Origin: Bacteroidota bacterium
Lineage (GTDB): Bacteria; Bacteroidota; Rhodothermia; Balneolales; HLUCCA01
Direction: 5' to 3'
Assembly: GCA_020832235.1 (NCBI GenBank)
Contig: JAFIEZ010000003.1
Location: 76,224 to 140,223 of the forward strand
DNA length: 64,000 nt
Part shown: in pieces, positions 1-64,000 of the stretch
Numbering within the stretch: position 1 is the first letter of the stretch
How the letters are laid out: each line of letters starts with the position of its first letter
Notes under the pieces: model-generated
The model's database searches: none
What the model saw: the letters and a program-made list of their open reading frames with translations, nothing else
What the model was told of the DNA's origin: nothing
Position numbers and translations under genes: made by a program

Positions 1-479
1 GAACCCATTCCCGCTAGTCGGGCCTGTACAATCACAAAGACAAAGGCAATGTTGAAGGTGATGTGGGCTATGATTACCGAAACGAGTCCTAAGGTGAGCT
101 GGATGAACACGTAAAACGTCAGCAGTGATACGGCCATTACAATCTCCGGAATCACAATGGGCAGGTATAAGATGGCATCAAACAGCTTCTTGCCCCGAAA
201 CACGTAGCGGTGCATGGCTAAGGCCGCCATCGTGCCGAGTATGGTAGCAATGGCCGTGGATGTTAGTCCTACTACCAGGCTGTTATACACACTGTCCAGC
301 AAGTCCGCATCGGTGAGCAGTCTTCGGTACCAGTCTAAGGTGAATCCTGTCCACACAGCGTTGATGCGCTCCTGATTGAATGAAAACACGATGAGTATGA
401 GGATGGGAGCGTAAATGAACGCAAATACACCCCATGCATGCAGTCCGAGGAAAAATCGACCAGCGTTGAATTTGCTCAT
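1..479 (-). CDS. potC: ABC transporter permease, PotC-like; 3' end cut by the window edge
   Basis: Absent from the ORF track because it runs off the left edge. Hand translation of the minus strand from ATG 479 gives MSKFNAGRFFLGLHAWGVFAFIYAPILILIVFSFNQERINAVWTGFTLDWYRRLL..., open to position 1. It resembles the E. coli PotC N-terminus (IYAPILILIVFSFN vs LYIPIIILIVNSFN). ATGA start/stop overlap with potB. Confidence 0.75.
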   Translation of the reverse strand, partial: MSKFNAGRFFLGLHAWGVFAFIYAPILILIVFSFNQERINAVWTGFTLDWYRRLLTDADLLDSVYNSLVVGLTSTAIATILGTMAALAMHRYVFRGKKLFDAILYLPIVIPEIVMAVSLLTFYVFIQLTLGLVSVIIAHITFNIAFVFVIVQARLAGMG

Positions 480-1330
480 TTCGCCTCCGCTGCTTTGTCG
501 AAGTTGTTGGTTCCCCATCGGGCATAGGCAAAGAGCAGTAACAGTACTATGGCCATAACGATGAAGGAGAGCGCTGCGCCGAAGGGCCAGTCGCGGGCAG
601 CAAGGAACTGTACCTGAATCAGATTTCCTACCATCAGGCTTTTAGCACCGCCAAGTAAATCGGGAGTAATATAGGCGCCCAAACAAGGCACAAACACCAG
701 AATACAGCCCGATATAATGCCCGGTTTGGTCAAAGGCAGCATGATACTTTTGAAGGACTGCCAGCTGGTTGCTCCGAGATCACGACAAGCATCGAAGAGA
801 GCCCTGTCAAGCTTTTCAATGCTCACGTAAATGGGCAGCACCATAAACGGGAGATAGGTGTACACAAGTCCAATAATAACGGCCGTCTGGGTGAAGAGTA
901 TTTCCAGTGGACTTGAAATCAGTCCGAGCGAAAGCAAGGTGTTATTCAGCAGCCCTTCTGTGCGCAGAATAAAGATCCATGCGTAGGTTCTCACCAGAAA
1001 GTTGGTCCAGAAAGGCACGATCAGTAACACCAGCAACAGCTTTTTCATCTTGGCCGATTGCCGCGCGATGTACCAGGCTAGTGGATACCCCAAAACCAGG
1101 CAAATCAGTGTACTTACAACAGAGATCCAGGTCGACCGCCATAAAGTCTTCGCATACAATGGATCAATTGCCCGGAGGTAGTTGTCCAGCGAAAACGTGT
1201 ACACGATATCTCCGTAAATACCCCGCTCAAAAAAACTATAAACGAAAATGATAAGCAGCGGAGCTACAAAGAAAATCCCAAGCCAGATGGCCGGTGGACC
1301 CAGTGTTATGTACTTCTGAAGGGACTTCAT
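476..1330 (-). CDS. potB: spermidine/putrescine-type ABC transporter permease
   Basis: 284-aa polytopic ORF colinear with E. coli PotB (LIVPFWTN, IEKLD...A.RDLGA EAA loop, DWPFGAA). 4-nt overlaps with the genes on both sides. Confidence 0.85.
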   Translation of the reverse strand: MKSLQKYITLGPPAIWLGIFFVAPLLIIFVYSFFERGIYGDIVYTFSLDNYLRAIDPLYAKTLWRSTWISVVSTLICLVLGYPLAWYIARQSAKMKKLLLVLLIVPFWTNFLVRTYAWIFILRTEGLLNNTLLSLGLISSPLEILFTQTAVIIGLVYTYLPFMVLPIYVSIEKLDRALFDACRDLGATSWQSFKSIMLPLTKPGIISGCILVFVPCLGAYITPDLLGGAKSLMVGNLIQVQFLAARDWPFGAALSFIVMAIVLLLLFAYARWGTNNFDKAAEAK

Positions 1331-2463
1331 GAGGCGTTCACGGTGCCTTTATCGGGCATTGGCAGAATGATGGTGTCTTCGTTTTTCCAGCTTAACTGCA
1401 CCGAAGCTCCCTGCTCAGGCAGCTCCAGAGAACCGTTGTTCATGAAGAGCACATTCAAATGTGATCCCGCCGGAGTAATGCACTCAATCTGGTAATGATT
1501 TCCTGTAAAGATGCGCTCGGAAACCACCGCCTGAAGTTGATTTTGGCGTGTTTCATCGGTTGCATTCAAGGCAATTTTCTCCGGACGGATGCCAACCGTC
1601 ACCTGGTCTGCCTCTTTGAAACCAGGCGCTGAAGCTTCGATGAATCCATCATGTACCGAAACACGGCATCCAGTGGATGTTGCCTGTTGAACCGATCCCT
1701 CAAGAAAATTACACTCGCCCAGGAAGTCGCACACGTAATGCGAAACCGGCTGATTGTACAGGGTATGGGCATCGGAAATCTGCTCAAATCGCCCCTTGTT
1801 CATAACCGCAATCCGGTCGCCGAGGGTGAGGGCTTCGTCCTGATCGTGGGTAACGCAAATAAAGGTTGTACCCAATTTGCGCTGTAACTGACGCAGTTCC
1901 GATTGCATCTGCTTGCGCAGCTTTACATCCAAGGCACCCAGGGGTTCATCCAGCAGCAGTACGGATGGCTCGTTAACAATAGCTCTTGCCAGGGCCACCC
2001 GCTGCATTTGTCCACCACTCATTTGAGAGGGCATGCGGGACGAAAAATCGGGTAAACTCACCAGTCGCAGTGCCTCGGTAACGTTCTCTCTAACCTTCGT
2101 TTCACTTACCTTTTTCATCCGCAGACCAAACGCAACGTTATCAAAAACGTTCATGTGCGGGAAGAGGGCATAGTTCTGAAACACGGTATTCACGTCGCGG
2201 AGGTGTGCCGGGGTGTGGGTTATATCGGTACCGTTGAGTACAATCCTGCCCGCATCCGGTTCCAGTAATCCCGATAAAATGCGCAGCAACGTCGTTTTTC
2301 CGCACCCGCTAGGACCGAGTAAAAAGAAAAACTCCCCTTCATTGACCGTCAAATCCAGATCATTTAAAACAATCTGCTGGACGTATTGTTTCCGGATGTT
2401 TTCGACAGATAGTAACGGTTTCAACGGTTTGTAGATGTTACTCGGATGTGGGTTAATTGCCAC
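1327..2463 (-). CDS. potA: spermidine/putrescine-type ABC transporter ATP-binding protein
   Basis: 378 aa. Walker A GPSGCGKTT, signature MSGGQMQRVALARA, Walker B LLLDEP, H-loop VTHDQ, C-terminal TOBE-like tail. The start at 2463 is GTG. Confidence 0.85.
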   Translation of the reverse strand: MAINPHPSNIYKPLKPLLSVENIRKQYVQQIVLNDLDLTVNEGEFFFLLGPSGCGKTTLLRILSGLLEPDAGRIVLNGTDITHTPAHLRDVNTVFQNYALFPHMNVFDNVAFGLRMKKVSETKVRENVTEALRLVSLPDFSSRMPSQMSGGQMQRVALARAIVNEPSVLLLDEPLGALDVKLRKQMQSELRQLQRKLGTTFICVTHDQDEALTLGDRIAVMNKGRFEQISDAHTLYNQPVSHYVCDFLGECNFLEGSVQQATSTGCRVSVHDGFIEASAPGFKEADQVTVGIRPEKIALNATDETRQNQLQAVVSERIFTGNHYQIECITPAGSHLNVLFMNNGSLELPEQGASVQLSWKNEDTIILPMPDKGTVNAS

Positions 2464-2515
2464 AAAAATACGAAAAACTATCTACTACCAAGCTTAAATC
2501 CCGAAAAACTGTGAT

Positions 2516-3760
2516 TTACTCGTATCGAAGCGATTCTACCGGTTCCAGCCGTGATGCTTTTCTTGCAGGAAATACACCTGCTACAAATCCGATGGCGGTT
2601 AACACACCCACCGTAATGAGTACAACCGTTTGCGACAAAACGGGTTGACCCAAAAATTCACCTGCACCTTCGGTTAGGTTCAGCGACAGCACAAACTCCA
2701 CAATCAAGGTTGCCCCGGCTATGCCAAGTCCGCCTCCGATAAAAGAGATGAGCAGGCTTTCGGTAATAAATTGCATCGTAATATGATGATTTTTGGCACC
2801 AAGGGCTTTCTTCACGCCGATTTCACGGGTGCGTTCTTTGACCACTACATACATGATATTGGCGACGCCCACACCGGCAATAAGCAGGGTAAAGAATCCG
2901 ACTGCGAATAAAAATATGGTCACTCCGGTACCCACAGCCCGGCTAATGCGCTCCATTTCAATGAAATCCCAGATAGCGATGGCTTCCTGATCCGCCGGAT
3001 CAAACTGATATTTACGCGCCAGAACCCGTGTAATCTCTTCCTTAACGATGAGCTGTTTGTCAGGTTCAGTTGGACGAATCAGTATAGAGCCCAAAAACCG
3101 CTGTGAGTACATATTGCGGTAGGTGGTATACGGGATAATGGCTCTGTCTGCATCGGGACCATGACTCATCGCTGTTTGCATCTTTGCCTCCATCACCCCA
3201 ACGATGGTAAATGGCGTTCCGTCGAGCTGCACAATACTGCCAACCGCGTCGCCATCAGGGTACAGCCTCAGTGCGATTTCATTGCCGAGGAAAATAACCC
3301 GGCGCTGTTCGGCAACATCAAGGGCATTCAAAAACCGACCTCCCGCTGCCGGGTACATGGTACGCATGACTTCGAAATCCGGATTCACCCCCTCGCCGTA
3401 GGTATTGGTACTAGCATGTGGACTGCGCAGGTTCATATCATAACGGCCGTATTGCGGACTGATGTAACCGATGTAGGGAACAGTCTCTTCGAGCAGACGG
3501 ATGTCGTCTTCGGTGAAACGAATTCTTCGGCCAACACCCAGTCCGTCATGATTGATGGAGGTTTGACCCGAGTAAATCATCATCACCTGATTACCCGCGC
3601 CAAGCATGCCTTCCAGCATCTTGTTGCTCACGCCCTGACCAAATGCCAGCAACAGAATCACTGCAAAGGTACCCCATGATATGGCAATGATGGTCAGAAA
3701 AGCGCGAAGCTTTTGATTTCGGATATCCTGAAAAAACTCGGTTAACAGTATGCGCCACAT
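2516..3760 (-). CDS. MacB/FtsX-family ABC transporter permease
   Basis: 414 aa. N-terminal TM helix, large periplasmic domain, C-terminal FtsX bundle preceded by ERTREIGVKKALGAKN. Confidence 0.8.
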   Translation of the reverse strand: MWRILLTEFFQDIRNQKLRAFLTIIAISWGTFAVILLLAFGQGVSNKMLEGMLGAGNQVMMIYSGQTSINHDGLGVGRRIRFTEDDIRLLEETVPYIGYISPQYGRYDMNLRSPHASTNTYGEGVNPDFEVMRTMYPAAGGRFLNALDVAEQRRVIFLGNEIALRLYPDGDAVGSIVQLDGTPFTIVGVMEAKMQTAMSHGPDADRAIIPYTTYRNMYSQRFLGSILIRPTEPDKQLIVKEEITRVLARKYQFDPADQEAIAIWDFIEMERISRAVGTGVTIFLFAVGFFTLLIAGVGVANIMYVVVKERTREIGVKKALGAKNHHITMQFITESLLISFIGGGLGIAGATLIVEFVLSLNLTEGAGEFLGQPVLSQTVVLITVGVLTAIGFVAGVFPARKASRLEPVESLRYE

Positions 3761-3764
3761 AATA

Positions 3765-4988
3765 TCAGTTCCTTAAACATTCTACGATATCCAGGCGGGA
3801 TGCCCGCATGGCAGGTAAGAACCCTGCGGTAAGTCCAATGAAGGAGAGTACCGCGAAGGCAATCAGTCCAACTTCGGCAGAAAAAATGGGTGAGCCCACG
3901 AACTCCTGAATTGGGTTATTCTGCAGTGCTTGAACGATTCCCCATCCCACCAGGTAACCCATTGCTGCGCCTATACCAACGATGAGAAAGCTCTCCGTGA
4001 AAAACTGCAGCATGATGGTCGATCTTCGCGCGCCGGTTGCCCGGCGGATGCCAATTTCTTTGGTTCTCTCCTGAACCACCACGAACATGATGTTCGCCAC
4101 GCCTATGCCACCAACGGCCAGGGTGAAAAACCCGATGATGCCCAAAAAACCGTTCATTGCCAGGAAAAAGTAGTAGAAAAAAGTCCACGCTTCGTTGGTG
4201 TCCCATATTGGACCTGCGTTCTGGTCTGTCGGATTAAACCGGTATTTTCGCGCCAAAGCTTCGCGTACCTGTGTGCGAACCTCGTCGGCGATAACCGGCG
4301 ACTCAACGGTATAGATGATATTGTTGAGCTGATCTGTCCCAAAAAGCGTACTGAAAGTAGATGCCGGGATGAAAGCTCTGCTCTCGTCCCGCGCGCTGTA
4401 CGAAGAGTTCTGTGATTTTTTCTCCATCACACCAATGACCAGAAACGGACTTTGACCAACCAGTACGGTTTGACCTACAGGGTTATCTCCGTTGAAAAGC
4501 AGTTCTGCAAGCCGGTCGCCCAAAAAAATTACCCGGCGTCGTTCGCTGATGTCTATCGGATTAAACCATCGGCCGCCCTCCTGAGGGAAGATATTGCGCA
4601 TATCGGAGTAGTTTACATGAACGCCGCCTATGTTAGGGGTATTCATCCGGTCACCGACACGAAGCGTGCGATTCCAGGCGGAGTATTCCGGTGAGATGTC
4701 CAGAATTCCAGGTACCTCTTGCTTGATGTAAGCGGCATCGGCTTCGCGCAGCTGAATGCGTCGGCCAACGCCCATTCCGGCATAGGGCTGGGATGTTCTG
4801 CCGTTAAATACAATGGCGATATTATCACCCATGCCCCGGAAATTAAGCATCATCTGGTCGCGGAAACCCATCCCAAAGGCCAGCAGCAGAATAAGCGTGG
4901 CCGTTCCCCACATGATTCCGAAAACTGTGAGGAAGGTTCGCAAACGCTGCTGATTAATCTGGCTGATAAATTCACGAAGCAGGTTCAT
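3765..4988 (-). CDS. MacB/FtsX-family ABC transporter permease (paralog of 2516-3760)
   Basis: 407 aa with the same architecture (ERTKEIGIRRATGARR). 4-nt gap to the downstream paralog. Confidence 0.8.
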   Translation of the reverse strand: MNLLREFISQINQQRLRTFLTVFGIMWGTATLILLLAFGMGFRDQMMLNFRGMGDNIAIVFNGRTSQPYAGMGVGRRIQLREADAAYIKQEVPGILDISPEYSAWNRTLRVGDRMNTPNIGGVHVNYSDMRNIFPQEGGRWFNPIDISERRRVIFLGDRLAELLFNGDNPVGQTVLVGQSPFLVIGVMEKKSQNSSYSARDESRAFIPASTFSTLFGTDQLNNIIYTVESPVIADEVRTQVREALARKYRFNPTDQNAGPIWDTNEAWTFFYYFFLAMNGFLGIIGFFTLAVGGIGVANIMFVVVQERTKEIGIRRATGARRSTIMLQFFTESFLIVGIGAAMGYLVGWGIVQALQNNPIQEFVGSPIFSAEVGLIAFAVLSFIGLTAGFLPAMRASRLDIVECLRN

Positions 4989-5000
4989 GACCGTACCCGT

Positions 5001-6101
5001 TTAAATGGTGAGTGATCTGCGTGGACGTTCCAGAACTTTCTGGCCTTCTTCAAGTCCGGAAGTGATTTCAATCATGATGGCATTGCTTGATCCGGTTTGG
5101 ATTTCGACTTCATTCGCGCTGCCGGTAAGTTCATCGGTCAGGACTTCCACGAAGGCTTTGTCATCACGGAATTCAATCACCCGTTCGGGTACAAGCAGGA
5201 TGTCATCCAGCTGCTTGATGATGATATCGGCGTTGGCAGAATATCCGGCGCGCAAAATGGCTCCGCCTGTACTGGTGATATCGATTTCAACAGGAAATAC
5301 CGTGGTATTATCCTGCCGGGTGGCTTTCAGTGATATGGTTCGCAGGATTCCGGTAACCCGTGTACCCGGCAGCGCACCGATTTTCAGCTCTACAGGCATA
5401 CCTTCGGTCAGTTTACCCACATCAATTTCATCTACGGTACCTTTAAATATGAGTCCGCTCATATCGGCGATACTCATCAGCGCTGTACCAGCCTGGTAGG
5501 AGGTAAGAGGCACAACAGGGTCGCCAATGTCCACCATACGTTCAAGAACATATCCGGATATCGGGGCTTTGATCACGCTTTCTATTTCGATACCACCAAC
5601 GGTAACCCGACCCGACTCGAGCAATTCGAGTCGTTCGCGATTCATTTGCAGACGTACCATGGCGTCGTTATGCTGGCGTTCGATTTCCTCGAACTCACTG
5701 CGCGAAATCATGCCGCGTTCCATCAGCTGCGACTGCCGCCGTATCGTTTGAGCGATGGTGTTGGCCTGAATTTCAGAAAGCTCAACATTTCGGCGTGCTT
5801 CGGCCAGTTCAAGCGGAGTAGGATCGGGCTGCACCTCGATAAGCGGATCACCTTGTCGTACGTAGGTGCCGGGCTGGGCGAAGATGTGTCGCACGACTCC
5901 CGAAACTTTAGATTTCACCTCAACCTGATGTTCAGGCTGAATCGTGCCCACAGCCAGGGCTTTTTCAACGATGCTGCCTCGGGTGACTTCAACCATAGGC
6001 TGCGTTTCGGGTTCTTTATTACTGACACTATGTTGATAGTACCAGTAGCCGCCTCCGAATGAAACGGCCAATATGATGAGGGTGATGATCCACTTTTTCA
6101 T
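5001..6101 (-). CDS. efflux transporter periplasmic adaptor subunit (HlyD/MacA family)
   Basis: 366 aa. N-terminal membrane anchor, lipoyl/barrel-sandwich segments flanking a coiled-coil hairpin. First gene of the string with the two FtsX permeases. Confidence 0.8.
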   Translation of the reverse strand: MKKWIITLIILAVSFGGGYWYYQHSVSNKEPETQPMVEVTRGSIVEKALAVGTIQPEHQVEVKSKVSGVVRHIFAQPGTYVRQGDPLIEVQPDPTPLELAEARRNVELSEIQANTIAQTIRRQSQLMERGMISRSEFEEIERQHNDAMVRLQMNRERLELLESGRVTVGGIEIESVIKAPISGYVLERMVDIGDPVVPLTSYQAGTALMSIADMSGLIFKGTVDEIDVGKLTEGMPVELKIGALPGTRVTGILRTISLKATRQDNTTVFPVEIDITSTGGAILRAGYSANADIIIKQLDDILLVPERVIEFRDDKAFVEVLTDELTGSANEVEIQTGSSNAIMIEITSGLEEGQKVLERPRRSLTI

Positions 6102-6206
6102 AACTCAATGGGATTACGATGATTGACAGGTGTTTTGCATCATTTTACGATGGGGTTCTTCAATTAGTTACGCAAACAGGGTTTGAGAAATGCTGTATAT
6201 TTGAAA

Positions 6207-7238
6207 ATGCAAACCCGATTCGACTACATTTTCCACGAAAACCTTGATTTTCACGCAGCCTTGCAGGATGTACTGGAGTATCAGCTGGGTATGAATCGCG
6301 TATACCGTACGTTTTATGATGGAGTACAATCAATGAACCTGGGCGGAAGGCCGCCCCAGAACCAGGACGAAGCGCTACCTTTGGGCGGGGGAGAAGTGCT
6401 GCCGCTGATGCCGGTAGAAGCCTTTCGCGATGCTCGTGTATACGCTGCCGGCAATCATCCCCCGGAGCTTTTCTTCCAAAGCAGCGGCACAACTACCTCC
6501 GTGCGCTCACGGCATGAGGTGGCATTCGCGGAGGTGTACAGAACATCCATTTTTGCGGGAATGCAGGCGTTTTATGCCCTGGAAAACATGGTGGTGCTGG
6601 GATATACACCCGGCTACAATGAAAATCCAAACAGCTCACTGGTGTGGATGATCAACGCGCTGATCGACTCCGACCCCACAGGACTCAGTCGTTTTTTGCC
6701 TATCGGACAATCCATTTCCCGCGATCTGCTCAACGAAATCGAGCGAAATGAACGGTCTGTACTGCTTTTTGGAGCCGCTTTCGGTCTGGTAGACCTGGCT
6801 GAGCAGCATCCTACTACCTTGCCTGAGGGCAGTATTATTATGGAAACCGGCGGTATGAAAACCTATCGTCGGGAAATGTCTCGTCAGCAGCTCCATGAAA
6901 TGCTTGCCGATGGCTTTGCACTTCCGTGGGAATCCATTCACTCGGAGTATGGCATGACAGAGCTCCTGTCGCAGTCGTATGCATTGGGTGATGAATGGTT
7001 CAGATGTCCGGCCTGGGTGCGTACAAGTATCCGCAATCCGTTGAATCCGGTGCAGGAACTGCCGGCCGGACAGGAGGGACTCATTGGTGTAATCGACCTT
7101 GCTAATTGGGCTTCGTGTCCGTTCGTGTTAACCGGCGACAGGGGTGTGCAGCGCGCCGACGGAGCGTTTCAGGTGCTGGGAAGGTGGAGTCAGTACCATT
7201 TACGGGGATGTAATTTTCTGCTGGAGGACGGACCATGA
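6207..7238 (+). CDS. LuxE-like acyl-protein synthetase (ANL-superfamily adenylating enzyme)
   Basis: The ORF track starts at TTG 6183; the first ATG is at 6207. P-loop-like FFQSSGTTTSVRSRH and METGGMKTYRREM motifs are typical of LuxE-family proteins. ATGA overlap with the LuxC-like gene. Confidence 0.6.
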   Translation: MQTRFDYIFHENLDFHAALQDVLEYQLGMNRVYRTFYDGVQSMNLGGRPPQNQDEALPLGGGEVLPLMPVEAFRDARVYAAGNHPPELFFQSSGTTTSVRSRHEVAFAEVYRTSIFAGMQAFYALENMVVLGYTPGYNENPNSSLVWMINALIDSDPTGLSRFLPIGQSISRDLLNEIERNERSVLLFGAAFGLVDLAEQHPTTLPEGSIIMETGGMKTYRREMSRQQLHEMLADGFALPWESIHSEYGMTELLSQSYALGDEWFRCPAWVRTSIRNPLNPVQELPAGQEGLIGVIDLANWASCPFVLTGDRGVQRADGAFQVLGRWSQYHLRGCNFLLEDGP

Positions 7239-8284
7239 ACGAGCATCTTGAGCATCGCCTGCAGTGCGTCGTTAATGCCCTGAATGTGTGGCTAGACGGA
7301 TATCAACGCCCGGGAAGTCCATTGCAACGGGCGATGGAGAAAACAGCTGAACAAGGACTTTTCCCCATACAGGATATCCGTTTTGGTGTTGAACATTTGT
7401 GCAATACGGTGTTGAATGGAGAGCCGGAGTCCTGGCTTCGGGCTGTTCTGGCTGATGGTTTTCGCGATAACCGCTCTGAGACGGTCCTTTGCCTGCACGC
7501 TGGAAACCTGCCCCTAGTCGGATTTCAGGATGTGCTTGCGGTGCTGCTATCCGGGGCGGGATATGCCGGTAAGCTATCGCGCAAAGATCCCTGGTTAATC
7601 GCCTCCTTTCTGGAATGTTTGCGAACTTTGGATGCATCTATTCCCATTGAAACCACACTGGATTTGGCCACCTACGAAGGCCGGCAGTTCAAACGGTGGA
7701 TGTTTGCCGGCTCGGATGACGGATTGCTGCGCGTATCGGCAGCGCTGCAAAACATGGGCGTGCTGCACAAAGATGCGCAGGCTTTACTCCGAACCGCGCA
7801 CTTTTCGGCGGCCTATTTGTCCGAGTGGAGCGATGCCCACATCGAAGACCTGATTGAATCCATACTTCGATACGACGGAAAAGGATGTCGGTCGGTGGCC
7901 ATCATCTATGCCCCGATTCCGCTTGAAAAAGTGGCGGCGTCCCTGCAAAAGGCCGGCGCACAGTGGCTGGAGCGCAATCGATTTGATGGCAGTTCCGCGC
8001 CGATAGTGGGCTTTCGCGCCGCATACAACGCTGCCGTTGGAATCCCCTCGGTTTTGGTGGGCACCCAACTCATTCAGGAAGGGGTAGCCTCACCCGACCA
8101 CCCTGAAATCGTGTACTGGCAACGCATTAAAGATGTTCACGAGCCTCGTTTAGCCTATGGGAAGGCGTTGCAGGAGGTGTATGGTGATGCAGGAGCCCCG
8201 TTGCACGAGGCACAGCGGCCACCCATCAGCTGGAGACCCGATGGCAGCGATCCGCTGGCCTGGTTACTTGGCGTTAACGGGTGA
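7235..8284 (+). CDS. LuxC-like acyl-CoA reductase family protein
   Basis: 349 aa. HAGNLPLVGFQD motif and size fit Bacteroidota LuxC-family proteins. Translationally coupled to the LuxE-like gene. Confidence 0.55.
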   Translation: MNEHLEHRLQCVVNALNVWLDGYQRPGSPLQRAMEKTAEQGLFPIQDIRFGVEHLCNTVLNGEPESWLRAVLADGFRDNRSETVLCLHAGNLPLVGFQDVLAVLLSGAGYAGKLSRKDPWLIASFLECLRTLDASIPIETTLDLATYEGRQFKRWMFAGSDDGLLRVSAALQNMGVLHKDAQALLRTAHFSAAYLSEWSDAHIEDLIESILRYDGKGCRSVAIIYAPIPLEKVAASLQKAGAQWLERNRFDGSSAPIVGFRAAYNAAVGIPSVLVGTQLIQEGVASPDHPEIVYWQRIKDVHEPRLAYGKALQEVYGDAGAPLHEAQRPPISWRPDGSDPLAWLLGVNG

Positions 8285-8300
8285 GGATCTGTATGGAGGT

Positions 8301-8359
8301 CGTAATGCTCATTCATTGCATCGCAGTCTGTAAGGCGGAACCTTGATGGGGCGCTATTT
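8301..8359. repeat. left copy of the 59-bp direct repeat
   Basis: cgtaatgctcattcattgcatcgcagtctgtaaggcggaaccttgatggggcGctattt. Identical to 13645-13703 except for one base. It covers the stop codon and 3' flank of the 125-aa ORF. Confidence 0.95.
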
Positions 8360-8731
8360 CTTAATGCGGTCAAGTACGATTACGCGCTGACCATTCCAGG
8401 TGTCTTCGTTGGTAATTTCGTAGACGTAGCGTGTTTTTTTGTAGTCTATGGAAAGCGCATCAAGGGAGGTAGAAAAATTGATAAGGTGGGATTTGTCCGT
8501 GCTGACAATTTTGCGGGTGTCATCGGTTTTTTGTTTGAAGAAGACTAAAAACAGCTTTTGCTCGGGTTTATGCTGGTCGTCAACGGCGAGGGCCACGTGG
8601 AGATCTTTCCCCTGTGTGATATCCAGCTTGAGCGCCGCACTTTTATTGAAGGATAAGTGGCCATTGGAGTAGATGGTTACCTTTGCTGTAGCTGCCAGAC
8701 CTTTGGATCCGGATACAATAGTAAGTTTCAT
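8354..8731 (-). CDS. hypothetical protein, 125 aa, no recognised family
   Basis: Clean ORF with no signal peptide. A decayed partial second copy lies at 13698-13755. Confidence 0.55.
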   Translation of the reverse strand: MKLTIVSGSKGLAATAKVTIYSNGHLSFNKSAALKLDITQGKDLHVALAVDDQHKPEQKLFLVFFKQKTDDTRKIVSTDKSHLINFSTSLDALSIDYKKTRYVYEITNEDTWNGQRVIVLDRIKK

Positions 8732-8905
8732 AGGGTTTTGTAGATGCTGCTAGTTGGTAGGGTTTATAGTAGGGAATGGTATATACTTAATATATATATA
8801 TTAGGATTTAAAGGTATTTAAAATACCGGCCAGATGCCCCGTAGAGCACCTGGCCGTCAAGGTTTTGATTGCGTGGTATGAGCAGGTTTGCCAGTCTTGG
8901 TTGCA

Positions 8906-10660
8906 TCAGGGTATGTCTTGATACCTATTATAAAACTGCATATTAAAGCCCGTTTCTCTGGAAGAACTCAAAGAGTTACTTTGCCACTCAGTACCGCCAT
9001 GTTCAATGACAAAATCTCTGATTTGCTGTCTGATTGCTTGCGTCAAATACTGCTGCTGAGCAAACGGTGCATACCCGTGTAGAATCTTGATATTTCTAAC
9101 ATCTTTATCAAGAAAAGTCCTGCGCACAGGAATAACACCATAATCAGGATGCAAATAATCAAAACCTAACTGACGCATAATAGTTGGTGGATCCCTTGAG
9201 CTACCAAACATAGGAATTCGCCAAATATCTTCTTCTTGATAAGACTCCTTAATTTCAGAAACAAACATATTCTCCACTTCACCAATAAATCTAGACTCAT
9301 TAACAGCTCCCCCTGCATAAACTGCAGGTCTGCTCACCGCAGCATCGTAATACTCTCGAGGAAATCTTGCAAGAATTTTAGATAACGTTTTATCTTGAGT
9401 ATAAGGAGGCCCTCTGTTTCGAACATCGTTTTCGGCCATAATGTTGCCATTGGTAAGGCCATAATACAAAACACCATTTCTTAAATGAGAGGTCATAGCA
9501 CCCCCCCTATTAATCAAATGATCAAAAAAATCAGTATTATCATCTATGATCCTTTCACTAATATCTTCGCTGTAGCCCTCAATCATTTCAACGAGATATG
9601 GATTAATACCAATTTTTGGACCATCTAAAATACTTGTCAAATCACGATAAAAAAGCCTAAAACCCTCTTTTACATCATCAGATGCCAAAGCCCCTGGAAC
9701 ACGCCCAACAGTGCAAACAGTATCTGTCCAACTAGTCCAGCCTTCTTTGCAATTAGAATCCCCCCAGTTAAATGCAAAAACAAGTGGCTCAGAGGCCAAA
9801 GGAACCCTTGGAGAGCCAAAACCATTGGCTGTTTGCCTGCTTAGCTCCTCAAGCGTATAACCTCCACGAATACCTCTGTAAACAACAGGGTAGCTGTAAT
9901 AATTATTCTCTAACGTTTCAATAACTGTAGATAAATTGCGATTCAAACTCAAATAAAAATCAACATCGAAACCAGGACCTAAAATCACTGCCTTTTCTGC
10001 CTCATAAGACAAAATACTAAGTTGTAATTCATGCATGATTTGAGGTCCACTTAAAACAAAAGTTTCATTTCTTCCATGCCAGAAACTACCATTATACTCA
10101 GATGGCAAAAAATCTCTACCTAAACGAATACGAGAAATGTTACTAATATATTCACCATTGCCCTCAACAAAATTTTCAAAACCCACAGGACCTCCTTTAC
10201 TTGGAAGCCTCATAGAAGGATTAGCATGCAAAAAAACAGCATACTCCCCACGAGGAACTCGAGCGTTAAGTAGGCCGTTTTGGCTGGTTAGCGTGGTGTC
10301 AAAGTCGATCTCCCTATGGGTCAAGTGCATCTGGGCACCATCGACGGGGGTTTCATCAAGGTAGGTTCTCCAAACAATATCTAAATCAGCAAGACCAAGT
10401 AACCTAAAATCTCCAGTCTTAGAAGAAACCCCTCCTTCATCATCAAAGACCCTAACCAAATAATTTAAATCCCTTTGAGAACCATCATCAAATCTTCTAG
10501 AAATAACAGTATCTAAACTAGAAGAATTAATATCAAATGACTCCAAGCCAGAACCGAAATCAAACTCAACTCTTTTTAAATAAAAATCGTCACTAGCCAT
10601 AATTCTCGCACTAAACTCATCAACACCTAGACCGCTTGTTTCAACACTTAAATTAGGCAA
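8906..10660 (-). CDS. hypothetical extracellular protein; downstream part of a gene split by an in-frame TGA
   Basis: 584-aa ORF whose tracked start is TTG. It is in the same frame as 10706-11584, separated by one TGA plus 15 sense codons. A beta-sandwich-like repeat module continues across the stop. There is a Cys pair in NCKEGWTSWTDTVC. Confidence 0.5.
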   Translation of the reverse strand: MPNLSVETSGLGVDEFSARIMASDDFYLKRVEFDFGSGLESFDINSSSLDTVISRRFDDGSQRDLNYLVRVFDDEGGVSSKTGDFRLLGLADLDIVWRTYLDETPVDGAQMHLTHREIDFDTTLTSQNGLLNARVPRGEYAVFLHANPSMRLPSKGGPVGFENFVEGNGEYISNISRIRLGRDFLPSEYNGSFWHGRNETFVLSGPQIMHELQLSILSYEAEKAVILGPGFDVDFYLSLNRNLSTVIETLENNYYSYPVVYRGIRGGYTLEELSRQTANGFGSPRVPLASEPLVFAFNWGDSNCKEGWTSWTDTVCTVGRVPGALASDDVKEGFRLFYRDLTSILDGPKIGINPYLVEMIEGYSEDISERIIDDNTDFFDHLINRGGAMTSHLRNGVLYYGLTNGNIMAENDVRNRGPPYTQDKTLSKILARFPREYYDAAVSRPAVYAGGAVNESRFIGEVENMFVSEIKESYQEEDIWRIPMFGSSRDPPTIMRQLGFDYLHPDYGVIPVRRTFLDKDVRNIKILHGYAPFAQQQYLTQAIRQQIRDFVIEHGGTEWQSNSLSSSRETGFNMQFYNRYQDIP

Positions 10661-10705
10661 AACATTATCCCTGTAGATTTCAACAGAAACAGTTTGAGTA
10701 TTTTT

Positions 10706-11584
10706 TCATCCAAAAGAATCAAAAATATCAACACTATGATCAATACTTAAAGGCGTATTTAATCTTAGTGAAGAATAATCAGAAGACCATTCAAAACTAA
10801 GTAAGCTTCCACCATCACCAACATATAACTCACTAACACCAGTATCTAACCTAGTTACTCTAACACTATCAATACCATCTTGATTCCTAACCCTTGTTTC
10901 AGGAGTATAAATACTTGTAGCCTCATTTCTTCTTGGAACCCAAACCAAAATATTTGAAGCAGCATCCAAAACATCTAAATCAAAAACAGAAGAGTAATCT
11001 CTGCCTTTTAGATCAGAGCCTTCAACACTAATTCTTCTTTTACCTGGAGCATCAAACTCCTTAGAAACATCAAAAACAACCTCGGATCTGCCTTCGCCAT
11101 CTAAAACCCAGGAACTGTCAGGGCTTGTAACTCTAACTAAACCAACACCATCTAAATCAGAAACTTTAAGCTTTGCATCATACGAAACACCCACTCTGGC
11201 TTCTAGAGGAGAAAGCTCTATTTGCATAGGATTATCTTTATCTTTGTCTCCAAATAGCGCACCACAACCAGACAGTACAAAAATCATCAATAGATTAACC
11301 ATCCATTTTGTGGTGCGGGTCAGGCTGCTTTTAATCTGTGCCTGTGTGCCAAATAGTTCTTCGTATAACTGCTGCATGCGCTGGGCGCCAGTCTGCTCTA
11401 CAGCCGCAATGGTGCGGGCCATGTGCAGGCGAACCTGCTTTTCGTAACGCCGTTGGGCTATTTTACTGCGTTCATGCCGGGTGCGCTTGGCGTACCGGTT
11501 AAAATTGACGTAGAAGCGGTTCTTCCAGTTAAAATAGTCGTGACTGCGTTGACGACCAATGCGAACAGGGGGTAGAGTTTGCAT
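10706..11584 (-). CDS. hypothetical membrane-anchored or lipoprotein surface protein with repeat modules; upstream part of the split gene
   Basis: 292 aa. Basic N-terminal region, then WMVNLLMIFVLSGC (TM/lipobox-like), then two repeat modules of about 85 aa (DGVGLVRVTS / DGIDSVRVTR). Confidence 0.5.
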   Translation of the reverse strand: MQTLPPVRIGRQRSHDYFNWKNRFYVNFNRYAKRTRHERSKIAQRRYEKQVRLHMARTIAAVEQTGAQRMQQLYEELFGTQAQIKSSLTRTTKWMVNLLMIFVLSGCGALFGDKDKDNPMQIELSPLEARVGVSYDAKLKVSDLDGVGLVRVTSPDSSWVLDGEGRSEVVFDVSKEFDAPGKRRISVEGSDLKGRDYSSVFDLDVLDAASNILVWVPRRNEATSIYTPETRVRNQDGIDSVRVTRLDTGVSELYVGDGGSLLSFEWSSDYSSLRLNTPLSIDHSVDIFDSFG

Positions 11585-11832
11585 ACGTGATGACCATAAT
11601 GTGATAGCTTACGTCACATTATAATAGTTTCGGAAAAATAATACTAAGGAAAATCGGTTATGTATTCGGGAGGAGCATCAACATGTTGCATAGAATAGTT
11701 TATAATAGTTTCTATAAATTGGCCTTTGGTCAATTATTATGTACTATAATAAACTAGTATGAACGTATTGCAGGTTTGAAATGGTGTAGATAAATTGATT
11801 GAAAGCCAATTTTCTGCAAATTAAATGAACTA

Positions 11833-12618
11833 ATGGCGCCCAATCAAAAGAATACCAAACTTAATAAACTGCTTTTAGGGTGGAAGGATGGGGTAGTATA
11901 TACCTCTCCTTGGCTAACGGAATCAGGGTATACTCCAGATATGCTTTTTGGCTACAAGGAAAGCAATTGGGTGAAATCGATAGGAAGGGGGGCCTATGTA
12001 AAAGCCCAAGACAACCCCTTATGGGAGGGAGCCGTAAATGCACTACAGGAACAGCTCAATTATTCCATACATATTGGCGGACAAACGGCATTGGAGCTAC
12101 AAGGAGTTCGTCACAATGTAAGCCTAGATTTGAACCAATGTCATTTATATACCCCTTCAAAAAGAAAGCTTCCAACCTGGTTTACTTCTTATAAGTGGGA
12201 CGTTGATGTAAAACTGCATGTATCTACATTGTTTGGCAAGAAAAATCTTGGTCTAAAATCGCTGGATTCAAGAAACAGGATATCCATACTTGTGGCAGAA
12301 CCGGAACGCGCGATACTGGAATTACTTTCTCATGTGAATTCAAAAGCGAGGTTTTTAAATGCATGGCACCTGATAGAGGGGATGATGACGCTTAGGTCCA
12401 ACTTGGTTCAGAATCTATTAATGGACTGTAAATCTGTGAAAGTGAAGCGGTTGTTCCTATTCATGGCGATGAGCCATGCGTTGCCCTGGTACGAAAAACT
12501 AGAGATTAGTGAATTAGATCTCGGTTCAGGTAAAAGAACAATCGTTAAAAATGGAAAATTGAATACTACATTCAACATAACTGTGCCTGAAGAACTGGTA
12601 GATGAGTCATGGAAATAA
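11833..12618 (+). CDS. AbiEi-family antitoxin/transcriptional regulator (type IV TA, abortive infection)
   Basis: 261 aa. The N-terminal region (..GVVYTSPWLTESGYTPDMLFGYKESNWVKSIGRGAY) resembles AbiEi wHTH domains. 10-nt overlap with the AbiEii gene. Confidence 0.7.
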   Translation: MAPNQKNTKLNKLLLGWKDGVVYTSPWLTESGYTPDMLFGYKESNWVKSIGRGAYVKAQDNPLWEGAVNALQEQLNYSIHIGGQTALELQGVRHNVSLDLNQCHLYTPSKRKLPTWFTSYKWDVDVKLHVSTLFGKKNLGLKSLDSRNRISILVAEPERAILELLSHVNSKARFLNAWHLIEGMMTLRSNLVQNLLMDCKSVKVKRLFLFMAMSHALPWYEKLEISELDLGSGKRTIVKNGKLNTTFNITVPEELVDESWK

Positions 12619-13553
12619 GGAATACCAGATATTTCAAACAAGTTGATCTGCTTTTATCAATGCTGCCAATCGTTTCAAGAATTGAAGATTTTGCGTTGAA
12701 AGGAGGAACGGCAATAAACCTATTTGTTCAGAATCTTCCACGTTTATCGGTAGATATTGATTTGGCTTACCTTCCGATACAAGACAGAAAAACAACAATG
12801 GAGCGAATCGATTTCCATCTGAAAGAGATCGGAAACCAATGCCAAAAGTACCTGCCTGGGATTAGATTGAATTACAAAGAGAACCAAAATGTATCGTATG
12901 GCCTGATAGTTAATCGGGATGACATTGTTGTCAAGATTGAACCAAATTCAACAATTCGTGGCTCGGTATTTCCACCAGTTGAATTGCCTTTAGTAAAAAA
13001 CGTTGAGGTAATGTTTGGAAGAGCAATGGAAATACGAACGTTATCGGTTGAAGATCTTTATGGAGGTAAACTCTGTGCTGCCCTAGACCGACAGCATCCC
13101 CGAGATTTGTTCGATGTGTATCATTTGTATAGAGAAGAAGGCATCACGGATAGAATAAGACAAGCATTTATCGTCTATCTCTTAAGCCATAACCGGCCGA
13201 TAGCTGAACTGCTTGATCCACAATTAAAAGACGACCTTCATGAAACGTTTCGGGAGTCATTTGAAGGCATGGCTTTTGACCCCATACCACTGAATGACAT
13301 GGTGGAAGTCTGGAAAAAAGTTGTACAAAAATTGAATGCTGATTTTACTGAGGAAGAGCGGGAGTTTATACTCAGTTTTAAACGAAAATCACCAAAATGG
13401 GATCTTTTTCCCCACAACACAATCAAAAATCTCCCTGCCATCCAATGGAAAATGATGAATCTGGAAAAGATGAGTCCTGTAAAACACCAAGCTGCCTATG
13501 AAAAACTGGAGTATGTGTTACGAAGAGGGGCTCGACGAACGATGGCTTTGTAG
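12609..13553 (+). CDS. AbiEii/AbiGii-family nucleotidyltransferase toxin
   Basis: 314 aa. The KGGTAINLF....RLSVDIDLAY nucleotidyltransferase motif and downstream DL(Y)GGKLCA are typical of the AbiEii family. Confidence 0.8.
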   Translation: MEIRNTRYFKQVDLLLSMLPIVSRIEDFALKGGTAINLFVQNLPRLSVDIDLAYLPIQDRKTTMERIDFHLKEIGNQCQKYLPGIRLNYKENQNVSYGLIVNRDDIVVKIEPNSTIRGSVFPPVELPLVKNVEVMFGRAMEIRTLSVEDLYGGKLCAALDRQHPRDLFDVYHLYREEGITDRIRQAFIVYLLSHNRPIAELLDPQLKDDLHETFRESFEGMAFDPIPLNDMVEVWKKVVQKLNADFTEEEREFILSFKRKSPKWDLFPHNTIKNLPAIQWKMMNLEKMSPVKHQAAYEKLEYVLRRGARRTMAL

Positions 13554-13569
13554 TTCGCTACTTAAACGA

Positions 13570-13641
13570 CTGGGTCAGTTTACACTGAAACAGGTGGGTC
13601 AGTTTCGAGTGAAATGGGTGGGTCAGTTTGTACTGAAATTG
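13570..13641. repeat. three tandem 24-bp repeats (consensus sTGGGTCAGTTTnnAsTGAAAnnG)
   Basis: Units at 13570-13593, 13594-13617 and 13618-13641. They end 3 nt before the right 59-bp repeat. Confidence 0.9.
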
Positions 13642-13644
13642 TCA

Positions 13645-13703
13645 CGTAATGCTCATTCATTGCATCGCAGTCTGTAAGGCGGAACCTTGATGGGGCACTA
13701 TTT
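13645..13703. repeat. right copy of the 59-bp direct repeat
   Basis: Matches 8301-8359 at 58 of 59 positions (G/A difference at repeat position 53). Confidence 0.95.
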
Positions 13704-13755
13704 TTGAAGAAAACATGAATAGCGATTGCTCAAGTTTATGCTAGTCATCTACTGC
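13698..13755 (-). pseudogene. decayed internal fragment of a paralog of the 125-aa ORF
   Basis: The minus strand reads AVDD*HKLEQSLFMFSSKI*, against AVDDQHKPEQKLFLVFFKQK in ORF 8354-8731. The fragment joins directly onto the same 3' flank (the 59-bp repeat). Confidence 0.6.
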
Positions 13756-13769
13756 GGGGGGCTCAGTTT

Positions 13770-14021
13770 CTAACTTTCTGTCCACAGAATTTTATAGCCA
13801 CTTGCCATATATCTTTCTGGCTTCATTGTGGTCATTGAGTTTACCGTCATCAGCATCTTTATGCCCTTATTGATGGACTCCTTTTCAGTAGCTGATAAAC
13901 GCTCCCCAAACGCGTCCTTTTCACTTTTCCGAATGGCCAGTACTTTTTCAATAATACTTGGATTATCAATGGTCGAGAGCCATTGGATCAATTCAAGTGT
14001 TTTAAGATCGTGTTGAGCCAT
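13770..14021 (-). pseudogene. degraded type II TA module: frameshifted antitoxin fused to a 12-codon RelE/ParE-type toxin stub
   Basis: The N-terminal part (LELIQWLSTIDNPSIIEKVLAIRKSE...SATEKESINKGI) matches antitoxins found next to ParE-like toxins in Bacteroidota. After ggcataaag the +1 frame reads KDADDGKLNDHNEARKIYGKWL*, the expected antitoxin C-terminus. The tracked frame instead runs into MASGYKILWTES*, a toxin N-terminus cut short. Confidence 0.5.
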
Positions 14022-14192
14022 GTAAGGGTTTTGTGGTTGCAGGTTTACCTTGTAGACGCAGCTCGTCTTAAAATAGTTGTACGATGCGTAAGCTGTATGA
14101 TGTACATGCAGTCAAATACGTAATTGGACTACAAAAAAGCCATAATATCATTATCTTGTGAGGCTAAACACGAAACTAATGAAATCCTCCGT

Positions 14193-16841
14193 ATGAGCGA
14201 GTATAATCCCTCGAATATTGAACCCAAATGGCAGTCGTACTGGCTTGAAAACAAGACCTTTAAAACCGACGATGCCGACAGGTCCCGCCCGAAATTCTAC
14301 ATTTTGGATATGTTTCCCTATCCGTCCAGCGCGGGACTACATGTAGGGCATCCTGAAGGTTATACCGCTACCGATATTCTGGCTCGTTACAAGCGTATGA
14401 AGGGTTTCAACGTGCTTCATCCGATGGGCTGGGATGCATTCGGACTGCCTGCCGAGCAATATGCCGTGAAAACAGGCACGCATCCGCGGGTCACTACCCA
14501 GTACAATATTACCCAGTTCAGAAGGCAGCTTCAGGCGATTGGTTTCAGCTACGATTGGGACCGTGAAGTGGATACCACCGACCCGGCCTATTTCCGCTGG
14601 ACACAGTGGATTTTCCTTCAGCTCTACCATCAGGGTCTGGCCTATGAGGCCAGTGTGCCCGTGAACTGGTGTCCTGCCCTGGGTACGGTTCTTGCCAACG
14701 AAGAGGTTATCGACGGCAAGAGCGAAGTTGGCGGTTTCCCGGTGATTCGTAAGCCGATGCGTCAATGGATGCTCAAAATTACAGCGTATGCCGAGCGTCT
14801 GCTCAACGACCTTGACGAGCTGGACTGGCCCGATTCCGTTAAAGAAATGCAGCGCAACTGGATAGGTAAGTCGGTAGGGGCGGATGTGCGCTTCGATGTA
14901 GACGGACATGACGAGGTGATTGAGGTCTTTACTACCCGTCCTGACACCCTTTGGGGAGCGACCTACATGGTTCTGGCTCCCGAACATCCGCTGGTAGATG
15001 TTATCACCACTTCGGAGCAGCGCGATGCCGTTGAGCAATATCGCAAGGATGCATCCCTCAAAAGCGACCAGGACCGAACCGATACACGCAAGAAAAAAAC
15101 CGGAATGTTCACCGGCGGATATGCCGTGAATCCGGTTAATAATGCCCGTATTCCGGTATGGGTTGCCGATTATGTACTCATTAGCTACGGAACCGGCGCT
15201 ATTATGGCCGTTCCCGGACATGACGAGCGGGACTGGGAATTTGCCAAGACATTTGGACTTCCTATTGTGGAGGTGGTTGCCGGTGGAAATGTTGAGGAAG
15301 CGGCCTATACCGACAATCAGGATGGGGTGTTGACAAACTCTGCCAGCACCGGCATCAGCCTTGACGGACTCAACGTTCCCGAGGCCAAAAAACGCATCAT
15401 TACCTGGCTGGAAGAGCAACAAAAAGGTCGGGGAACGGTTAACTACAAACTTCGCGACTGGTTGTTTAGTCGACAGCGATATTGGGGCGAACCCATTCCG
15501 ATTATTCATGTAGATGGACAGCCTAAGCCTGTAGCGGAATCGGCTTTGCCACTCGAACTCCCTGAAGTGGAGAAATACGAGCCAAGCGGTACCGGAGAGT
15601 CGCCCCTGGCAACCATCGAAGAGTGGGTGAATACGACGGATCCCGAAACCGGAAAGCCGGCACGTCGCGAAACGAATACCATGCCTCAGTGGGCGGGTTC
15701 GTGCTGGTATTACCTGCGGTATATCTCGCCGGACTATGAGCTGGGACCGGTGGATCCCGAGAAAGAGAAGTACTGGATGCCAGTGGATATGTATGTTGGC
15801 GGTGCCGAACATGCCGTGTTGCACTTGCTTTATGCCCGATTCTGGCACAAAGTACTCTACGATTTGGGCGTGGTCAGTACCAAGGAGCCGTTTCAGCGAT
15901 TGGTAAATCAGGGCATGATTCTCGGTGAAATGGAGTACACGCTCTTCAAAGATGCCGATGGAGCGTATTTGTCGCCAGACCAGGCCGAGCGATACGATGG
16001 TGAAGTGCAGCGCATCAAGCTTACCGACGAAGACATCGAGAAAACATCCACTGGTTTCGCTCTGAAAACCGATGCTGTGCAGAAATACGGACTTTCCGAA
16101 GCCGCTGCAGGCACGTATGTGATCGAAGCCCGGTCGTATAAGATGTCGAAATCCCGCGGAAATGTGATTAATCCCGACGATGTTATCAAAGAATATGGCG
16201 CCGATGCCCTAAGGCTTTATGAAATGTTCATGGGTCCGCTCGAACAGGTTAAACCCTGGAGTATGCGTGGCGTGGAAGGCGTGTTTCGTTTCCTGAAACG
16301 CGTGTGGCGCGTGTATGTGGATGACCGCACTGACGAACTCAACGCCGATCTGGTGGATGTGGAAGCAACCCGTGATCAGCTCAAGGTGCTCCATGAAACC
16401 ATCAAAAAAGTTACCGAAGATATTGAAGGCGGACGATACAACACCGCCATTTCTCAGCTCATGATTTTCAACAATGAAGCCATGAAATGGGAGCAGAAGC
16501 CGAAGTCGGTGATGAATACGTTTTTGGTGTTGCTTTCGCCCTTTGCTCCGCATATTGCCGAGGAATTGTGGAGTCGACTCGGAAACCCGAACACCATCGC
16601 TGCTGAAAACTGGCCGAAATTCGATGAGTCCTATCTGGTAGCCGATGCCTTTACCTATGCCATACAGGTGAATGGAAAGGTGAGAGGTACGCTGGAGCTG
16701 CCGGCCGATAAGGCAACCGACAAAGATCTCGTTCTGTCTATGGCCAAGGCTGAGCCGGGCGTAGCGAAGTACCTGGCCGAAGGCAACATCGTAAAAGAAG
16801 TCTTTGTGCCCAAGAAAATTGTAAACTTTGTAGTGAAATAA
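14193..16841 (+). CDS. leuS: leucine--tRNA ligase
   Basis: Class I aaRS. HIGH-type motif ([16 protein letters not shown]), KMSKS present (YKMSKSRGN), CP1 editing insertion. ATG 14193 ([14 protein letters not shown]) is preferred over the tracked TTG 14124. Confidence 0.95.
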
Positions 16842-16848
16842 TCAGCCG

Positions 16849-16873
16849 GATGTCTGCGCTTCTGCGCAGCATC
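16849..16873 (+). terminator. possible leuS terminator or attenuator hairpin
   Basis: gatg(t)ctgcgc-ttct-gcgcagcatc starts 8 nt after the leuS stop. GC-rich 10-bp stem with one bulge; no clear U-tract. Confidence 0.3.
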
Positions 16874-16914
16874 TGCACTGTTGTAACCCGACCTTACCGA
16901 AATTAATCCCCATC

Positions 16915-18186
16915 ATGTTAGATATAGCATACATACGTGCGAATACGGAGCTGGTAAAAACCGGCATGGTTAACAAAGGCGAAAAAACCACCGATGTGGT
17001 AGACCGTGTACTGGAAGTCGATGAAAAATGGCGTTCCCTCGTTCATGAAATCGACACCCTCAGAAGTACCTCCAACGCGCGATCGAAGGAAATCGGCAAA
17101 CTTATGGGTCAGGGCAAGAAGGAAGAAGCCCAGGTCATCATGAGTGAGACCGCCACGGCCAAAGACACCATCAAACGACTCGAAGAAGAGCTCGGCGTTC
17201 TGGCGCAGGAGCGCACCGACTTGCTGTACCGCATTCCCAATGTGCCGCACGAATCGGTACCTGTAGGACATACCGATGCCGATAATGTCGTGCATTCTAC
17301 CTGGGGCGATCCGCTTCCGCAGGAATGGCGCGTTCCGCACTGGGATTTGGCCAAAGACCACAACTGGATTGATTTCGAGCGTGGGGTTAAGGTGACAGGG
17401 GCGGGGTTCCCGTTCTACGTAGGCACCGGCGCACGTCTGCAGCGGGCCTTGATTAATTTCTTCCTGAACAGTGCCGCTGAGCGAGGATACACCGAGCTTC
17501 AGGCGCCGTATTTTGTAAATGAAGATTCTGCGCGCGGTACAGGACAGATTCCGGACAAAGAAGACATGATGTACACGATTCCCCGTGACGGATTCTTCGC
17601 TATACCGACCGCCGAAGTGCCGGTAACCAATTTCCACCGCGATGAAATATTGGAACTCAATGAGCTGCCCGTGAAATATTGCGGGTACACACCCTGCTGG
17701 CGACGTGAGGCCGGGTCGTATGGTAAAGATGTGCGCGGACTAAACCGCCTGCATCAGTTCGATAAAGTAGAGCTCGTGAAATTTGTACATCCTGATACCT
17801 CTTACGACGAGCTGGAAAGTCTGCGGGAGGATGCCGAACTATTACTGCAGGCGCTTGGACTACCTTACCGAACCCTGCTTATGTGCACGGGAGATATGGG
17901 ATTCACCCAGACCAAGAAATACGATCTGGAAGTGTGGAGTCCGGGGCAGCAACGCTGGCTCGAGGTGAGCTCCTGTTCGAATTTCGAGAGTTTTCAGGCC
18001 AGACGCATGATGGTTCGTTACCGCGATGAAGACGGCAAGCCCAAAATACTGCACACCCTCAACGGATCAGGACTTGCCCTTCCACGTATCGTGTCGGCTA
18101 TCCTGGAAACCTATCAGGAGGCATCGGGCAAGGTTCGTATTCCCGAAGTACTCAAGCCGTTTCTGGGCAACAGCGATTATTTGTAA
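16915..18186 (+). CDS. serS: serine--tRNA ligase
   Basis: 423 aa. N-terminal coiled-coil arm and class II core motifs (FPFYVGTGARLQRAL, CWRREAGSYGKDVRGLNRLHQFDKVE, LNGSGLALPR). Confidence 0.95.
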   Translation: MLDIAYIRANTELVKTGMVNKGEKTTDVVDRVLEVDEKWRSLVHEIDTLRSTSNARSKEIGKLMGQGKKEEAQVIMSETATAKDTIKRLEEELGVLAQERTDLLYRIPNVPHESVPVGHTDADNVVHSTWGDPLPQEWRVPHWDLAKDHNWIDFERGVKVTGAGFPFYVGTGARLQRALINFFLNSAAERGYTELQAPYFVNEDSARGTGQIPDKEDMMYTIPRDGFFAIPTAEVPVTNFHRDEILELNELPVKYCGYTPCWRREAGSYGKDVRGLNRLHQFDKVELVKFVHPDTSYDELESLREDAELLLQALGLPYRTLLMCTGDMGFTQTKKYDLEVWSPGQQRWLEVSSCSNFESFQARRMMVRYRDEDGKPKILHTLNGSGLALPRIVSAILETYQEASGKVRIPEVLKPFLGNSDYL

Positions 18187-18195
18187 GTTATAGCA

Positions 18196-18231
18196 AAAGA
18201 GGTTTCAGGAACTAAATCCGGAAACCTCTTT
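18196..18231. terminator. bidirectional hairpin terminator between convergent serS and usp genes
   Basis: Perfect 11-bp stem aaagaggtttc / gaaacctcttt with a 14-nt loop, A-run upstream and T-rich downstream. Confidence 0.6.
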
Positions 18232-18261
18232 GTGTGAGCTTCTAGCAATTATCGTGGAGAA

Positions 18262-19137
18262 TCAATCTTCTTCGACGTTCTCCTCTGCAACCTCGTTCCA
18301 ATCTGGACCGGTAACCGGGTTGGTGATGATTACATTGGTATCTACATTTCGGATAACAGTGCCGGTAGTAGAACCCATTTTCAGGTAATCTAGCCCGGTT
18401 CGTCCCAGTGTTGCCATTACAACCAGATTGTATTCATTATCACTTATGTGTCTGGTTATAAACTCATGGGCTGACTTTTTGGTGAGTTTCGCTTCATAGG
18501 TAACCCGATCCGCAATACTCGGGAAGTATCGCTCAACATAACTCCTGAATTTTTTCTCTTTAGTGCGTACATAGGCCTCCAGATGTGTAGCAGGCTCGGT
18601 GCTGTGATAGGTGACAGCGTAGAGTAAGTGTATAGAGGCGTCTGAGAGCTCTGCAAGTTTAGCTGCAAGGCCATAGGAGTTCTTCGCATTTTGAGAGAAG
18701 TCAGTAGTTACCAGAATTTTATTCAACGGGAACAAAGAATCTTCATTTTTAACCACAAGAACCGGTGGCTTTGATAAACGAACAACTTTTTCAGTTACCG
18801 AGCCCAGCATAAGTTTACTGATACCGGTACGGCCGTGAGACGACATTACCACAAGGTCATACTCTTTTGCTACATCAATAATAGCATCAACCGGTTTATG
18901 TTCAGATACCAGGCATTCACCCTTTACGGATGCATCAAGATGTGAGCTTACAAGGGCATCAAGGTCTTCTTTGGCTGTTTCAATAGATGAGTCTGAACGT
19001 TCATAACGATTTTTTTCAAAAGAATATAATACACTTACTTTCCCATCCACTAATGTGGCCATTTTGCCGGCTACACGGAGTGCTTTTAAGCTAATTTCAG
19101 AGAAATCAGTAGGTACCAGTATAGTTAGTTTTTTCAC
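18262..19137 (-). CDS. universal stress protein, tandem UspA domains
   Basis: 291 aa. Two Usp repeats, each ending in a (M)SSHGRTG / ATLGRTG ...GS(T/V) ATP-binding-type motif. Confidence 0.8.
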   Translation of the reverse strand: MKKLTILVPTDFSEISLKALRVAGKMATLVDGKVSVLYSFEKNRYERSDSSIETAKEDLDALVSSHLDASVKGECLVSEHKPVDAIIDVAKEYDLVVMSSHGRTGISKLMLGSVTEKVVRLSKPPVLVVKNEDSLFPLNKILVTTDFSQNAKNSYGLAAKLAELSDASIHLLYAVTYHSTEPATHLEAYVRTKEKKFRSYVERYFPSIADRVTYEAKLTKKSAHEFITRHISDNEYNLVVMATLGRTGLDYLKMGSTTGTVIRNVDTNVIITNPVTGPDWNEVAEENVEED

Positions 19138-19345
19138 GACGACCTCCTCGTATACAAATAATTTATTAACGGTTTTTATACTTAGAATATGCTACAAATT
19201 TACGGTTTAAAAAAATATGATGAATGTCAGAAAAAGCGCTTTTTTATCAATTATGAATGATTTGTGTTTAAAAGTTGAATTTTTTGTGCGTGGAAATAGC
19301 CGTATATTCTTTTCTTGTTTTATATCATCTCAAAGTCCTATCTAT

Positions 19346-20206
19346 ATGCTTCGTGTATTCTTTATAACAACATTGCTGTTAAGTGGTACCCTTTCATTTA
19401 ATACTTCAGCAGACGATGTGGAACGTATTACAAAGTGGCTAGAGGAAGGGCAAGAACGCTTTCATGAAATATATGATCACGAGCTAACGAGAGAGCAACA
19501 AATCAGTGAGTTGATTCGCTTCTATTCAACGCGACATTTGGGTATAACCTATGTGGGAGGTTTATTGGAAGAACCCCCAGTTGAAACGCTCGTGATAACG
19601 CTGCAGGGCTCTGATTGCGTATTGTTTGTTGAACACGCTATGGCCATGACCATGACTACGATGCAGGGATCAACTGATTTTGAGCAGTTTGCATCAAATT
19701 TGGCGCTTTTCAGATACGGGGATGGTATTATTGATGGTTATGCCAGCAGACTACATTACTTCTCCGACTGGTTAAGAACGAATGCCTCATTCAGCAGAAT
19801 ACGTATTCTTTTTCAGTACGATGAGTTGCCATCGCTGTCTAATGTGCATTTCATGTCCAGCAATAGAGAGTCTTACAGACAGTTAGCTGAGAGCGACTCT
19901 CTATTTGCACGCATAGGTCAGCGCGAGCAGGAACTCAATAGCTATAGTGGCTTACGGTTTATTCCCCAGGATGATATCCCGAATTTTGAAACGCAATTGA
20001 AAACCGGCGATATACTCTCATTTGTAACAACCATCGATGGTTTGGATATTTCACATACCGCAATAGTAAAACGAGAAGGGGACAGCGTTGGCTTTTGGCA
20101 TGCTTCAACTACCGGCTCTGTAATCGAAGATCCCAAAACCATTTATGAGTACACGCGCGATCGCCGAAATGTGAAGGGTATTATAGTAGCACGACCACTA
20201 TTTTAA
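19346..20206 (+). CDS. DUF1460-family (amidase-like) secreted protein
   Basis: ATG 19346 gives the signal-peptide-like start MLRVFFITTLLLSGTLSF. DCVLFVEHAMAM, LHYFSDWL and GDILSF...DISHTAIV segments fit DUF1460. Confidence 0.55.
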   Translation: MLRVFFITTLLLSGTLSFNTSADDVERITKWLEEGQERFHEIYDHELTREQQISELIRFYSTRHLGITYVGGLLEEPPVETLVITLQGSDCVLFVEHAMAMTMTTMQGSTDFEQFASNLALFRYGDGIIDGYASRLHYFSDWLRTNASFSRIRILFQYDELPSLSNVHFMSSNRESYRQLAESDSLFARIGQREQELNSYSGLRFIPQDDIPNFETQLKTGDILSFVTTIDGLDISHTAIVKREGDSVGFWHASTTGSVIEDPKTIYEYTRDRRNVKGIIVARPLF

Positions 20207-20215
20207 AGAAATCTG

Positions 20216-20860
20216 TTAAAAATCGAGTGTTCGCAATAACCTGCGTGCATCTGTGGTGTAACTGAACTCTCGAAGTTTCTCTCCGTCCAGCTCATATGTA
20301 ATTGTAAATCGAATATCTTCGGCCAGTTGCGGTGGAGTGTTTAGCAGAAATGTAGTTTGGTCAGCCACTGTTGGTTCTCCCTGCAAATAAGACTCAAGGC
20401 TTTGAGTCGTAGCCCCGATGGCCAGATAGATCGTGTAAACGTTAAACAAAGACCGGAGTTCGCTCCCTGCAGGAAATTCCGGAGTGTAATCTTTATCCGC
20501 GGTAATAGATATATTTAATACCCGCTCATCGGATGTTATGTTTGGGATTACGCAAACGGCTCTGGCCTCATTTATGGGTTGAAACAGACTGGCAATAGGT
20601 GCGTTTTCGCTGGTGTAGGTTTCGGCAATGGGTACAAAGCTGACCGCGTATTCACTAAATAGCACAGTACGACCACCAATTTGCTGAAATTGCGGTACGT
20701 CTGACCCCGGAACAAAAAGCATCCGGTTTTCCAACGCCGCAAAGTCTAGTGTTCGAAAACGGTCGTCAAAAACGCAGGAGTCACCTAGGTCACATGAAAT
20801 TGTGAAAAAAGTAGATCCAATGAGGGTTAACATCAGTACGAGAGTCGCTCTTTTCAGCAT
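20216..20860 (-). CDS. hypothetical lipoprotein
   Basis: 214 aa. Signal peptide with a Cys (LIGSTFFTISC). No recognised family. Confidence 0.5.
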   Translation of the reverse strand: MLKRATLVLMLTLIGSTFFTISCDLGDSCVFDDRFRTLDFAALENRMLFVPGSDVPQFQQIGGRTVLFSEYAVSFVPIAETYTSENAPIASLFQPINEARAVCVIPNITSDERVLNISITADKDYTPEFPAGSELRSLFNVYTIYLAIGATTQSLESYLQGEPTVADQTTFLLNTPPQLAEDIRFTITYELDGEKLREFSYTTDARRLLRTLDF

Positions 20861-21008
20861 ATTCTATCTTCGGTAATTTTGTTACAGCTATTTGCGCAGT
20901 ACTAATGCGCTTTGAATTCAAATATACAGCAAAAAAGCCGGTTTAGGGGGAGTATTAATCCGAATTATTCTGCCGAGGGCTGTAATTTCATATCTATCCG
21001 GAAGGGTA

Positions 21009-21521
21009 TTAACCCAGTAAGTTGAAAATAAATTTTAGTACCGGTGGGGCAGCTATTATGAGTGTGAACAGATTGTTACTGTCTTTAAAATTTCGGGAGA
21101 TGTACATAGAAGACAATATTAAAACAACATTTCCATCAGATACTTCATAGAGTCCACGGAGGCGGTTGGTTTTACCTTTTACCCGGGTTTCTGAACCTTC
21201 TGTGAGCTCCCATTTACTCGTCCATACAGACGAATGGTTCCAATGATATACTTTATTGCCAAGCTTGACGGTGGCCTTGTTTTTTAACAGGCCTTTATTT
21301 AAGTCTATGGTTCCCACTACCTGACTGCTGGAAAGGTCAATGATATCTGTAGTTGACTTAAACCATCCTCTTTTTTTGAATTTAAAGCGGTGCTTTAAGA
21401 GTGTTCCTTCGGCATTATCTTTTAAAAAACCATATCGGTATCTGCCTACTTTTTCATTTTTGATGAAAAAAGTAAAGCGATTTAGAAATAGCGTTTTTTC
21501 CCAGGCAAGCGTGATATTCAT
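21009..21521 (-). CDS. hypothetical protein with a C-terminal hydrophobic helix
   Basis: 170-aa Lys-rich ORF. No recognised family. Confidence 0.4.
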   Translation of the reverse strand: MNITLAWEKTLFLNRFTFFIKNEKVGRYRYGFLKDNAEGTLLKHRFKFKKRGWFKSTTDIIDLSSSQVVGTIDLNKGLLKNKATVKLGNKVYHWNHSSVWTSKWELTEGSETRVKGKTNRLRGLYEVSDGNVVLILSSMYISRNFKDSNNLFTLIIAAPPVLKFIFNLLG

Positions 21522-21587
21522 GGTTTTTAATATAATGGGTAAACGTAATTGTGCTATTTACGCAAAAACGGCAACCAAGTTGCCATG

Positions 21588-22499
21588 TTACGGCAGATCT
21601 TCAAACCATGCAATCGCGCGTTTCATATCTTCATCAAAATTCTTGACTAAGCCATCGTGTGTGTCGTTTTCAAGTCGTATAAGTTCAGCATTGGGGATGG
21701 AAGACGCCACGAAATGACCGTGAGAAAAAAGCACAATACGATCTTCGGTTCCATGCATCACAAGTGTCGGTGCCATGATCTTCGACAAATCATAAACAGG
21801 GAGTTCTGACATGTTAATTAAGTCGTTTTCAAGGCCATCCTGTACCGTATGTACCGGAAAAAGGCTCTTCAGATAAAGAGAAGCAATACGTCTATTGTAG
21901 GGATTTCTATCACGTCTTGAAACCCATTGAAATGCAATCCAAAGACCAAATTCGGTATTGGTTATTCGGTCGGCTAGTCGAGGTGCAGCGAACTCAATGG
22001 CCATACTCACCGCACCATACATGACTAATACCGCAGTTTTGTCGGGATGCCTCTTTGCAAATTGTAGTGCGGAAGGTCCGCCTCCCGAGATGCCAAGAAC
22101 AAATACGTTGTGGATACCCAGATAGGTGAGTAATTCAGCGTAAGCATCAGCCTGTTCTTGCGGTGTTCGACCAACATCTAATGATGATCGCGCATAACCC
22201 GGTCTGGAAACGATGAGTACGCGATAACCAGCCTGTGTGAAAACTTCAGGAGTCATATGAGAATGGGTACCTGGAGTGCCATGAAGTAATAAAATGGTTT
22301 GATTACCATCTCCTTCAAGCCTGTACTCCAATGCACCCTTACTCAGGTTCGCAATTGCTGCATTACCTGGAAGTTTGATATCCGTTTGAGAACGCCAATG
22401 CAGAAAGTACCCGTACAGCGATGCTAGTGCCAGCAGGGCTGTCAATAATGCAAGAATCACTGTATAGGCAAGTATCCTTCGATTCATTAACGTCTTCAA
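21588..22499 (-). CDS. alpha/beta-fold hydrolase with N-terminal membrane anchor
   Basis: 303 aa. HGTPG oxyanion region, GISGGG nucleophile elbow, C-terminal D...H. Confidence 0.75.
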   Translation of the reverse strand: MKTLMNRRILAYTVILALLTALLALASLYGYFLHWRSQTDIKLPGNAAIANLSKGALEYRLEGDGNQTILLLHGTPGTHSHMTPEVFTQAGYRVLIVSRPGYARSSLDVGRTPQEQADAYAELLTYLGIHNVFVLGISGGGPSALQFAKRHPDKTAVLVMYGAVSMAIEFAAPRLADRITNTEFGLWIAFQWVSRRDRNPYNRRIASLYLKSLFPVHTVQDGLENDLINMSELPVYDLSKIMAPTLVMHGTEDRIVLFSHGHFVASSIPNAELIRLENDTHDGLVKNFDEDMKRAIAWFEDLP

Positions 22500-22513
22500 A
22501 CCATTGCTGTCGG

Positions 22514-22993
22514 TCAGCTAGAAAGGTATGAATTATACATCCATACAATTTTTTCCTGTTCGGTTATGTAGTCGCTCATGAGGGCATTGGTACCTTCGTC
22601 GTTGGCTTCGCCAGAAATATCCAGTAACTCTCGCTGAGCTATCAATACTTCTCTAAACGCGTCAAGAATGTGTTTAACGCACTCGAATCCGTCAGTAATA
22701 TTATGAGTTGGCTTGACTTTACTGTGCGCGAGCATATCCTCAAAAGTGTGGTAAGGAGTATGGCCCAAAGTCAGTATTCGTTCAGCAATTTCGTCGATTT
22801 TAACAGCCATATCGGTATAAAGCTCTTCAAATTTTTCGTGGAGCTCGAAGAACTTGTGACCTTTAATGTTCCAGTGATAACCGCGAACATTCATGTAAAA
22901 TACGTGATAATCAGCCAGCAAGATATTCAATTTAGCAGCGAGTATTTTGGAACTGTCAACATCCAGTGCAATAGCATTTAATTGTTTGTTCAT
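22514..22993 (-). CDS. dps: Dps-family DNA starvation/stationary-phase protection protein
   Basis: 159 aa. LLADYHVFYMNVRGYHWNIKGHKFFELHEKFEELY ferroxidase-centre region. Confidence 0.9.
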   Translation of the reverse strand: MNKQLNAIALDVDSSKILAAKLNILLADYHVFYMNVRGYHWNIKGHKFFELHEKFEELYTDMAVKIDEIAERILTLGHTPYHTFEDMLAHSKVKPTHNITDGFECVKHILDAFREVLIAQRELLDISGEANDEGTNALMSDYITEQEKIVWMYNSYLSS

Positions 22994-23190
22994 ATCAGAA
23001 TAATATTAGTTGATAATTTAGGTGTTCATACTACTATAACGTAAAGTCGCAACATATCGTTGTGCTTTGAAGTCCTATAAAATTGGCTCACGCAACCGGT
23101 TACGTAAGTTTCTGGCGATTTACTTAGTTTTTGAGCCGGAAAAGAAGGAACTTATCGCATATATATTCACCTATGTTAAACAATATTACG

Positions 23191-24747
23191 ATGCGTTTTA
23201 CCTTATCAGCTTTCGTACTGGTTACATTATGCGTTACACTTGGATGTTCGGATACCTCTGACCGGTCATTTCAGGCCGAATGGCCGTACGCCGTTAGTTA
23301 TGAAATTTTTGTGCGATCATTTGCCGACAGCAACGGTGATGGTATTGGCGACATTCGCGGGATGACAGCCAAACTCGATTATCTGCAAGATCTGGGTATT
23401 CAGTCTATATGGATGATGCCTATTCATCCGTCCCCGACCTATCATAAGTACGATGTTACCGACTACAAAGGCATCCATCCCGACTACGGCACCATGGATG
23501 ATTTCAAGTACTTTCTGGCCGAAGCCCATAAACGGGATATCCGTGTGGTTATTGACCTTGTGATTAATCACTCCTCTAATCAACACCCTTGGTTTTTGGC
23601 CGCGCTGGAGGACTCCACCAGCATGTACTTCGATTTCTATGTCTGGGAGCGCGAGGAGGATATCGCTTCGATGTACGTAACGGCCGATCAAACCGGTCCC
23701 GACAGCGATAACCTTCGCCGATGGAACAGCACCGATGCGTACGATGACTTGTTTTATTACAGCTACTTCTGGAGCGGTATGCCCGATTTGAATTTTGATA
23801 ATCCTGTGCTGCGCGATACCATCTATGAAATCGGTCGTTTCTGGCTGGAGATGGGTGTTGACGGATTTCGACTGGATGCAGCCAAGCATATTTTTCCCGA
23901 CGACCGCGCCGAAGATAACCATGCATTCTGGGAGGAATTCCGTGCCGAAATGGAGCGTGTGAATCCTGATGTATTGCTGGTAGGGGAGGTCTGGGCTTCA
24001 ACCGAAATCGTTAAACCCTACCTTACCGGCCTGCGGTCGTTGTTTAATTTCGATCTGGGGTATGCTATTATTGACGCTGTGCAGTCAGGCCGCGGCGTAG
24101 GACTCGCATCCCGTCACGCTGAAATCCTGAATGCTTATCTGTCGGTAACCGATGATTTTGTAGACGCTACATTCATCACCAATCATGATCAAACCCGCAT
24201 CATGTCGCAGCTGCAGGATGAAAACAAAGCCCGGTCCGCAGCCAGCATATTACTCACCTTGCCAGGCTCACCATACCTGTACTATGGCGAAGAAATAGGC
24301 ATGTTCGGGGCCAAGCCGGATCCGAACATCCGTGAGCCTATGTTATGGAACACACCGGAGCTAGATTCGATACGAACCAGCTGGAGAACACCTCGATACA
24401 GCACCGACGAAACCGTAGTTCCGGCTTTTGTGCAGCTTGAGGATCCCAACTCACTGCTGAATCACTACCGAAGTCTCATCCACCTGCGAAATGGCAGTCC
24501 GGCGCTGACGCTCGGAACCTTATATCCAGTTGACCGGGCCGACGAGCGCCTGGTTGTCTTTGAGCGCTTGCACGACCGTGAGCAAGTATTGGTGCTGCAC
24601 AACGTATCGGCTGAAACCGTAGGATTTGTACTCAGCGACCGGATGGGAGCCTATAATACCGTAATCTGGTCCTCGGGCGACGATGTACAACTTATGACGC
24701 AAGGTGAGGTCATCTTGCCCCCGTATTCTTCGATTGTGCTCAAATAA
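23191..24747 (+). CDS. GH13 alpha-amylase-family lipoprotein
   Basis: GH13 regions DLVINHSS, GFRLDAAKH, GEVW and FITNHDQ. The MRFTLSAFVLVTLCVTLGCS lipobox favours ATG 23191 (or 23173) over the tracked TTG 23131. Confidence 0.85.
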   Translation: MRFTLSAFVLVTLCVTLGCSDTSDRSFQAEWPYAVSYEIFVRSFADSNGDGIGDIRGMTAKLDYLQDLGIQSIWMMPIHPSPTYHKYDVTDYKGIHPDYGTMDDFKYFLAEAHKRDIRVVIDLVINHSSNQHPWFLAALEDSTSMYFDFYVWEREEDIASMYVTADQTGPDSDNLRRWNSTDAYDDLFYYSYFWSGMPDLNFDNPVLRDTIYEIGRFWLEMGVDGFRLDAAKHIFPDDRAEDNHAFWEEFRAEMERVNPDVLLVGEVWASTEIVKPYLTGLRSLFNFDLGYAIIDAVQSGRGVGLASRHAEILNAYLSVTDDFVDATFITNHDQTRIMSQLQDENKARSAASILLTLPGSPYLYYGEEIGMFGAKPDPNIREPMLWNTPELDSIRTSWRTPRYSTDETVVPAFVQLEDPNSLLNHYRSLIHLRNGSPALTLGTLYPVDRADERLVVFERLHDREQVLVLHNVSAETVGFVLSDRMGAYNTVIWSSGDDVQLMTQGEVILPPYSSIVLK

Positions 24748-24823
24748 GTTCTTAACGATTCGACTTCATTGTGTTGCGCGGATTGGTATATTCCCTGTAA
24801 CTACAGACGAAATCTACAGAACC

Positions 24824-27370
24824 ATGAAAAACTTACTGGTAATCGCCATGTTTGCCGTTACACTTACGGCCTGCTCACAAGATAATCTGCCTGAGGTGTC
24901 CCTCGATTGGAGTCTCACCGAAAATACATTACAGCCGCCTGCCGGCCATGCGGCGGTGTTCACCTTAACCAACACCGGTTCGGTGGCACTTGAATCGGGA
25001 TGGGAGCTTTATTTCAGCGCGATATATGTCGCCCAACGCCCTCGCTTCGACTCCACTCAGGTCATCATTGAGCACCTATCGGGAGAGTGGTTTCGGTTGC
25101 AACCCGTTTCCGTTACGGAGCCCCTCGAGCCGGGAGCTTCGGTGTCGTTTGCGTATAGCTCACCGCGATTTTTAAACGCCAATACCCAGTTTCCGGAGGG
25201 ACCATACCTGGTGCTGGCCGACTCCGAAACCACTATCCCCATCCGCAAGTACACCACTCCACGAATAGAACTGGAGGAGGTCGCTGAGCATTATGCCCAT
25301 ACCAATCGGCGGGTTCCCACAGCGGAGCGCTTATATGAGCAAAACGAAGGACTATCGTTGCTTAACGCCGATGCCATCAGTCCGATAATTCCAACACCGG
25401 TAAGCATGCAGCGGGGGGAGGGCTATTACACACTGCCTGAATCAGCCATTTTACATCATGCCCCGATTTTCGCCACAGAAGCAGCGATTTTTGCCGATGC
25501 TTTCAGAGGGTTGTTACCCGCGGAGCTTCGTATTGCCCCATCTGAGGAGGCCCACATTCGGTTGCAAGCTGACGATGCCATTGAAAATCCGGAGGGATAT
25601 CGCCTGAGTATAGACGACACCGGAATTGAAATCCATGCATCCGGACTCGCCGGAGCGCATTACGGATTTCAGACGCTGTTGGGATTACTCACCGCGCAAT
25701 GGGATGAGGATGTTGCAATCATCCTGCCGCATATCGAGATAGAAGACTATCCTCGGTTTGGATTTCGCGGACTCTTCCTCGACATCTCCCGGAATTTTCA
25801 GGAAAAAGAGGACATCCTGCGCCTGCTCGACCTCATGTCGTATTACAAATTCAACGTGTTTCAGCTGCACCTGGCCAACGATGAAGCCTGGCGCATTGAA
25901 ATTCCGGGGTTGCCGGAGTTAACCGAAGTCGCCGCCCGACGAGGCCATACCGAAACCCACCGCGACAACCTCCATCCGTCGTTCGCCTCCGGACCTGATC
26001 CTGATCATTCGCCATACGGCAGCGGTTACCTGAGCACAGAAGATTTCATCGAAATCCTGCATTACGCGCGCGATCGCCATATTCAGGTCATCCCTGAAAT
26101 CGTGGCCCCCGGACACATGCGTGCCGCGATTATGGCCATGCATGCCCGATACGACCGGTTCATGGCTGAAGGCGATGAAAATGCCGCCAACGAATTTCTT
26201 CTCGAACATCCCGAAGACACCTCCGAATACCTGTCGGTACAGCGATTCCGAAACAACACCATGGATGTTTGTATGGAGTCATCCTACCGCTTCTATGAGC
26301 ACGTACTCGACGCAATTTTAGCCATGTATGTGGATGCCGGCGTTGATATCTCTACCTTCCATGTTGGGGGTGATGAGGTGCCCAGAGGAGTATGGACGGG
26401 GTCTCCGGCCTGCGCTGAGCTGATAGAACGCAGCGACGATCTGACGGCCACCGCTGACTTGCATAACTATTACTACACCCGTTTACATGGGATGCTTGCC
26501 GAGCGTGGATTGCAGCTGGCAGGGTGGGAAGAGGTCGGACAACAACTGGTTCGCGAAAACGACCGAAATGTGAATCGTCCGAATACCGGGTTGTTGGGCA
26601 AAAACATCCGTCTGCACGCCTGGAATGCGGTAGTAGGGTGGCCGGGCACCGATATGGCCTATCAGCTGGCCAATGCGGGCTACGAGGTCGTGATGAGTAA
26701 TTCCTCGAATATTTATTTCGATTTGGCCTACGACATGCATCCCGACGAGCCGGGATTGCATTGGTCGGGTTATGTAAATCTGCGGTCGGCCTGGCAGATG
26801 ACGCCGTTTAATCATTTCATATCGAATGATTTTGATATTCAGGGCAATCAGGTTGATGCCGCTGAAATGGCCCGAAACCATGTGGCCTTAACCGAAGAGG
26901 GTAAAAAACGCATTATTGGCTTGCAGGGACAACTCTGGACGGAAACCGTTAAAGGTCCGGACATGATGTTCTATTATCTGCTCCCGAAAATGTTGGGCTT
27001 GGCTGAGCGGGCCTGGTCGCCCGACCCGCAGTGGGCTGAGATAACAAATACATCCCGCCGCAATAGTCTGCGCGAGCAGGATTGGAATCGATTCGCCAAC
27101 ACAGTAGGTCAGGTTGAGTTTCCGCGATTAGAGCGAATATTTGGAGGGTATAACACCCGTATCCCTCGTGCCGGAGCACGGATAATCGACGGCATGCTTC
27201 ACGCCAATGTGGAGTCGCCGGGCTTAATTATCAGGTATACTACCGACGGGTCTGAGCCTACGGCTGCATCTGCAATGTACACGCAACCGATAGCCATTGA
27301 TGGACCGGTTCAACTTAAAGTGTTTACCCCATCCGGAAATTTCGGCGGTGTGATGTATATTCAGCCGTAA
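24824..27370 (+). CDS. GH20 beta-N-acetylhexosaminidase lipoprotein
   Basis: ATG 24824 gives MKNLLVIAMFAVTLTACS. GH20 catalytic region HVGGDEV. C-terminal chitobiase/hexosaminidase-type tail IIRYTTDGSEPT. Confidence 0.85.
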   Translation: MKNLLVIAMFAVTLTACSQDNLPEVSLDWSLTENTLQPPAGHAAVFTLTNTGSVALESGWELYFSAIYVAQRPRFDSTQVIIEHLSGEWFRLQPVSVTEPLEPGASVSFAYSSPRFLNANTQFPEGPYLVLADSETTIPIRKYTTPRIELEEVAEHYAHTNRRVPTAERLYEQNEGLSLLNADAISPIIPTPVSMQRGEGYYTLPESAILHHAPIFATEAAIFADAFRGLLPAELRIAPSEEAHIRLQADDAIENPEGYRLSIDDTGIEIHASGLAGAHYGFQTLLGLLTAQWDEDVAIILPHIEIEDYPRFGFRGLFLDISRNFQEKEDILRLLDLMSYYKFNVFQLHLANDEAWRIEIPGLPELTEVAARRGHTETHRDNLHPSFASGPDPDHSPYGSGYLSTEDFIEILHYARDRHIQVIPEIVAPGHMRAAIMAMHARYDRFMAEGDENAANEFLLEHPEDTSEYLSVQRFRNNTMDVCMESSYRFYEHVLDAILAMYVDAGVDISTFHVGGDEVPRGVWTGSPACAELIERSDDLTATADLHNYYYTRLHGMLAERGLQLAGWEEVGQQLVRENDRNVNRPNTGLLGKNIRLHAWNAVVGWPGTDMAYQLANAGYEVVMSNSSNIYFDLAYDMHPDEPGLHWSGYVNLRSAWQMTPFNHFISNDFDIQGNQVDAAEMARNHVALTEEGKKRIIGLQGQLWTETVKGPDMMFYYLLPKMLGLAERAWSPDPQWAEITNTSRRNSLREQDWNRFANTVGQVEFPRLERIFGGYNTRIPRAGARIIDGMLHANVESPGLIIRYTTDGSEPTAASAMYTQPIAIDGPVQLKVFTPSGNFGGVMYIQP

Positions 27371-27394
27371 TAAATGAATTTAACTTTATGAACT

Positions 27395-28294
27395 ATGAGC
27401 GAACGCACCTACACTACCGACGAATTCAGGGTCATCATCCGAAAAGCACAGGACCTTGAAGCCCGTATAAGCTCACAACCCTCGCAAGGCCTAACCCGCG
27501 ATGAAATCATTGCCATTGCCCGGGACTCGGGTATCGCCGAAGAGTCCATCACGGCCGTTTTGGACGGAGAATCGACGGTTTTACGCGGTCGAAATGCTAC
27601 AGGCTGGTCAGAAACCAAAGACGTGAAACCCGTAATCCGCGGTGATGAAATGTCGGTAGAACAGTGGATTTCTATTAATCCGACTAATGAAATGATTGAG
27701 CTTTTGCTCACGGAGCTGGATAACCGGTTTCACGCCTCTGACAAAGAGAGTTGGTGGAGTTCACTTTGGGGAGAGAATGTTAAAGTCAAGAAAAACACAC
27801 GCAGTACCGAGTGGAAATTCACGGATAAGGATTCGGATATCACTACACGGGTATTGCTGCAAAGTCGTGGAGACCGTTTTCGAATTCGGGTAAGCCGCAA
27901 GCAAAACTGGGGTGTAGGATGGGATTTTCTGCCAAATGCAGCGTTTATACCAATCCCGATTCTATCGATTGTGGGCGGCGTATTGGGATATCATTTCATT
28001 ACGGCATCATTGATTGGCGTACTTAGCGGGATTGGAGCAGGGCTGCTTATGGGTGCGCTGTCATTTCCATTTTTGCGTATGATAGCCCAGCGTATTTCTG
28101 AAAGGCATGCCAATGATCTCATTGAATTGGCTGATGAGCTTGTTGATTATGCCGTTGAACTGCATGACGAGGTGGCCCGCACGCCGAAAGTCGTAACACG
28201 TAAAGCAAGCGTTGTAGATATCGAAATTGATCACATACGCCAAACAGGTGACGCCACAACCGAAGGCCGACTCAAGAACCAGCTGCGAAGCTGA
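27395..28294 (+). CDS. hypothetical membrane protein
   Basis: 299 aa. Soluble N-terminal half, then two or three TM helices (AAFIPIPILSIVGGVLGYHF..., GAGLLMGALSFPFL). No family recognised. Confidence 0.5.
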   Translation: MSERTYTTDEFRVIIRKAQDLEARISSQPSQGLTRDEIIAIARDSGIAEESITAVLDGESTVLRGRNATGWSETKDVKPVIRGDEMSVEQWISINPTNEMIELLLTELDNRFHASDKESWWSSLWGENVKVKKNTRSTEWKFTDKDSDITTRVLLQSRGDRFRIRVSRKQNWGVGWDFLPNAAFIPIPILSIVGGVLGYHFITASLIGVLSGIGAGLLMGALSFPFLRMIAQRISERHANDLIELADELVDYAVELHDEVARTPKVVTRKASVVDIEIDHIRQTGDATTEGRLKNQLRS

Positions 28295-28296
28295 TA

Positions 28297-29289
28297 TCAG
28301 CCAACCGCAACGCTGATTTTTTCTTCCTCGTAATTACCCAAAATCTCGAGAATCGGGGCCATTTCACTGTGCTCCATCAGGGCAACGCGCAGTTGCTTGC
28401 CGTTTCGAATGCCTTTGAGGTAGTTACCGTAATGCTTTTTCATCATGATAACCCCGTATCGCTCCCCGTGGTGGGCAACCGATGCTTTGAGCTGTTCAGC
28501 GCAGATATCCAGCCTGTCGCGTAGTGTAGGCTCGGGCAGGTGTTCGCCGGTAGCCAGGTAATGTTTCACATCCCGGAATATCCACGGATTACCGATGGCC
28601 GCGCGACCAATCATTACGCCATCAACACCGGTTTCATCGAAAAGGTATTTCACATGTTCGGGAGTGGTAATATCGCCGTTTGCAATGATGGGAATGTGAA
28701 GTCCGTGCGTATTCTTGAGCAATTTGAAATACTCCCATCGGGCCTCGCCTTTGTAGCCTTGCTGACGGGTACGTGCGTGAACGGTGAGTGCCTTAATTCC
28801 AAGCGACTGAAGCATTAAAGCCACATCCTGTATGCGGATGGTGTCTTCGTCCCAGCCCAGGCGTGTTTTCACGGTCACGGGCTTTGTTTGAACGGCATCC
28901 ACAACGGTGGCTGCCATACGCTCCATCATGCCCAGATCTCGCAGACAAGCAGATCCGGCATTTTTGCTCACGACCTTATAAACCGGACATCCGAAATTGA
29001 TATCAACCAGATCGGGATTGGCCGCTTCTGCCACTTTTGCCGCACCGTGCATGGCTTCTTCACGTCCGCCAAATATCTGCACGCCAAATGGGCGTTCCAT
29101 CTCTTCGAAACTCATCTTGTGCAGGGACTTGTCTACCTCGCGGATGAGTCCTTCAGAACTGATGAATTCTGTGTATACGACATCGGCTCCCTGCAGCTTG
29201 CACATCTGCCGGAAAGGGGAGTCGGAAACGTCTTCCATGGGGGCCAAAACAACGGCCTGGTCGGGTATGATAAGGTCACCTATTTTCAT
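28297..29289 (-). CDS. dusB: tRNA-dihydrouridine synthase
   Basis: 330 aa. LAPMEDVSD, DINFGCP and HARTRQQGYKG motifs of the Dus family. Confidence 0.85.
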   Translation of the reverse strand: MKIGDLIIPDQAVVLAPMEDVSDSPFRQMCKLQGADVVYTEFISSEGLIREVDKSLHKMSFEEMERPFGVQIFGGREEAMHGAAKVAEAANPDLVDINFGCPVYKVVSKNAGSACLRDLGMMERMAATVVDAVQTKPVTVKTRLGWDEDTIRIQDVALMLQSLGIKALTVHARTRQQGYKGEARWEYFKLLKNTHGLHIPIIANGDITTPEHVKYLFDETGVDGVMIGRAAIGNPWIFRDVKHYLATGEHLPEPTLRDRLDICAEQLKASVAHHGERYGVIMMKKHYGNYLKGIRNGKQLRVALMEHSEMAPILEILGNYEEEKISVAVG

Positions 29290-29472
29290 GCTCTAAAAAT
29301 ACAGAATTTGCCCCGAAAATAATTGTTTTAGCAAAGCGCTTTTCTATGATGTATGAGGCTATGTCGCGCAATATCAGTTCCATCCATAACGATTCTGCAT
29401 GACCTTTACACAGATAAACCCTATATTATCAGCATTCACTTTTCTTGTTTGAAAAATTTTAAGGAGGTTAAT

Positions 29473-30549
29473 ATGGCATCAGCCGTAAACACTATTGAAG
29501 AACTACTGGGCAAAGAAGCCGAGTACCTATTAAATCACACATCGAAGACGATCTCCAAAGACCAGCTTCACTTGCCTTCTCCTACTCATGTTGACGACGT
29601 TTGGGCAAAATCAAACCGTAATAACCGCGTGCTGGGGAACCTGCAGTGGCTTGCGAACCATGGCCGATTAGGCGGAACCGGATACACGTCTATCCTTCCT
29701 GTAGATCAGGGTATAGAGCACAGTGGTGGTGCATCTTTCGCTAAGAATCCAATTTATTTTGATCCTGAAAACATTGTTAAACTGGCCATCGAAGGCGGTT
29801 GTAATGGTGTTGCTTCCACGTACGGAGTGTTAGCTTCCGTCTCACGCAAATATGCGCACAAAATTCCTTTCATCGTTAAGGTCAACCACAATCAGTTGAT
29901 GACCTACCCGAACCAGGCTGACCAGATCATGTTCGGTACGATTGATGATGCGTACAACATGGGTGCTGCCGCTATCGGCGCAACCATTTATTTCGGTTCA
30001 GAAGAATCTAACCGTCAGATTGTTGAAGTCGCTGAAGCATTTGCTTACGCTCACGAATTGGGTATGGCTACCATCTTGTGGTGCTACACCCGTAACAACG
30101 CCTTCAAAAAAGATGGTGTTGATTATCACGTAGCTGCAGATTTAACAGGTCAGGCTAATCACCTGGGAGTTACGATTCAGGCCGATATCATCAAGCAAAA
30201 GCTTCCTGAAGTAAACGGCGGATTCAAAGCATTGAATACCGGCGATTCTTCTTACGGTAAACTTGATGAGCGTATGTACACAGAATTAAGCTCTGATCAC
30301 CCGATCGACTTAACACGTTACCAGGTTGCTAACTGCTACATGGGTCGTGCAGGTTTGATTAACTCTGGTGGTGCTTCCGGTGCCAATGACTTCGCTGATG
30401 CTGTTAAAACTGCGGTTATCAACAAGCGTGCCGGTGGTATGGGACTTATTTCAGGTCGTAAGGCGTTTCAGCGTCCGATGGCAGAGGGAGCCAAGCTTCT
30501 TCAGGCTATTCAGGATGTATACCTCGACGACAAGGTTACCATCGCGTAA
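29473..30549 (+). CDS. fbaB: class I fructose-bisphosphate aldolase
   Basis: Near-colinear with E. coli FbaB ([70 protein letters not shown]). AAGGAGG lies 6 nt upstream of ATG 29473. Confidence 0.92.
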
Positions 30550-30603
30550 TTATGATGTTTATGTGCCTGTAAAGGGCACAGCAAGCTTTACGCTTCAAAA
30601 CGA

Positions 30604-30641
30604 AAAGCCATCCGGATTCATTTCCGGGTGGCTTTTTTTTT
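30604..30641 (+). terminator. rho-independent terminator of fbaB
   Basis: aaagccatccgga-ttcatt-tccgggtggcttt stem followed by a T9 run. Confidence 0.75.
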
Positions 30642-30850
30642 GGCATGTTGAAAAGGGGCATGACGAACTTTGTAGGGTATTTCCTGTCCTGCTCAACATC
30701 TTTAGCATCTGCCATAGGTATCGTCTTTGTAGCGTATTGATGTTGGTTTTGCCAGGTTCATTGCTGGCGCAAATGCTCGATGCACCCGGTCGCGCTGAGG
30801 GAGAGGGAACGTTCGAGAGACATATTATTCGAGGCATTAACCGGTGCTGA

Positions 30851-31801
30851 TTATCCTTCAGATGGCGGAAATCCCAGGCGTTCACAAATCTCCGGCAGGG
30901 CAATTGCTCTGTTCGGGTAGTCAGTTATGAGTCCGTCTACACCAAGATGAATTAATCGAAGCATATCCTCCTGATTATTGACCGTCCACGGGATGAGTTT
31001 CATGTTCAGATTGTGAACCTCCGATACCAGGTTTTTATCCACGTATCTGAAATACGGCGAATAAATCTCTGGAATGAATCCCAGCTGTTCGAGATTCCAT
31101 TCGAGTCCGTTTTCGTTATATACGAGCAATACGAGGGGGACCCGTTTATCAATTTTGCGCATTGCTTTGAGCGTGTTTACATCGAAGCTCTGTACTGTAA
31201 CCCGATCCAGCACACCTAAATCAGCCAATTCGGCATATAACAAGGTTGCAAAAACATCAGGCTGAGGAGTAAATACATCATAATACTCGGGCAAGGTCTT
31301 GGTCTCGATGTTATACCAAACCGGTTCTAATCCATGCTCACTGATGTGTGCTTCTACTTGTTGGATGGCATCTCTCATCAAAGGCTTGATAGCGGCCATA
31401 GGCTCTTGTTCCGGGAAGTTGATATGACCACGAAGTCCTACATCGTACCGGCGTATTTCATCGTAGTTCATCTGGAACATATTTAAGGAAGTGGCCTCAT
31501 CCTGCGTTACGGCTCGACCGTCGGGATGAGAGCCGATGTGATGATGAAACCATGGTTCGTGCGACAAAACCAACTGTGAATCCGCCGAGACCACAATATC
31601 GAATTCCAGGGTAGTTACGCTGTACTCAAGGGCCTTAATCAGCGAAGGGATGGTATTCTCGGGGAGAATTCCACGGGCGCCGCGGTGCCCCTGAAGGTCA
31701 AATTCGGGGTGTGATTTCATAATATCTGGTTTTTCCTGCGTTGTGCAACCCGATAATAAAAGAACGAGAATTGCGATCCAGACGTAATGTAACCTGTTCA
31801 T
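30851..31801 (-). CDS. glycerophosphodiester phosphodiesterase-family lipoprotein
   Basis: ATG 31801 gives MNRLHYVWIAILVLLLSGC. HRGARG..PENT and LEFD GDPD motifs. Confidence 0.8.
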   Translation of the reverse strand: MNRLHYVWIAILVLLLSGCTTQEKPDIMKSHPEFDLQGHRGARGILPENTIPSLIKALEYSVTTLEFDIVVSADSQLVLSHEPWFHHHIGSHPDGRAVTQDEATSLNMFQMNYDEIRRYDVGLRGHINFPEQEPMAAIKPLMRDAIQQVEAHISEHGLEPVWYNIETKTLPEYYDVFTPQPDVFATLLYAELADLGVLDRVTVQSFDVNTLKAMRKIDKRVPLVLLVYNENGLEWNLEQLGFIPEIYSPYFRYVDKNLVSEVHNLNMKLIPWTVNNQEDMLRLIHLGVDGLITDYPNRAIALPEICERLGFPPSEG

Positions 31802-32008
31802 ATACAATGATGTACTGGTTGATGATGAATAAACGTGCGGAATTTCACCAATTGTTAGAAGAATCATAAACGAAGGTGTGACGGTTGATATGTAGTTGTG
31901 ATAAAATATCAAACGATGACCATTGATAAAGTTAATATATAGTTAACCCTCGGCATCAATATTTTTAAAGCTGTATTTTGAATAAAAATCACACGAATTA
32001 TCAGACAT

Positions 32009-32959
32009 ATGTTTACAGATAACCGCGTTACGAAGCTTTTTAATATTCAATATCCCATCATTCAGGCTGGAATGGTATGGTGTTCGGGATGGAAACTGGC
32101 ATCGGCCGTAAGCAATGCGGGCGGACTTGGCCTCATTGGTGCCGGCTCGATGTATCCCGATGTGCTGCGCGAGCATATCCAAAAGTGTAAAGCTGCAACC
32201 GATAAGCCATTTGGCGTGAATGTGCCGTTGCTCTATCCCGACATTGAGAAAATTATGGGTATCATTGAGGAAGAAGGTGTGAACATCGTGTTCACTTCAG
32301 CCGGAAATCCTGCGACCTGGACAAGCTGGCTCAAAGATCGGGGTATTACCGTGGTACATGTTGTTCCCAATGTTAAGCTTGCCCGAAAGTGTGTGGAGCG
32401 GGGGGTGGATGCTGTAGTCTGTGAAGGGTTTGAAGCCGGCGGACATAATGGCAAAGATGAAATCACCACATTAGTACTGGTGCCGCAAGTTGTAGATGCC
32501 ATTGGTGAACATGTGCCGGTGATTGCAGCGGGAGGAATAGGCGACGGCAGGGCAATGGCAGCTGCTATGGCGCTTGGTGCCGATGCTGTTCAGGTTGGCA
32601 GTCGCTTTGCGGTAACACGAGAGAGTTCTGCGCATCATAATTTTAAAAACCGTGTTGTGCAGGCAGATGATACCGAAACCGTGTTAACACTAAAATCAGT
32701 CACTCCCGTAAGAATGCTCAAGAACTCATTTTATGAAGAAGTTAGGCAGGCGGAGGTTGACGGGGCCGACGCACAAACGCTCAGAGAAATACTAGGCAGA
32801 GGACGATCCAAGAAAGGAATTTTTGAAGGAGATCTTGATCAGGGAGAGCTCGAAATAGGCCAGGTTTCGGGGCTGATAGACGATATACCCGCAGCAAGTG
32901 ACGTAATCGATGCCATGATAAGCGTTTATCGGAAAGTTGTTCGTGGCTTAACACAATAA
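32009..32959 (+). CDS. nitronate monooxygenase / FabK-like FMN oxidoreductase
   Basis: 316 aa. IIQAGM..., GFEAGGH and AAGGIGDGR NMO-family motifs. Confidence 0.8.
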   Translation: MFTDNRVTKLFNIQYPIIQAGMVWCSGWKLASAVSNAGGLGLIGAGSMYPDVLREHIQKCKAATDKPFGVNVPLLYPDIEKIMGIIEEEGVNIVFTSAGNPATWTSWLKDRGITVVHVVPNVKLARKCVERGVDAVVCEGFEAGGHNGKDEITTLVLVPQVVDAIGEHVPVIAAGGIGDGRAMAAAMALGADAVQVGSRFAVTRESSAHHNFKNRVVQADDTETVLTLKSVTPVRMLKNSFYEEVRQAEVDGADAQTLREILGRGRSKKGIFEGDLDQGELEIGQVSGLIDDIPAASDVIDAMISVYRKVVRGLTQ

Positions 32960-33051
32960 GTGGTGCGATTATTGGTATCTTATTATAGGCTTTAGGGATA
33001 CTAAATATTAAGCCTTGATTTATAAGAAATAACGGCTCACTTCTTTGTTGA

Positions 33052-34119
33052 TTGATACAGAAAACCACGAATATCGAGGCAGAATCGCCCAGAAACTATT
33101 TATCACTCAGGTACATGGTGTTTTCCATTTCCCTGAGCCTGTTTACTATGGGTGCTGTCATGTATTTTACCTGGAGTCCCGAAGGATTTGAATACGTCCA
33201 GCTAAAACGACTACCCGGACTCATCATCGCTTTTTTTGTTTCCTTGCTCAGATTATGGTTTTTGGCCGCAAAGTATCGGATTCTAAGCGACAATATGCTT
33301 TCATGGCCTGGATCTTTACGTGTAATATTGACCTGGGATTTTGCCTCTGCCATCACTCCATCAACCATAGGAGGCGGACCAGTTGCTGCGTATGCTATGA
33401 CCCGTGAACGAATCCCCTTGGGTAAATCAGGAGGTATAATGCTATATGGCGTGTTATTAGACCAACTGTTTTACGTCATGATCATACCTATTCTTATTAC
33501 AATGGGTTTCTATTATGAGGTAATTCCCTCCAATGTAGGCTGGGTAGGTATAGGCGCCATGTTTTTGATTTATACTGCCTTACTTCTCTACGCACTTATT
33601 CTTGTCTATGGTTTGCTTGTAAACCCAAAATCGCTCAAAAAGCTTGTACGGTTTTTATCTGCTATACCCTTTTTAAAAGGTCTACGAAAGAAGTTGCTCT
33701 CTGAAAGCGACAACCTTGTTACTTTCTCCGAAAACCTCCGGAAAAAGCCCCGCAGCTTTTTGGTCAAAGCTTTTGCCTTTTCAACATTAGGGTGGTTGTC
33801 AAGAGTAGCCCTTCCGAGTATTGTCGTATTGAGCTTTTTTCCAGCGGATGTACTTTTGACATTCTTGAGATCGTTTTCAATGACTCTGGCAGGCCTGTTT
33901 ATACCTACTCCAGGGGGAAGTGGTGGGGCTGAGGCACTTTTTTTGCTTTTCCAGGGGCCACTTTATGAAAGAGTTGTCTTTATAGGAGTATCAATTTTCT
34001 TCTGGAGATTATATACATACTATTTGAGTATTGGGATGGGCGTATTTGTGATGACGTGGTATATGAAACCCCAAAAGCCAATTTTTGTAGAAACACATAG
34101 AGATAGCAAGAAAAATTAA
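33052..34119 (+). CDS. UPF0104 (lysylphosphatidylglycerol-synthase TM-region-like, flippase-like) membrane protein
   Basis: About 8 TM helices. The PTPGGSGGAEA motif is characteristic of this family. The start is uncertain (tracked TTG 33052; ATG at 33115). Confidence 0.65.
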   Translation: MIQKTTNIEAESPRNYLSLRYMVFSISLSLFTMGAVMYFTWSPEGFEYVQLKRLPGLIIAFFVSLLRLWFLAAKYRILSDNMLSWPGSLRVILTWDFASAITPSTIGGGPVAAYAMTRERIPLGKSGGIMLYGVLLDQLFYVMIIPILITMGFYYEVIPSNVGWVGIGAMFLIYTALLLYALILVYGLLVNPKSLKKLVRFLSAIPFLKGLRKKLLSESDNLVTFSENLRKKPRSFLVKAFAFSTLGWLSRVALPSIVVLSFFPADVLLTFLRSFSMTLAGLFIPTPGGSGGAEALFLLFQGPLYERVVFIGVSIFFWRLYTYYLSIGMGVFVMTWYMKPQKPIFVETHRDSKKN

Positions 34120-34194
34120 GGATACCAATGCAACTTAGTTGCATGTTTCATAGCGTGGTTTTATATTGGTCTCAACTTTAAACTAATCTCGGTT

Positions 34195-34590
34195 ATGAAA
34201 CGTGTTTTAACAGTCGGTGTATTTGACTTATACCATTTCGGCCACCTAAAAGTACTTGAAATGGCTCGTAAACAAGGCGACTACCTTATAACAGCGGTAC
34301 ATGATGACGTCTTGATGAGTAAGGGTTACCCTTTCTTCTATTCACTGGAGCAGCGAATGGAGATAGTTAGCAGTTGCCGGTGGGTCGATGAAGTAGTACC
34401 ATACATGAGTGTAGATACCATAGTGAAAGAGATTAACTTCGATGTTTTTGCTCACGGACCAGATCAGAATCATGTATTATTTCAGAGAGCCATATCATGG
34501 TGTAGAGCTAATGGAAAAGACGTGATTTGCCTACCAAGAACAGAAGGTATATCAAGTACACAAATTAGGAAATTGGCTGCAATCGGCTAA
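34195..34590 (+). CDS. cytidylyltransferase-family protein (TagD-like small nucleotidyltransferase)
   Basis: 131 aa. GVFDLYHFGHLKVLEMA HxGH motif and C-terminal ISST.IR. Confidence 0.8.
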   Translation: MKRVLTVGVFDLYHFGHLKVLEMARKQGDYLITAVHDDVLMSKGYPFFYSLEQRMEIVSSCRWVDEVVPYMSVDTIVKEINFDVFAHGPDQNHVLFQRAISWCRANGKDVICLPRTEGISSTQIRKLAAIG

Positions 34591-34723
34591 TTTAGAGACT
34601 ATTATACAATAGCAAAGTTTAAAGGCATAAAAAAAGCCGGATCACGTATGAACCAGCTTGTTTTAATTTGTGCACCCTGAAAATTAACAGAACCCGTAAA
34701 GACAGAAATGCACTAAAAACGCT

Positions 34724-34918
34724 TTAGTAGTTATCGCGCTGACGACGACGCTCATCCCGCACACTTTTCTTCATGTCTTCACGCTTTACTTCAGATGGTT
34801 TGCGATACTGCTGTCGCTCTTTGTATTCTACCATGAGGCGTGAACGTGTAACCATTTTCTTGAAACGGTTAATTGCGCGGTCAATGCTTTCGTTGTCTTT
34901 AATTTTAATGCCGATCAT
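34724..34918 (-). CDS. rpsU: 30S ribosomal protein S21
   Basis: 64 aa. ESIDRAINRFKKMVTRSRLMVEYKERQQYRKPSE. Confidence 0.9.
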   Translation of the reverse strand: MIGIKIKDNESIDRAINRFKKMVTRSRLMVEYKERQQYRKPSEVKREDMKKSVRDERRRQRDNY

Positions 34919-35142
34919 AAAATGTTATTTTGAAATTTGGTTCTGTTATATGTCTAAAAGTATACAGAAAACAAATATACAGTAAATATTTTAGATTTTC
35001 CAACTCTGGTAAGAATGATTAATTGCTGAAAGTTTAGTTATGACCTGGTGATTTACGGTTTCGGGTATTCTTCGGAAAATTCTATTCAATTTGGTATTTT
35101 ATGTAAATATTTATAAATGGTGGTGATATTAAATACAGTCGT

Positions 35143-38100
35143 ATGAAAGGGGTTTTCTGGCTTTCACTAGTAGTTTTTTTTCAGCCATCCGTTTCTGCTG
35201 CTGAAACGGATGACTATGTTATTGAACGAATCCAGCATCCAGATTTCATACCTGGATTTATAGCCTCAATAGCTCAGGATCACAGTGGTTTTATGTGGTT
35301 TGCCACATCAGACGGGTTGTTTCGGTACGACGGTGTAGGATTTGTGGTATTCAAATCTGAAGTAAGAAACCCGCTTTCTTTGCCAAACAACAACATCAGG
35401 TATGTGTATGTTGATTCAAACGGAACACTATGGGCTCTGACCCAGGGCGGAGGTTTATCAAGGTATAATCCCATGAACCAGACCTTTGATACATTTTTAC
35501 CTACGAGCGAGTTAACCGAAGCTGTAGCCGGAACGTTTGACTTTTGGACCATATTTGAAGCAGATAACAGTTTGTATATCAGTTCTCATGGAGGTAATGG
35601 ATTTTTCCGTTTCAACCTAGAAACGCATACGTTTGATCTCGTTGAGCTTCCAAGTACAGACCGCCGTCACTTTATACAAACCAGTAGCCTTATTAAGTCT
35701 GAAGAAGGAGACATATGGATTGGAACAGATGAATCTGGTATCGTTATTTTATCTGATTATGACCAAATATCTACGCTTTCCATTGCAAGTGGTCATTTAT
35801 CATCCGATAGAGTTCGTTCCATTTTTCAAGCTTCTGATGGTACCATATGGGCAGGAACTATAGGCGGAGGTGTCGCGCAGTTTGACTCCGAAACCCGAAC
35901 CAGACGCTCAAACGTTACAGCGCTCAAAGTTATACCCGGGCTCCATGAGGCATCAGTGTATAGTTTTTTTGAAGATCCCAGATCCAATATCTGGATTGCC
36001 TCAAGTATCGGACTAATAGTTTACAATCATGTCACAAATCGAGTTGTGAATCATTATGTGTACGATCCTGGCAATCCTCGCAGTTTATCAAGTAGCCTTA
36101 TTAGAAGTATCTATCAGGATAGAAGCGGAGTAATTTGGGCTGGTACTCAAAATGCAGGGTTGAATAAACTGACTATCAGGCAGAGATTTATCAATATAGT
36201 TCCCCAAAGCCGCTCATCAGAAGGGATTTTGAATAATCCAATAGTGAGATCGATGACCATCTACCAGGGCGAGTTATGGATTGGAACGGAAGCAGGCGGC
36301 ATAAATATAGCGGATCTTGCAGGCTATAATCTACTTCGGGTTAAAACGTCGGGAGGTTCTGACTACCCCGGCCTGCAAAGCAATGAAATCACCACGTTCG
36401 CTCATGACCCTGACGGAGGTCTTTGGGTTGGAACCTGGGGCGGTGGCCTTCACTACTTTGATCCGATTCAGGATAATTTTACGCCCTTCAGACACCAGCC
36501 AGATGACAGCCTATCCATATCAGATGATCGTATCCAATTCTTGTATATCGACTCTTCGGGAAGATACTGGGTTGGTACAGAGAACGGGCTAAACAGATTT
36601 AATCGTGAGGAAGGGACATTTTATCGTATTAAACATGACCCTGATGACCCGTCAACGCTTTCAGGTAATAGCTTACAAACGCTTGGATTTCTAGAGTGCT
36701 CGCCTGGTGTATTCTGGGTTGCCAGCTGGCAGGGTCTAAACCGTTTCGACAGTCATACGGGTAAGGTGCAACGATTCATTTCAGATCCGGTGAATCCAAA
36801 TACCATCAGTTCCAATCATGTGATATCGTTGTTAAAAGACGGTGAATATCTTTGGATGGGTACGTTTGGTGGTGGTTTGAACAGGTTAAACGTAGAAACA
36901 GGGGATATAGATATTTTTACAGAAGCCACCGGTCTGCCTAATAACGTTATCTTTGCAATACTACAAGATCAGGATGACTATTTATGGCTGAGCAGCAGCA
37001 GGGGCCTGTCGAAATTCGATACGGCTACGTTGTCTTTTGTTAACTACACTGAATCAGACGGATTACAAGGGAATGATTTCTGGTGGGGCTCTGCGTATAA
37101 AGACGAACAGGGAAAGTTATACTTTGGCGGAACAAATGGCCTTACCATTTTAGACCCACGGTCTATCGTTATGTCTGACTATGAGCCAGCCGTAAACATA
37201 TCCTCTGTTTCCATAAACTCTGAAGCACCCGCTTTGGTCAAAAACGGAGATTTCATAATTCTTGAGCCAGGATATAATGCTTTAACCGTAGAATTCGCTT
37301 CGTTGGATTTCAGTGATCCTTTGAAAAACCAATATGCGTATATGCTTGAAGGGCTATCTCGGGAATGGACGTATACGGGCAATCGAAGTATTGTTAGTTT
37401 TGCTTCGCTACCTCCTGGCAGCTACACGTTTAGGGTGCGTGGCACAAACAGCGCCGGAGATTGGAGTAGTAATCAAGCTGAGCTATTTCTGGTAGTCAAG
37501 CCCATGTTTTATCAGACACTCCTTTTTCAACTAATGGCTATTCTTCTACTGGCAGGCTTAATTAGCGGTGGAGTTCTAAACTGGACCAGACTGGCAAGAC
37601 AGAGACAGGCTGAACTCAGAAAACTAGTTGATGAACGCACCCGTGATTTGGCCATTAAACAAGAGGAGTTATTGCAAAGCTATGCGGAGTTACACGGACA
37701 GGCAGTGAAATTGAAAGATAAAAATGCGCAGGTTGCCAGCCAAAATGCCTTAATCTTAGCGAAGAGTCGCGAACTTGAATCGATTAACAGGCAACTTCTT
37801 TCACTCAATCAGGAAAAAAACAGCCTGATTGGTATCGTAGCTCATGATCTAAGGAGTCCCGCAGCTAGCGTAATGAGTGCCCTTCAGTTGCTTCAGCTGC
37901 AACCTGAGCTCACTCGTGATGAGCAGTTGGAACTCTTTAATATGATGGAAGACTTTTTGAATAAACAGTTGTCTATGGTATCTCGAATATTAGATAACCA
38001 GGCCCTGGAAACAGGCGTTATCGATGTTCGCAAGCAGACGGTTGATGTTACTGCTTTATGTATGAAATTGACTTCAGATTACAACACAAAAGCAACATTG

Positions 38101-38487
38101 AAAGACATTCAGGTTAAATCGGAGTTGAAAGAAGAACGTATAAGCGCAGAAACAGATCCTGCATTGCTAGAGCAAATTCTAGATAACCTACTCAGCAATG
38201 CGATTAAATTTTCCCCTCAGGGAAGCACTGTAAACCTCATTTTGCAAAGGCATGAGAACTACATTCGTCTTGGTGTTAAAGATCAAGGCCCGGGTCTCAC
38301 CAAAGATGATCAAAGCAAACTATTCGGCAAATTTCAGAGGTTAAGTGCCAGGCCGACGGCCGACGAGCAATCTACTGGTTTAGGACTATCTATTGTAAAA
38401 CGTTTTGTTGACGCGCTGAATGGAAGCGTCTATTGTGACAGCGTGTATGGTGAGGGAGCCACTTTCTGGGTTGAAATACCAAAATAG
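35143..38487 (+). CDS. sensor histidine kinase with periplasmic two-component-regulator propeller repeats and Y_Y_Y domain
   Basis: 1114 aa. Signal peptide, many WxGT/GGL propeller repeats, Y_Y_Y (YAYMLEGLSREW...PGSYTFRVRG), one TM, coiled coil, HisKA (AHDLRSP), HATPase_c (DQGPGL, GLGLSIVK). No receiver or AraC domain. Confidence 0.9.
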   Translation: MKGVFWLSLVVFFQPSVSAAETDDYVIERIQHPDFIPGFIASIAQDHSGFMWFATSDGLFRYDGVGFVVFKSEVRNPLSLPNNNIRYVYVDSNGTLWALTQGGGLSRYNPMNQTFDTFLPTSELTEAVAGTFDFWTIFEADNSLYISSHGGNGFFRFNLETHTFDLVELPSTDRRHFIQTSSLIKSEEGDIWIGTDESGIVILSDYDQISTLSIASGHLSSDRVRSIFQASDGTIWAGTIGGGVAQFDSETRTRRSNVTALKVIPGLHEASVYSFFEDPRSNIWIASSIGLIVYNHVTNRVVNHYVYDPGNPRSLSSSLIRSIYQDRSGVIWAGTQNAGLNKLTIRQRFINIVPQSRSSEGILNNPIVRSMTIYQGELWIGTEAGGINIADLAGYNLLRVKTSGGSDYPGLQSNEITTFAHDPDGGLWVGTWGGGLHYFDPIQDNFTPFRHQPDDSLSISDDRIQFLYIDSSGRYWVGTENGLNRFNREEGTFYRIKHDPDDPSTLSGNSLQTLGFLECSPGVFWVASWQGLNRFDSHTGKVQRFISDPVNPNTISSNHVISLLKDGEYLWMGTFGGGLNRLNVETGDIDIFTEATGLPNNVIFAILQDQDDYLWLSSSRGLSKFDTATLSFVNYTESDGLQGNDFWWGSAYKDEQGKLYFGGTNGLTILDPRSIVMSDYEPAVNISSVSINSEAPALVKNGDFIILEPGYNALTVEFASLDFSDPLKNQYAYMLEGLSREWTYTGNRSIVSFASLPPGSYTFRVRGTNSAGDWSSNQAELFLVVKPMFYQTLLFQLMAILLLAGLISGGVLNWTRLARQRQAELRKLVDERTRDLAIKQEELLQSYAELHGQAVKLKDKNAQVASQNALILAKSRELESINRQLLSLNQEKNSLIGIVAHDLRSPAASVMSALQLLQLQPELTRDEQLELFNMMEDFLNKQLSMVSRILDNQALETGVIDVRKQTVDVTALCMKLTSDYNTKATLKDIQVKSELKEERISAETDPALLEQILDNLLSNAIKFSPQGSTVNLILQRHENYIRLGVKDQGPGLTKDDQSKLFGKFQRLSARPTADEQSTGLGLSIVKRFVDALNGSVYCDSVYGEGATFWVEIPK

Positions 38488-38584
38488 GGCAAAGGTCTGC
38501 ACCAGGTTATAGCACCGTTATTTTTGTCAGATTCTTTCTATTTTAACCAGACGATTAGAACTAACCCATCAGACAAACAGCTTC

Positions 38585-40600
38585 ATGCTCCATCTTGCCG
38601 GTATCACGTATTTTATAGGCGACCGGTGCCTTTTTTCCGGATTAAACTTACAAGCTAATAAAGGTGACCGGATAGGTCTCATTGGTCCGAATGGCGCCGG
38701 CAAAACAACCCTTTTACGGCTAATCGCCGGCAAACTTAAGCCGGAAGAAGGGTCTGTTACTTACGAGAGCGGCGCCAGTGTTGGATACCTCGAACAGGAG
38801 GTGCTTGAGGTAAGCCTGGATCATACCGTTTTGGACGTAGCGCTTACTGCATTTAAAGAGGCCAGCCAGATTGAAGTCCGCCTCGAGAAAATATACCATG
38901 AGCTTGAAATAATCACCGACTATGAGTCCGACTATTATATGAAGCTTCTGGAAGAGATGCAGCGCCTTCAAGATCGTTATGCCGTACTGGAAGGCGACAG
39001 TAAAGAAGCCAAAGCAGGTGCGGTACTGGAAGGCCTTGGGTTTACCACCGAGCAGCTTTATCAACCGCTATCTCGTTTCAGCGGGGGCTGGAGGATGCGG
39101 GTACTACTCGGAAAGTTGTTGCTGGAACATCCCGATGTACTTCTGCTGGATGAACCAACAAACCACCTTGACATCGATTCTATCGCCTGGCTGGAACAGT
39201 ACCTTCAAAACTATGATGGTGCCGTGATTTTGGTTAGTCACGATCGTTATTTTATGGACAGAATGATTAATCAGATCGCGGATTTACGCTCTAGAAGAAT
39301 TTATACCTATCCGGGTAATTACGAACGTTACTTGGAACTTCGTCAGGAGCAAATGGAACTACAGGCTAGGGCTTACGAGTCGCAGCAAAAGCAAATTGCA
39401 GATACCGAGCGCTTTATTGAGCGTTTTCGCGCCAAAGCCACCAAGGCTCGTCAAGTTCAAAGTCGTGTTAAAAGTCTTGAAAAAATGGACTTGGTTGATG
39501 CGCCTGAAGCCGACGCTGCCGAGGTGAATTTTCGATTTCCTCAACCTCCGAGAAGCGGTAAAGTAGTACTAACCATTGATAACCTGCGTAAAACGTATCC
39601 GGCGCCTGCACCGGGTGAATCAGATGTAACGGTTTTTAACTCCGGTCAGTCTTTGCACATTGAGGCTGGAGAAAAAATAGCTCTGATTGGAGCCAATGGA
39701 ACGGGTAAATCTACCCTTGCACGCATAATGGATGGTGTGGAGCCTTTTGATGGCATTCGAAAACTTGGTCACAATGTAATACTATCATACTTCGCTCAGC
39801 ACCTGGCCGATGTACTTACCAGCGAACGTACCATATTGGAAGTAATGGAAGAAGCTGCGCCAACCAGTGAAGCCAGGTCGGGAATTCGAAGCTTGCTTGG
39901 ATGCTTTCTGTTCAAGGGCGACGATGTATTTAAGCCAATCAAGGTGCTCAGCGGGGGAGAGCGATCCAGAGTCGCTCTTGCGCGAACCCTGCTTACCCCG
40001 GCAAATGTTCTGGTACTTGACGAACCAACCAACCACTTAGACCTGGCTTCCAAGAACGTATTAGTACAGGCGCTCAAAGATTTCAAGGGAACATTAATTG
40101 TTGTATCACACGACCGTCATTTTCTGCAAGGCTTCGCAAGTAAAATTTGGCGTGTTGGTGGTGGCAAGGTTACCGAATACGATGGTGGTTACGATTATTA
40201 TGAATGGAAATCGGCACGTGAAGATGCTGATAGCACTGTTACCCCTGCCAAAAAGGGCATAACAGGAAAGGCAAATCCTGTTGATATATCTGCAGTTGGA
40301 AACGTGCAAACTGCTGCCGTCACAGATACTTCTCAAAATGGTAAAGACAAGCGAAAGCAAGACGCGCAAAAGCGCAGTGAAGTACGTCCGTTGCAAAACA
40401 AAGCATCTAAACTTGAAAAGCAGGTAAAAGAGCTGGAAGAAGAAAAAGCAGTACTCGAAGCTAAATTAAGTGATCCGGAGTTCTATGCAAGTTCTGAAGC
40501 CGCAGCGGTAGTAAAACGGCATGGAATTATTCAAAACGAGATCGAAACCCGCACACTTGAATGGTTAGAGCTTCTTGAAGAAATTGAACAACTAGAGTAA
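38585..40600 (+). CDS. ABC-F family ATPase (two ABC domains, C-terminal coiled coil)
   Basis: 671 aa. Two Walker A sites (GPNGAGKTT, GANGTGKST), two signatures (FSGGWRMR, LSGGERSR), an inter-domain linker and no TM domain. Confidence 0.9.
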   Translation: MLHLAGITYFIGDRCLFSGLNLQANKGDRIGLIGPNGAGKTTLLRLIAGKLKPEEGSVTYESGASVGYLEQEVLEVSLDHTVLDVALTAFKEASQIEVRLEKIYHELEIITDYESDYYMKLLEEMQRLQDRYAVLEGDSKEAKAGAVLEGLGFTTEQLYQPLSRFSGGWRMRVLLGKLLLEHPDVLLLDEPTNHLDIDSIAWLEQYLQNYDGAVILVSHDRYFMDRMINQIADLRSRRIYTYPGNYERYLELRQEQMELQARAYESQQKQIADTERFIERFRAKATKARQVQSRVKSLEKMDLVDAPEADAAEVNFRFPQPPRSGKVVLTIDNLRKTYPAPAPGESDVTVFNSGQSLHIEAGEKIALIGANGTGKSTLARIMDGVEPFDGIRKLGHNVILSYFAQHLADVLTSERTILEVMEEAAPTSEARSGIRSLLGCFLFKGDDVFKPIKVLSGGERSRVALARTLLTPANVLVLDEPTNHLDLASKNVLVQALKDFKGTLIVVSHDRHFLQGFASKIWRVGGGKVTEYDGGYDYYEWKSAREDADSTVTPAKKGITGKANPVDISAVGNVQTAAVTDTSQNGKDKRKQDAQKRSEVRPLQNKASKLEKQVKELEEEKAVLEAKLSDPEFYASSEAAAVVKRHGIIQNEIETRTLEWLELLEEIEQLE

Positions 40601-40613
40601 ATCTTTGACCATT

Positions 40614-41774
40614 ATGGAAGAGCAACAAAAATACTACAACTATCCATGGTATGTCACTTACACGTATGCGCTTGCAGCCGTTATACTTTCTGTATATGCC
40701 ATGATTATTGCTAAACCGCTTCTCATGCCGCTCATGTTTGCGGTTTTCTTCGCTATTTTGCTGGTTCCTGTATGTAATTGGTTAGAGCGCTATCGTATTC
40801 CACGCTTCCTCTCTGCTATAGTCTCCATTATCATCACGATTTCCGTTATTGTGGTACTCGGGTTCTTCCTTGTATCACAGATTCGGGGCTTTGTTGAAGA
40901 TGCCGACATGTTTGCTGATCGTCTGGAAGAACTGCTTCAGTCGGCTGACGCCCTGGCCTCGACGTATTTGAATACGGAAGTAGAACTGAATCTGGATAAT
41001 GTTGTAACACTTATCAAAGACTACTTCCAGGAAAATGCAGCCTCACTTACCAGGGGCTTAACGGGGGCTGCTTCTACCATTACTACCTTTCTTCTTATGC
41101 CCATTTTTATGTTCCTGATTTTACTTTTCAGGGATATGCTTAAAACATTTGTAAGAAAGGCATTCGGCAGAGGAAACAAACAGAAAGAAGACAAAGTAGA
41201 TGCCATTATATCAAGAATTAAATCGCTTATTCAGCAATATATAACGGGCTTACTTATCGTTATTGGAATACTGGCAGTCATCAATTCAACGATGCTGCTC
41301 ATAATTGGTGTAGATCACGCTATATTCTTTGGCGTATTTGCAGCCATGCTGAATGTAATACCTTTTATCGGTCCTATAATGGGCTCGGTTCTTCCTGTAT
41401 TATACAGTCTAATTACCATGGACTCGCTGCTGTATCCACTGGTTATCTTGCTGGGGTTCTATATTATTCAGCTTTTTGAGAGTAATTTATTCACGCCCGT
41501 GATTGTAGGATCTAAGGTTAGCATGAATGCATTAATGACTTTGCTATTGATTTTGATTGGCTCGCAGATTTGGGGTCTTGCAGGAATGATTTTGTTTATT
41601 CCTCTTGGGGCAATTATGAAGGTTGTGAGCGATGAGGTAGACTCTTTGAAACCATATGGCTATCTGCTGGGGCGAGTGGACTCAGATAAGAGTGAAGATC
41701 GCAGCAAGCTCGCAAAAAAAGTGCGAGAAATTGCCGACAAAACTTCCGATTTAGCACAAAAGCTCAAACCTTAA
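40614..41774 (+). CDS. AI-2E family transporter (PerM-like)
   Basis: Polytopic. NVIPFIGPIMG and GLAGMILFIPL motifs. ATG 40614 is preferred over the tracked TTG 40605. Confidence 0.8.
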   Translation: MEEQQKYYNYPWYVTYTYALAAVILSVYAMIIAKPLLMPLMFAVFFAILLVPVCNWLERYRIPRFLSAIVSIIITISVIVVLGFFLVSQIRGFVEDADMFADRLEELLQSADALASTYLNTEVELNLDNVVTLIKDYFQENAASLTRGLTGAASTITTFLLMPIFMFLILLFRDMLKTFVRKAFGRGNKQKEDKVDAIISRIKSLIQQYITGLLIVIGILAVINSTMLLIIGVDHAIFFGVFAAMLNVIPFIGPIMGSVLPVLYSLITMDSLLYPLVILLGFYIIQLFESNLFTPVIVGSKVSMNALMTLLLILIGSQIWGLAGMILFIPLGAIMKVVSDEVDSLKPYGYLLGRVDSDKSEDRSKLAKKVREIADKTSDLAQKLKP

Positions 41775-41804
41775 CGAATTGAGGCTTCACTAAATACAGA
41801 TACC

Positions 41805-44048
41805 CTAGTTGTGACTGATAAAAATCACAGCTGTATCGGTATTTAAGATGACTTCCATCGGGATAGTACCAAAAGCCTTATCACCGGGGGCTAACCTACC
41901 CAGACCCATAATCATAAGGTCGTGATTAGCTGTTTCATAGACCAGTGATTCTTTCACATCATTACTCAAGATAATCGTAGACTTGAAACCGGCAGGTACA
42001 ATCTCCTCCCCGAAATGCTGTATGAGCCTGCGCTGTTTTCGAATATCGGCGGCAGTTGCATTCTCTGGAAGTATTTGTAGAAAGGTAATTTCGGGACGGA
42101 AGTTACGCCATAGGCTCGCCGTAATTCTTGCCCTAAGCAAATCGTGTTTGTCAAAACCTCCAACCGGTATGAGCACACGTTTTGCTTCACTTATTTTCCA
42201 ACCTGAATACGGTTGTCTTAACACTACGACATCGCATGGTACCCTGGTTATAAGGTCCTCCAATTTTTGGGTAGTTTTCTCGTCACTAAAATCTCCCGGG
42301 CCTAGTAATAATGTCTGACAACGATGTGATCGGGCTACCCTCTCAATTTCTTTCCAGGGGTCTTTTGCAATTGTTATTAAGGTATCGGCTTTAACAGATG
42401 CATCCACGGCAGATAAGAGACCCTGGTAAACAACATCCCGAGAACCCGCAATACGCTCATTGGTGATAGTTGATTTTGCTGAAGGCTTTACAATATTTAG
42501 AAGTAATGTTCTGCCTACTGTCGGTGGTGACAAAGCCTGAGCTAAAAACAACTTAGATGCGACATTTGCAGGGTTGGTGATTGGGAGCAACAACAGCGGA
42601 CTGTTTCCTCTAAGGCGAATGATTTCAGGATTTCGGGCTTCTTCCGATACATCAGCAACCAGCGCATTCTTGAGGAAAAAACCAATAAAGAGCAGAGATC
42701 CTGCAAAAAGCCATAGTAAGGTTATTACACCTGCAGACGGTACCACCACCGACTGAAATAAAGCCAGTGAAACCGTGAGAAATATCCCAATAATAGGGAG
42801 GGTAGGGAAGAACGGCACTTTATAGGAGTCAGGATTCTGATCCGGAGCGCGCTTTCTAATTAAAATCAGAATAAATTGAGCCAAGGCAAAACTTAGTAAG
42901 AAAATCAGTGAGGAGGCCGCCGCCGCCGAAGCAACGTTGGGTAAAACCAGTATAAACAGAATAGTCAGCAGAGCGGTGAGATGTATGGCTCTTACCGGCG
43001 TTCCATAACGACTATGCAATCGGGAGACTTGAGGCAGCATGGTGCGGTCGGCTGCCATGCTGTTCGCCACACGGGAGGCTGCAAAAAGATTTGCCTGCAG
43101 GGCCGTGAGCATGGATAACAGACCGGCAATCAGCACTAGCCATAAACCAAACTTACCTAAATAGTGCTCTGCTGCCACGGCTATTAATGTTTCAGGATAA
43201 GCTTCACTGATTTCATGGAGAGTTACGCCATCTGGAATGCCAACGGCTAGCACGACAACCAACAGAGGGATGTATATAATTAGTCCAATCCCTAATGTGT
43301 AAAATAAAGCTTTAGGTATATTCTTTTGAGGGTCTCGGATGTCACCAGCGGCGTAGGCAACCAACACAAAACCCTGAATGGCAACAAACGTATATCCCAT
43401 GGCTGCGGCCAGACCGCTAAATCCACTGCTGAAAGCGGGGGAAAAATGTTCTGTGAGTTCACTCAAGGGTCTGCCAGGTATAACTGCAAGGCCACCGGCA
43501 ATTAGAATGGCAAATACCAGTACTTTTAGCACATTGATGTTGCGTGCATCAACGCGTGCATGTAAAGAGAGTTTAACTGTATAAACTGCTACCGAAACTA
43601 TTGCAATCAGTAAACCTGTCCATCGCTGTGAAAAAAAATCGGAAATTGCTGAAACGGGTACCTGCTGAAGTGTGAACGAGGCAAATACGCCAAATCCCAA
43701 CGCATAGAAAACGGAAGCCATGATGGATGCCAGCCACACAACCCATCCTGCACCAAAAGCAAGTTGAATACTCAGCGCCCGTTTTGCATAGGTGTAAATA
43801 CCGCCGTTCTGTGGATTTCGGGATGCCATCTCAGCAAAACTCATCGCAATAATGAAAGCGATGAAACCATTTAGCAAAAACGCCAGTATGGCGGAGGCGC
43901 CAGTAACCGAAAAAGCAACGCCAGCCAGAGCAAGTATGCCACCTCCAACCATCGCCCCGATACCCAGTGCAATGGCACCAGCAAGGCCTATGCTGGTATC
44001 TTCTTTCGAGCTATGCTGATGTATGTTTGTCATGTAAGGCAGTGGCAA
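41805..44048 (-). CDS. APC-family amino acid permease fused to C-terminal tandem USP domains
   Basis: 747 aa. About 12 TM helices in the N-terminal 450 aa, then two Usp-like alpha/beta domains (..LLLGPG.., ..LMIMGLGR..). Confidence 0.75.
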   Translation of the reverse strand: MPLPYMTNIHQHSSKEDTSIGLAGAIALGIGAMVGGGILALAGVAFSVTGASAILAFLLNGFIAFIIAMSFAEMASRNPQNGGIYTYAKRALSIQLAFGAGWVVWLASIMASVFYALGFGVFASFTLQQVPVSAISDFFSQRWTGLLIAIVSVAVYTVKLSLHARVDARNINVLKVLVFAILIAGGLAVIPGRPLSELTEHFSPAFSSGFSGLAAAMGYTFVAIQGFVLVAYAAGDIRDPQKNIPKALFYTLGIGLIIYIPLLVVVLAVGIPDGVTLHEISEAYPETLIAVAAEHYLGKFGLWLVLIAGLLSMLTALQANLFAASRVANSMAADRTMLPQVSRLHSRYGTPVRAIHLTALLTILFILVLPNVASAAAASSLIFLLSFALAQFILILIRKRAPDQNPDSYKVPFFPTLPIIGIFLTVSLALFQSVVVPSAGVITLLWLFAGSLLFIGFFLKNALVADVSEEARNPEIIRLRGNSPLLLLPITNPANVASKLFLAQALSPPTVGRTLLLNIVKPSAKSTITNERIAGSRDVVYQGLLSAVDASVKADTLITIAKDPWKEIERVARSHRCQTLLLGPGDFSDEKTTQKLEDLITRVPCDVVVLRQPYSGWKISEAKRVLIPVGGFDKHDLLRARITASLWRNFRPEITFLQILPENATAADIRKQRRLIQHFGEEIVPAGFKSTIILSNDVKESLVYETANHDLMIMGLGRLAPGDKAFGTIPMEVILNTDTAVIFISHN

Positions 44049-44157
44049 TGTATATTGACACCGAAGTTATAAAAAGCCTCTGTCATAGACCTCATGAAAT
44101 CACGCGTATTTCTCAAAGAAAGTATGCAGAAGGTGCACATTAGTTCGCATGCTGTCA

Positions 44158-45828
44158 TCAAAGCTGCTCTGGTTCATTATGATGTAATTCCAGTAATGCA
44201 GGACCTTCTCCTGGAATATGATCAATCAACCTGTTGAAATCATCCATATGCCTGGCAGCTTTGCATAATTGGTTTACTATCCGTCGCAAACCACGAATGT
44301 AATCATGCCATGCCAGCATTTCAGCCATTGTCAGTTTTCCTCTCGATCCACTATTGAGTAACGAATTTTTTGCTTTCTGATACTCCTGTTCAAAGTCCAG
44401 CTCGAGCTCATTAATGCTCTGAAGACTAAAACCGGGCAACTCGGAATCGGATATATTACAGAATTTAAGTACATACTCTTCCAGCGTATTGATTCGATCC
44501 TGTAAAGCTGGGTTTAGAGCATCAGACCGATTGCCTGTGGGAGCAATTTCAGCGGCTACCTCAACGGCTTCCCTGAAGTATCCTAAAACCCGGAGACCTT
44601 GGGGCAATGTATTTTCTAGTTCTTCAGGAAACTCATCGCGCTGCATTTTCTGGATGTATGAGCCAATTAATAGGTGCAAATCATTCAAGGGCTTTTGCTG
44701 TCTAATAAATTGTTCTGGCGTGCTGGTGTGCTTTACATTTTCATTTACCAGTCTTCTGGTTTTTCTTCCTACACGTTTTAATTCAAACACAAGCGCATTA
44801 ATAGCAAGGGCAGGTGTTTGCAGTACAGTGTTGTCAAGGTATCGGGTTGTAATTTTATCGGTACTCTCTTCCTTAAATTTGGTGAGTAGCCATGACTCCA
44901 TTCTTTTTACGAACGGCAGCAGAATTAATAGCCCCGTAAGTTTTTTCATGGTATGAAATATCGCAATCGTGGTTGCAGCTGTGAGCTCAGGTCCGAATAC
45001 CCCACTGATTGCAGCCAGATAAAACGGCAGTAAAAAGAGTACCACCAGCCCGTTGATCATATTGAATATTACATGTGCCGATGCTGATCGCTTGGCATTG
45101 GCTGTAGCTCCGTAGACAGCAAGTACAGCCGTTGAAGTGGTACCAATATCAGCACCGATAACCATGTACGCAGCCATACTTACGGGTAGTAAACCGCCGG
45201 CTGCCGCAGTAAGTACTACCGCTATAGCTGCAGATGAAGACTGCATCAGTGTGGTCAGCATTATACCAATAAACACCATGAGCAGCCCACCCTTCAGACC
45301 GCTTCCAAGCGCTTCAAAAGGGACTATTTCACCGAGGTCACTGAAGGTATCCTTTAGGACATCAATACCCAGAAAAAAAATACTGAATCCAACCAGAGCT
45401 TGACCCCAGGCGCCCATATTTCGATTGCCGCCGCTTAACCACAGAGCCATACCAGCCGCCAGCAGAGGCATTGCCATGGCCTGAAGATTAATATTCAGGC
45501 CCACTGTAGCGATAATCCATCCTGTGAGTGTAGTTCCAACATTACTGCCAAAAATAACATATATCGCTTGCGCCAATGTCATCATACCGGCGTTTACAAA
45601 GCCTATAGTCGCAAAAATTACTGCCGAAGAAGATTGCACCAGAGCCGTTACGGCAATTCCTGCAACAACACCCTTGGTTACCGTAGAGGTATACCGATTC
45701 AGCAACATACGTAAGGTGTCGCCTGCTGCAAGCTTCAGACCGTCGGTGAGCAGCTTCATGCCCAAAAGAAATAACGCCACACCTCCTGCAAAGGAAAATA
45801 TCATGAAAAGAAGGTCATTTGATGGCAT
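44158..45828 (-). CDS. Na+/phosphate cotransporter family protein (NptA-like with PhoU-like C-terminal domain)
   Basis: 556 aa. Duplicated QSSSA motifs (LVQSSSAVIF, LMQSSSAAIA) and a helical cytoplasmic tail. Confidence 0.8.
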   Translation of the reverse strand: MPSNDLLFMIFSFAGGVALFLLGMKLLTDGLKLAAGDTLRMLLNRYTSTVTKGVVAGIAVTALVQSSSAVIFATIGFVNAGMMTLAQAIYVIFGSNVGTTLTGWIIATVGLNINLQAMAMPLLAAGMALWLSGGNRNMGAWGQALVGFSIFFLGIDVLKDTFSDLGEIVPFEALGSGLKGGLLMVFIGIMLTTLMQSSSAAIAVVLTAAAGGLLPVSMAAYMVIGADIGTTSTAVLAVYGATANAKRSASAHVIFNMINGLVVLFLLPFYLAAISGVFGPELTAATTIAIFHTMKKLTGLLILLPFVKRMESWLLTKFKEESTDKITTRYLDNTVLQTPALAINALVFELKRVGRKTRRLVNENVKHTSTPEQFIRQQKPLNDLHLLIGSYIQKMQRDEFPEELENTLPQGLRVLGYFREAVEVAAEIAPTGNRSDALNPALQDRINTLEEYVLKFCNISDSELPGFSLQSINELELDFEQEYQKAKNSLLNSGSRGKLTMAEMLAWHDYIRGLRRIVNQLCKAARHMDDFNRLIDHIPGEGPALLELHHNEPEQL

Positions 45829-46000
45829 AATACGTTTGGACCAAATTAAGTTTGTAGCGGTTACGCGTGAAAGTTAACAACTTCCGTACCACAGTAAAAA
45901 TGGAGCTTTTTAAATATATATACTTGTATTGACAAGTTGCTACAACTATTGCTATCTTGCTGTGTCTTAACAAAATAAAAAATAGAACTCCAACTGCTCC

Positions 46001-47794
46001 ATGGAAACTCAAATTCTGATTGTTCTTGGTATTATGTCGTTTACCATCTTTATGCTGGTAACCGAATTACTGCGTATAGACGTCACAGCCATAATTACGC
46101 TCTTGTTACTTTATTGGACGGGGATTTTGACTGGGGCTGAGGCCATCTCCGGATTTTCAAGTAATGCTGTTATTGCCATGCTGGCTGTTATGATACTTGG
46201 CGAGGGACTGGCGAAGACGGGAATGATGAACCGGTTCTCAAAATGGCTCCTGAAGCGGGTAGGGACGAACCCCCGAAATATCATGGGGTCTTTGGCAATG
46301 GCAACAGGAACAATCTCTGGAGTAATTCAAAACATTGGAGCAGCAGCATTATTTTTACCCAGCATTTTAGATATTTCTCGTCGCCTGAAAGTATCTGCGT
46401 CCACCATGATCATGCCAATTGGATTTGCAGCTATTATCGGGGGTAGCCTTACTATGGTTGGGTCGGGCCACCTGATTTTAACGAATGACTTACTGGCTGC
46501 TGCTGATCTGGAGCCGTTTGGACTTTTCGCCGTAACACCAGTTGGTATTGCTCTTTTACTTGGCGCTATACTATTCTTCTTCTTGTTGGGTAAGTACTTC
46601 CTGCCTCAGGCTGAAGCAGGGGGCAAGCTTCCTCCAACAGCACAGGAGCAGGTCGTGGAGGCGTTTAATCTGAATAAAGACATTCTTTACTTTCAGATAC
46701 CATCCAGCAGTGATCTGGTGGGAAAAACCATAGAAGAATCAGGTATTTGGACTGATTTCAATGTAAACATACTGGCTACCGCGCTTCATAAAAAAATAGA
46801 TTATGCGCCATGGAGAGAGACAAAATTTGAGGACGGTTCTATTCTTGCTATCTACGGCGATGCGGCTTCGATCAATGAATTTGCCGATACATACAGCTTG
46901 CTTCAAACGGAGGAGCACCCGATGTTTGAAGGATTGGGTGACCCTGAAGAAACGGGCTTTGCCGAAATTATCGTGCCCCCCCGCTCAGAGCTGGTAGGGC
47001 AAACCCTTCGTGCCTTTGCCATGCGCCGCCGATATTTTGTTGAACCCGTACTTTATTACAGCAAAGGAGAACAATTCGACGGCGATTTTTCAGATCACGA
47101 GATCTCGGCAGGAGATGCTTTTGTGGTGTATGGTCACTGGGATAACATCAAGAAAATGCAGGCTTCAGATGCGTTCGTTGTAGCAACACCGATTTCAGCA
47201 GAAACGAAAAAGCCATCCAAAACAATTTTTGCAGCAGCCAGCTTTTTGATAGCTATCGTGCTGGCTTTGAGTGGGTTTTCTATATCAGTATCCTTCCTTA
47301 CCGGTGCCATTCTCATGGTATTGACGCGTGTAATGAGCATTCAGGAGGCATACGACTCGGTAGAGTGGAAGGTAGTGTTTCTACTCGTAGGGCTTATCCC
47401 TCTTGGTATAGCCATGCAGAATACCGGTACAGCACAGTTTCTAGCCGAGAGTGTAATGTCAATGGTTGATGCCAGTAATACCCTACTGTTGCTCTTTACG
47501 GTAGCCATTCTGGCCACTATCTTTTCTTTAGTGATGTCGAATGTCGGTGCTGTGGTGGTTCTGGCACCGCTTGTGGTGAGTATTGGACTTATTGCGGGGG
47601 TTGATCCACGCCCGTTGGTACTGTTGGCGGCAGTTAATGCAGGGAACTCTTTTGTTCTGCCAACCCATCAGGTCAACGCACTAATGATGACAGCAGGTGG
47701 ATACAAAACAAAAGATTACTTTAAAGCAGGTGGAGGAATGACGGTAGTATTTTTGTTAATCTCGGTATTCGTCTTTTATTACACCATGTTCTAA
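46001..47794 (+). CDS. SLC13/DASS-family permease with central TrkA-C (RCK_C) domains
   Basis: 597 aa. TM bundles flank two soluble segments of about 80 aa (GKTIEESGIW..., GQTLRAFAMRRRY...). Confidence 0.75.
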   Translation: METQILIVLGIMSFTIFMLVTELLRIDVTAIITLLLLYWTGILTGAEAISGFSSNAVIAMLAVMILGEGLAKTGMMNRFSKWLLKRVGTNPRNIMGSLAMATGTISGVIQNIGAAALFLPSILDISRRLKVSASTMIMPIGFAAIIGGSLTMVGSGHLILTNDLLAAADLEPFGLFAVTPVGIALLLGAILFFFLLGKYFLPQAEAGGKLPPTAQEQVVEAFNLNKDILYFQIPSSSDLVGKTIEESGIWTDFNVNILATALHKKIDYAPWRETKFEDGSILAIYGDAASINEFADTYSLLQTEEHPMFEGLGDPEETGFAEIIVPPRSELVGQTLRAFAMRRRYFVEPVLYYSKGEQFDGDFSDHEISAGDAFVVYGHWDNIKKMQASDAFVVATPISAETKKPSKTIFAAASFLIAIVLALSGFSISVSFLTGAILMVLTRVMSIQEAYDSVEWKVVFLLVGLIPLGIAMQNTGTAQFLAESVMSMVDASNTLLLLFTVAILATIFSLVMSNVGAVVVLAPLVVSIGLIAGVDPRPLVLLAAVNAGNSFVLPTHQVNALMMTAGGYKTKDYFKAGGGMTVVFLLISVFVFYYTMF

Positions 47795-47839
47795 ATCATC
47801 ACATTGGTGATACTTACGGCAGGGCTCATGTGTTTACAA

Positions 47840-48415
47840 TTACTGTACCTGCATGACCGCCCTGAAACGTGGCATTGCGTGACGTTCGAGATTATACACA
47901 AATACGCCGTTCTCTAAATCCATATCCATCATCCACACATTGGTACTCGCTTCGGGTATCATTTCAGCGGTTACGTCATCGGCGGCGAAGTATTGACGAA
48001 ATGCGGTTCCATGGTCAGTGGCATAACCTCCATATCCGTGAGCATCACCGCTTGCCTGAAGATCTGCCAATGTGCGTACATCCCCCAGGTGATCATGAAA
48101 CAGGTGCAACCCCTCATCACGTTTTTCGATAACCCAGGCTCCATGCCAGTAGTCACCATCACGAATTAACTCAATGCGAATCATACGATCATCGCAATGC
48201 GAAACATGGTTGCGAAGCTCCGTTCCTACCAGCGGATGGTCCTCGTTCTCCGGATAGGTTGAACCGCCCATTAAATGAGCATCACACAATGTAGAAAGGT
48301 TTGCAAAAAATGCGTCATGAGTACTTATTTCAACGCTCTGCTCATCTGCGTTTCCACAAGCTATAAGAGAGGTGAATACTATAACGGTGAGGATACTGAC
48401 GATTACAGATTTCAT
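47840..48415 (-). CDS. hypothetical His-rich lipoprotein
   Basis: 191 aa. Lipobox SLIAC. No family recognised. Confidence 0.5.
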   Translation of the reverse strand: MKSVIVSILTVIVFTSLIACGNADEQSVEISTHDAFFANLSTLCDAHLMGGSTYPENEDHPLVGTELRNHVSHCDDRMIRIELIRDGDYWHGAWVIEKRDEGLHLFHDHLGDVRTLADLQASGDAHGYGGYATDHGTAFRQYFAADDVTAEMIPEASTNVWMMDMDLENGVFVYNLERHAMPRFRAVMQVQ

Positions 48416-48458
48416 AGGATTGAATTTTTATGTGAATAAATAAGATTGACTAAGCTGA

Positions 48459-49631
48459 TTAAGTGGATGCTGATTTGGTATCTGAAAATGAGTCGATAAT
48501 CATTGAAATGGCACCATCGCCTGTAACATTACACGCTGTTCCAAAACCGTCCTGAGCAACATATAACGCAAACATAAGACCCAGCTGTGCATCGGTAAAT
48601 CCAAGAACGCTGGACATTAAACCGAGTGCTGCTACCACGGCACCCCCCGGAACTCCCGGAGCCGCTATCATGGTAACTCCTAATAACATAATGTAAGATA
48701 AGAATACACTAAATTCCGGTGTGCCTCCGCTCAGAATAACGACTGCTACAGAACAGGCAACCAATGATATCGTACTCCCGGCCAGATGTATAGTTGCCAG
48801 CAGCGGTACTACAAACTCAGTTACTCTTTCCGATACCCCGTTAGACTTCACGCTTTGCAGGGTTACCGGGATGGTTGCTGCGCTAGACATAGTGCCCAGA
48901 GCCGTGGTGTAAGCAGGCAACATATTCTTCAGCGCAACGAATGGATTTTTTCCTGACCGGATGGCGGCAATGGTGTATTGTGAAATCAAATAAAGCAGGT
49001 GAATCGCAATGATGAGTATGAAAACTCTGCCAAATACCTGAAGCGTTTCAAAAGCTTCGCCAGTAGCGGCCATATTCGCAAAAATTCCGGCTATATGCAG
49101 CGGCAAAAAGGGTATGATGATGCGCTTGATAACAAGAATAATAATGGCGCGAACTTCTTCAATAAATTCGAAGAGTGTTGTTTTTGCACGTTCATGTCGC
49201 AAATGGTTAATACCCAAACCAAACACAAAGGCTGTAACAAGCGCACTCATTACCCCCATTATAGGAGGAGTACTAATTTGGATAAACGGCGTGAGTCCTT
49301 CACCTTCACCGCCCGAAAGTGCCCCTCCGCTTATAAACATAGGAATAATAAGAGCTGCTATAAAAAATGTAGCTACACCCGCAATTAGCGTAGATCCATA
49401 AGCCAGAGCAGCTGTACCGGCAAGCAACTTGCCTGCTTTCTCACCCAATTCAGCAATACCGGCCGCTATAAAACCAATAATAATTAACGGTACGATGTAG
49501 CTGAGGAACTCACCAAAAATATGCGTAAATGTGAATAGCGCTCTTCCCGTCCATTCGGGCAAGTATAAACCTGTTAAAATTCCTGCCGTGATTCCAAGTA
49601 TGAGGCGGGGTACCAGACCTAAAGATTTCAT
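48459..49631 (-). CDS. dicarboxylate/amino acid:cation symporter (SstT-like)
   Basis: 390 aa. SSAATIPV and VPGGAVV DAACS motifs. Overall resemblance to E. coli SstT. Confidence 0.8.
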   Translation of the reverse strand: MKSLGLVPRLILGITAGILTGLYLPEWTGRALFTFTHIFGEFLSYIVPLIIIGFIAAGIAELGEKAGKLLAGTAALAYGSTLIAGVATFFIAALIIPMFISGGALSGGEGEGLTPFIQISTPPIMGVMSALVTAFVFGLGINHLRHERAKTTLFEFIEEVRAIIILVIKRIIIPFLPLHIAGIFANMAATGEAFETLQVFGRVFILIIAIHLLYLISQYTIAAIRSGKNPFVALKNMLPAYTTALGTMSSAATIPVTLQSVKSNGVSERVTEFVVPLLATIHLAGSTISLVACSVAVVILSGGTPEFSVFLSYIMLLGVTMIAAPGVPGGAVVAALGLMSSVLGFTDAQLGLMFALYVAQDGFGTACNVTGDGAISMIIDSFSDTKSAST

Positions 49632-49708
49632 GAAAGGTGAACTGAGTAGAGGTTAATATTGACCTCTGATGATAACAGATTCTGATAATAAATACGAACT
49701 TAATCCTG

Positions 49709-52700
49709 CTAGACTTCCAGCTCTTCAGATTTAGGAAGGGCTACCCAAAATGTTGCGCCCTCGCCGGGTTCACTCTCACACCACACCCTGCCATTCATTG
49801 CTTCGGTAAGTTTCTTAACAATTGACAGACCAAGTCCTGTAGATTGCTCACCCCCGGTAGGCTGCGCACTTAGCTTCTGAAATTTGCCAAAAAGTTTGCG
49901 TTTATCTGTATCACTTATACCTGGGCCATTATCGCATATGCCAACCCAAATCTCAGATGATGTATCAAGCACCGTCAGCGTGATTTGTCCATCAGGAATA
50001 GAGAACTTAATTGCATTAGACATCAAATTAGCAATTACTTGCTCAAACACATTCTCATCCAGTGGCAACTCCGAAATGGCAGGGGGCTTAATTAACCGTA
50101 TGTTGAGCTTTTTACTCTCTGCCTGACTCTGATAATCCACAATTATATTCTGTAGTACAGGTATAATCGATTGCTTGACTTTATTTACCGAGATTTCACC
50201 AGTTTCCAGCGACTGATGGTCAAGTATTCTGCCAATTAAAGCCAACTGTTTATTGATGAACCCCTCTATCATTTCGTGCAGTTCATCAATTTCTGCTCTG
50301 CTCATTTCGGGTGTCATCCGAATAATTTCCATAGCACTCATTATACTCGTTAATGGGCTGCGCAAGTCATGAGCTACAATGCCAATGAGGCTGTTTTTCT
50401 CTTGGTTAATTTTTTCTAGTTGCTCATTCTTTTGAAGCAACTCCCGAGCGCTTTCAAGCAATTGATTTCGTTGTTTCTCAATTTCTACAGTACGCTCCTC
50501 CAGACGTTCAGACTTTTCCTTCAGGGCCTCATTGCTTTCCGTAAGTTCCTGCTGGTTTCGAGCCAGTTCACGTGTTCTGTTACTAACTTCAGCTTCGAGT
50601 AGCTTGTTTCTATCGGCTATGGCAGCTGTTCTCCACTGAATGGTTCCATAAATAGAAAGAGCCAAAAAGACCAATGAAAGCAGGTAAAAAGAAGACGTTT
50701 GCCAGAACGGAGGGGAAATTACGATGGGCAGTGCAACCTCGTGAGTACTCCATACACCATCACTGTTGGTTGCTCTCACCCTGAAGGTATAATTCCCTGG
50801 TGGAATGGCAGAATAAGATACCTGACTACGATTTCCCGTCTTAATCCAGTCATTATCCAGGCCATCTAATTTGTGCATGTAATCAATAATAGATGGGTTT
50901 GTGAAATCTAACGAAGCATAGTTAAACGATAGATAGTTCTGGTAATAACTCAGATCAGCAGCTTTTGTTAGTGGAATAGTTTCTTCAAATAGCCGTAACT
51001 CACTCATTACAACTGGCGGATTGAACGGACTCTCCGTTATATTCTCCGGGTTAAATTGAATGTACCCGTAAATAGAGCCGAAATAAATTAAGTTTGATGG
51101 TGATTTATATCCGGCACCCCACCAGAACTCAGCTATTCCCAAACCGTCACTTTCATTGAAGTTTCTAAATAGCTGTGTCTTAGTATCAAACCTAATCAAA
51201 CCATTATACGTACTTAACCAGACATCACTTCCTGTTCCCGGCACAATTGTAAAAATTACACTGCTGGCCAGGCCGTCTGAATCTGTGATAGTAATAATAC
51301 TACCATCCTGCGGATCCAATCGGCTTAATCCCCCTCCGAATGTGCCTATCCAGATAAAATTATCACGGCACTTATGTAACGACAAGACGTGGTTAGACTC
51401 AATCGCCTTACCAACGGGTGAGTCTATAGATATGGTTTCGTAAGAACCTGTTTTCAGGTCAAAGCGAATTAATCCATTCCAGGTACCAATCCAAAAAATA
51501 TCATCCTCAGACTCCAGAAATGCTGCTGATTGCGTACTGTAATTAAATGTGCCGCCGAGTGCATCCTTGTCAAAAAGTACGCGTGTAAATTTCCCCGAAT
51601 CAATATCAAATAAGTTTAATCCATTTTCTGTGCCAATCCATAACCGCCCTTTAGAGTCGGTATGGATGATTTGAATTCTATTGTCTGAAATGGATGTAGA
51701 GTCTCCTTCTATTGACCGAAATGACGTATGATTTCCATTTGACGGGTTGTAGTAAATTAATCCGCTACCCCAGGTACCGATTAAATACCCTCCCTCGTGC
51801 AGTTTATACATTTCGGTTATACCCGTCTCCGGTTGTTTTCCAGGTAAATTTCGGATGAGACGTATAACGCTGTTAGTATTCGCATCCACTACCGCTATGT
51901 GATTATCGTTGGCTACCCAAAGTTCCTGCTCATTAACCTGAAGAAAACTCCGCACATATCTGTTTTGCAACCTGGTATTGTCATCCGGTTCCGGGGTTAT
52001 ATGAGTGAAGGCATTTCGCCGAAGCAATCGGTGTACTCCTCCATGCTCATTGCCTACCCATAGGATATTGTTTCGATCATGCAGCAAAGCTCTAACCCTA
52101 TCGTTTGATAGAGATTTTAGGTTGTTGGGTTCAAAGCCGTACGTTTCTTTGATATCCATACTTTGGAGTTCAACAATCAAGAGACCGCCATCAGCTGCTG
52201 CCCTTATTACATCATTCACCGGGTCTATCGAAAAGTCATAGACATTGGTGAGTGAGTTGAAAAGTGAAGGGTCTGGAGATGAGAAGGTTTCAGTTTCAGG
52301 ATTAAAACGCGATAAATGTGCCCCAAAACCCCCGATCCATATGTTGCCATATGGGTCTTCAGCTAAAGTTCGTAAACTGTTGCCTAAAAGATTGTTTCCA
52401 CCAAATTCACCAGCAGTATAACTTGCAATTTGCTCATAATTCTCGTTGAGTACAACAATACCGTCTTCTACGGTAGCTATCCAAATTTCACCATTGCTTC
52501 TTTCAAGAATATCAAAGGCAAATAACACATTCCTGTCGCTTTGCTTGGGAATTTCAATAGCGTTAAACGATCTTGTTTCTAAAGAAAACCGATAAATTAC
52601 AGGTTCAATTACGGACCCTATCCAAAGCGAATTATCTGCTCCATTACGTATCCTTCGGAAATCAAAAGAACGATTCGGATCTGGTTTGAAATTCTCAAAA

Positions 52701-53053
52701 TCGTTTGTTTCCGGACGGTACAGACTCAGAGCACCACGTGTACTACCAACCCAGAGATTGCCATGTACATCAATATTCGCCGATTGAATGACATTTGCAG
52801 GCAGACTGTTTGGGTCTTCAGGATTGTGTCGAAAAGTAATTACATCGTTACCATCATACCGCAATAATCCACTATCTGTTGCAAACCAAATAAATCCGGT
52901 AGCATCCTGAACGATTGCATTTATATTCTTTTTGAAAAGCTGAGCATGATCAGTACGATTTACAATATATTCCTGTTGGTGAGTAGACGCTTCAAGTATT
53001 GATACTAGCGTTAGCACCATCAGTATCATCATACTTAATAGCTTCTTAAACAT
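49709..53053 (-). CDS. sensor histidine kinase, paralog of 35143-38487
   Basis: Also 1114 aa with the same domain order. The kinase core is very similar (NQEKNSLIGIVAHDLRSP, EQSTGLGLSIVKK, GEGATFWV). Confidence 0.9.
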   Translation of the reverse strand: MFKKLLSMMILMVLTLVSILEASTHQQEYIVNRTDHAQLFKKNINAIVQDATGFIWFATDSGLLRYDGNDVITFRHNPEDPNSLPANVIQSANIDVHGNLWVGSTRGALSLYRPETNDFENFKPDPNRSFDFRRIRNGADNSLWIGSVIEPVIYRFSLETRSFNAIEIPKQSDRNVLFAFDILERSNGEIWIATVEDGIVVLNENYEQIASYTAGEFGGNNLLGNSLRTLAEDPYGNIWIGGFGAHLSRFNPETETFSSPDPSLFNSLTNVYDFSIDPVNDVIRAAADGGLLIVELQSMDIKETYGFEPNNLKSLSNDRVRALLHDRNNILWVGNEHGGVHRLLRRNAFTHITPEPDDNTRLQNRYVRSFLQVNEQELWVANDNHIAVVDANTNSVIRLIRNLPGKQPETGITEMYKLHEGGYLIGTWGSGLIYYNPSNGNHTSFRSIEGDSTSISDNRIQIIHTDSKGRLWIGTENGLNLFDIDSGKFTRVLFDKDALGGTFNYSTQSAAFLESEDDIFWIGTWNGLIRFDLKTGSYETISIDSPVGKAIESNHVLSLHKCRDNFIWIGTFGGGLSRLDPQDGSIITITDSDGLASSVIFTIVPGTGSDVWLSTYNGLIRFDTKTQLFRNFNESDGLGIAEFWWGAGYKSPSNLIYFGSIYGYIQFNPENITESPFNPPVVMSELRLFEETIPLTKAADLSYYQNYLSFNYASLDFTNPSIIDYMHKLDGLDNDWIKTGNRSQVSYSAIPPGNYTFRVRATNSDGVWSTHEVALPIVISPPFWQTSSFYLLSLVFLALSIYGTIQWRTAAIADRNKLLEAEVSNRTRELARNQQELTESNEALKEKSERLEERTVEIEKQRNQLLESARELLQKNEQLEKINQEKNSLIGIVAHDLRSPLTSIMSAMEIIRMTPEMSRAEIDELHEMIEGFINKQLALIGRILDHQSLETGEISVNKVKQSIIPVLQNIIVDYQSQAESKKLNIRLIKPPAISELPLDENVFEQVIANLMSNAIKFSIPDGQITLTVLDTSSEIWVGICDNGPGISDTDKRKLFGKFQKLSAQPTGGEQSTGLGLSIVKKLTEAMNGRVWCESEPGEGATFWVALPKSEELEV

Positions 53054-53171
53054 GCTCTAGAAATACCTCTTCCAAATAATAAATTACCATCAAAGTTATC
53101 GTCACCCACAGCAACAGCTTAATATAGTGATTTAAACCGATTCAAACGATTACACTAGGTGGAGGTTCTGG

Positions 53172-54440
53172 TTAATCAAAGTCGCGGATGTTCAATTCGG
53201 ATGAACCCCGATTCTGCTGCAGCCTTCTTGCTACTTCCTCTGCTTCTCGCATTACCCTAAGTACGTTTAGTCCAGCAATTTTTTTCAAATCATCTTCTGT
53301 GTAGCCCCTGCGCAGCAGCTCTGCAAAGAGGTCTGGATAAGTAGTTACATCCTCAAGTCCTGCCGGCAGCAACGAGATTCCATCATAGTCACCACCTATG
53401 CCAATATGATCTACTCCAATTCGGTCGCGGATGTAGTCGATATGATCAGCTACATGCTCAAGAGTTGCAACAGGAGGTGGATTCTGCTGTTGCCATTTGC
53501 GCATGTACACTTGCACACTGTCGGGTTGACCGGTATAAAAATACTGCAGCTCGGCTCTTTGTGCATTTTGTGCGGCAATATGTTCGTGCAGAGGTTGGTA
53601 CAAAAATGCAGGTATAAACGTTACCATAACCACACCATTATTTTCCTTTGTAAGGTCCAATACATCATCTGGTACATTTCGTGGGTGCATGTTTAATCCC
53701 ATAGCTGAGGAATGCGAAAAGATGACAGGCGCCTGTGTTACAGCCAGCGCATCGCGCATAGTTTGGGCAGAAACGTGCGATAAATCAACCAACATCCCAA
53801 GTCGATTCATTTCCCGAATTACCTCCTCGCCAAATCCTGTTAAACCATCGTGTTTTGGGGTATCGGTGGCAGAGTCGGCCCAATCCAGCGTTCTGGAGTG
53901 CGTGATGGTCATATATCGTGCTCCGAGATTGTAAAACATCCGTAATACAGCCAACGAATTGCCTATGGAATGCCCACCCTCCATACCGATTAAAGAAGCA
54001 ATTTTCCCATCGGCAAATATGCGCTCTACATCATCGGCCGTGAGAGCCAGTTCAAAGTGGTCTGGATAACGCTCAATCATTCGGTATACAAAGTCAATCT
54101 GTTCCAGAGTAGCTTGAACTGATTCGGCTTCTGGCACATTAGGCGATACATACACCGACCAAAATTGTCCGCCAACACGGCCTTCCCGTAGTCTGGGAAT
54201 ATCCGTGTGCATCATGCGATTCAGCGAGGTGGTATTCATGAAATCCAACAGGTCAAATTTATAATCGGCCCGCATCCGGTACTGAATGGGTACGTCATTG
54301 TGCCCGTCTATGAGCGGTACGGACTCAAGAATTCGGATGGCCTGATCGCGGAATGCATCTCGTTCTTGATGCTGTGATATTGCATAATCAAAGGGTGTTA
54401 AGAAAAGCAGTAGGACAAAAAAAGCGACGTAAGATTTCAT
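53172..54440 (-). CDS. membrane dipeptidase (peptidase M19)
   Basis: DGHNDVP and GGDYDG motifs. ATG 54440 gives the signal peptide [14 protein letters not shown]; the tracked ORF extends to 54557. Confidence 0.85.
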
Positions 54441-54578
54441 TTGAGCAAAATTTAGTTTCTTGATTACCTCACAAAATATAGAATTGCAATGATTCAGCAA
54501 GTTTTTTTCTGAGATACTCTGCAATGGAATTGCTATCATCAGTAAACTATCGGACACTCACAGCTTTTTAATCTTTAC

Positions 54579-55868
54579 ATGGATCTGACGTTTCTTGCCG
54601 CCGCCGATTTACATCTTGGGAAGGCTTCTTCAGGAGCAAAACGAAATGCAACTGTAAGCTTCAGTTGGGCACCACAGCCAATATCTGCTGCATCAGCGAC
54701 TGCAGCCTGGTTTCGGATTGTAGAAACCGCGATTGATCGTAAGGTTAACGCTGTGCTGCTGGCAGGAGACCTTGTCGATCGCGATAATCATTTTTTCGAG
54801 GCAAGATCGGCATTACTGTCAGGGTTTAACCGCCTGGCTGCGTTTGATATTCCAGCTGTTGTCGTTGCCGGAAACCATGATGCGCAGGTACTCCCAGAAG
54901 TGTTGGCAACAAATAATCTGCCCAATGTTCATCTGCTGGGTCCCAGTGGTAAGTGGACTGAAAAAGTACTCCGTTTTGGTGAGCACAATATCGGATTTGT
55001 CGGCTGGTCGTTTCCGGGTCAGCATGCCAGGTTCGATCCCTTCGCTAAATTTGACCTGCCCCCAGCTGCACACCCTCGTGTAGGCCTGCTACATTGCGAC
55101 TTTGGCGTTACGCAAAGTTTGTACGGTCCTGTGAGTCAATCTTCGCTTCAGCATGGCGACGTGAGCTGCTGGGTGCTCGGTCACATTCACAAGCCAATGC
55201 AGGTGAGTAATATACCCCTGAGCTTTTATCCGGGTTCACCTCAGGCACTTAGTGCCAAAGAACAAGGTGCACATGGATGTGTACTTATTCATATGAATGA
55301 CATATCATTGGAAGACATTGTGTTATCTAGTGTTATTTACGAAAGTCTCGAGGTAAATCTGACAGGATGTGCATCCAATTTAGATGCGCAGGTTCGTTTG
55401 CTTGATGAACTGAACAGGCTGATTGACGTCAGTGATGAAACTACGCAGGAACGTATTATTGATCTGGTGTGGACAGGGGAGCTTGAAAATCCGGCCGCGG
55501 CATCCGACTGGTTGCCCGACCCGCCGGGGTTGATGAACGATGTTCAGGTTACCATAAGAACTGTTTCAAATCAATGCACCATCCCGCTACCAGACTTGAA
55601 AGAACTCGCCAGCGAGGCAGGACCGGTCTCGGTTTTAGCAAATGCCATTTTAGATTTAACGGAAGGGCGCAATACCCCGTTTTTGAAACGATTGAAAGAC
55701 TCGGCAACTGTGGAAGTGCGCAAACTCAACTCTCAAACTTCCTTTGGTCCAATTCGTAAGGATGGTGTTTTACAGGAAAGTGATTCAGTTGAACTTGATA
55801 AGATGCTGATACATGAATGTCGTGCTCTGTTGTCATCCCTTATTTTAACCAGGAGGACTGAGGGATGA
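54579..55868 (+). CDS. Mre11/SbcD-like metallophosphoesterase (DNA repair exonuclease family)
   Basis: 429 aa. Complete calcineurin-like motif set: ADLHLG, AGDLVDRDN, VAGNHDA, LLHCD, LGHIHKP. The C-terminal 200 aa or so are unassigned. Confidence 0.8.
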   Translation: MDLTFLAAADLHLGKASSGAKRNATVSFSWAPQPISAASATAAWFRIVETAIDRKVNAVLLAGDLVDRDNHFFEARSALLSGFNRLAAFDIPAVVVAGNHDAQVLPEVLATNNLPNVHLLGPSGKWTEKVLRFGEHNIGFVGWSFPGQHARFDPFAKFDLPPAAHPRVGLLHCDFGVTQSLYGPVSQSSLQHGDVSCWVLGHIHKPMQVSNIPLSFYPGSPQALSAKEQGAHGCVLIHMNDISLEDIVLSSVIYESLEVNLTGCASNLDAQVRLLDELNRLIDVSDETTQERIIDLVWTGELENPAAASDWLPDPPGLMNDVQVTIRTVSNQCTIPLPDLKELASEAGPVSVLANAILDLTEGRNTPFLKRLKDSATVEVRKLNSQTSFGPIRKDGVLQESDSVELDKMLIHECRALLSSLILTRRTEG

Positions 55869-58800
55869 ACAGGCTAAGAAAACCGATACGTTATCAGCAG
55901 ATGGTGGTTCGTAGAGCTCCCGGATTCCCTGGTGGGATGGATCCGTTGCAAAATTTAGATGCTTCTGTAGTTATAATAACAGGCGCTAACGGCTCAGGTA
56001 AGAGTACAACGGCCAGAGTTATTCAGGAAGTGCTGTCACCTGAAAAACGTTCAGAAACAGAATTTACTTGTAGTTTTGATAAAGACGGTGAGCTCTGGAC
56101 GGTCGAAAAATCAGCAGGTCAGACAAAATGGTTGCGCAATGGTGAAAATGCTGAGCCGGACTTTCTGCCATCCGCAGCGCATCGATCCCATTACATGTTT
56201 GCTATGCATGATCTGCTTCTGAGCGAAGACACAGACCTTGCACGGGTTATCTATGATGCCTCAATCGGTGGGTTCAACATTGAACAGGCATCTAAAGACC
56301 TGAAATACTCGGGTGTTGGTAATAACACCCGAATCACCGAATTCAATCAATATACTGAACTAGAAAAAGCTGCTCAAAAAGCTAAAGATGACCATCGATT
56401 GGTCAAGGAGCGAGAAGCGAATCTCAAATCGCTTGAACAAAAAAGGCAGGAAGGAATCAAGGCCAGGGTTTATCGCGACTATTACAGTCGTGTACTGCAG
56501 TGGGTCGATAAAAAAAATGAATATCGTTTAGCCGAAGATACCTTAAATACTTTCTCTGATAACATTAAGTACGTACAGGAAGGTGATACCGAAAGATGCC
56601 GTTCACTTCAGAAACGCATTGAAGAACTGCATAATAAAATTAAACAGGTTGAACTCGAAATCCAGACATTGGAATCTCAACGCAGTGTCCTGCGAAATAC
56701 AGACCCTGAGCAAGTAGAGAAAGACAGGCGATTGCTCAATCAGCTTCATGCTTCTTATGAAAGCATAACGAGTGAAAAAAATCGTCAGATGGAACAAATT
56801 GAAGCTAAAGTAGCCGAGATAGAGGCGCTTAAACGCTACGTTGGCGATCCAGTCGTGGGAGATAACTCACCAGACCTGGTGAAACTCGAAATGTTGTACC
56901 GAAAATGCCTGTCAGCCGAAGAACAACTCAATTTGCTGTTGACAAGAATTACACACTACCAGGCTGAAGTATCGAAAGAGCTCAATCACACTACATCTGA
57001 GCTAACTGAAGGCATACTTTCTCTTTCGGCCTGGCTTAGGGAGCCTGCCCAACCCAAGCCTACAAAAGTCTCTTTTTGGCCCTGGGTGCTGGCTTCACTA
57101 GCTCTTGTTGCCGGCCTTGCCGGATGGCTAATTGGATTACCAGCTGTTATAATTGGTCTCGCGGCTTTTATCTTGGCTTGGCTGGTTAAACGGCACCAGA
57201 ATACGCAGCTAACTACCCAGCCGGGCGAACATCGCCGTCAAGATTATCAGAACTCAAAACTTCCGCAACCAGAGACTTGGTCTGTCTCTGAAGTCACGAA
57301 ATTGTTAACGGAGTTACAGCATTCGTTACAATCCGCTCACCAGAAACAAAAAAGCGAAGAACAGTTGTCTGAGGCGCAGCGTCAGTACAAAATGGTCGAA
57401 AGTACACTTCATGTAGACCGAAAACAATTAATGAGTTTTGGGGAATCCTGTGGCTTAGACACCAGCCAGATTCAGGACCCCGGATCTTTGTATCAATTTA
57501 TGCGCTATTATGCCAATCTAATCACAGCATCGGCATCATTATCGGGGTACAGAGCTTCTGTTGAACACACTAACGCAAAACTCTCCGAAGTGCAGGCGAA
57601 TCTTACGAAGGTTTTTGCCTCTTATTCCCGACCAGAACATTTTTCAAATACAGACCGGCTTATCGCAGAAATTCACACACTAGCGGAAGAAATGCAGACC
57701 TATCTCAAGGCATCAGCAGAGCTCAGGCACAAAACGGATATCAGCAGGCGCTATAAAGATGATATTGATCAAGCTGAAAGAGAGCTGGAGGAATTGCTGA
57801 AGCGCACAGGCCTGACACCCGAGCAGAGTAGCTTACTGGCCGAACTGGAGTCTGTAAAACCATCTTATCTTAACGCGACGCTGAATTTCAGCAGCCTTGA
57901 TCGCCAACTGAATCAGTTAAAAAAAGACATCACGGAAGATCCTGCATTCGAGCATCATACGATTGATTTCAATTCAATTGATCTGGAACAGATTAAACAA
58001 AAAATCGAACATTACAACGTAGTGCTATCCGACTACGATGCTATAGTAGAAGAAATCGGCGGTATAAACGCTGATGTGAGAAAACTAATGCAGGGAAATA
58101 ATCTTGAAAATGTACTCACCCGATCTGAAGAAGCTCGAGACCAAATAAAAGTTGCTTACCATACAAAGTTGAGATCTGTTTTGGGAAATACGTTGGTCAA
58201 TGAACTTCAGCAGGAGTTGGGTAAAACCAGTGTTCCGGAGGTGATGCATTCTGCTCGACAGTTATTCTCCAGAATCACTAACGGCAGATACCAGTTGGAG
58301 ATTACCAATAAAGGTTCTGACGGATTCAAGGCATTTGACTCCCTTACCCGTTCATTCAAGTTTCTGGCGGAGCTCTCCAGCGGTACGCGCATTCAGCTTT
58401 TACTTTCTGTACGCCTTGCATTCCTTGAAGTGCAGGAAAAGCATGTGAAGTATCCGTTACTAGCCGACGAACTTTTGGCAAACAGCGATGATATTCGTGC
58501 AGAGGCCGTAATTGATACGTTGTTGAATGTAGCCGAAAACGGTCGACAAGTATTCTACTTTACGGCACAATCTGACGAAATATCGAAATGGCAACATAAA
58601 TTCAAGGACTCTGTATCTACGCGTGTTATAGCATTGGGGGAGGATATGAAATCAACCTTCATCTCAGTGAAAAAGCCATCTGTACCGTTGTTGCACAGAA
58701 AGTTACCAGATGCAGCATTATCCTACGATGCGTACCTTCAAGAACTAAATCCTCCAAAATTTGATCTGATTTATGATGAACCAGACTCAATTCAACTGGT

Positions 58801-59329
58801 GTATGTTGTAACCGAAACCAAGCTGCTTCATGCATTTCTCACCAACCATATCAACTATTGGTCGCAGCTGCAGAACTTAATTCAAAGTGGTAATACACCC
58901 AACTATCTTGACGACGAGAACGTAAGGTATATAATGCTCAGGGTAATGGCTATTAAAGAGGCTGCCGAATTGATTCGCATCGGAAGGCCCCGACCAATCG
59001 GTTATCGCGAAATTGAAGAATCGGGTGCAGTTAGTCCAACTTTTATGAGCCAGGTCATCGATTTACTTCAGCTTGAGTGTGATCACAACCCTGAAGTACT
59101 TATTGCCAGGCTCAGAGATAAAGCTGTTTCTAACTTTAAGCAGACAAAGATCGACCAGCTTGAAGAGTTTTTGCTTGATGGTGGCTACCTTACCTCAGAA
59201 CAGCCTTTAAATAATGATGAATATCGTCAGCGTATGAGTCAATGGCTTCAACGCAACGAGATCAGTTTTGATGAATTTGACCAACTAATGGAAAGAATTT
59301 CGGAAAATGTTAAAGTAGGCAAGCCATGA
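55865..59329 (+). CDS. Rad50/SbcC/YhaN-like SMC-type ATPase with internal TM hairpin and C-terminal extension
   Basis: 1154 aa. Walker A GANGSGKST, long heptad-rich regions, signature-like LSSGTRIQLLLSVRLAF, Walker B PLLADELLANSD. Two hydrophobic helices at residues about 402-441. ATGA overlaps on both sides. Confidence 0.75.
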   Translation: MNRLRKPIRYQQMVVRRAPGFPGGMDPLQNLDASVVIITGANGSGKSTTARVIQEVLSPEKRSETEFTCSFDKDGELWTVEKSAGQTKWLRNGENAEPDFLPSAAHRSHYMFAMHDLLLSEDTDLARVIYDASIGGFNIEQASKDLKYSGVGNNTRITEFNQYTELEKAAQKAKDDHRLVKEREANLKSLEQKRQEGIKARVYRDYYSRVLQWVDKKNEYRLAEDTLNTFSDNIKYVQEGDTERCRSLQKRIEELHNKIKQVELEIQTLESQRSVLRNTDPEQVEKDRRLLNQLHASYESITSEKNRQMEQIEAKVAEIEALKRYVGDPVVGDNSPDLVKLEMLYRKCLSAEEQLNLLLTRITHYQAEVSKELNHTTSELTEGILSLSAWLREPAQPKPTKVSFWPWVLASLALVAGLAGWLIGLPAVIIGLAAFILAWLVKRHQNTQLTTQPGEHRRQDYQNSKLPQPETWSVSEVTKLLTELQHSLQSAHQKQKSEEQLSEAQRQYKMVESTLHVDRKQLMSFGESCGLDTSQIQDPGSLYQFMRYYANLITASASLSGYRASVEHTNAKLSEVQANLTKVFASYSRPEHFSNTDRLIAEIHTLAEEMQTYLKASAELRHKTDISRRYKDDIDQAERELEELLKRTGLTPEQSSLLAELESVKPSYLNATLNFSSLDRQLNQLKKDITEDPAFEHHTIDFNSIDLEQIKQKIEHYNVVLSDYDAIVEEIGGINADVRKLMQGNNLENVLTRSEEARDQIKVAYHTKLRSVLGNTLVNELQQELGKTSVPEVMHSARQLFSRITNGRYQLEITNKGSDGFKAFDSLTRSFKFLAELSSGTRIQLLLSVRLAFLEVQEKHVKYPLLADELLANSDDIRAEAVIDTLLNVAENGRQVFYFTAQSDEISKWQHKFKDSVSTRVIALGEDMKSTFISVKKPSVPLLHRKLPDAALSYDAYLQELNPPKFDLIYDEPDSIQLVYVVTETKLLHAFLTNHINYWSQLQNLIQSGNTPNYLDDENVRYIMLRVMAIKEAAELIRIGRPRPIGYREIEESGAVSPTFMSQVIDLLQLECDHNPEVLIARLRDKAVSNFKQTKIDQLEEFLLDGGYLTSEQPLNNDEYRQRMSQWLQRNEISFDEFDQLMERISENVKVGKP

Positions 59330-60609
59330 GCAAAACAACAATGAAATCAATCACCCTGGCTATTATTTTTATTAGCCTGAACGCTCTGCAAATGTATGCT
59401 CAGGTTCCATTTTTAATGGTACAACCTGAGGAAGTCGGCATATCATCAGAAAGGCTTCAGCGTCTTGATGATATGCTACGTGATTATGCAAACCAACAAC
59501 GAGTAGCGGGATCGGTAACGCTCATTCTACGCGACGGTCGGGCCGTTTATTTTGAAGCATCGGGCTACAAAGATGTGGAAAATAAGGTGCCTATGACAAG
59601 AGATGCCCTGTTTCGAATAGCTTCTCAAACCAAAGCCATTGTGAGCGCAGGGGTGATGATTCTGCAGGAACAGGGAAAAATTCTGATTTCCGATCCTGTT
59701 GGTAATTATTTGCCGGAATTTCTCGAAACCACCGTAGCTATAAGAAGTCCGGTAGATGAATCCTACGAAATTGTTCCGGCAAATCGTCCCATCACTATTC
59801 GTGACTTACTGACGCACACAGCGGGAATCAGCTACGGATATGGAATTGCATCGGATAGATGGCGTGAAGCCGGAATTCAGGGCTGGTATCTCGCCGATAG
59901 AGACGAGCCGATACGCGAAATAGTTCGGCGTATAGCTGAACTCCCAATGGATGCACAACCGGGCGAACGATTCGTATATGGATATGCAACGGATATACTG
60001 GGTGCATTAATTGAGGTAGTGAGCGGCCAAACATTGGACCATTTCTTGGAGGAAGAAATATTTACTCCCTTGCAGATGAAGGATACACATTTCTTTATAC
60101 CGCCTCATAAAGCTGATAGAATGACCGTTGTTTATTCTGCAACCAGCGAACGGGGAATTAAAAGGGCTCCAGATCCGGGAGACGGTACCGGCCAGGGACA
60201 CTATATCGATGGGCCTGCGCATGCTTTATCAGGGGGTGCCGGTCTTGTATCAACCGCGGAAGACTATGCGCGTTTTCTACAGATGATGCTAAATGGAGGG
60301 ATATTAAACGGAGTTAGAATTCTAAGTCCTACAACCGTTGAGCTTATGACCGTAAACCACTTGAAGGATATTCAATTTCGACCGGGAGAAGGTGTTGGGC
60401 TCGGTTTTGACGTGGTGACAAATCTAGGTTACAGAGGCAGACCGGGAGCAATCGGTGATTTCGGGTGGGGAGGTGCATATCATACTACGTACTGGGTGAG
60501 CCCTCAGGATGCGCTTGTGGTTGTTTTCTTTACCCAATTAAGACCGTCAGCCGGATCTGACATTCATGGCAAACTTCGAACACTGTTGTATCAGGCGATA
60601 ATAGATTAA
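59326..60609 (+). CDS. secreted serine hydrolase (beta-lactamase / class C PBP-like family)
   Basis: 427 aa. Signal peptide, SxxK motif (ASQTK), YGY and GWGG regions typical of the beta-lactamase fold. Confidence 0.8.
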   Translation: MSKTTMKSITLAIIFISLNALQMYAQVPFLMVQPEEVGISSERLQRLDDMLRDYANQQRVAGSVTLILRDGRAVYFEASGYKDVENKVPMTRDALFRIASQTKAIVSAGVMILQEQGKILISDPVGNYLPEFLETTVAIRSPVDESYEIVPANRPITIRDLLTHTAGISYGYGIASDRWREAGIQGWYLADRDEPIREIVRRIAELPMDAQPGERFVYGYATDILGALIEVVSGQTLDHFLEEEIFTPLQMKDTHFFIPPHKADRMTVVYSATSERGIKRAPDPGDGTGQGHYIDGPAHALSGGAGLVSTAEDYARFLQMMLNGGILNGVRILSPTTVELMTVNHLKDIQFRPGEGVGLGFDVVTNLGYRGRPGAIGDFGWGGAYHTTYWVSPQDALVVVFFTQLRPSAGSDIHGKLRTLLYQAIID

Positions 60610-60610
60610 C

Positions 60611-61225
60611 ATGAAAGAGTTTTGGAATGAGCGTTATAGTGCAGAAAAATATGTTTTTGGCACGAATCCTAACGCATATTTTAAGTCTAAGATAGACCAA
60701 CTGAAACCGGGTAAATTGCTGTTGCCGGCTGAAGGTGAAGGACGAAATGCTGTTTATGCAGCTAAAATAGGATGGAACGTGACTGCATTTGACATCAGCG
60801 AACAGGCAAAGGTTAAGGCAGAATTGCTCGCAAAGCGGAATGATGTTACAATAAAATACGAGGTAGGTAAAATTGAAAACCTCAGCTACTCTCAAGGTTA
60901 TTTTGATACCATAGGATTGATCTTTTTTCATTTATCACCCGAAAAAAGACTCGAAACCCACCGTAAGATTTGGTCACTACTTAAACCAGGTGGTACGCTC
61001 ATTTTCCAGGGGTATGATATTGAGCACGCTATCTATCGCGAAAAATACGGCTCAATAGGTGGGCCACACCATGAGAGTTTAATGTATACAGAGAGCGAAG
61101 TCGTAACATTTTTTGCGGATAGTCAGGTAATAGAATCCCATACAGCTGACACGGAACTATATGAGGGAGAGAGCCATACAGGGTTGAGCAGAGTAATTAA
61201 TATGACTTTACTAAAAGTGATTTAA
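60611..61225 (+). CDS. class I SAM-dependent methyltransferase
   Basis: 204 aa. LLLPAEGEGRNAVYAA motif-I variant and LKPGGTLIF. Starts 1 nt after the hydrolase stop. Confidence 0.7.
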   Translation: MKEFWNERYSAEKYVFGTNPNAYFKSKIDQLKPGKLLLPAEGEGRNAVYAAKIGWNVTAFDISEQAKVKAELLAKRNDVTIKYEVGKIENLSYSQGYFDTIGLIFFHLSPEKRLETHRKIWSLLKPGGTLIFQGYDIEHAIYREKYGSIGGPHHESLMYTESEVVTFFADSQVIESHTADTELYEGESHTGLSRVINMTLLKVI

Positions 61226-61297
61226 GTTTGGGAGACGAAAGCCCGATAACGCTCAAGTAATACACTGATTAATAGTAAGCTACACACGCCGTTTATT

Positions 61298-61864
61298 ATG
61301 AGTTACCATTTCACCTGGTTCGGGTTTTCCCTGATCATTGTGGTTCCTGTACTTATTATCTGGTTATTTGGGAGTACTAATTCTATAGTAAATAGGGAAA
61401 TAGATGCCACTGAATTACTCGACAACTCTGAAAATAACGTTGAAATCGTTTTCTTTGGGTTCGTTGGGTGCGAATCTGTTTGTCCCTCAGCACTATTGAG
61501 AATTGGTGAAGCTCTTGAACTCGCTAATAGCGAAGCGAAAGACTATAGAATAGGAGCATTATTTGCTGATATTAATTATCTACGGGAATTCGAATTAGCA
61601 CAACGTTACACGGCCGGGTTTTCTCAGGGCGGTTTTGAAATTAAAGGAATTCACCTGAATCGAGCACAGGTTCAACAGTTTTCTGACACATTTGGATTGC
61701 GAGTCGTTAATGAGGGTAAAACCTTACGGGATATTCAACATACCGACCACCTATTTGTTTTGCGAAAGGCTGGTCAGATGTGGGTTTTGGATACAATATT
61801 ACCTACTGCTACTCCCGCTGCTCAAATAAAAGACGCTGTAATTAGCGCAGGCTCCCGATTATAA
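61298..61864 (+). CDS. SCO1/SenC-family protein (thioredoxin fold, membrane anchored)
   Basis: 188 aa. N-terminal TM, FFGFVGCESVCP CxxxC motif and distal IQHTDHLFVL His region. Confidence 0.6.
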   Translation: MSYHFTWFGFSLIIVVPVLIIWLFGSTNSIVNREIDATELLDNSENNVEIVFFGFVGCESVCPSALLRIGEALELANSEAKDYRIGALFADINYLREFELAQRYTAGFSQGGFEIKGIHLNRAQVQQFSDTFGLRVVNEGKTLRDIQHTDHLFVLRKAGQMWVLDTILPTATPAAQIKDAVISAGSRL

Positions 61865-61895
61865 TGAACAACCAATAACATATAGGAAATAACGT

Positions 61896-63425
61896 ATGCA
61901 CGCCAACAATACGCTTTCTTCACTTTTTCCGGCATATATTGACACATTATCTGCCAGTGTTCAGAATTCCTTGCATGAGACATTTGCTGCAACCGACAGA
62001 TTTATGCTCAAACTGCTTGTCATGCATTGGGTAGCGGCGTCTACGGTTGCCGGTATTGCTTACAATACCTATCTGCTCGGTTTTATAGCTGGTGGTTTTG
62101 TGACCGGACTCGCATGGGCAGTATATCGATCGAACCCGGGGTCTCTGGCAAGCAGAATGACCATGGGTGCCGCTTTTATGGGGTACTCGCTGATTTATAT
62201 TCAGCAGCATATGGGCTTAATCGAAATACACTTCCATATTTTTGTAACCCTTGCATTTCTGATTCGCTACAAAGACATTGCTCCCGTATTGGCCGCAGCA
62301 TTAACTACGGCTGTACACCATGTTGTGTTTAATATCGCACAGGATGCCGAGGTTACCTTGGCTGGAATGCCACTAATGGTTTTTGCAGGTCGCTGCGGTT
62401 GGGATTTAGTCGCTATTCACGCCGGTTTCGTAGTCTTCGCAGTGATTGTTTTTTCCTCAATTATCCTCATGTTAACTAAAGAGTATATTCGCAACTCAGA
62501 AGTTTTCAATATTATCGACCAGTTGGCGGAATCTGCAGAATATACCGCCCAGGCAGCTGATTATATTTCAAAGTCAGGACAGGAGCTGGCTATGAATGCC
62601 TCTGAAAGTTCCAATAATCTGCATCGTTCAAGCGAAGCCATGCAAAATATGAGTACCCAACTCAAAGATTTGAGCGACAAAACGACTGAAGCCAGAGCTA
62701 AAGTCAGTAAAGTTGCTGGTGAAACGGTACGGATGGAAGATTCTATTGCTGCTTTACAACAATCTAGCCAGAATATCACCAGCATTATCAAAACCATCGA
62801 CACGATTGCCTCTCAGACAAATTTACTGGCTTTGAATGCAGCAGTTGAGGCTGCACGAGCCGGTGAAGCTGGAGCAGGCTTCGCAGTTGTTACCGAAGAG
62901 GTACGTATGCTGGCACAAAAGACAGCCGCCGCTGCCGCAGATATAAGCAATATGATTCAAGACAATATGAATAAAGCTAAACTGGGCAGTGAAATATCCT
63001 CCCAAATTGCTGGTCAGGTCAGAGAATTGGATGGCTGGATAGAAGAAGTACATACCGTAAGCTCCGGTCAACTTACCTACCTTAATGAACTTAAAAGCAT
63101 AAGCTCAGACCTCGAGCGCTCTACAGAAAGTACGGCTAGTAATGCTGATAAAAATGCCTCTACTGCTGAAGAACTGCAAGGACAGGTTCACTTGCTGCAA
63201 CAGGCTATAAATGATATTAATCGCATGGTCTCAGACGACGCTCCTGACTCCGCTACCACCAACTTCAATTATGAACGCCATAATGCCCCATCGAATTTAC
63301 CCAAACACACAAACGGTAATGGTAAAGCTCATTATCGTAACGATAATGGTAAAAGCGATGCAGAGATTTTAAACAAAAAGGCAAAAAAAACGGACCTTAA
63401 AGTTCACCAGAATCAGGCCAACTAA
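61896..63425 (+). CDS. methyl-accepting chemotaxis protein-type signalling protein with polytopic membrane N-terminal domain
   Basis: 509 aa. About 5-6 TM helices with several intramembrane His residues, then the canonical MCP hairpin tip [38 protein letters not shown]. No periplasmic ligand domain or obvious HAMP domain. Confidence 0.8.
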
Positions 63426-63485
63426 TTTGGCATAACTCGGCTTAGTTGATTTAGTTAATTAAGCGGAAAGCAGTATTTTGAGGCT

Positions 63486-63881
63486 ATGATTAATCTTTCT
63501 GAATCTCATTTACAGCGTTCCGGCTTAATGGCTATACTTGCATCCGCAATTATGGCACTATTAGGTTACCTTTTACCTGGCGATTCTCTTATTAATCCTG
63601 CATTCATTGTAGGAATTGCCTTTGTATTGGCCCTTTTTGGTTTATTTGCGGTTTTAAGGCCATACGTTCCGAAGAAATTGGCATTCATTGGCGCTGTAAC
63701 CAGCTACATAGCCATGGTAGCATCTGCAATAGTAGCACTAAACTATAATGATGAAGTAGTCGCCCTTGGTGGTTATGCCATTGGATTTATATCCTTTTTA
63801 GCAATACTTGCTAAATTATTCTTGCTTTTGGGGGTATCACACGTCATTTTCCCTGGTAAAGCAGATACTGAAGAGCAATAG
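63486..63881 (+). CDS. hypothetical small membrane protein (4 TM)
   Basis: 131-aa hydrophobic ORF. No family recognised. Confidence 0.45.
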   Translation: MINLSESHLQRSGLMAILASAIMALLGYLLPGDSLINPAFIVGIAFVLALFGLFAVLRPYVPKKLAFIGAVTSYIAMVASAIVALNYNDEVVALGGYAIGFISFLAILAKLFLLLGVSHVIFPGKADTEEQ

Positions 63882-64000
63882 ACAAACTCTTCTAGTTCCT
63901 TACAAGAGCTCAAGAGCGTGTAATAGATACACAAGATTTTGTGTATTGATATCAAACGAAATTCGGTGCTTTGGGGTTTTACATTTAATGAAACTGCCCG

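What the first reader, a model, noticed from the sequence alone, without database searches (positions are those of the whole stretch)
8301..13703. 59-bp direct repeats (58/59 identical) bracket a 5.3-kb AT-rich islet between the luxC-like gene and leuS
Seen directly: 8301-8359 and 13645-13703 both read cgtaatgctcattcattgcatcgcagtctgtaaggcggaaccttgatggggc[g/a]ctattt. The DNA between them is visibly AT-richer than the flanking luxC-like and leuS genes. It holds only accessory content: a 125-aa orphan, a split surface-protein gene and AbiEi/AbiEii. Inference: long direct repeats at the borders of a compositionally foreign block are the classic attL/attR signature of an integrated element, or the scar of a recombination-mediated insertion. 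No integrase, transposase or tRNA gene lies in or beside the islet. If it moves, it must be mobilised in trans; otherwise it is a fossil.
Basis: partly seen in the sequence, partly recalled or inferred. Interest (0 to 1): 0.7.

Follow-up and report, generated by a model that had tools for sequence, protein, structure and literature searches.

The report
Repeat-flanked accessory islet, decayed tandem insertion
The 59-bp direct repeats are real and enclose horizontally acquired genes, but they mark the joint between a newer gene cassette block and the wreck of an older related one in a variable hotspot, not the clean ends of one mobile element; this is ordinary genomic-island biology.

Summary
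8301-8359 and 13645-13703 are 58/59 identical, with 52 bases exact. There are no other copies in the window, and contig depth indicates about two per genome.

The organism is an uncultured Balneolales bacterium. GC falls from about 0.53 to 0.40 between the LuxC-like gene and leuS.

The repeats do not delimit the foreign DNA:
- Low-GC DNA continues 490 bp past the right repeat. It holds an orf125 pseudogene fragment and a decayed small gene.
- A 29-nt AbiEii fragment abuts the left repeat.

The islet is a mosaic. In other Balneolales, the surface-protein/orf125 operon (72% nt identity) and the AbiEi/AbiEii cassette (87-94% nt identity) are separate units. Those units lack an integrase and are flanked by tRNA-Arg 3'-end direct repeats.

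A strain about 95% identical carries the same repeat-islet-repeat structure. Its two copies share changes relative to the window (7/59 between strains, 1-2/59 within a genome), so the copies evolve in concert. It also has an outer repeat of the LuxC 3' end.

No integrase, transposase or tRNA was found. No empty site or excision junction could be tested.

Best reading: Campbell-type insertion of a related islet into an older one, followed by decay and homogenisation of the repeats. This is a new member of a known kind, of low to moderate interest.

The parts
7235..8284 (+). LuxC-like acyl-CoA reductase gene, the left core flank. Its last 4 codons and stop overlap the abiEii-like fragment.
   Evidence: Weak Pfam LuxC match. 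Homologue in L005 directly upstream of leuS, with the C-terminus aligned to residue 345/349.
8272..8300 (+). 29-nt remnant of an AbiEii gene. It encodes LTGEDLYGG, against LSVEDLYGG at 13039-13067, and directly abuts R1.
   Evidence: 25/29 identity, E 1e-4 to 1e-3. Two of the 4 differences are synonymous (read from the sequence). 13039-13220 is the AbiEii stretch most conserved at DNA level across phyla.
8301..8359 (.). Repeat copy R1 (59 nt). It contains the stop codon and last codon of orf125 on the minus strand.
   Evidence: Two-fold unitig depth. No significant fold. No Rfam match.
8354..8731 (-). orf125, a 125-aa protein of unknown function, the last gene of the surface-protein operon.
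   Evidence: Only one homologue cluster among 5.8 billion proteins (P0002, 66% identity), again downstream of the large protein. No family or fold match.
8906..11584 (-). Large lipoprotein-like surface protein gene, homologous to a single 894-aa ORF in L085. It is interrupted by one in-frame TGA at 10706-10708, which splits it into orf292 and orf584.
   Evidence: tblastn of the L085 894-aa protein aligns residues 1-893 to 11584-8909 in one frame at 66% identity.
11664..13553 (+). AbiE type IV toxin-antitoxin cassette. It comprises a promoter region with two AAATTG-N9-CAATT(T/A) inverted repeats (11717-11737, 11792-11812), abiEi 11833-12618 and abiEii 12609-13553.
   Evidence: Pfam and PADLOC matches. 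92-94% nt identity to cassettes in L092/L095/L097/L098/L104 and 87-91% to L103. Homology ends at the abiEii stop for the L092 group and L103, and at 13511 for L104. Inverted repeats.
13564..13644 (+). Three and a bit tandem 24-nt units (GGGTCAGTTTnnnnnTGAAA). This is a copy of a short repeat dispersed elsewhere in this genome and in the sister strain, and it abuts R2.
   Evidence: The same 74 nt occur in another 1453-nt contig at genome depth, in 18.7-kb and 24.5-kb contigs of organism A, and in run X8.
13645..13703 (.). Repeat copy R2.
   Evidence: Also present in MAG contig L099.
13703..13760 (-). Pseudogene fragment of a second orf125 homologue (AVDD*HKLEQSLFMF against AVDDQHKPEQKLFLVF). 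Relative to copy 1 it lacks 174 bp (8360-8533).
   Evidence: blastn 76% over 59 nt, E 2e-6. Translation.
13770..14021 (-). orf83, a decayed member of a widespread ~77-aa Bacteroidota family. Its C-terminal third no longer matches the family.
   Evidence: 50 homologues that match only about 57% of the query. Alignment. GC 0.399 for 13704-14192.
14193..16841 (+). leuS, the right core flank.
   Evidence: Best LeuS identity is 71%, to Balneolales MAGs and one MAG labelled Chitinophagales. Start codon as annotated in L099.

Best explanation
The LuxC-like/leuS interval of this Balneolales genome is a strain-variable insertion hotspot. It holds at least two generations of related accessory modules.

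Proposed history:
- A younger block of about 5.3 kb entered by a single reciprocal crossover (Campbell-type) at a short shared segment, R. The block carries the orf125 and surface-protein operon, the AbiEi/AbiEii toxin-antitoxin cassette, and a 74-nt dispersed repeat.
- It entered an older resident module of the same organisation, abiEii > R < orf125. That crossover produced the two direct copies of R.
- The older module then decayed by deletion. What remains is a 29-nt abiEii fragment left of R1, and an orf125 pseudogene fragment plus a degenerate small gene right of R2.
- R is the only uninterrupted homology left between the two modules. Recombination or gene conversion between the copies keeps them nearly identical.

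Present state:
- No recombinase is encoded nearby, so today the islet is at most passively mobile. It could be lost by R x R deletion, or exchanged between strains through the flanking core genes.
- The AbiE module plausibly selects against its loss.

Shown: the repeat, its copy number, the remnants, the mosaic origin, the concerted evolution, and the absence of a local integrase.

Inferred: the order of events, the crossover at R, and the stabilising role of AbiE. Whether the original crossover was catalysed by a site-specific recombinase acting in trans or by RecA is not decided.
For: 1. Remnants lie outside both repeat copies.
- 8272-8300 matches abiEii 13039-13067 (25/29).
- 13703-13760 matches orf125 8534-8592 (76%), with an in-frame stop and a 174-bp deletion.
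- orf83 matches its family over only about 57% of its length.
- Low GC continues to leuS.

2. The content is a mosaic.
- Window 8355-11595 is about 72% identical to a 6.1-kb unit in another organism (L085). That unit's two contig ends are the same tRNA-Arg 3' half.
- Window 11664-13552 is 87-94% identical to a 2-kb AbiE unit. In L103 that unit sits between a complete tRNA-Arg(TCG) and a partial 3' copy, and in L092 it is bounded by the same tRNA 3'-half sequence on both sides.
- Neither unit contains an integrase.

3. The two copies evolve in concert.
- In a strain about 95% identical (runs X5/X6), the two copies share a 36-nt unitig at double depth that carries 2 changes relative to the window.
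- They also share three further changes, at 8343, 8345 and 8347.
- Orthologous copies therefore differ at 7/59 positions, while paralogous copies differ at 1/59 (window) and 2/59 (sister strain).
- The same 12% divergence is seen in the neighbouring pseudogene fragment (7/58). The intact orf125 3' part shows only about 1 change in 130 nt.

4. The interval is variable.
- The sister strain has an outer 73-82-nt direct repeat of the LuxC 3' end.
- It also has about 2.75 kb of extra DNA between 13998 and 14003.

5. Synteny.
- LuxC-leuS adjacency without an islet occurs in L005.

6. Copy number and distribution of R.
- About two copies of R per genome by depth.
- R is absent from GTDB representative genomes, JGI metagenomes, IMG/VR and all fetched loci.

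7. No mobility genes.
- No integrase, transposase or tRNA was found in the window.
Against: - No genome with the precursor state (one R between abiEii and orf125 remnants) or with an empty site was found, so the order of events is reconstruction only.
- The 29-nt abiEii match is short. It overlaps the native-looking end of LuxC, whose L005 homologue has the same length after WL[LV].
- The data do not distinguish insertion of a second, related islet from an in-situ duplication followed by unequal decay.
- If the two modules were already about 24% diverged when they met, a 59-nt identical block needs its own explanation. The candidates are function or later conversion.
- Islet depth is about 20% below flank depth in two runs (10.8 against 13-13.5, and 11.1-12.1 against 13.4-14.5). 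That would fit a minority of cells lacking the islet, meaning ongoing excision or deletion. GC bias can also explain it, and two other runs show no difference.
Confidence: 0.55

Rival explanations
1. R1 and R2 are working attL/attR sites of one integrative islet. A tyrosine or serine recombinase encoded elsewhere in the genome, or on a helper element, excises and integrates it in trans, making it a satellite or mobilisable islet.
For: - Direct repeats sit at or near a compositional step.
- R is far more alike (98%) than the adjacent homologous coding DNA (76%).
- Homologous cassettes in sister lineages sit in classical tRNA-3'-end repeat arrays and also lack integrases.
- The sister strain has a gene-3'-end type outer repeat.
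- Identity between the two copies is maintained in two lineages.
- Islet depth is slightly lower than flank depth in two runs.
- Tandem arrays with partial tRNA copies and degenerate remnants are described for tycheposons (bioRxiv 10.1101/2020.12.28.424599).
Against: - No recombinase was found in the 64-kb window.
- Foreign DNA and module remnants lie outside both repeats.
- R changes between strains as fast as a pseudogene (7/59). This is not expected for a protein-recognised core.
- R was found nowhere else.
- The same AbiE cassette uses tRNA-Arg repeats elsewhere, so cargo and repeat are uncoupled.
- No joints were seen, although contigs could not show them.
Confidence: 0.2
2. R is a functional cis element belonging to orf125, such as a 3' UTR, terminator, small RNA or protein-binding site. 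It was duplicated along with the gene and is conserved for that function. The islet borders are irrelevant to it.
For: - R starts at the stop codon of orf125.
- R also follows the orf125 pseudogene fragment in the same orientation.
Against: - No stable fold on either strand (z from -0.2 to +1.0).
- No terminator-like site in R.
- No Rfam match.
- The only orf125 homologue (L085-L091) lacks R, and homology stops exactly at the stop codon.
- Divergence between strains is 12%.
Confidence: 0.1
3. The repeat is a chance match, a dispersed intergenic repeat, a transposon target-site duplication, or an assembly artefact.
For: - The neighbouring 24-nt array is indeed a dispersed repeat.
- Short-read assemblies break at R.
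Against: - Zero matches in shuffles.
- Depth shows about two copies.
- The same structure is seen in five metagenome runs, in an independent MAG that assembled through R2 (L099), and in a 95% relative.
- 59 bp is far longer than known target-site duplications.
- No terminal inverted repeats lie inside the repeats.
Confidence: 0.03

Closest known systems
Integrase-type genomic islands and islets with attL/attR direct repeats, and tandem arrays at one att site (for example tycheposon arrays in Prochlorococcus, bioRxiv 10.1101/2020.12.28.424599)
   Same: - Accessory, lower-GC DNA lies between conserved genes.
- It is flanked by direct repeats.
- An older, degenerate module lies next to a younger one.
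- Sister lineages carry the same cargo in arrays separated by partial tRNA-Arg copies.
   Different: - There is no integrase in or near the islet.
- The repeat is not a tRNA or a recognisable gene 3' end of the host.
- The repeats do not coincide with the outer limits of the foreign DNA.
- No excision product was shown.
AbiE (AbiEi/AbiEii) type IV toxin-antitoxin / abortive-infection systems (Dy et al. 2014, PMC3985639)
   Same: - Bicistronic abiEi-abiEii with overlapping genes.
- Strong profile matches.
- Two inverted repeats upstream, like the AbiEi operator arrangement reported for S. agalactiae (PMC7319586).
   Different: - Function was not tested here.
- Here the pair behaves as a discrete 1.9-kb cassette, 87-94% identical across several Balneolales lineages and in different genomic contexts.
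Campbell-type (single-crossover) insertion and gene conversion between short direct repeats
   Same: - Direct repeats of a shared segment.
- Diverged homology continues beyond the repeats.
- The two copies are homogenised within each genome.
   Different: - The donor molecule and the enzyme (RecA or a site-specific recombinase) are unknown.
- The identical tract is only 52-59 nt.

Membership tests
Integrase-mediated genomic island (attL/attR) | Direct repeats at both borders of the foreign DNA | tested here: not met
   The repeats exist. However, low-GC DNA and gene remnants continue 490 bp beyond R2, and an abiEii fragment lies outside R1.
Integrase-mediated genomic island (attL/attR) | Integrase or recombinase gene in or next to the element | tested here: not met
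   Pfam scans of the islet ORFs and of most other ORFs of at least 110 aa in the window gave no recombinase or transposase domain. ORFs left of 5001 were judged only from the Pfam annotation on contig L001. Two large ORFs, 49709-53053 and 55865-59329, and the rest of the genome were not scanned.
Integrase-mediated genomic island (attL/attR) | Empty site with a single repeat copy in relatives | tested here: inconclusive
   All runs that hold the flanks also hold the islet. Only a family-level relative (L005) has LuxC-leuS adjacent, and it has no R.
Integrase-mediated genomic island (attL/attR) | Excision products (circular junction, deletion junction) | not testable with these tools
   The runs are held only as k=31 contigs. 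R (52 nt exact) is longer than k, so junction forms create no new words.
AbiE type IV toxin-antitoxin system | Adjacent AbiEi (wHTH antitoxin) and AbiEii (DUF1814 nucleotidyltransferase) genes | tested here: met
   Pfam AbiEi_3_N/AbiEi_3 (4e-26, 1e-41) and AbiEii (2e-36). PADLOC AbiEi 2e-79 and AbiEii 1e-111. The genes overlap by 10 nt.
AbiE type IV toxin-antitoxin system | Toxicity neutralised by the antitoxin; phage abortive infection | not testable with these tools
   Needs expression experiments.
Transposon with target-site duplication | Short target duplication (2-15 bp), terminal inverted repeats, transposase | tested here: not met
   The repeat is 59 bp. There are no terminal inverted repeats inside it and no transposase.
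Dispersed intergenic repeat (REP/MITE-like) | Many copies at unrelated loci | tested here: not met
   R has two copies in the window and about two per genome by depth. The adjacent 24-nt array does meet this feature.
Structured RNA / intrinsic terminator | Stable conserved secondary structure or an Rfam family match | tested here: not met
   Fold z-scores range from -0.2 to +1.0. No Rfam hit at E<=1. No terminator-like site in R.

The most novel reading that the evidence does not exclude
Balneolales carry a family of small, integrase-less, toxin-antitoxin-bearing cassettes. A recombinase encoded elsewhere moves them in trans. They can use different attachment sequences: the tRNA-Arg 3' half, the LuxC 3' end, and R. 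R1/R2 would then be live att sites whose identity is reset by repeated excision and reintegration.
Probability: 0.15. Interest if true: 0.55.

Novelty: new member of a known kind. Interest (0 to 1): 0.3.

Why it matters
The case shows how a small defence/toxin-antitoxin islet can sit in a core-gene interval with an att-like signature while lacking any mobility gene. It also shows that the repeat is better read as an internal joint of a decaying tandem array than as an element border. For annotation pipelines this is a caution against calling mobile elements from direct repeats plus a GC dip.

The recurrent AbiE cassette is a modest lead on how toxin-antitoxin cargo outlives or outruns the elements that carried it. 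The cassette is 87-94% identical in several Balneolales lineages. In the other lineages it is flanked by tRNA-Arg 3'-half repeats, and in none of them, nor here, is there an integrase beside it.

Tried and rejected
- R core searched in GTDB representative genomes, JGI metagenome contigs and IMG/VR: no hits.
- LuxC protein searched in GTDB representatives and JGI metagenomes to find empty sites: no relatives confirmed.
- R against all fetched loci with short-word blastn: nothing.
- Folding of R and its flanks on both strands, Rfam, and the terminator scan: nothing.
- Islet DNA against plasmids and phages: only the conserved AbiEii core matched distant plasmids, and no phage matched.
- orf125: no Pfam, NCBIfam or PADLOC match. 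The AlphaFold model had mean pLDDT 67.6, and Foldseek against PDB gave no hit below E 0.1.
- orf83: no profile match. I suspected from memory that it is an antitoxin with a truncated RelE/ParE start. This was not confirmed; it only belongs to an unnamed ~77-aa family.
- The 24-nt array considered as a transposon end (it ends in CA and has three direct sites): rejected for now. No inverted partner exists in the window even at 3 mismatches, and the other copies are short and flanked by unrelated DNA on both sides.
- Contigs of the sister strain could not be fetched, because its proteins are not in the protein index. Its 2.3-kb extra segment therefore remains unread.
- Runs X9 and X10 hold only conserved leuS or abiE pieces and say nothing about this locus.


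Full report
**Observation.** The repeat finder reports 8301-8364 and 13645-13708 at 95% identity. The first 52 nt are exact, and there is one mismatch within the 59 nt. With up to three mismatches there are only these two copies in 64 kb, and none in 100 shuffles. GC is 0.54 in the LuxE/LuxC-like genes, 0.40 between the repeats and 0.52 in leuS. The gene content is as described:
- The LuxE-like and LuxC-like genes lie on the left.
- orf125 has no family match.
- orf292 and orf584 together form one gene homologous to an 894-aa protein. It is interrupted by a single in-frame TGA at 10706-10708.
- AbiEi_3 and AbiEii give strong Pfam and PADLOC matches.
- ARAGORN finds no tRNA in the window.
- Pfam scans of most of the longer ORFs in the window show no integrase or transposase. 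Two large ORFs, 49709-53053 and 55865-59329, were not scanned.

**Source and copy number.** LeuS is at most 71% identical to anything among the GTDB representatives. The best hits are Balneolales/Balneolaceae MAGs and one MAG labelled Chitinophagales.

Exact-protein look-ups and k-mer searches place the window in a set of bioreactor metagenomes and in MAG GCA_022565535.1, which is 99.4-99.8% identical. All short-read contigs stop 30 nt into the repeat. This is what a k=31 graph does at a two-context repeat.

The 52-nt repeat unitig has depth 23, 31.8 and 20.2 in three runs. The sums of flank plus islet depth are 24.3, 25.6 and 19.0. R is therefore present about twice per genome. R was not found in GTDB representative genomes, JGI metagenome contigs, IMG/VR or any fetched locus.

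**The repeats are not the borders of the foreign DNA.**
- A sensitive self-comparison shows that directly after R2 the sequence 13703-13760 matches 8534-8592 inside orf125 (76%, E 2e-6). Translated, it reads AVDD*HKLEQSLFMF against AVDDQHKPEQKLFLVF. This is a pseudogene fragment of a second orf125 that lacks the 174 bp next to R.
- Beyond it, orf83 matches a widespread ~77-aa Bacteroidota family over only about 57% of its length. Its C-terminal third does not match.
- The stretch 13704-14192 has the same low GC as the islet (0.399).
- On the other side, the 29 nt that abut R1 (8272-8300) match 13039-13067 of abiEii at 25/29 (E 1e-4). They encode LTGEDLYGG against LSVEDLYGG, and two of the four differences are synonymous.
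- That AbiEii stretch is also the part most conserved at DNA level in distant plasmids.

Both repeat copies therefore sit in the same local arrangement, abiEii > R < orf125. At R1 the abiEii side is a stub and orf125 is intact. At R2 abiEii is intact and orf125 is a stub.

**The islet is a mosaic of cassettes that circulate separately.**
- orf125 has a single homologue cluster among 5.8 billion proteins (66% identity).
- Its contigs (L085-L091) carry an 894-aa protein, orf125, a DUF932-like gene and a different AbiEi_1/AbiEii pair. They match window 8355-11595 at about 72% nt identity, and homology stops at the orf125 stop codon.
- The two ends of the 6.1-kb contig L085 are the same tRNA 3' half, so that unit lies between direct repeats of about 46 nt.
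- The window's abiEi/abiEii region (11664-13552) is 92-94% identical to units in L092, L095, L097, L098 and L104, and 87-91% identical to L103.
- In L103 the unit lies between a complete tRNA-Arg(TCG) and a partial 3' copy, next to a PP2C/SpoIIE-like host gene. In L092 it is followed by TrkH/TrkA.
- None of these units contains an integrase.
- The closest AbiEii among the GTDB representatives is only 51% identical. The cassette is therefore a recent traveller within this clade.
- The cassette brings its own promoter region with two AAATTG-N9-CAATT(T/A) inverted repeats. This recalls the AbiEi operators described in PMC7319586.
- Between the abiEii stop and R2 lies a 24-nt tandem array. It is a copy of a short repeat found at other loci in this genome and in relatives.

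**A sister strain.** Runs X5/X6 hold a relative with 4-8% nucleotide divergence in the flanks and 4-5% over most of the islet, rising to 11% in one stretch. Shared 31-mer fractions are 0.35 for the islet, 0.12 for LuxE/LuxC and 0.23 for leuS. It has the same R-islet-R structure.

Concerted evolution of R:
- Its two R copies share a 36-nt unitig at double depth that differs from the window at two positions.
- Both copies also carry the same changes at positions equivalent to 8343, 8345 and 8347. They differ from each other at only two positions.
- Orthologous copies thus differ at 7/59, while copies within a genome differ at 1/59 and 2/59. This is concerted evolution.
- The 12% between-strain divergence of R equals that of the neighbouring pseudogene fragment (7/58). 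It far exceeds that of the intact orf125 3' end (about 1 in 130).
- The sequence of R therefore does not look constrained. Only the likeness of the two copies is maintained.

Outer repeat in the sister strain:
- The last about 73 nt of LuxC (8213-8285) form a unitig at double depth.
- The order there is LuxC, R1, islet, R2, orf125 fragment, orf83 up to 13998, 329 nt, a second LuxC 3' copy, 2337 nt of unread DNA, then 14003 and leuS.
- The window lacks those 2.75 kb. The interval is thus a hotspot that differs between close strains.
- In the family-level relative L005, LuxC and leuS are separated by only 494 bp.

**Interpretation.** The simplest account is the following.
- A circular, or circularly permuted, block carried ...abiEii-R-orf125....
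- It recombined by a single crossover at R with an older resident module of the same layout. This gave two direct copies of R.
- The older module was then whittled down by deletions that end at R.
- R, the only uninterrupted homology left, has been kept uniform by recombination between the copies.

R1/R2 are an internal joint of a decaying tandem arrangement, not the chromosome/element borders of one element.

Whether the crossover was site-specific or RecA-dependent is open.
- For a recombinase acting in trans: the sharp contrast between 98% identity in R and 76% next to it, and the classical tRNA-3'-end arrays in sister lineages. Those arrays resemble the sequential integrations and degenerate remnants described for tycheposons.
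- Against it: no recombinase in the window, neutral-like divergence of R, R found nowhere else, and cargo uncoupled from repeat type.

In-situ duplication followed by unequal decay cannot be excluded.

**Other rivals.** A cis-acting RNA or terminator is not supported, and the orf125 homologue lacks R. Chance, a dispersed repeat, a target-site duplication and an assembly artefact are excluded.

**Limits.**
- No empty site and no precursor state were found.
- Excision or deletion forms cannot appear in k=31 contigs.
- The islet has about 20% lower depth than its flanks in two of four runs. This could mean a minority without the islet, or GC bias.
- The sister strain's extra 2.3 kb, which might hold a recombinase, could not be read.
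- orf125 remains without a function.

**Verdict.** This is a new member of a known kind: a small accessory islet carrying a toxin-antitoxin pair in a core-gene hotspot. Interest is low to moderate. The most useful by-product is the recurrent, integrase-less AbiE cassette found in several Balneolales lineages.

Noticed in passing
window 13564-13644: There are three tandem 24-nt units (GGGTCAGTTTnnnnnTGAAA, each containing TCAGT-N4-ACTGA-like dyads) ending in ...TTGTCA exactly at the R2 border. The same 74 nt occur at another locus of this genome, at several loci of the sister strain, and in run X8. No other copy is in the window. Its nature is unknown (binding-site array, MITE-like element or transposon-end relic).
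   Followed up: partly
L092 1-2250; L103 258-2020; L104; L095-L098: A 1.9-kb abiEi_3/abiEii cassette 87-94% identical to window 11664-13552 occurs in other Balneolales. In L103 it sits between tRNA-Arg(TCG) and a partial 3' copy of it (40-46 nt direct repeats). In L092 and L104 it is bounded by the same tRNA 3'-half sequence on both sides. There is no integrase. In L103 abiEii carries an internal deletion.
   Followed up: partly
L085 1-6169 (also L086-L091): A 6.1-kb unit (894-aa surface protein, orf125 homologue, DUF932-like gene, AbiEi_1/AbiEii) has contig ends that are the same tRNA-Arg 3' half. Each end also has a similar terminator-like motif next to the repeat. It looks like one member of a tandem array at tRNA-Arg.
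   Followed up: partly
window 8213-8294 and 13998-14003 (sister strain, runs X5/X6): The sister strain has a second copy of the LuxC 3' end and about 2.75 kb of extra DNA inserted between positions equivalent to 13998 and 14003. The islet there is nested inside an outer direct repeat. The extra DNA could not be read.
   Followed up: partly
window 10706-10708: A single in-frame TGA splits the large surface-protein gene into orf292 and orf584. The sister strain has small indels at 10701-10712, so the gene may be intact there.
   Followed up: partly
window 9473-9554: A dense cluster of substitutions and small indels in orf584 separates co-occurring strains in runs X3 and X8 from the window sequence. 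This suggests a hypervariable or recombined patch in the surface protein.
   Followed up: no
window 11717-11737, 11792-11812 and 11600-11620: Two AAATTG-N9-CAATT(T/A) inverted repeats lie upstream of abiEi and are conserved in the cassette in other organisms; they are candidate AbiEi operators. A separate palindrome, TGTGATAGCTTACGTCACA, sits in the 79-nt window-specific spacer next to the orf292 start.
   Followed up: partly
window 8827-8856 (minus strand): A strong terminator-like hairpin (13 pairs, 9 G-C) lies between orf584 and orf125. orf125 may therefore be transcribed separately or by read-through.
   Followed up: no
window 18262-23000: This is a second low-GC stretch (0.42, locally 0.33). 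It carries ordinary-looking genes (universal stress protein, AmiA-like amidase, alpha/beta hydrolase, ferritin/Dps-like) and no mobility genes. It shows that GC is patchy in this genome.
   Followed up: partly
window 8272-8284: The last four codons and the stop of the LuxC-like gene are encoded by the abiEii-like fragment in another frame. The gene's present C-terminus may therefore be supplied by inserted DNA.
   Followed up: partly

Follow-up and report, generated by a model that had tools for sequence, protein, structure and literature searches.

The window (the whole 64,000-nt stretch of Bacteroidota DNA that was analyzed) carries four tightly packed genes, all on the plus strand, encoding a nuclease, an ATPase, a serine hydrolase and a methyltransferase (Table 1). 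An ORF check gave the same layout as an earlier reading made from the sequence alone, which had also described all four products correctly. The nuclease and ATPase genes overlap within GGG ATGA AC at 55865, the ATPase and hydrolase genes overlap within GCC ATGA GC at 59326, and the hydrolase stop codon is separated from the methyltransferase start by one nucleotide at 60610 (TAA C ATG, 60608-60613). The hydrolase has a second candidate start, Met6 at 59341, use of which would turn the overlap with the ATPase gene into an 11-nt gap. No terminator-like signals above chance were found between the four genes of the window, and the hydrolase and methyltransferase may be co-transcribed with the upstream pair in this genome. 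Same-strand tight packing is the commonest layout of prokaryotic operons, and by itself it is no evidence that the four genes share a function.

Table 1. Genes and protein features of the locus (positions in the window; residues numbered within each protein)
Feature	Position	Strand	Basis or remark
SbcD/Mre11-type metallophosphoesterase nuclease, YhaO/SbcF-like, 429 aa	54579..55868	+	PF00149 and five motifs
Rad50/SMC-fold ABC ATPase, 1154 aa, built like YhaN/SbcE with a membrane hairpin at its centre, and with an additional C-terminal domain	55865..59329	+	Profile, AF2, Foldseek
Walker A, GANGSGKST, residues 40-48	55982..56008	+	G40, N42, G45 and K46 100% conserved in 155 homologues
ABC signature, Walker B and D-loop, residues 837-876	58373..58492	+	Motif conservation in 155 homologues
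Two-helix hydrophobic hairpin in mid coiled coil, in place of the Rad50 zinc hook, residues 404-441	57074..57187	+	Hydropathy, AF2
Clade-specific P..W motif, PQPETW, residues 467-472, ~25 aa past the hairpin	57263..57280	+	Conservation in 155 homologues
Switch region, FYFTAQSDE, residues 897-905	58553..58579	+	Gln902 at the H-loop His position of YhaN-type proteins
Clade-specific C-terminal all-alpha domain, residues ~950-1154	58712..59326	+	AF2; no Pfam or PDB match
Exported beta-lactamase-fold serine hydrolase, 427 aa; lineage-specific neighbour, outside the module	59326..60609	+	PF00144
TehB/TPMT-like class I SAM methyltransferase, 204 aa; lineage-specific neighbour, outside the module	60611..61225	+	Pfam

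The nuclease belongs to the SbcD/Mre11 branch of the calcineurin-like metallophosphoesterases. It scores 42.1 bits against Pfam PF00149 (gathering cutoff 21.5) and contains all five phosphoesterase motifs: DLHLG (residues 10-14), GDLVD (63-67), GNHD (98-101), LLHCD (170-174) and GHIH (201-204). Residues D10, H12, D64, N99, H100, H172, H202 and H204 are 100% conserved across 75 family members. None of the NCBIfam SbcD/Mre11 equivalog cutoffs (TIGR00619, NF008206, NF041754 and the Mre11 models) was reached; the best score was 48.3 bits for TIGR00619, against a cutoff of 77.65, and the others were far lower.

The ATPase combines a split ABC head with a long antiparallel coiled coil, which places it among the Rad50/SbcC/SMC-like ABC ATPases. 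In addition to Walker A, we identified a signature motif (LSSGTRIQ, 837-844), Walker B (YPLLADELL, 863-871) and a D-loop (NSDD, 873-876). All four motifs are 98-100% conserved in 155 homologues, with S838, D868, E869 and D875 invariant and Q844 at 99%. A PDB search with a profile built from nine homologues matched head chains of Rad50 and SMC. In the full-length AF2 model (pLDDT 76), residues 156-391 and 474-804 form long helices; a Foldseek search with the model returned Smc5/6, condensin, Rad50, MukB, JetC, LmuB and SbcC (E 2.5e-15 to 1e-4). Beyond the clade of this ATPase, the next tier in sequence is AAA_27, or the 'YhaN family'.

Midway along the coiled coil lies a 38-residue hydrophobic stretch that scored as two adjacent helices. 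In the AF2 model they span residues 405-419 and 426-447 and are flanked on each side by a long helical arm; basic residues follow the second helix. Hydropathy peaks at the same central position in all nine close homologues and in most YhaN-type matches, and the hairpin is present in 9 of 12 of the latter. A CxxC zinc-hook motif was found nowhere in the six family members checked. Because the number of hairpin helices is even, both halves of the ATPase head would remain cytoplasmic. The features that had been recognized from the sequence alone, five motifs in the nuclease and, in the ATPase, Walker A, the coiled coils, the signature, Walker B and a predicted membrane tether, are all in place, the tether taking the form of this central hairpin.

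Three further features mark the clade of the window ATPase and set it apart from YhaN-type proteins. First, the P..W motif (94% of 155 homologues have P469 and 100% have W472) is absent from the YhaN-type matches. Second, the clade has glutamine at the H-loop histidine position of the switch region; Q902 is 96% conserved in the same 155 homologues, and hhalign aligns the TAQ of the clade with the TCH of Kyrpidia YhaN. Third, all 12 YhaN-type matches align only up to profile position 908 and end ~25 aa later, whereas the window clade continues for ~240 aa beyond that position. This extension consists of a disordered linker (about residues 925-945) and an all-alpha domain of ~200 aa. The AF2 model of residues 905-1154 (pLDDT 83) has 11 helices. 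Searches with the C-terminal domain gave no match to Pfam or to PDB sequences, and no Foldseek match to the PDB below E 1.

To see which genes travel together, we took a census of gene neighbourhoods at about 88 ATPase loci. The nuclease gene lies immediately upstream of the ATPase gene at 12 of 12 first-round loci and, among 80 further loci, at each one with upstream DNA. Most junctions between the two fall between -8 and +10 nt, and many are overlaps of exactly 4 nt. The pair also occurs on ten haloarchaeal plasmids; RefSeq labels the two products on such plasmids 'DNA repair exonuclease' and 'SMC family ATPase', and there too the genes overlap by 4 nt. The pair family comprises about 2,000 clusters at 50% identity (E<1e-30). 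The clade itself is present in the genomes of at least 452 species, mostly Bacteroidota, its other hosts including Planctomycetota, Gemmatimonadota, Gammaproteobacteria and Halobacteria. We found no study of the pair family, and its annotation is generic only.

No other gene family accompanies the pair in this way. When proteins encoded within three genes on either side were clustered for the 88 loci, no family recurred beyond lineage synteny; 142 neighbour proteins fell into 176 Pfam families, none seen more than four times. This is the very pattern, with only the first two genes conserved together and the downstream neighbours varying, that the sequence-only reading had named as speaking against its own proposal of a single envelope-associated DNA-processing or defence module of four genes. 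Rhodohalobacter sp. 8-1 and other Balneolaceae have the pair with neither the hydrolase nor the methyltransferase. Instead of co-occurring with the ATPase across phyla, a check suggested by the same reading, these two genes adjoin it only within Balneolales synteny, the hydrolase following the ATPase at four syntenic loci and the methyltransferase at one of them.

The third gene product is a PF00144 serine hydrolase (228.8 bits, E 1e-67) with a signal-peptide-like N-terminus and the S-x-x-K motif SQTK at residues 100-103. It reached none of the equivalog cutoffs for class C beta-lactamase, AmpH, PBP4B or AcmB. Relatives are encoded at at least 472 genome loci. The best 80 of these come from many phyla and encode proteins of 55-69% identity; the pair is missing at 79 of them and lies upstream at one. 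The four loci with the hydrolase downstream of the ATPase (L001, L002, L103 and L155) are all from Balneolales and have the same flanks as the window. The fourth gene product matches Pfam Methyltransf_25, Methyltransf_11 and TehB (32.2 bits, cutoff 20.4), as well as TPMT and generic class I domains. It has neither the (D/N/S)PP(Y/F/W) nor the PCQ motif of DNA methylases, which sets it apart from restriction-modification enzymes; judged by its sequence, it is of the small-molecule type. The methyltransferase gene adjoins the pair only in the window and on the contig shared by L103 and L015, and is absent from L001, L002, L155 and all other loci.

Could the four genes nevertheless work together as a single operon for envelope-associated DNA processing or defence, if only in this Balneolales lineage? 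Their common strand, the ATGA overlaps, the 1-nt gap and the lack of a convincing terminator between them would fit such an operon, as would the recurrence of the hydrolase after the ATPase in the window and four related genomes. Yet the hydrolase gene stands alone and is highly conserved, the pair being absent at nearly all of the loci inspected, and of the four nearest syntenic relatives three have no methyltransferase gene. In L002, L103 and L155, moreover, the overlap between the ATPase and hydrolase genes gives way to spacers of 76-88 nt. The window and its four relatives also share an upstream M19 dipeptidase gene and sensor kinase gene, and this flank, common to five genomes, indicates that the hydrolase owes its position to inherited synteny. 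Cellular location and chemistry argue the same way: the ATPase heads and nuclease are cytoplasmic, whereas the hydrolase leaves the cytoplasm, and the methyltransferase is of a type that acts on small molecules. We therefore regard such a functional four-gene operon as highly improbable. The conserved unit is very likely a two-gene module of nuclease and ATPase, followed in one Balneolales lineage by two unrelated genes. The four-gene "envelope DNA-processing or defence module" should accordingly be dropped, as an artefact of the local synteny of one lineage.

For comparison, we set the pair against known nuclease-ATPase systems. The sequence-only reading had likened the first two genes to SbcCD and to Bacillus YhaO/YhaN (SbcF/SbcE), and rightly so. 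With SbcCD/Mre11-Rad50 the pair shares its two-gene composition of nuclease and ABC ATPase, the five phosphoesterase motifs, and a split head that carries Walker A, signature, Walker B and D-loop on an antiparallel coiled coil. In the window the nuclease gene comes first; the E. coli order is sbcD-sbcC. Unlike Rad50/SbcC, however, the window ATPase has a predicted membrane hairpin rather than a zinc hook at its apex, and an extra C-terminal domain, and the pair scores far below the cutoffs of the NCBIfam SbcD, Mre11 and Rad50 equivalog models.

The resemblance to YhaO/YhaN is closer. Here too the order is nuclease then ATPase, the partner is an SbcD-like metallophosphoesterase, and the YhaN-type locus of Kyrpidia is laid out alike. 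The nuclease upstream of that Kyrpidia gene is 27% identical to the window nuclease (E 8e-23), a nearer match than the PDB sequences of Thermotoga Mre11 and E. coli SbcD (E about 1e-5). Both ATPases are SMC-like, with long coiled coils and, at the centre, a hydrophobic domain where a CxxC zinc hook would otherwise lie, and their homology is evident at the profile level (E 1e-27 to 1e-6; hhalign probability 99% over the C-terminal head). The Bacillus protein SbcE was described as having a unique, hydrophobic, insoluble central domain and no CxxC motif, and as being adjoined by the SbcD-like YhaO (PMC2811018). In B. subtilis, the only species for which this is known, SbcE has roles in double-strand-break repair and transformation, and forms foci at the competence pole (PMC2811018). 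Differences are also clear. Against the YhaN model (Pfam AAA_27, PF13514) the window ATPase reaches 16.1 bits, under the cutoff of 22, although seven of its nine close homologues match AAA_27 at E<0.01 (best 5e-6). The ~200-aa C-terminal domain is missing from all YhaN-type matches, which also differ at the H-loop position and after the hairpin, as described above. Finally, YhaO/YhaN belong to Bacillota, whereas the window clade occupies the phyla listed above, from Bacteroidota to Halobacteria.

The combination of an SMC-like ATPase with a nuclease-type effector is also reminiscent of Lamassu. The Foldseek matches include LmuACB structures, and the PADLOC LmuB model matches residues 469-917 of the ATPase (E 8e-12). 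This match is partial, however; the adjoining genes match no LmuA or LmuC model, the effector is instead an Mre11-type phosphoesterase, and the ATPase, predicted to be membrane-anchored, is twice as long as LmuB. Lamassu was rejected on these grounds. MADS (mad1-mad8) was rejected as well: mad3 and mad8 match only the P-loop end of the ATPase, and mad2 matches only the generic core of the methyltransferase and also hits 4 of the 142 unrelated neighbour proteins (E down to 2.6e-24).

Even outside these named systems, the pair might serve in anti-plasmid or anti-phage defence rather than housekeeping repair, with an SMC-like sensor and a nuclease, as in Lamassu or Wadjet, stationed at the membrane to intercept entering DNA. 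Its patchy spread over distant phyla and haloarchaea suggests horizontal transfer, and on some of the ten haloarchaeal plasmids it lies beside a DEAD/DEAH helicase or a DUF3883 protein. JetC and LmuB are among the structural matches, the partial LmuB hit points the same way, and a membrane anchor would site the complex where foreign DNA enters. But PADLOC, a check that had been suggested along with the original module, recognized no system at the locus; the nuclease matched none of its models, and the LmuB, mad3 and mad8 models align with nothing beyond generic portions of the head or coiled coil. Few of the 142 neighbours are defence-like (one type II methyltransferase, PD-Lambda-2_A, BrxH and WYL), the rest being housekeeping. 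In Balneolales genomes whose sensor kinases have diverged to 43-64% identity, the pair keeps to one syntenic chromosomal locus, a stability unlike the turnover of defence islands. There was no full-length copy in 50,697 phage records, and SbcEF, the sole characterized relative, works in repair and transformation (PMC2811018). On balance, a dedicated defence function seems unlikely.

By analogy with its relatives, the pair is probably a membrane-tethered complex that processes DNA ends. As in Mre11-Rad50/SbcCD and SbcEF, two ATPase heads would come together on ATP to clamp DNA or its ends, and a nuclease dimer docked on the heads would trim or open those ends. The membrane anchor would restrict this activity to DNA lining the cytoplasmic membrane on its inner side, such as incoming DNA or membrane-proximal breaks. 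The H-loop glutamine suggests that ATP is turned over slowly and that the heads stay engaged for long, and the flexibly linked C-terminal domain is a candidate for binding DNA or a partner. Hydrolase and methyltransferase, the one exported and the other of the small-molecule type, would work independently of the pair. More tentatively, the clade with the C-terminal domain and Gln switch might be a distinct membrane-anchored Mre11/Rad50-like machine that surveys DNA at the cytoplasmic membrane, perhaps intercepting or processing it as it enters, with the C-terminal domain as sensor or adaptor; that it should thus be a new two-gene surveillance or defence system rather than an SbcEF orthologue we consider rather unlikely. 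With this pair, the poorly understood membrane-anchored Rad50-like complexes of the SbcEF type reach well beyond Bacillota, to Bacteroidota and Archaea. Its clade adds a domain without known relative and a consistent replacement of His by Gln in the ATPase switch, and the pair could help explain the membrane tethering of some Rad50-like complexes.

Four ORFs are packed head to tail in the window (table below), and the junctions proposed by the sequence-only reading were confirmed: an ATGA is common to genes 1 and 2 at 55865 and to genes 2 and 3 at 59326, and one base (60610) separates the TAA of gene 3 from the ATG of gene 4. A second in-frame ATG in the hydrolase gene (Met6, 59341) could be its true start, in which case the overlap with the ATPase gene becomes an 11-nt gap. 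The string is flanked upstream, on the opposite strand, by genes for an M19 membrane dipeptidase and a Y_Y_Y-type hybrid sensor kinase, and downstream by genes for a SCO1/SenC protein and a methyl-accepting chemotaxis protein. Promoter and terminator scans of the region, which did not cover Bacteroidota-type promoters, gave counts not above shuffled expectation. One sigma-70-like match (TTGACG-16 nt-TATAAT, 11/12) lies at 58908–58935, in the 3'-terminal part of the ATPase gene, ∼390 nt before the hydrolase start; the region's total of promoter-like sites does not exceed the shuffled level. The window contains no tRNA genes or Rfam families. No RNA-seq was found; only bioreactor metagenome DNA runs contain the window, whose source is probably a Balneolales bacterium. 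Lower G+C (0.39–0.42, against a window average of ∼0.46) was seen at 10001–14000, 18001–22000 and 34001–36000, and one of these stretches may be the 'islet' of the sequence-only reading.

Coordinates of the four genes of the string
Feature	Position	Strand	ORF length
Gene 1, nuclease	54579–55868	+	429 aa
Gene 2, ATPase	55865–59329	+	1154 aa
Gene 3, hydrolase	59326–60609	+	427 aa
Gene 4, methyltransferase	60611–61225	+	204 aa

Are these four genes a unit, as proposed from the sequence? In the first five contexts of ATPase homologues, the nuclease gene was upstream in all five, with a 4-nt overlap or abutting (L002). The hydrolase was present in two (L001 and L002), both of which also have the dipeptidase and kinase flanks, and the methyltransferase in none. 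In L001, the SCO1 gene directly follows the hydrolase. Genomes, one per species, were scanned from both directions. For the ATPase, the Walker-B-to-switch sub-alignment was the query; a whole-protein alignment, dominated by generic P-loop patterns, returned 6 loci. ATPase relatives were found in at least 452 genomes, and in the best 80 loci the nuclease precedes the ATPase in every one with upstream DNA. A hydrolase orthologue follows the ATPase in two of these 80, L103 and a Balneolales MAG (L155), and the methyltransferase in L103 alone. From the other direction, hydrolase relatives were found in at least 472 loci. Among the best 80 (L013–L092, 55–69% identity), the pair is upstream in just one, L015 of 'Bacteroidetes bacterium HLUCCA01', on the same contig as L103. 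L015 shares the dipeptidase and kinase flanks with the window and alone among these 80 has the methyltransferase (51% identity). Other Balneolaceae, including the isolate Rhodohalobacter sp. 8-1 (L134), carry the pair without hydrolase or methyltransferase. One Balneolaceae MAG encodes the hydrolase on one contig (L014) and the pair on another (L118), with no ATPase gene in the 4.2 kb upstream of that hydrolase. When genes within three positions either side were clustered for 88 loci, no recurrent neighbour family emerged beyond close relatives; 142 neighbour proteins matched 176 Pfam families, none more than four times. These data do not support a four-gene module. With 79 of 80 hydrolase loci lacking the pair, and the hydrolase found behind the ATPase only in Balneolales, genes 1 and 2 alone are conserved together and their downstream neighbours vary, which on the comparative side contradicts the proposal.

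Even between syntenic Balneolales genomes, the genes behind the hydrolase vary. L001 retains the ATGA overlap of the ATPase and hydrolase genes, and spacers of 76–88 nt are found in L002, L103 and L155. Across these four loci, the stretch corresponding to 60611–63881 includes the methyltransferase only in L103, as in the window, whereas L001 has SCO1 and the chemotaxis receptor in common with the window. Directly behind the hydrolase or methyltransferase, L002, L103 and L155 encode a small membrane protein (63486–63881 in the window). We considered that the pair was inserted between an ancestral M19 dipeptidase gene and the hydrolase, and rejected this idea, as M19 is not beside the hydrolase in the 79 pair-less loci. 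Replacement of the ATPase, or an arms race, was suggested by its 29–36% identity to syntenic relatives versus 67–83% for the flanks. This was also rejected: identity is 46–61% in the heads and 18–29% in the coiled coils, and the relatives rank alike by ATPase and by flanking genes, so ordinary fast divergence of coiled coils is enough.

Individually, the four ORFs had been described correctly. Gene 3 encodes a serine hydrolase of family PF00144 (E 1e-67), whose nucleophile motif is SQTK and whose N-terminus resembles a signal peptide. It matched no NCBIfam equivalog at cutoff, the nearest being AcmB methyl acetate hydrolase. Its best 80 loci come from Balneolales, Rhodothermales, Cytophagales, Acidobacteriota, Gemmatimonadota, Verrucomicrobiota and others; this exported family is unusually well conserved across phyla. 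Gene 4 encodes a TehB/TPMT-like class I SAM methyltransferase and contains no DNA-methylase motifs. The product of gene 1 belongs to the SbcD/Mre11 branch of calcineurin-like phosphoesterases. It scores above the PF00149 cutoff, matches the NCBIfam SbcD and Mre11 models partially and below their cutoffs, and finds Thermotoga Mre11 and E. coli SbcD in the PDB by sequence. All five phosphoesterase motifs are present, as claimed, with metal ligands 100% conserved in 75 homologues.

Gene 2 gave weak Pfam matches, all below cutoff (SMC_N, AAA_29, AAA_15 and AAA_27, the last a YhaN-family domain), but a profile built from nine homologues matched PDB entries for Rad50 and SMC heads, in each of the two halves. 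Across 155 family members, conservation of Walker A, signature, Walker B and D-loop is 98–100%. An AlphaFold2 model of the full-length protein (pLDDT 76) comprises an N-terminal beta-rich lobe, long helices (156–391 and 474–804), a C-terminal lobe and, beyond it, one more helical domain. By Foldseek the model resembles Smc5/6, condensin, Rad50, MukB, JetC, LmuB and SbcC (best E 2.5e-15). No CxxC hook is present in the ATPase. Instead, residues 404–441 are hydrophobic throughout and score as a pair of neighbouring helices of transmembrane length; the model has two short helices here (405–419 and 426–447), and all nine close homologues keep this central feature. About 25 residues beyond this hairpin is a P..W motif (57263–57280, residues 467–472), with P469 94% and W472 100% conserved in the 155 homologues; it is absent from YhaN-type matches.

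Nine full-length relatives from a word-indexed search suggested a rare family, an impression overturned by an exhaustive profile search (11,373 representatives at E<1e-3; 1,968 at E<1e-30). All of the 150 top matches measure 1130–1240 aa, and nearly all align over their full length. The next tier consists of AAA_27 proteins, named 'YhaN' by their sources. Most of these share the central hydrophobic hairpin, yet they align only to profile position 908 and end ∼25 residues beyond, whereas the window clade runs on for ∼240 aa. A YhaN-type gene of Kyrpidia (Bacillota), like gene 2, has a metallophosphoesterase gene directly upstream. No SbcD or Mre11 structure is as close to the gene 1 nuclease as the Kyrpidia one (27% identity, E 8e-23), and the ATPase heads are related at 99% probability (hhalign). 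B. subtilis SbcE (YhaN) is SMC-like, most similar to SbcC, with coiled-coil regions of ∼300 aa, no CxxC motif and a unique, hydrophobic and insoluble central domain; the gene for SbcD-like YhaO (SbcF) adjoins it (PMC2811018). The window pair has this same architecture, and the analogy drawn from the sequence was right. Yet the pair is not an orthologue of YhaO/YhaN, because the AAA_27 match is sub-cutoff and because of the C-terminal extension, the P..W motif and a glutamine in place of the H-loop histidine.

This residue, Gln902 (in FYFTAQSDE, residues 897–905, 58553–58579), aligns with the H-loop (switch) histidine of the Kyrpidia protein and is 96% conserved in 155 family members. A homodimer would thus carry two Gln-switch sites. 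TAP1 is a precedent for glutamine at this position. The C-terminal extension consists of a disordered linker of ∼25 aa and an all-alpha domain (residues ∼950–1154, 58712–59326), confidently modelled with 11 helices (pLDDT 83). Foldseek against the PDB, Pfam at E up to 1 and a PDB profile search revealed no relatives of this domain, and its alignment lacks any conserved 7–10-mer. Tethered by a flexible linker, the domain may serve to bind DNA or a partner.

What does the pair do? The clade is found mainly in Bacteroidota (Bacteroidales, Brumimicrobium, Balneolales), and also in Planctomycetota, Gemmatimonadota, Fibrobacterota, Elusimicrobiota, Deinococcota, Gammaproteobacteria and Halobacteria. 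This patchy distribution favors a role in conflict (defence), as does carriage of the pair on ten haloarchaeal plasmids, annotated as 'DNA repair exonuclease' and 'SMC family ATPase', and the presence of helicase or DUF3883 neighbours at some loci. Three of the plasmids, NZ_CP010531.1, NZ_CP101159.1 and NZ_CP118159.1 (L174, L175 and L176), have the pair with a 4-nt overlap, in surroundings that may be accessory or conflict regions and that include genes for a DEAD/DEAH helicase, a DUF3883 protein, a large 'ATP-binding protein' and numerous hypothetical proteins. No full-length copy was found in phage records. Maintenance, on the other hand, is suggested by the stable synteny of the pair in Balneolales, by its housekeeping neighbours and by the known role of SbcEF: SbcE functions in double-strand-break repair and transformation, forming foci at the competence pole (PMC2811018). 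Moreover, PADLOC called no defence system in the region. Its defence-type matches among the 142 neighbour proteins were no more than scattered, and PADLOC matches to LmuB, mad2, mad3, mad8, AbiLi and Csx3 were dismissed as generic.

The pairing is obligate, the active sites are intact and the fold is that of SMC/Rad50 proteins. The predicted membrane hairpin at the apex, even-numbered and with basic residues behind it, would leave the two halves of the head in the cytoplasm. If the complex works like Mre11-Rad50/SbcCD and SbcEF, heads engaged by ATP would clamp DNA ends, a nuclease dimer on the heads would process them, and the membrane anchor would replace hook-mediated dimerisation and keep the complex at DNA near the membrane. 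The Gln switch suggests slow ATP hydrolysis, and two such sites may mean slow turnover. That the clade represents a distinct membrane-based DNA-surveillance system seems unlikely to us.
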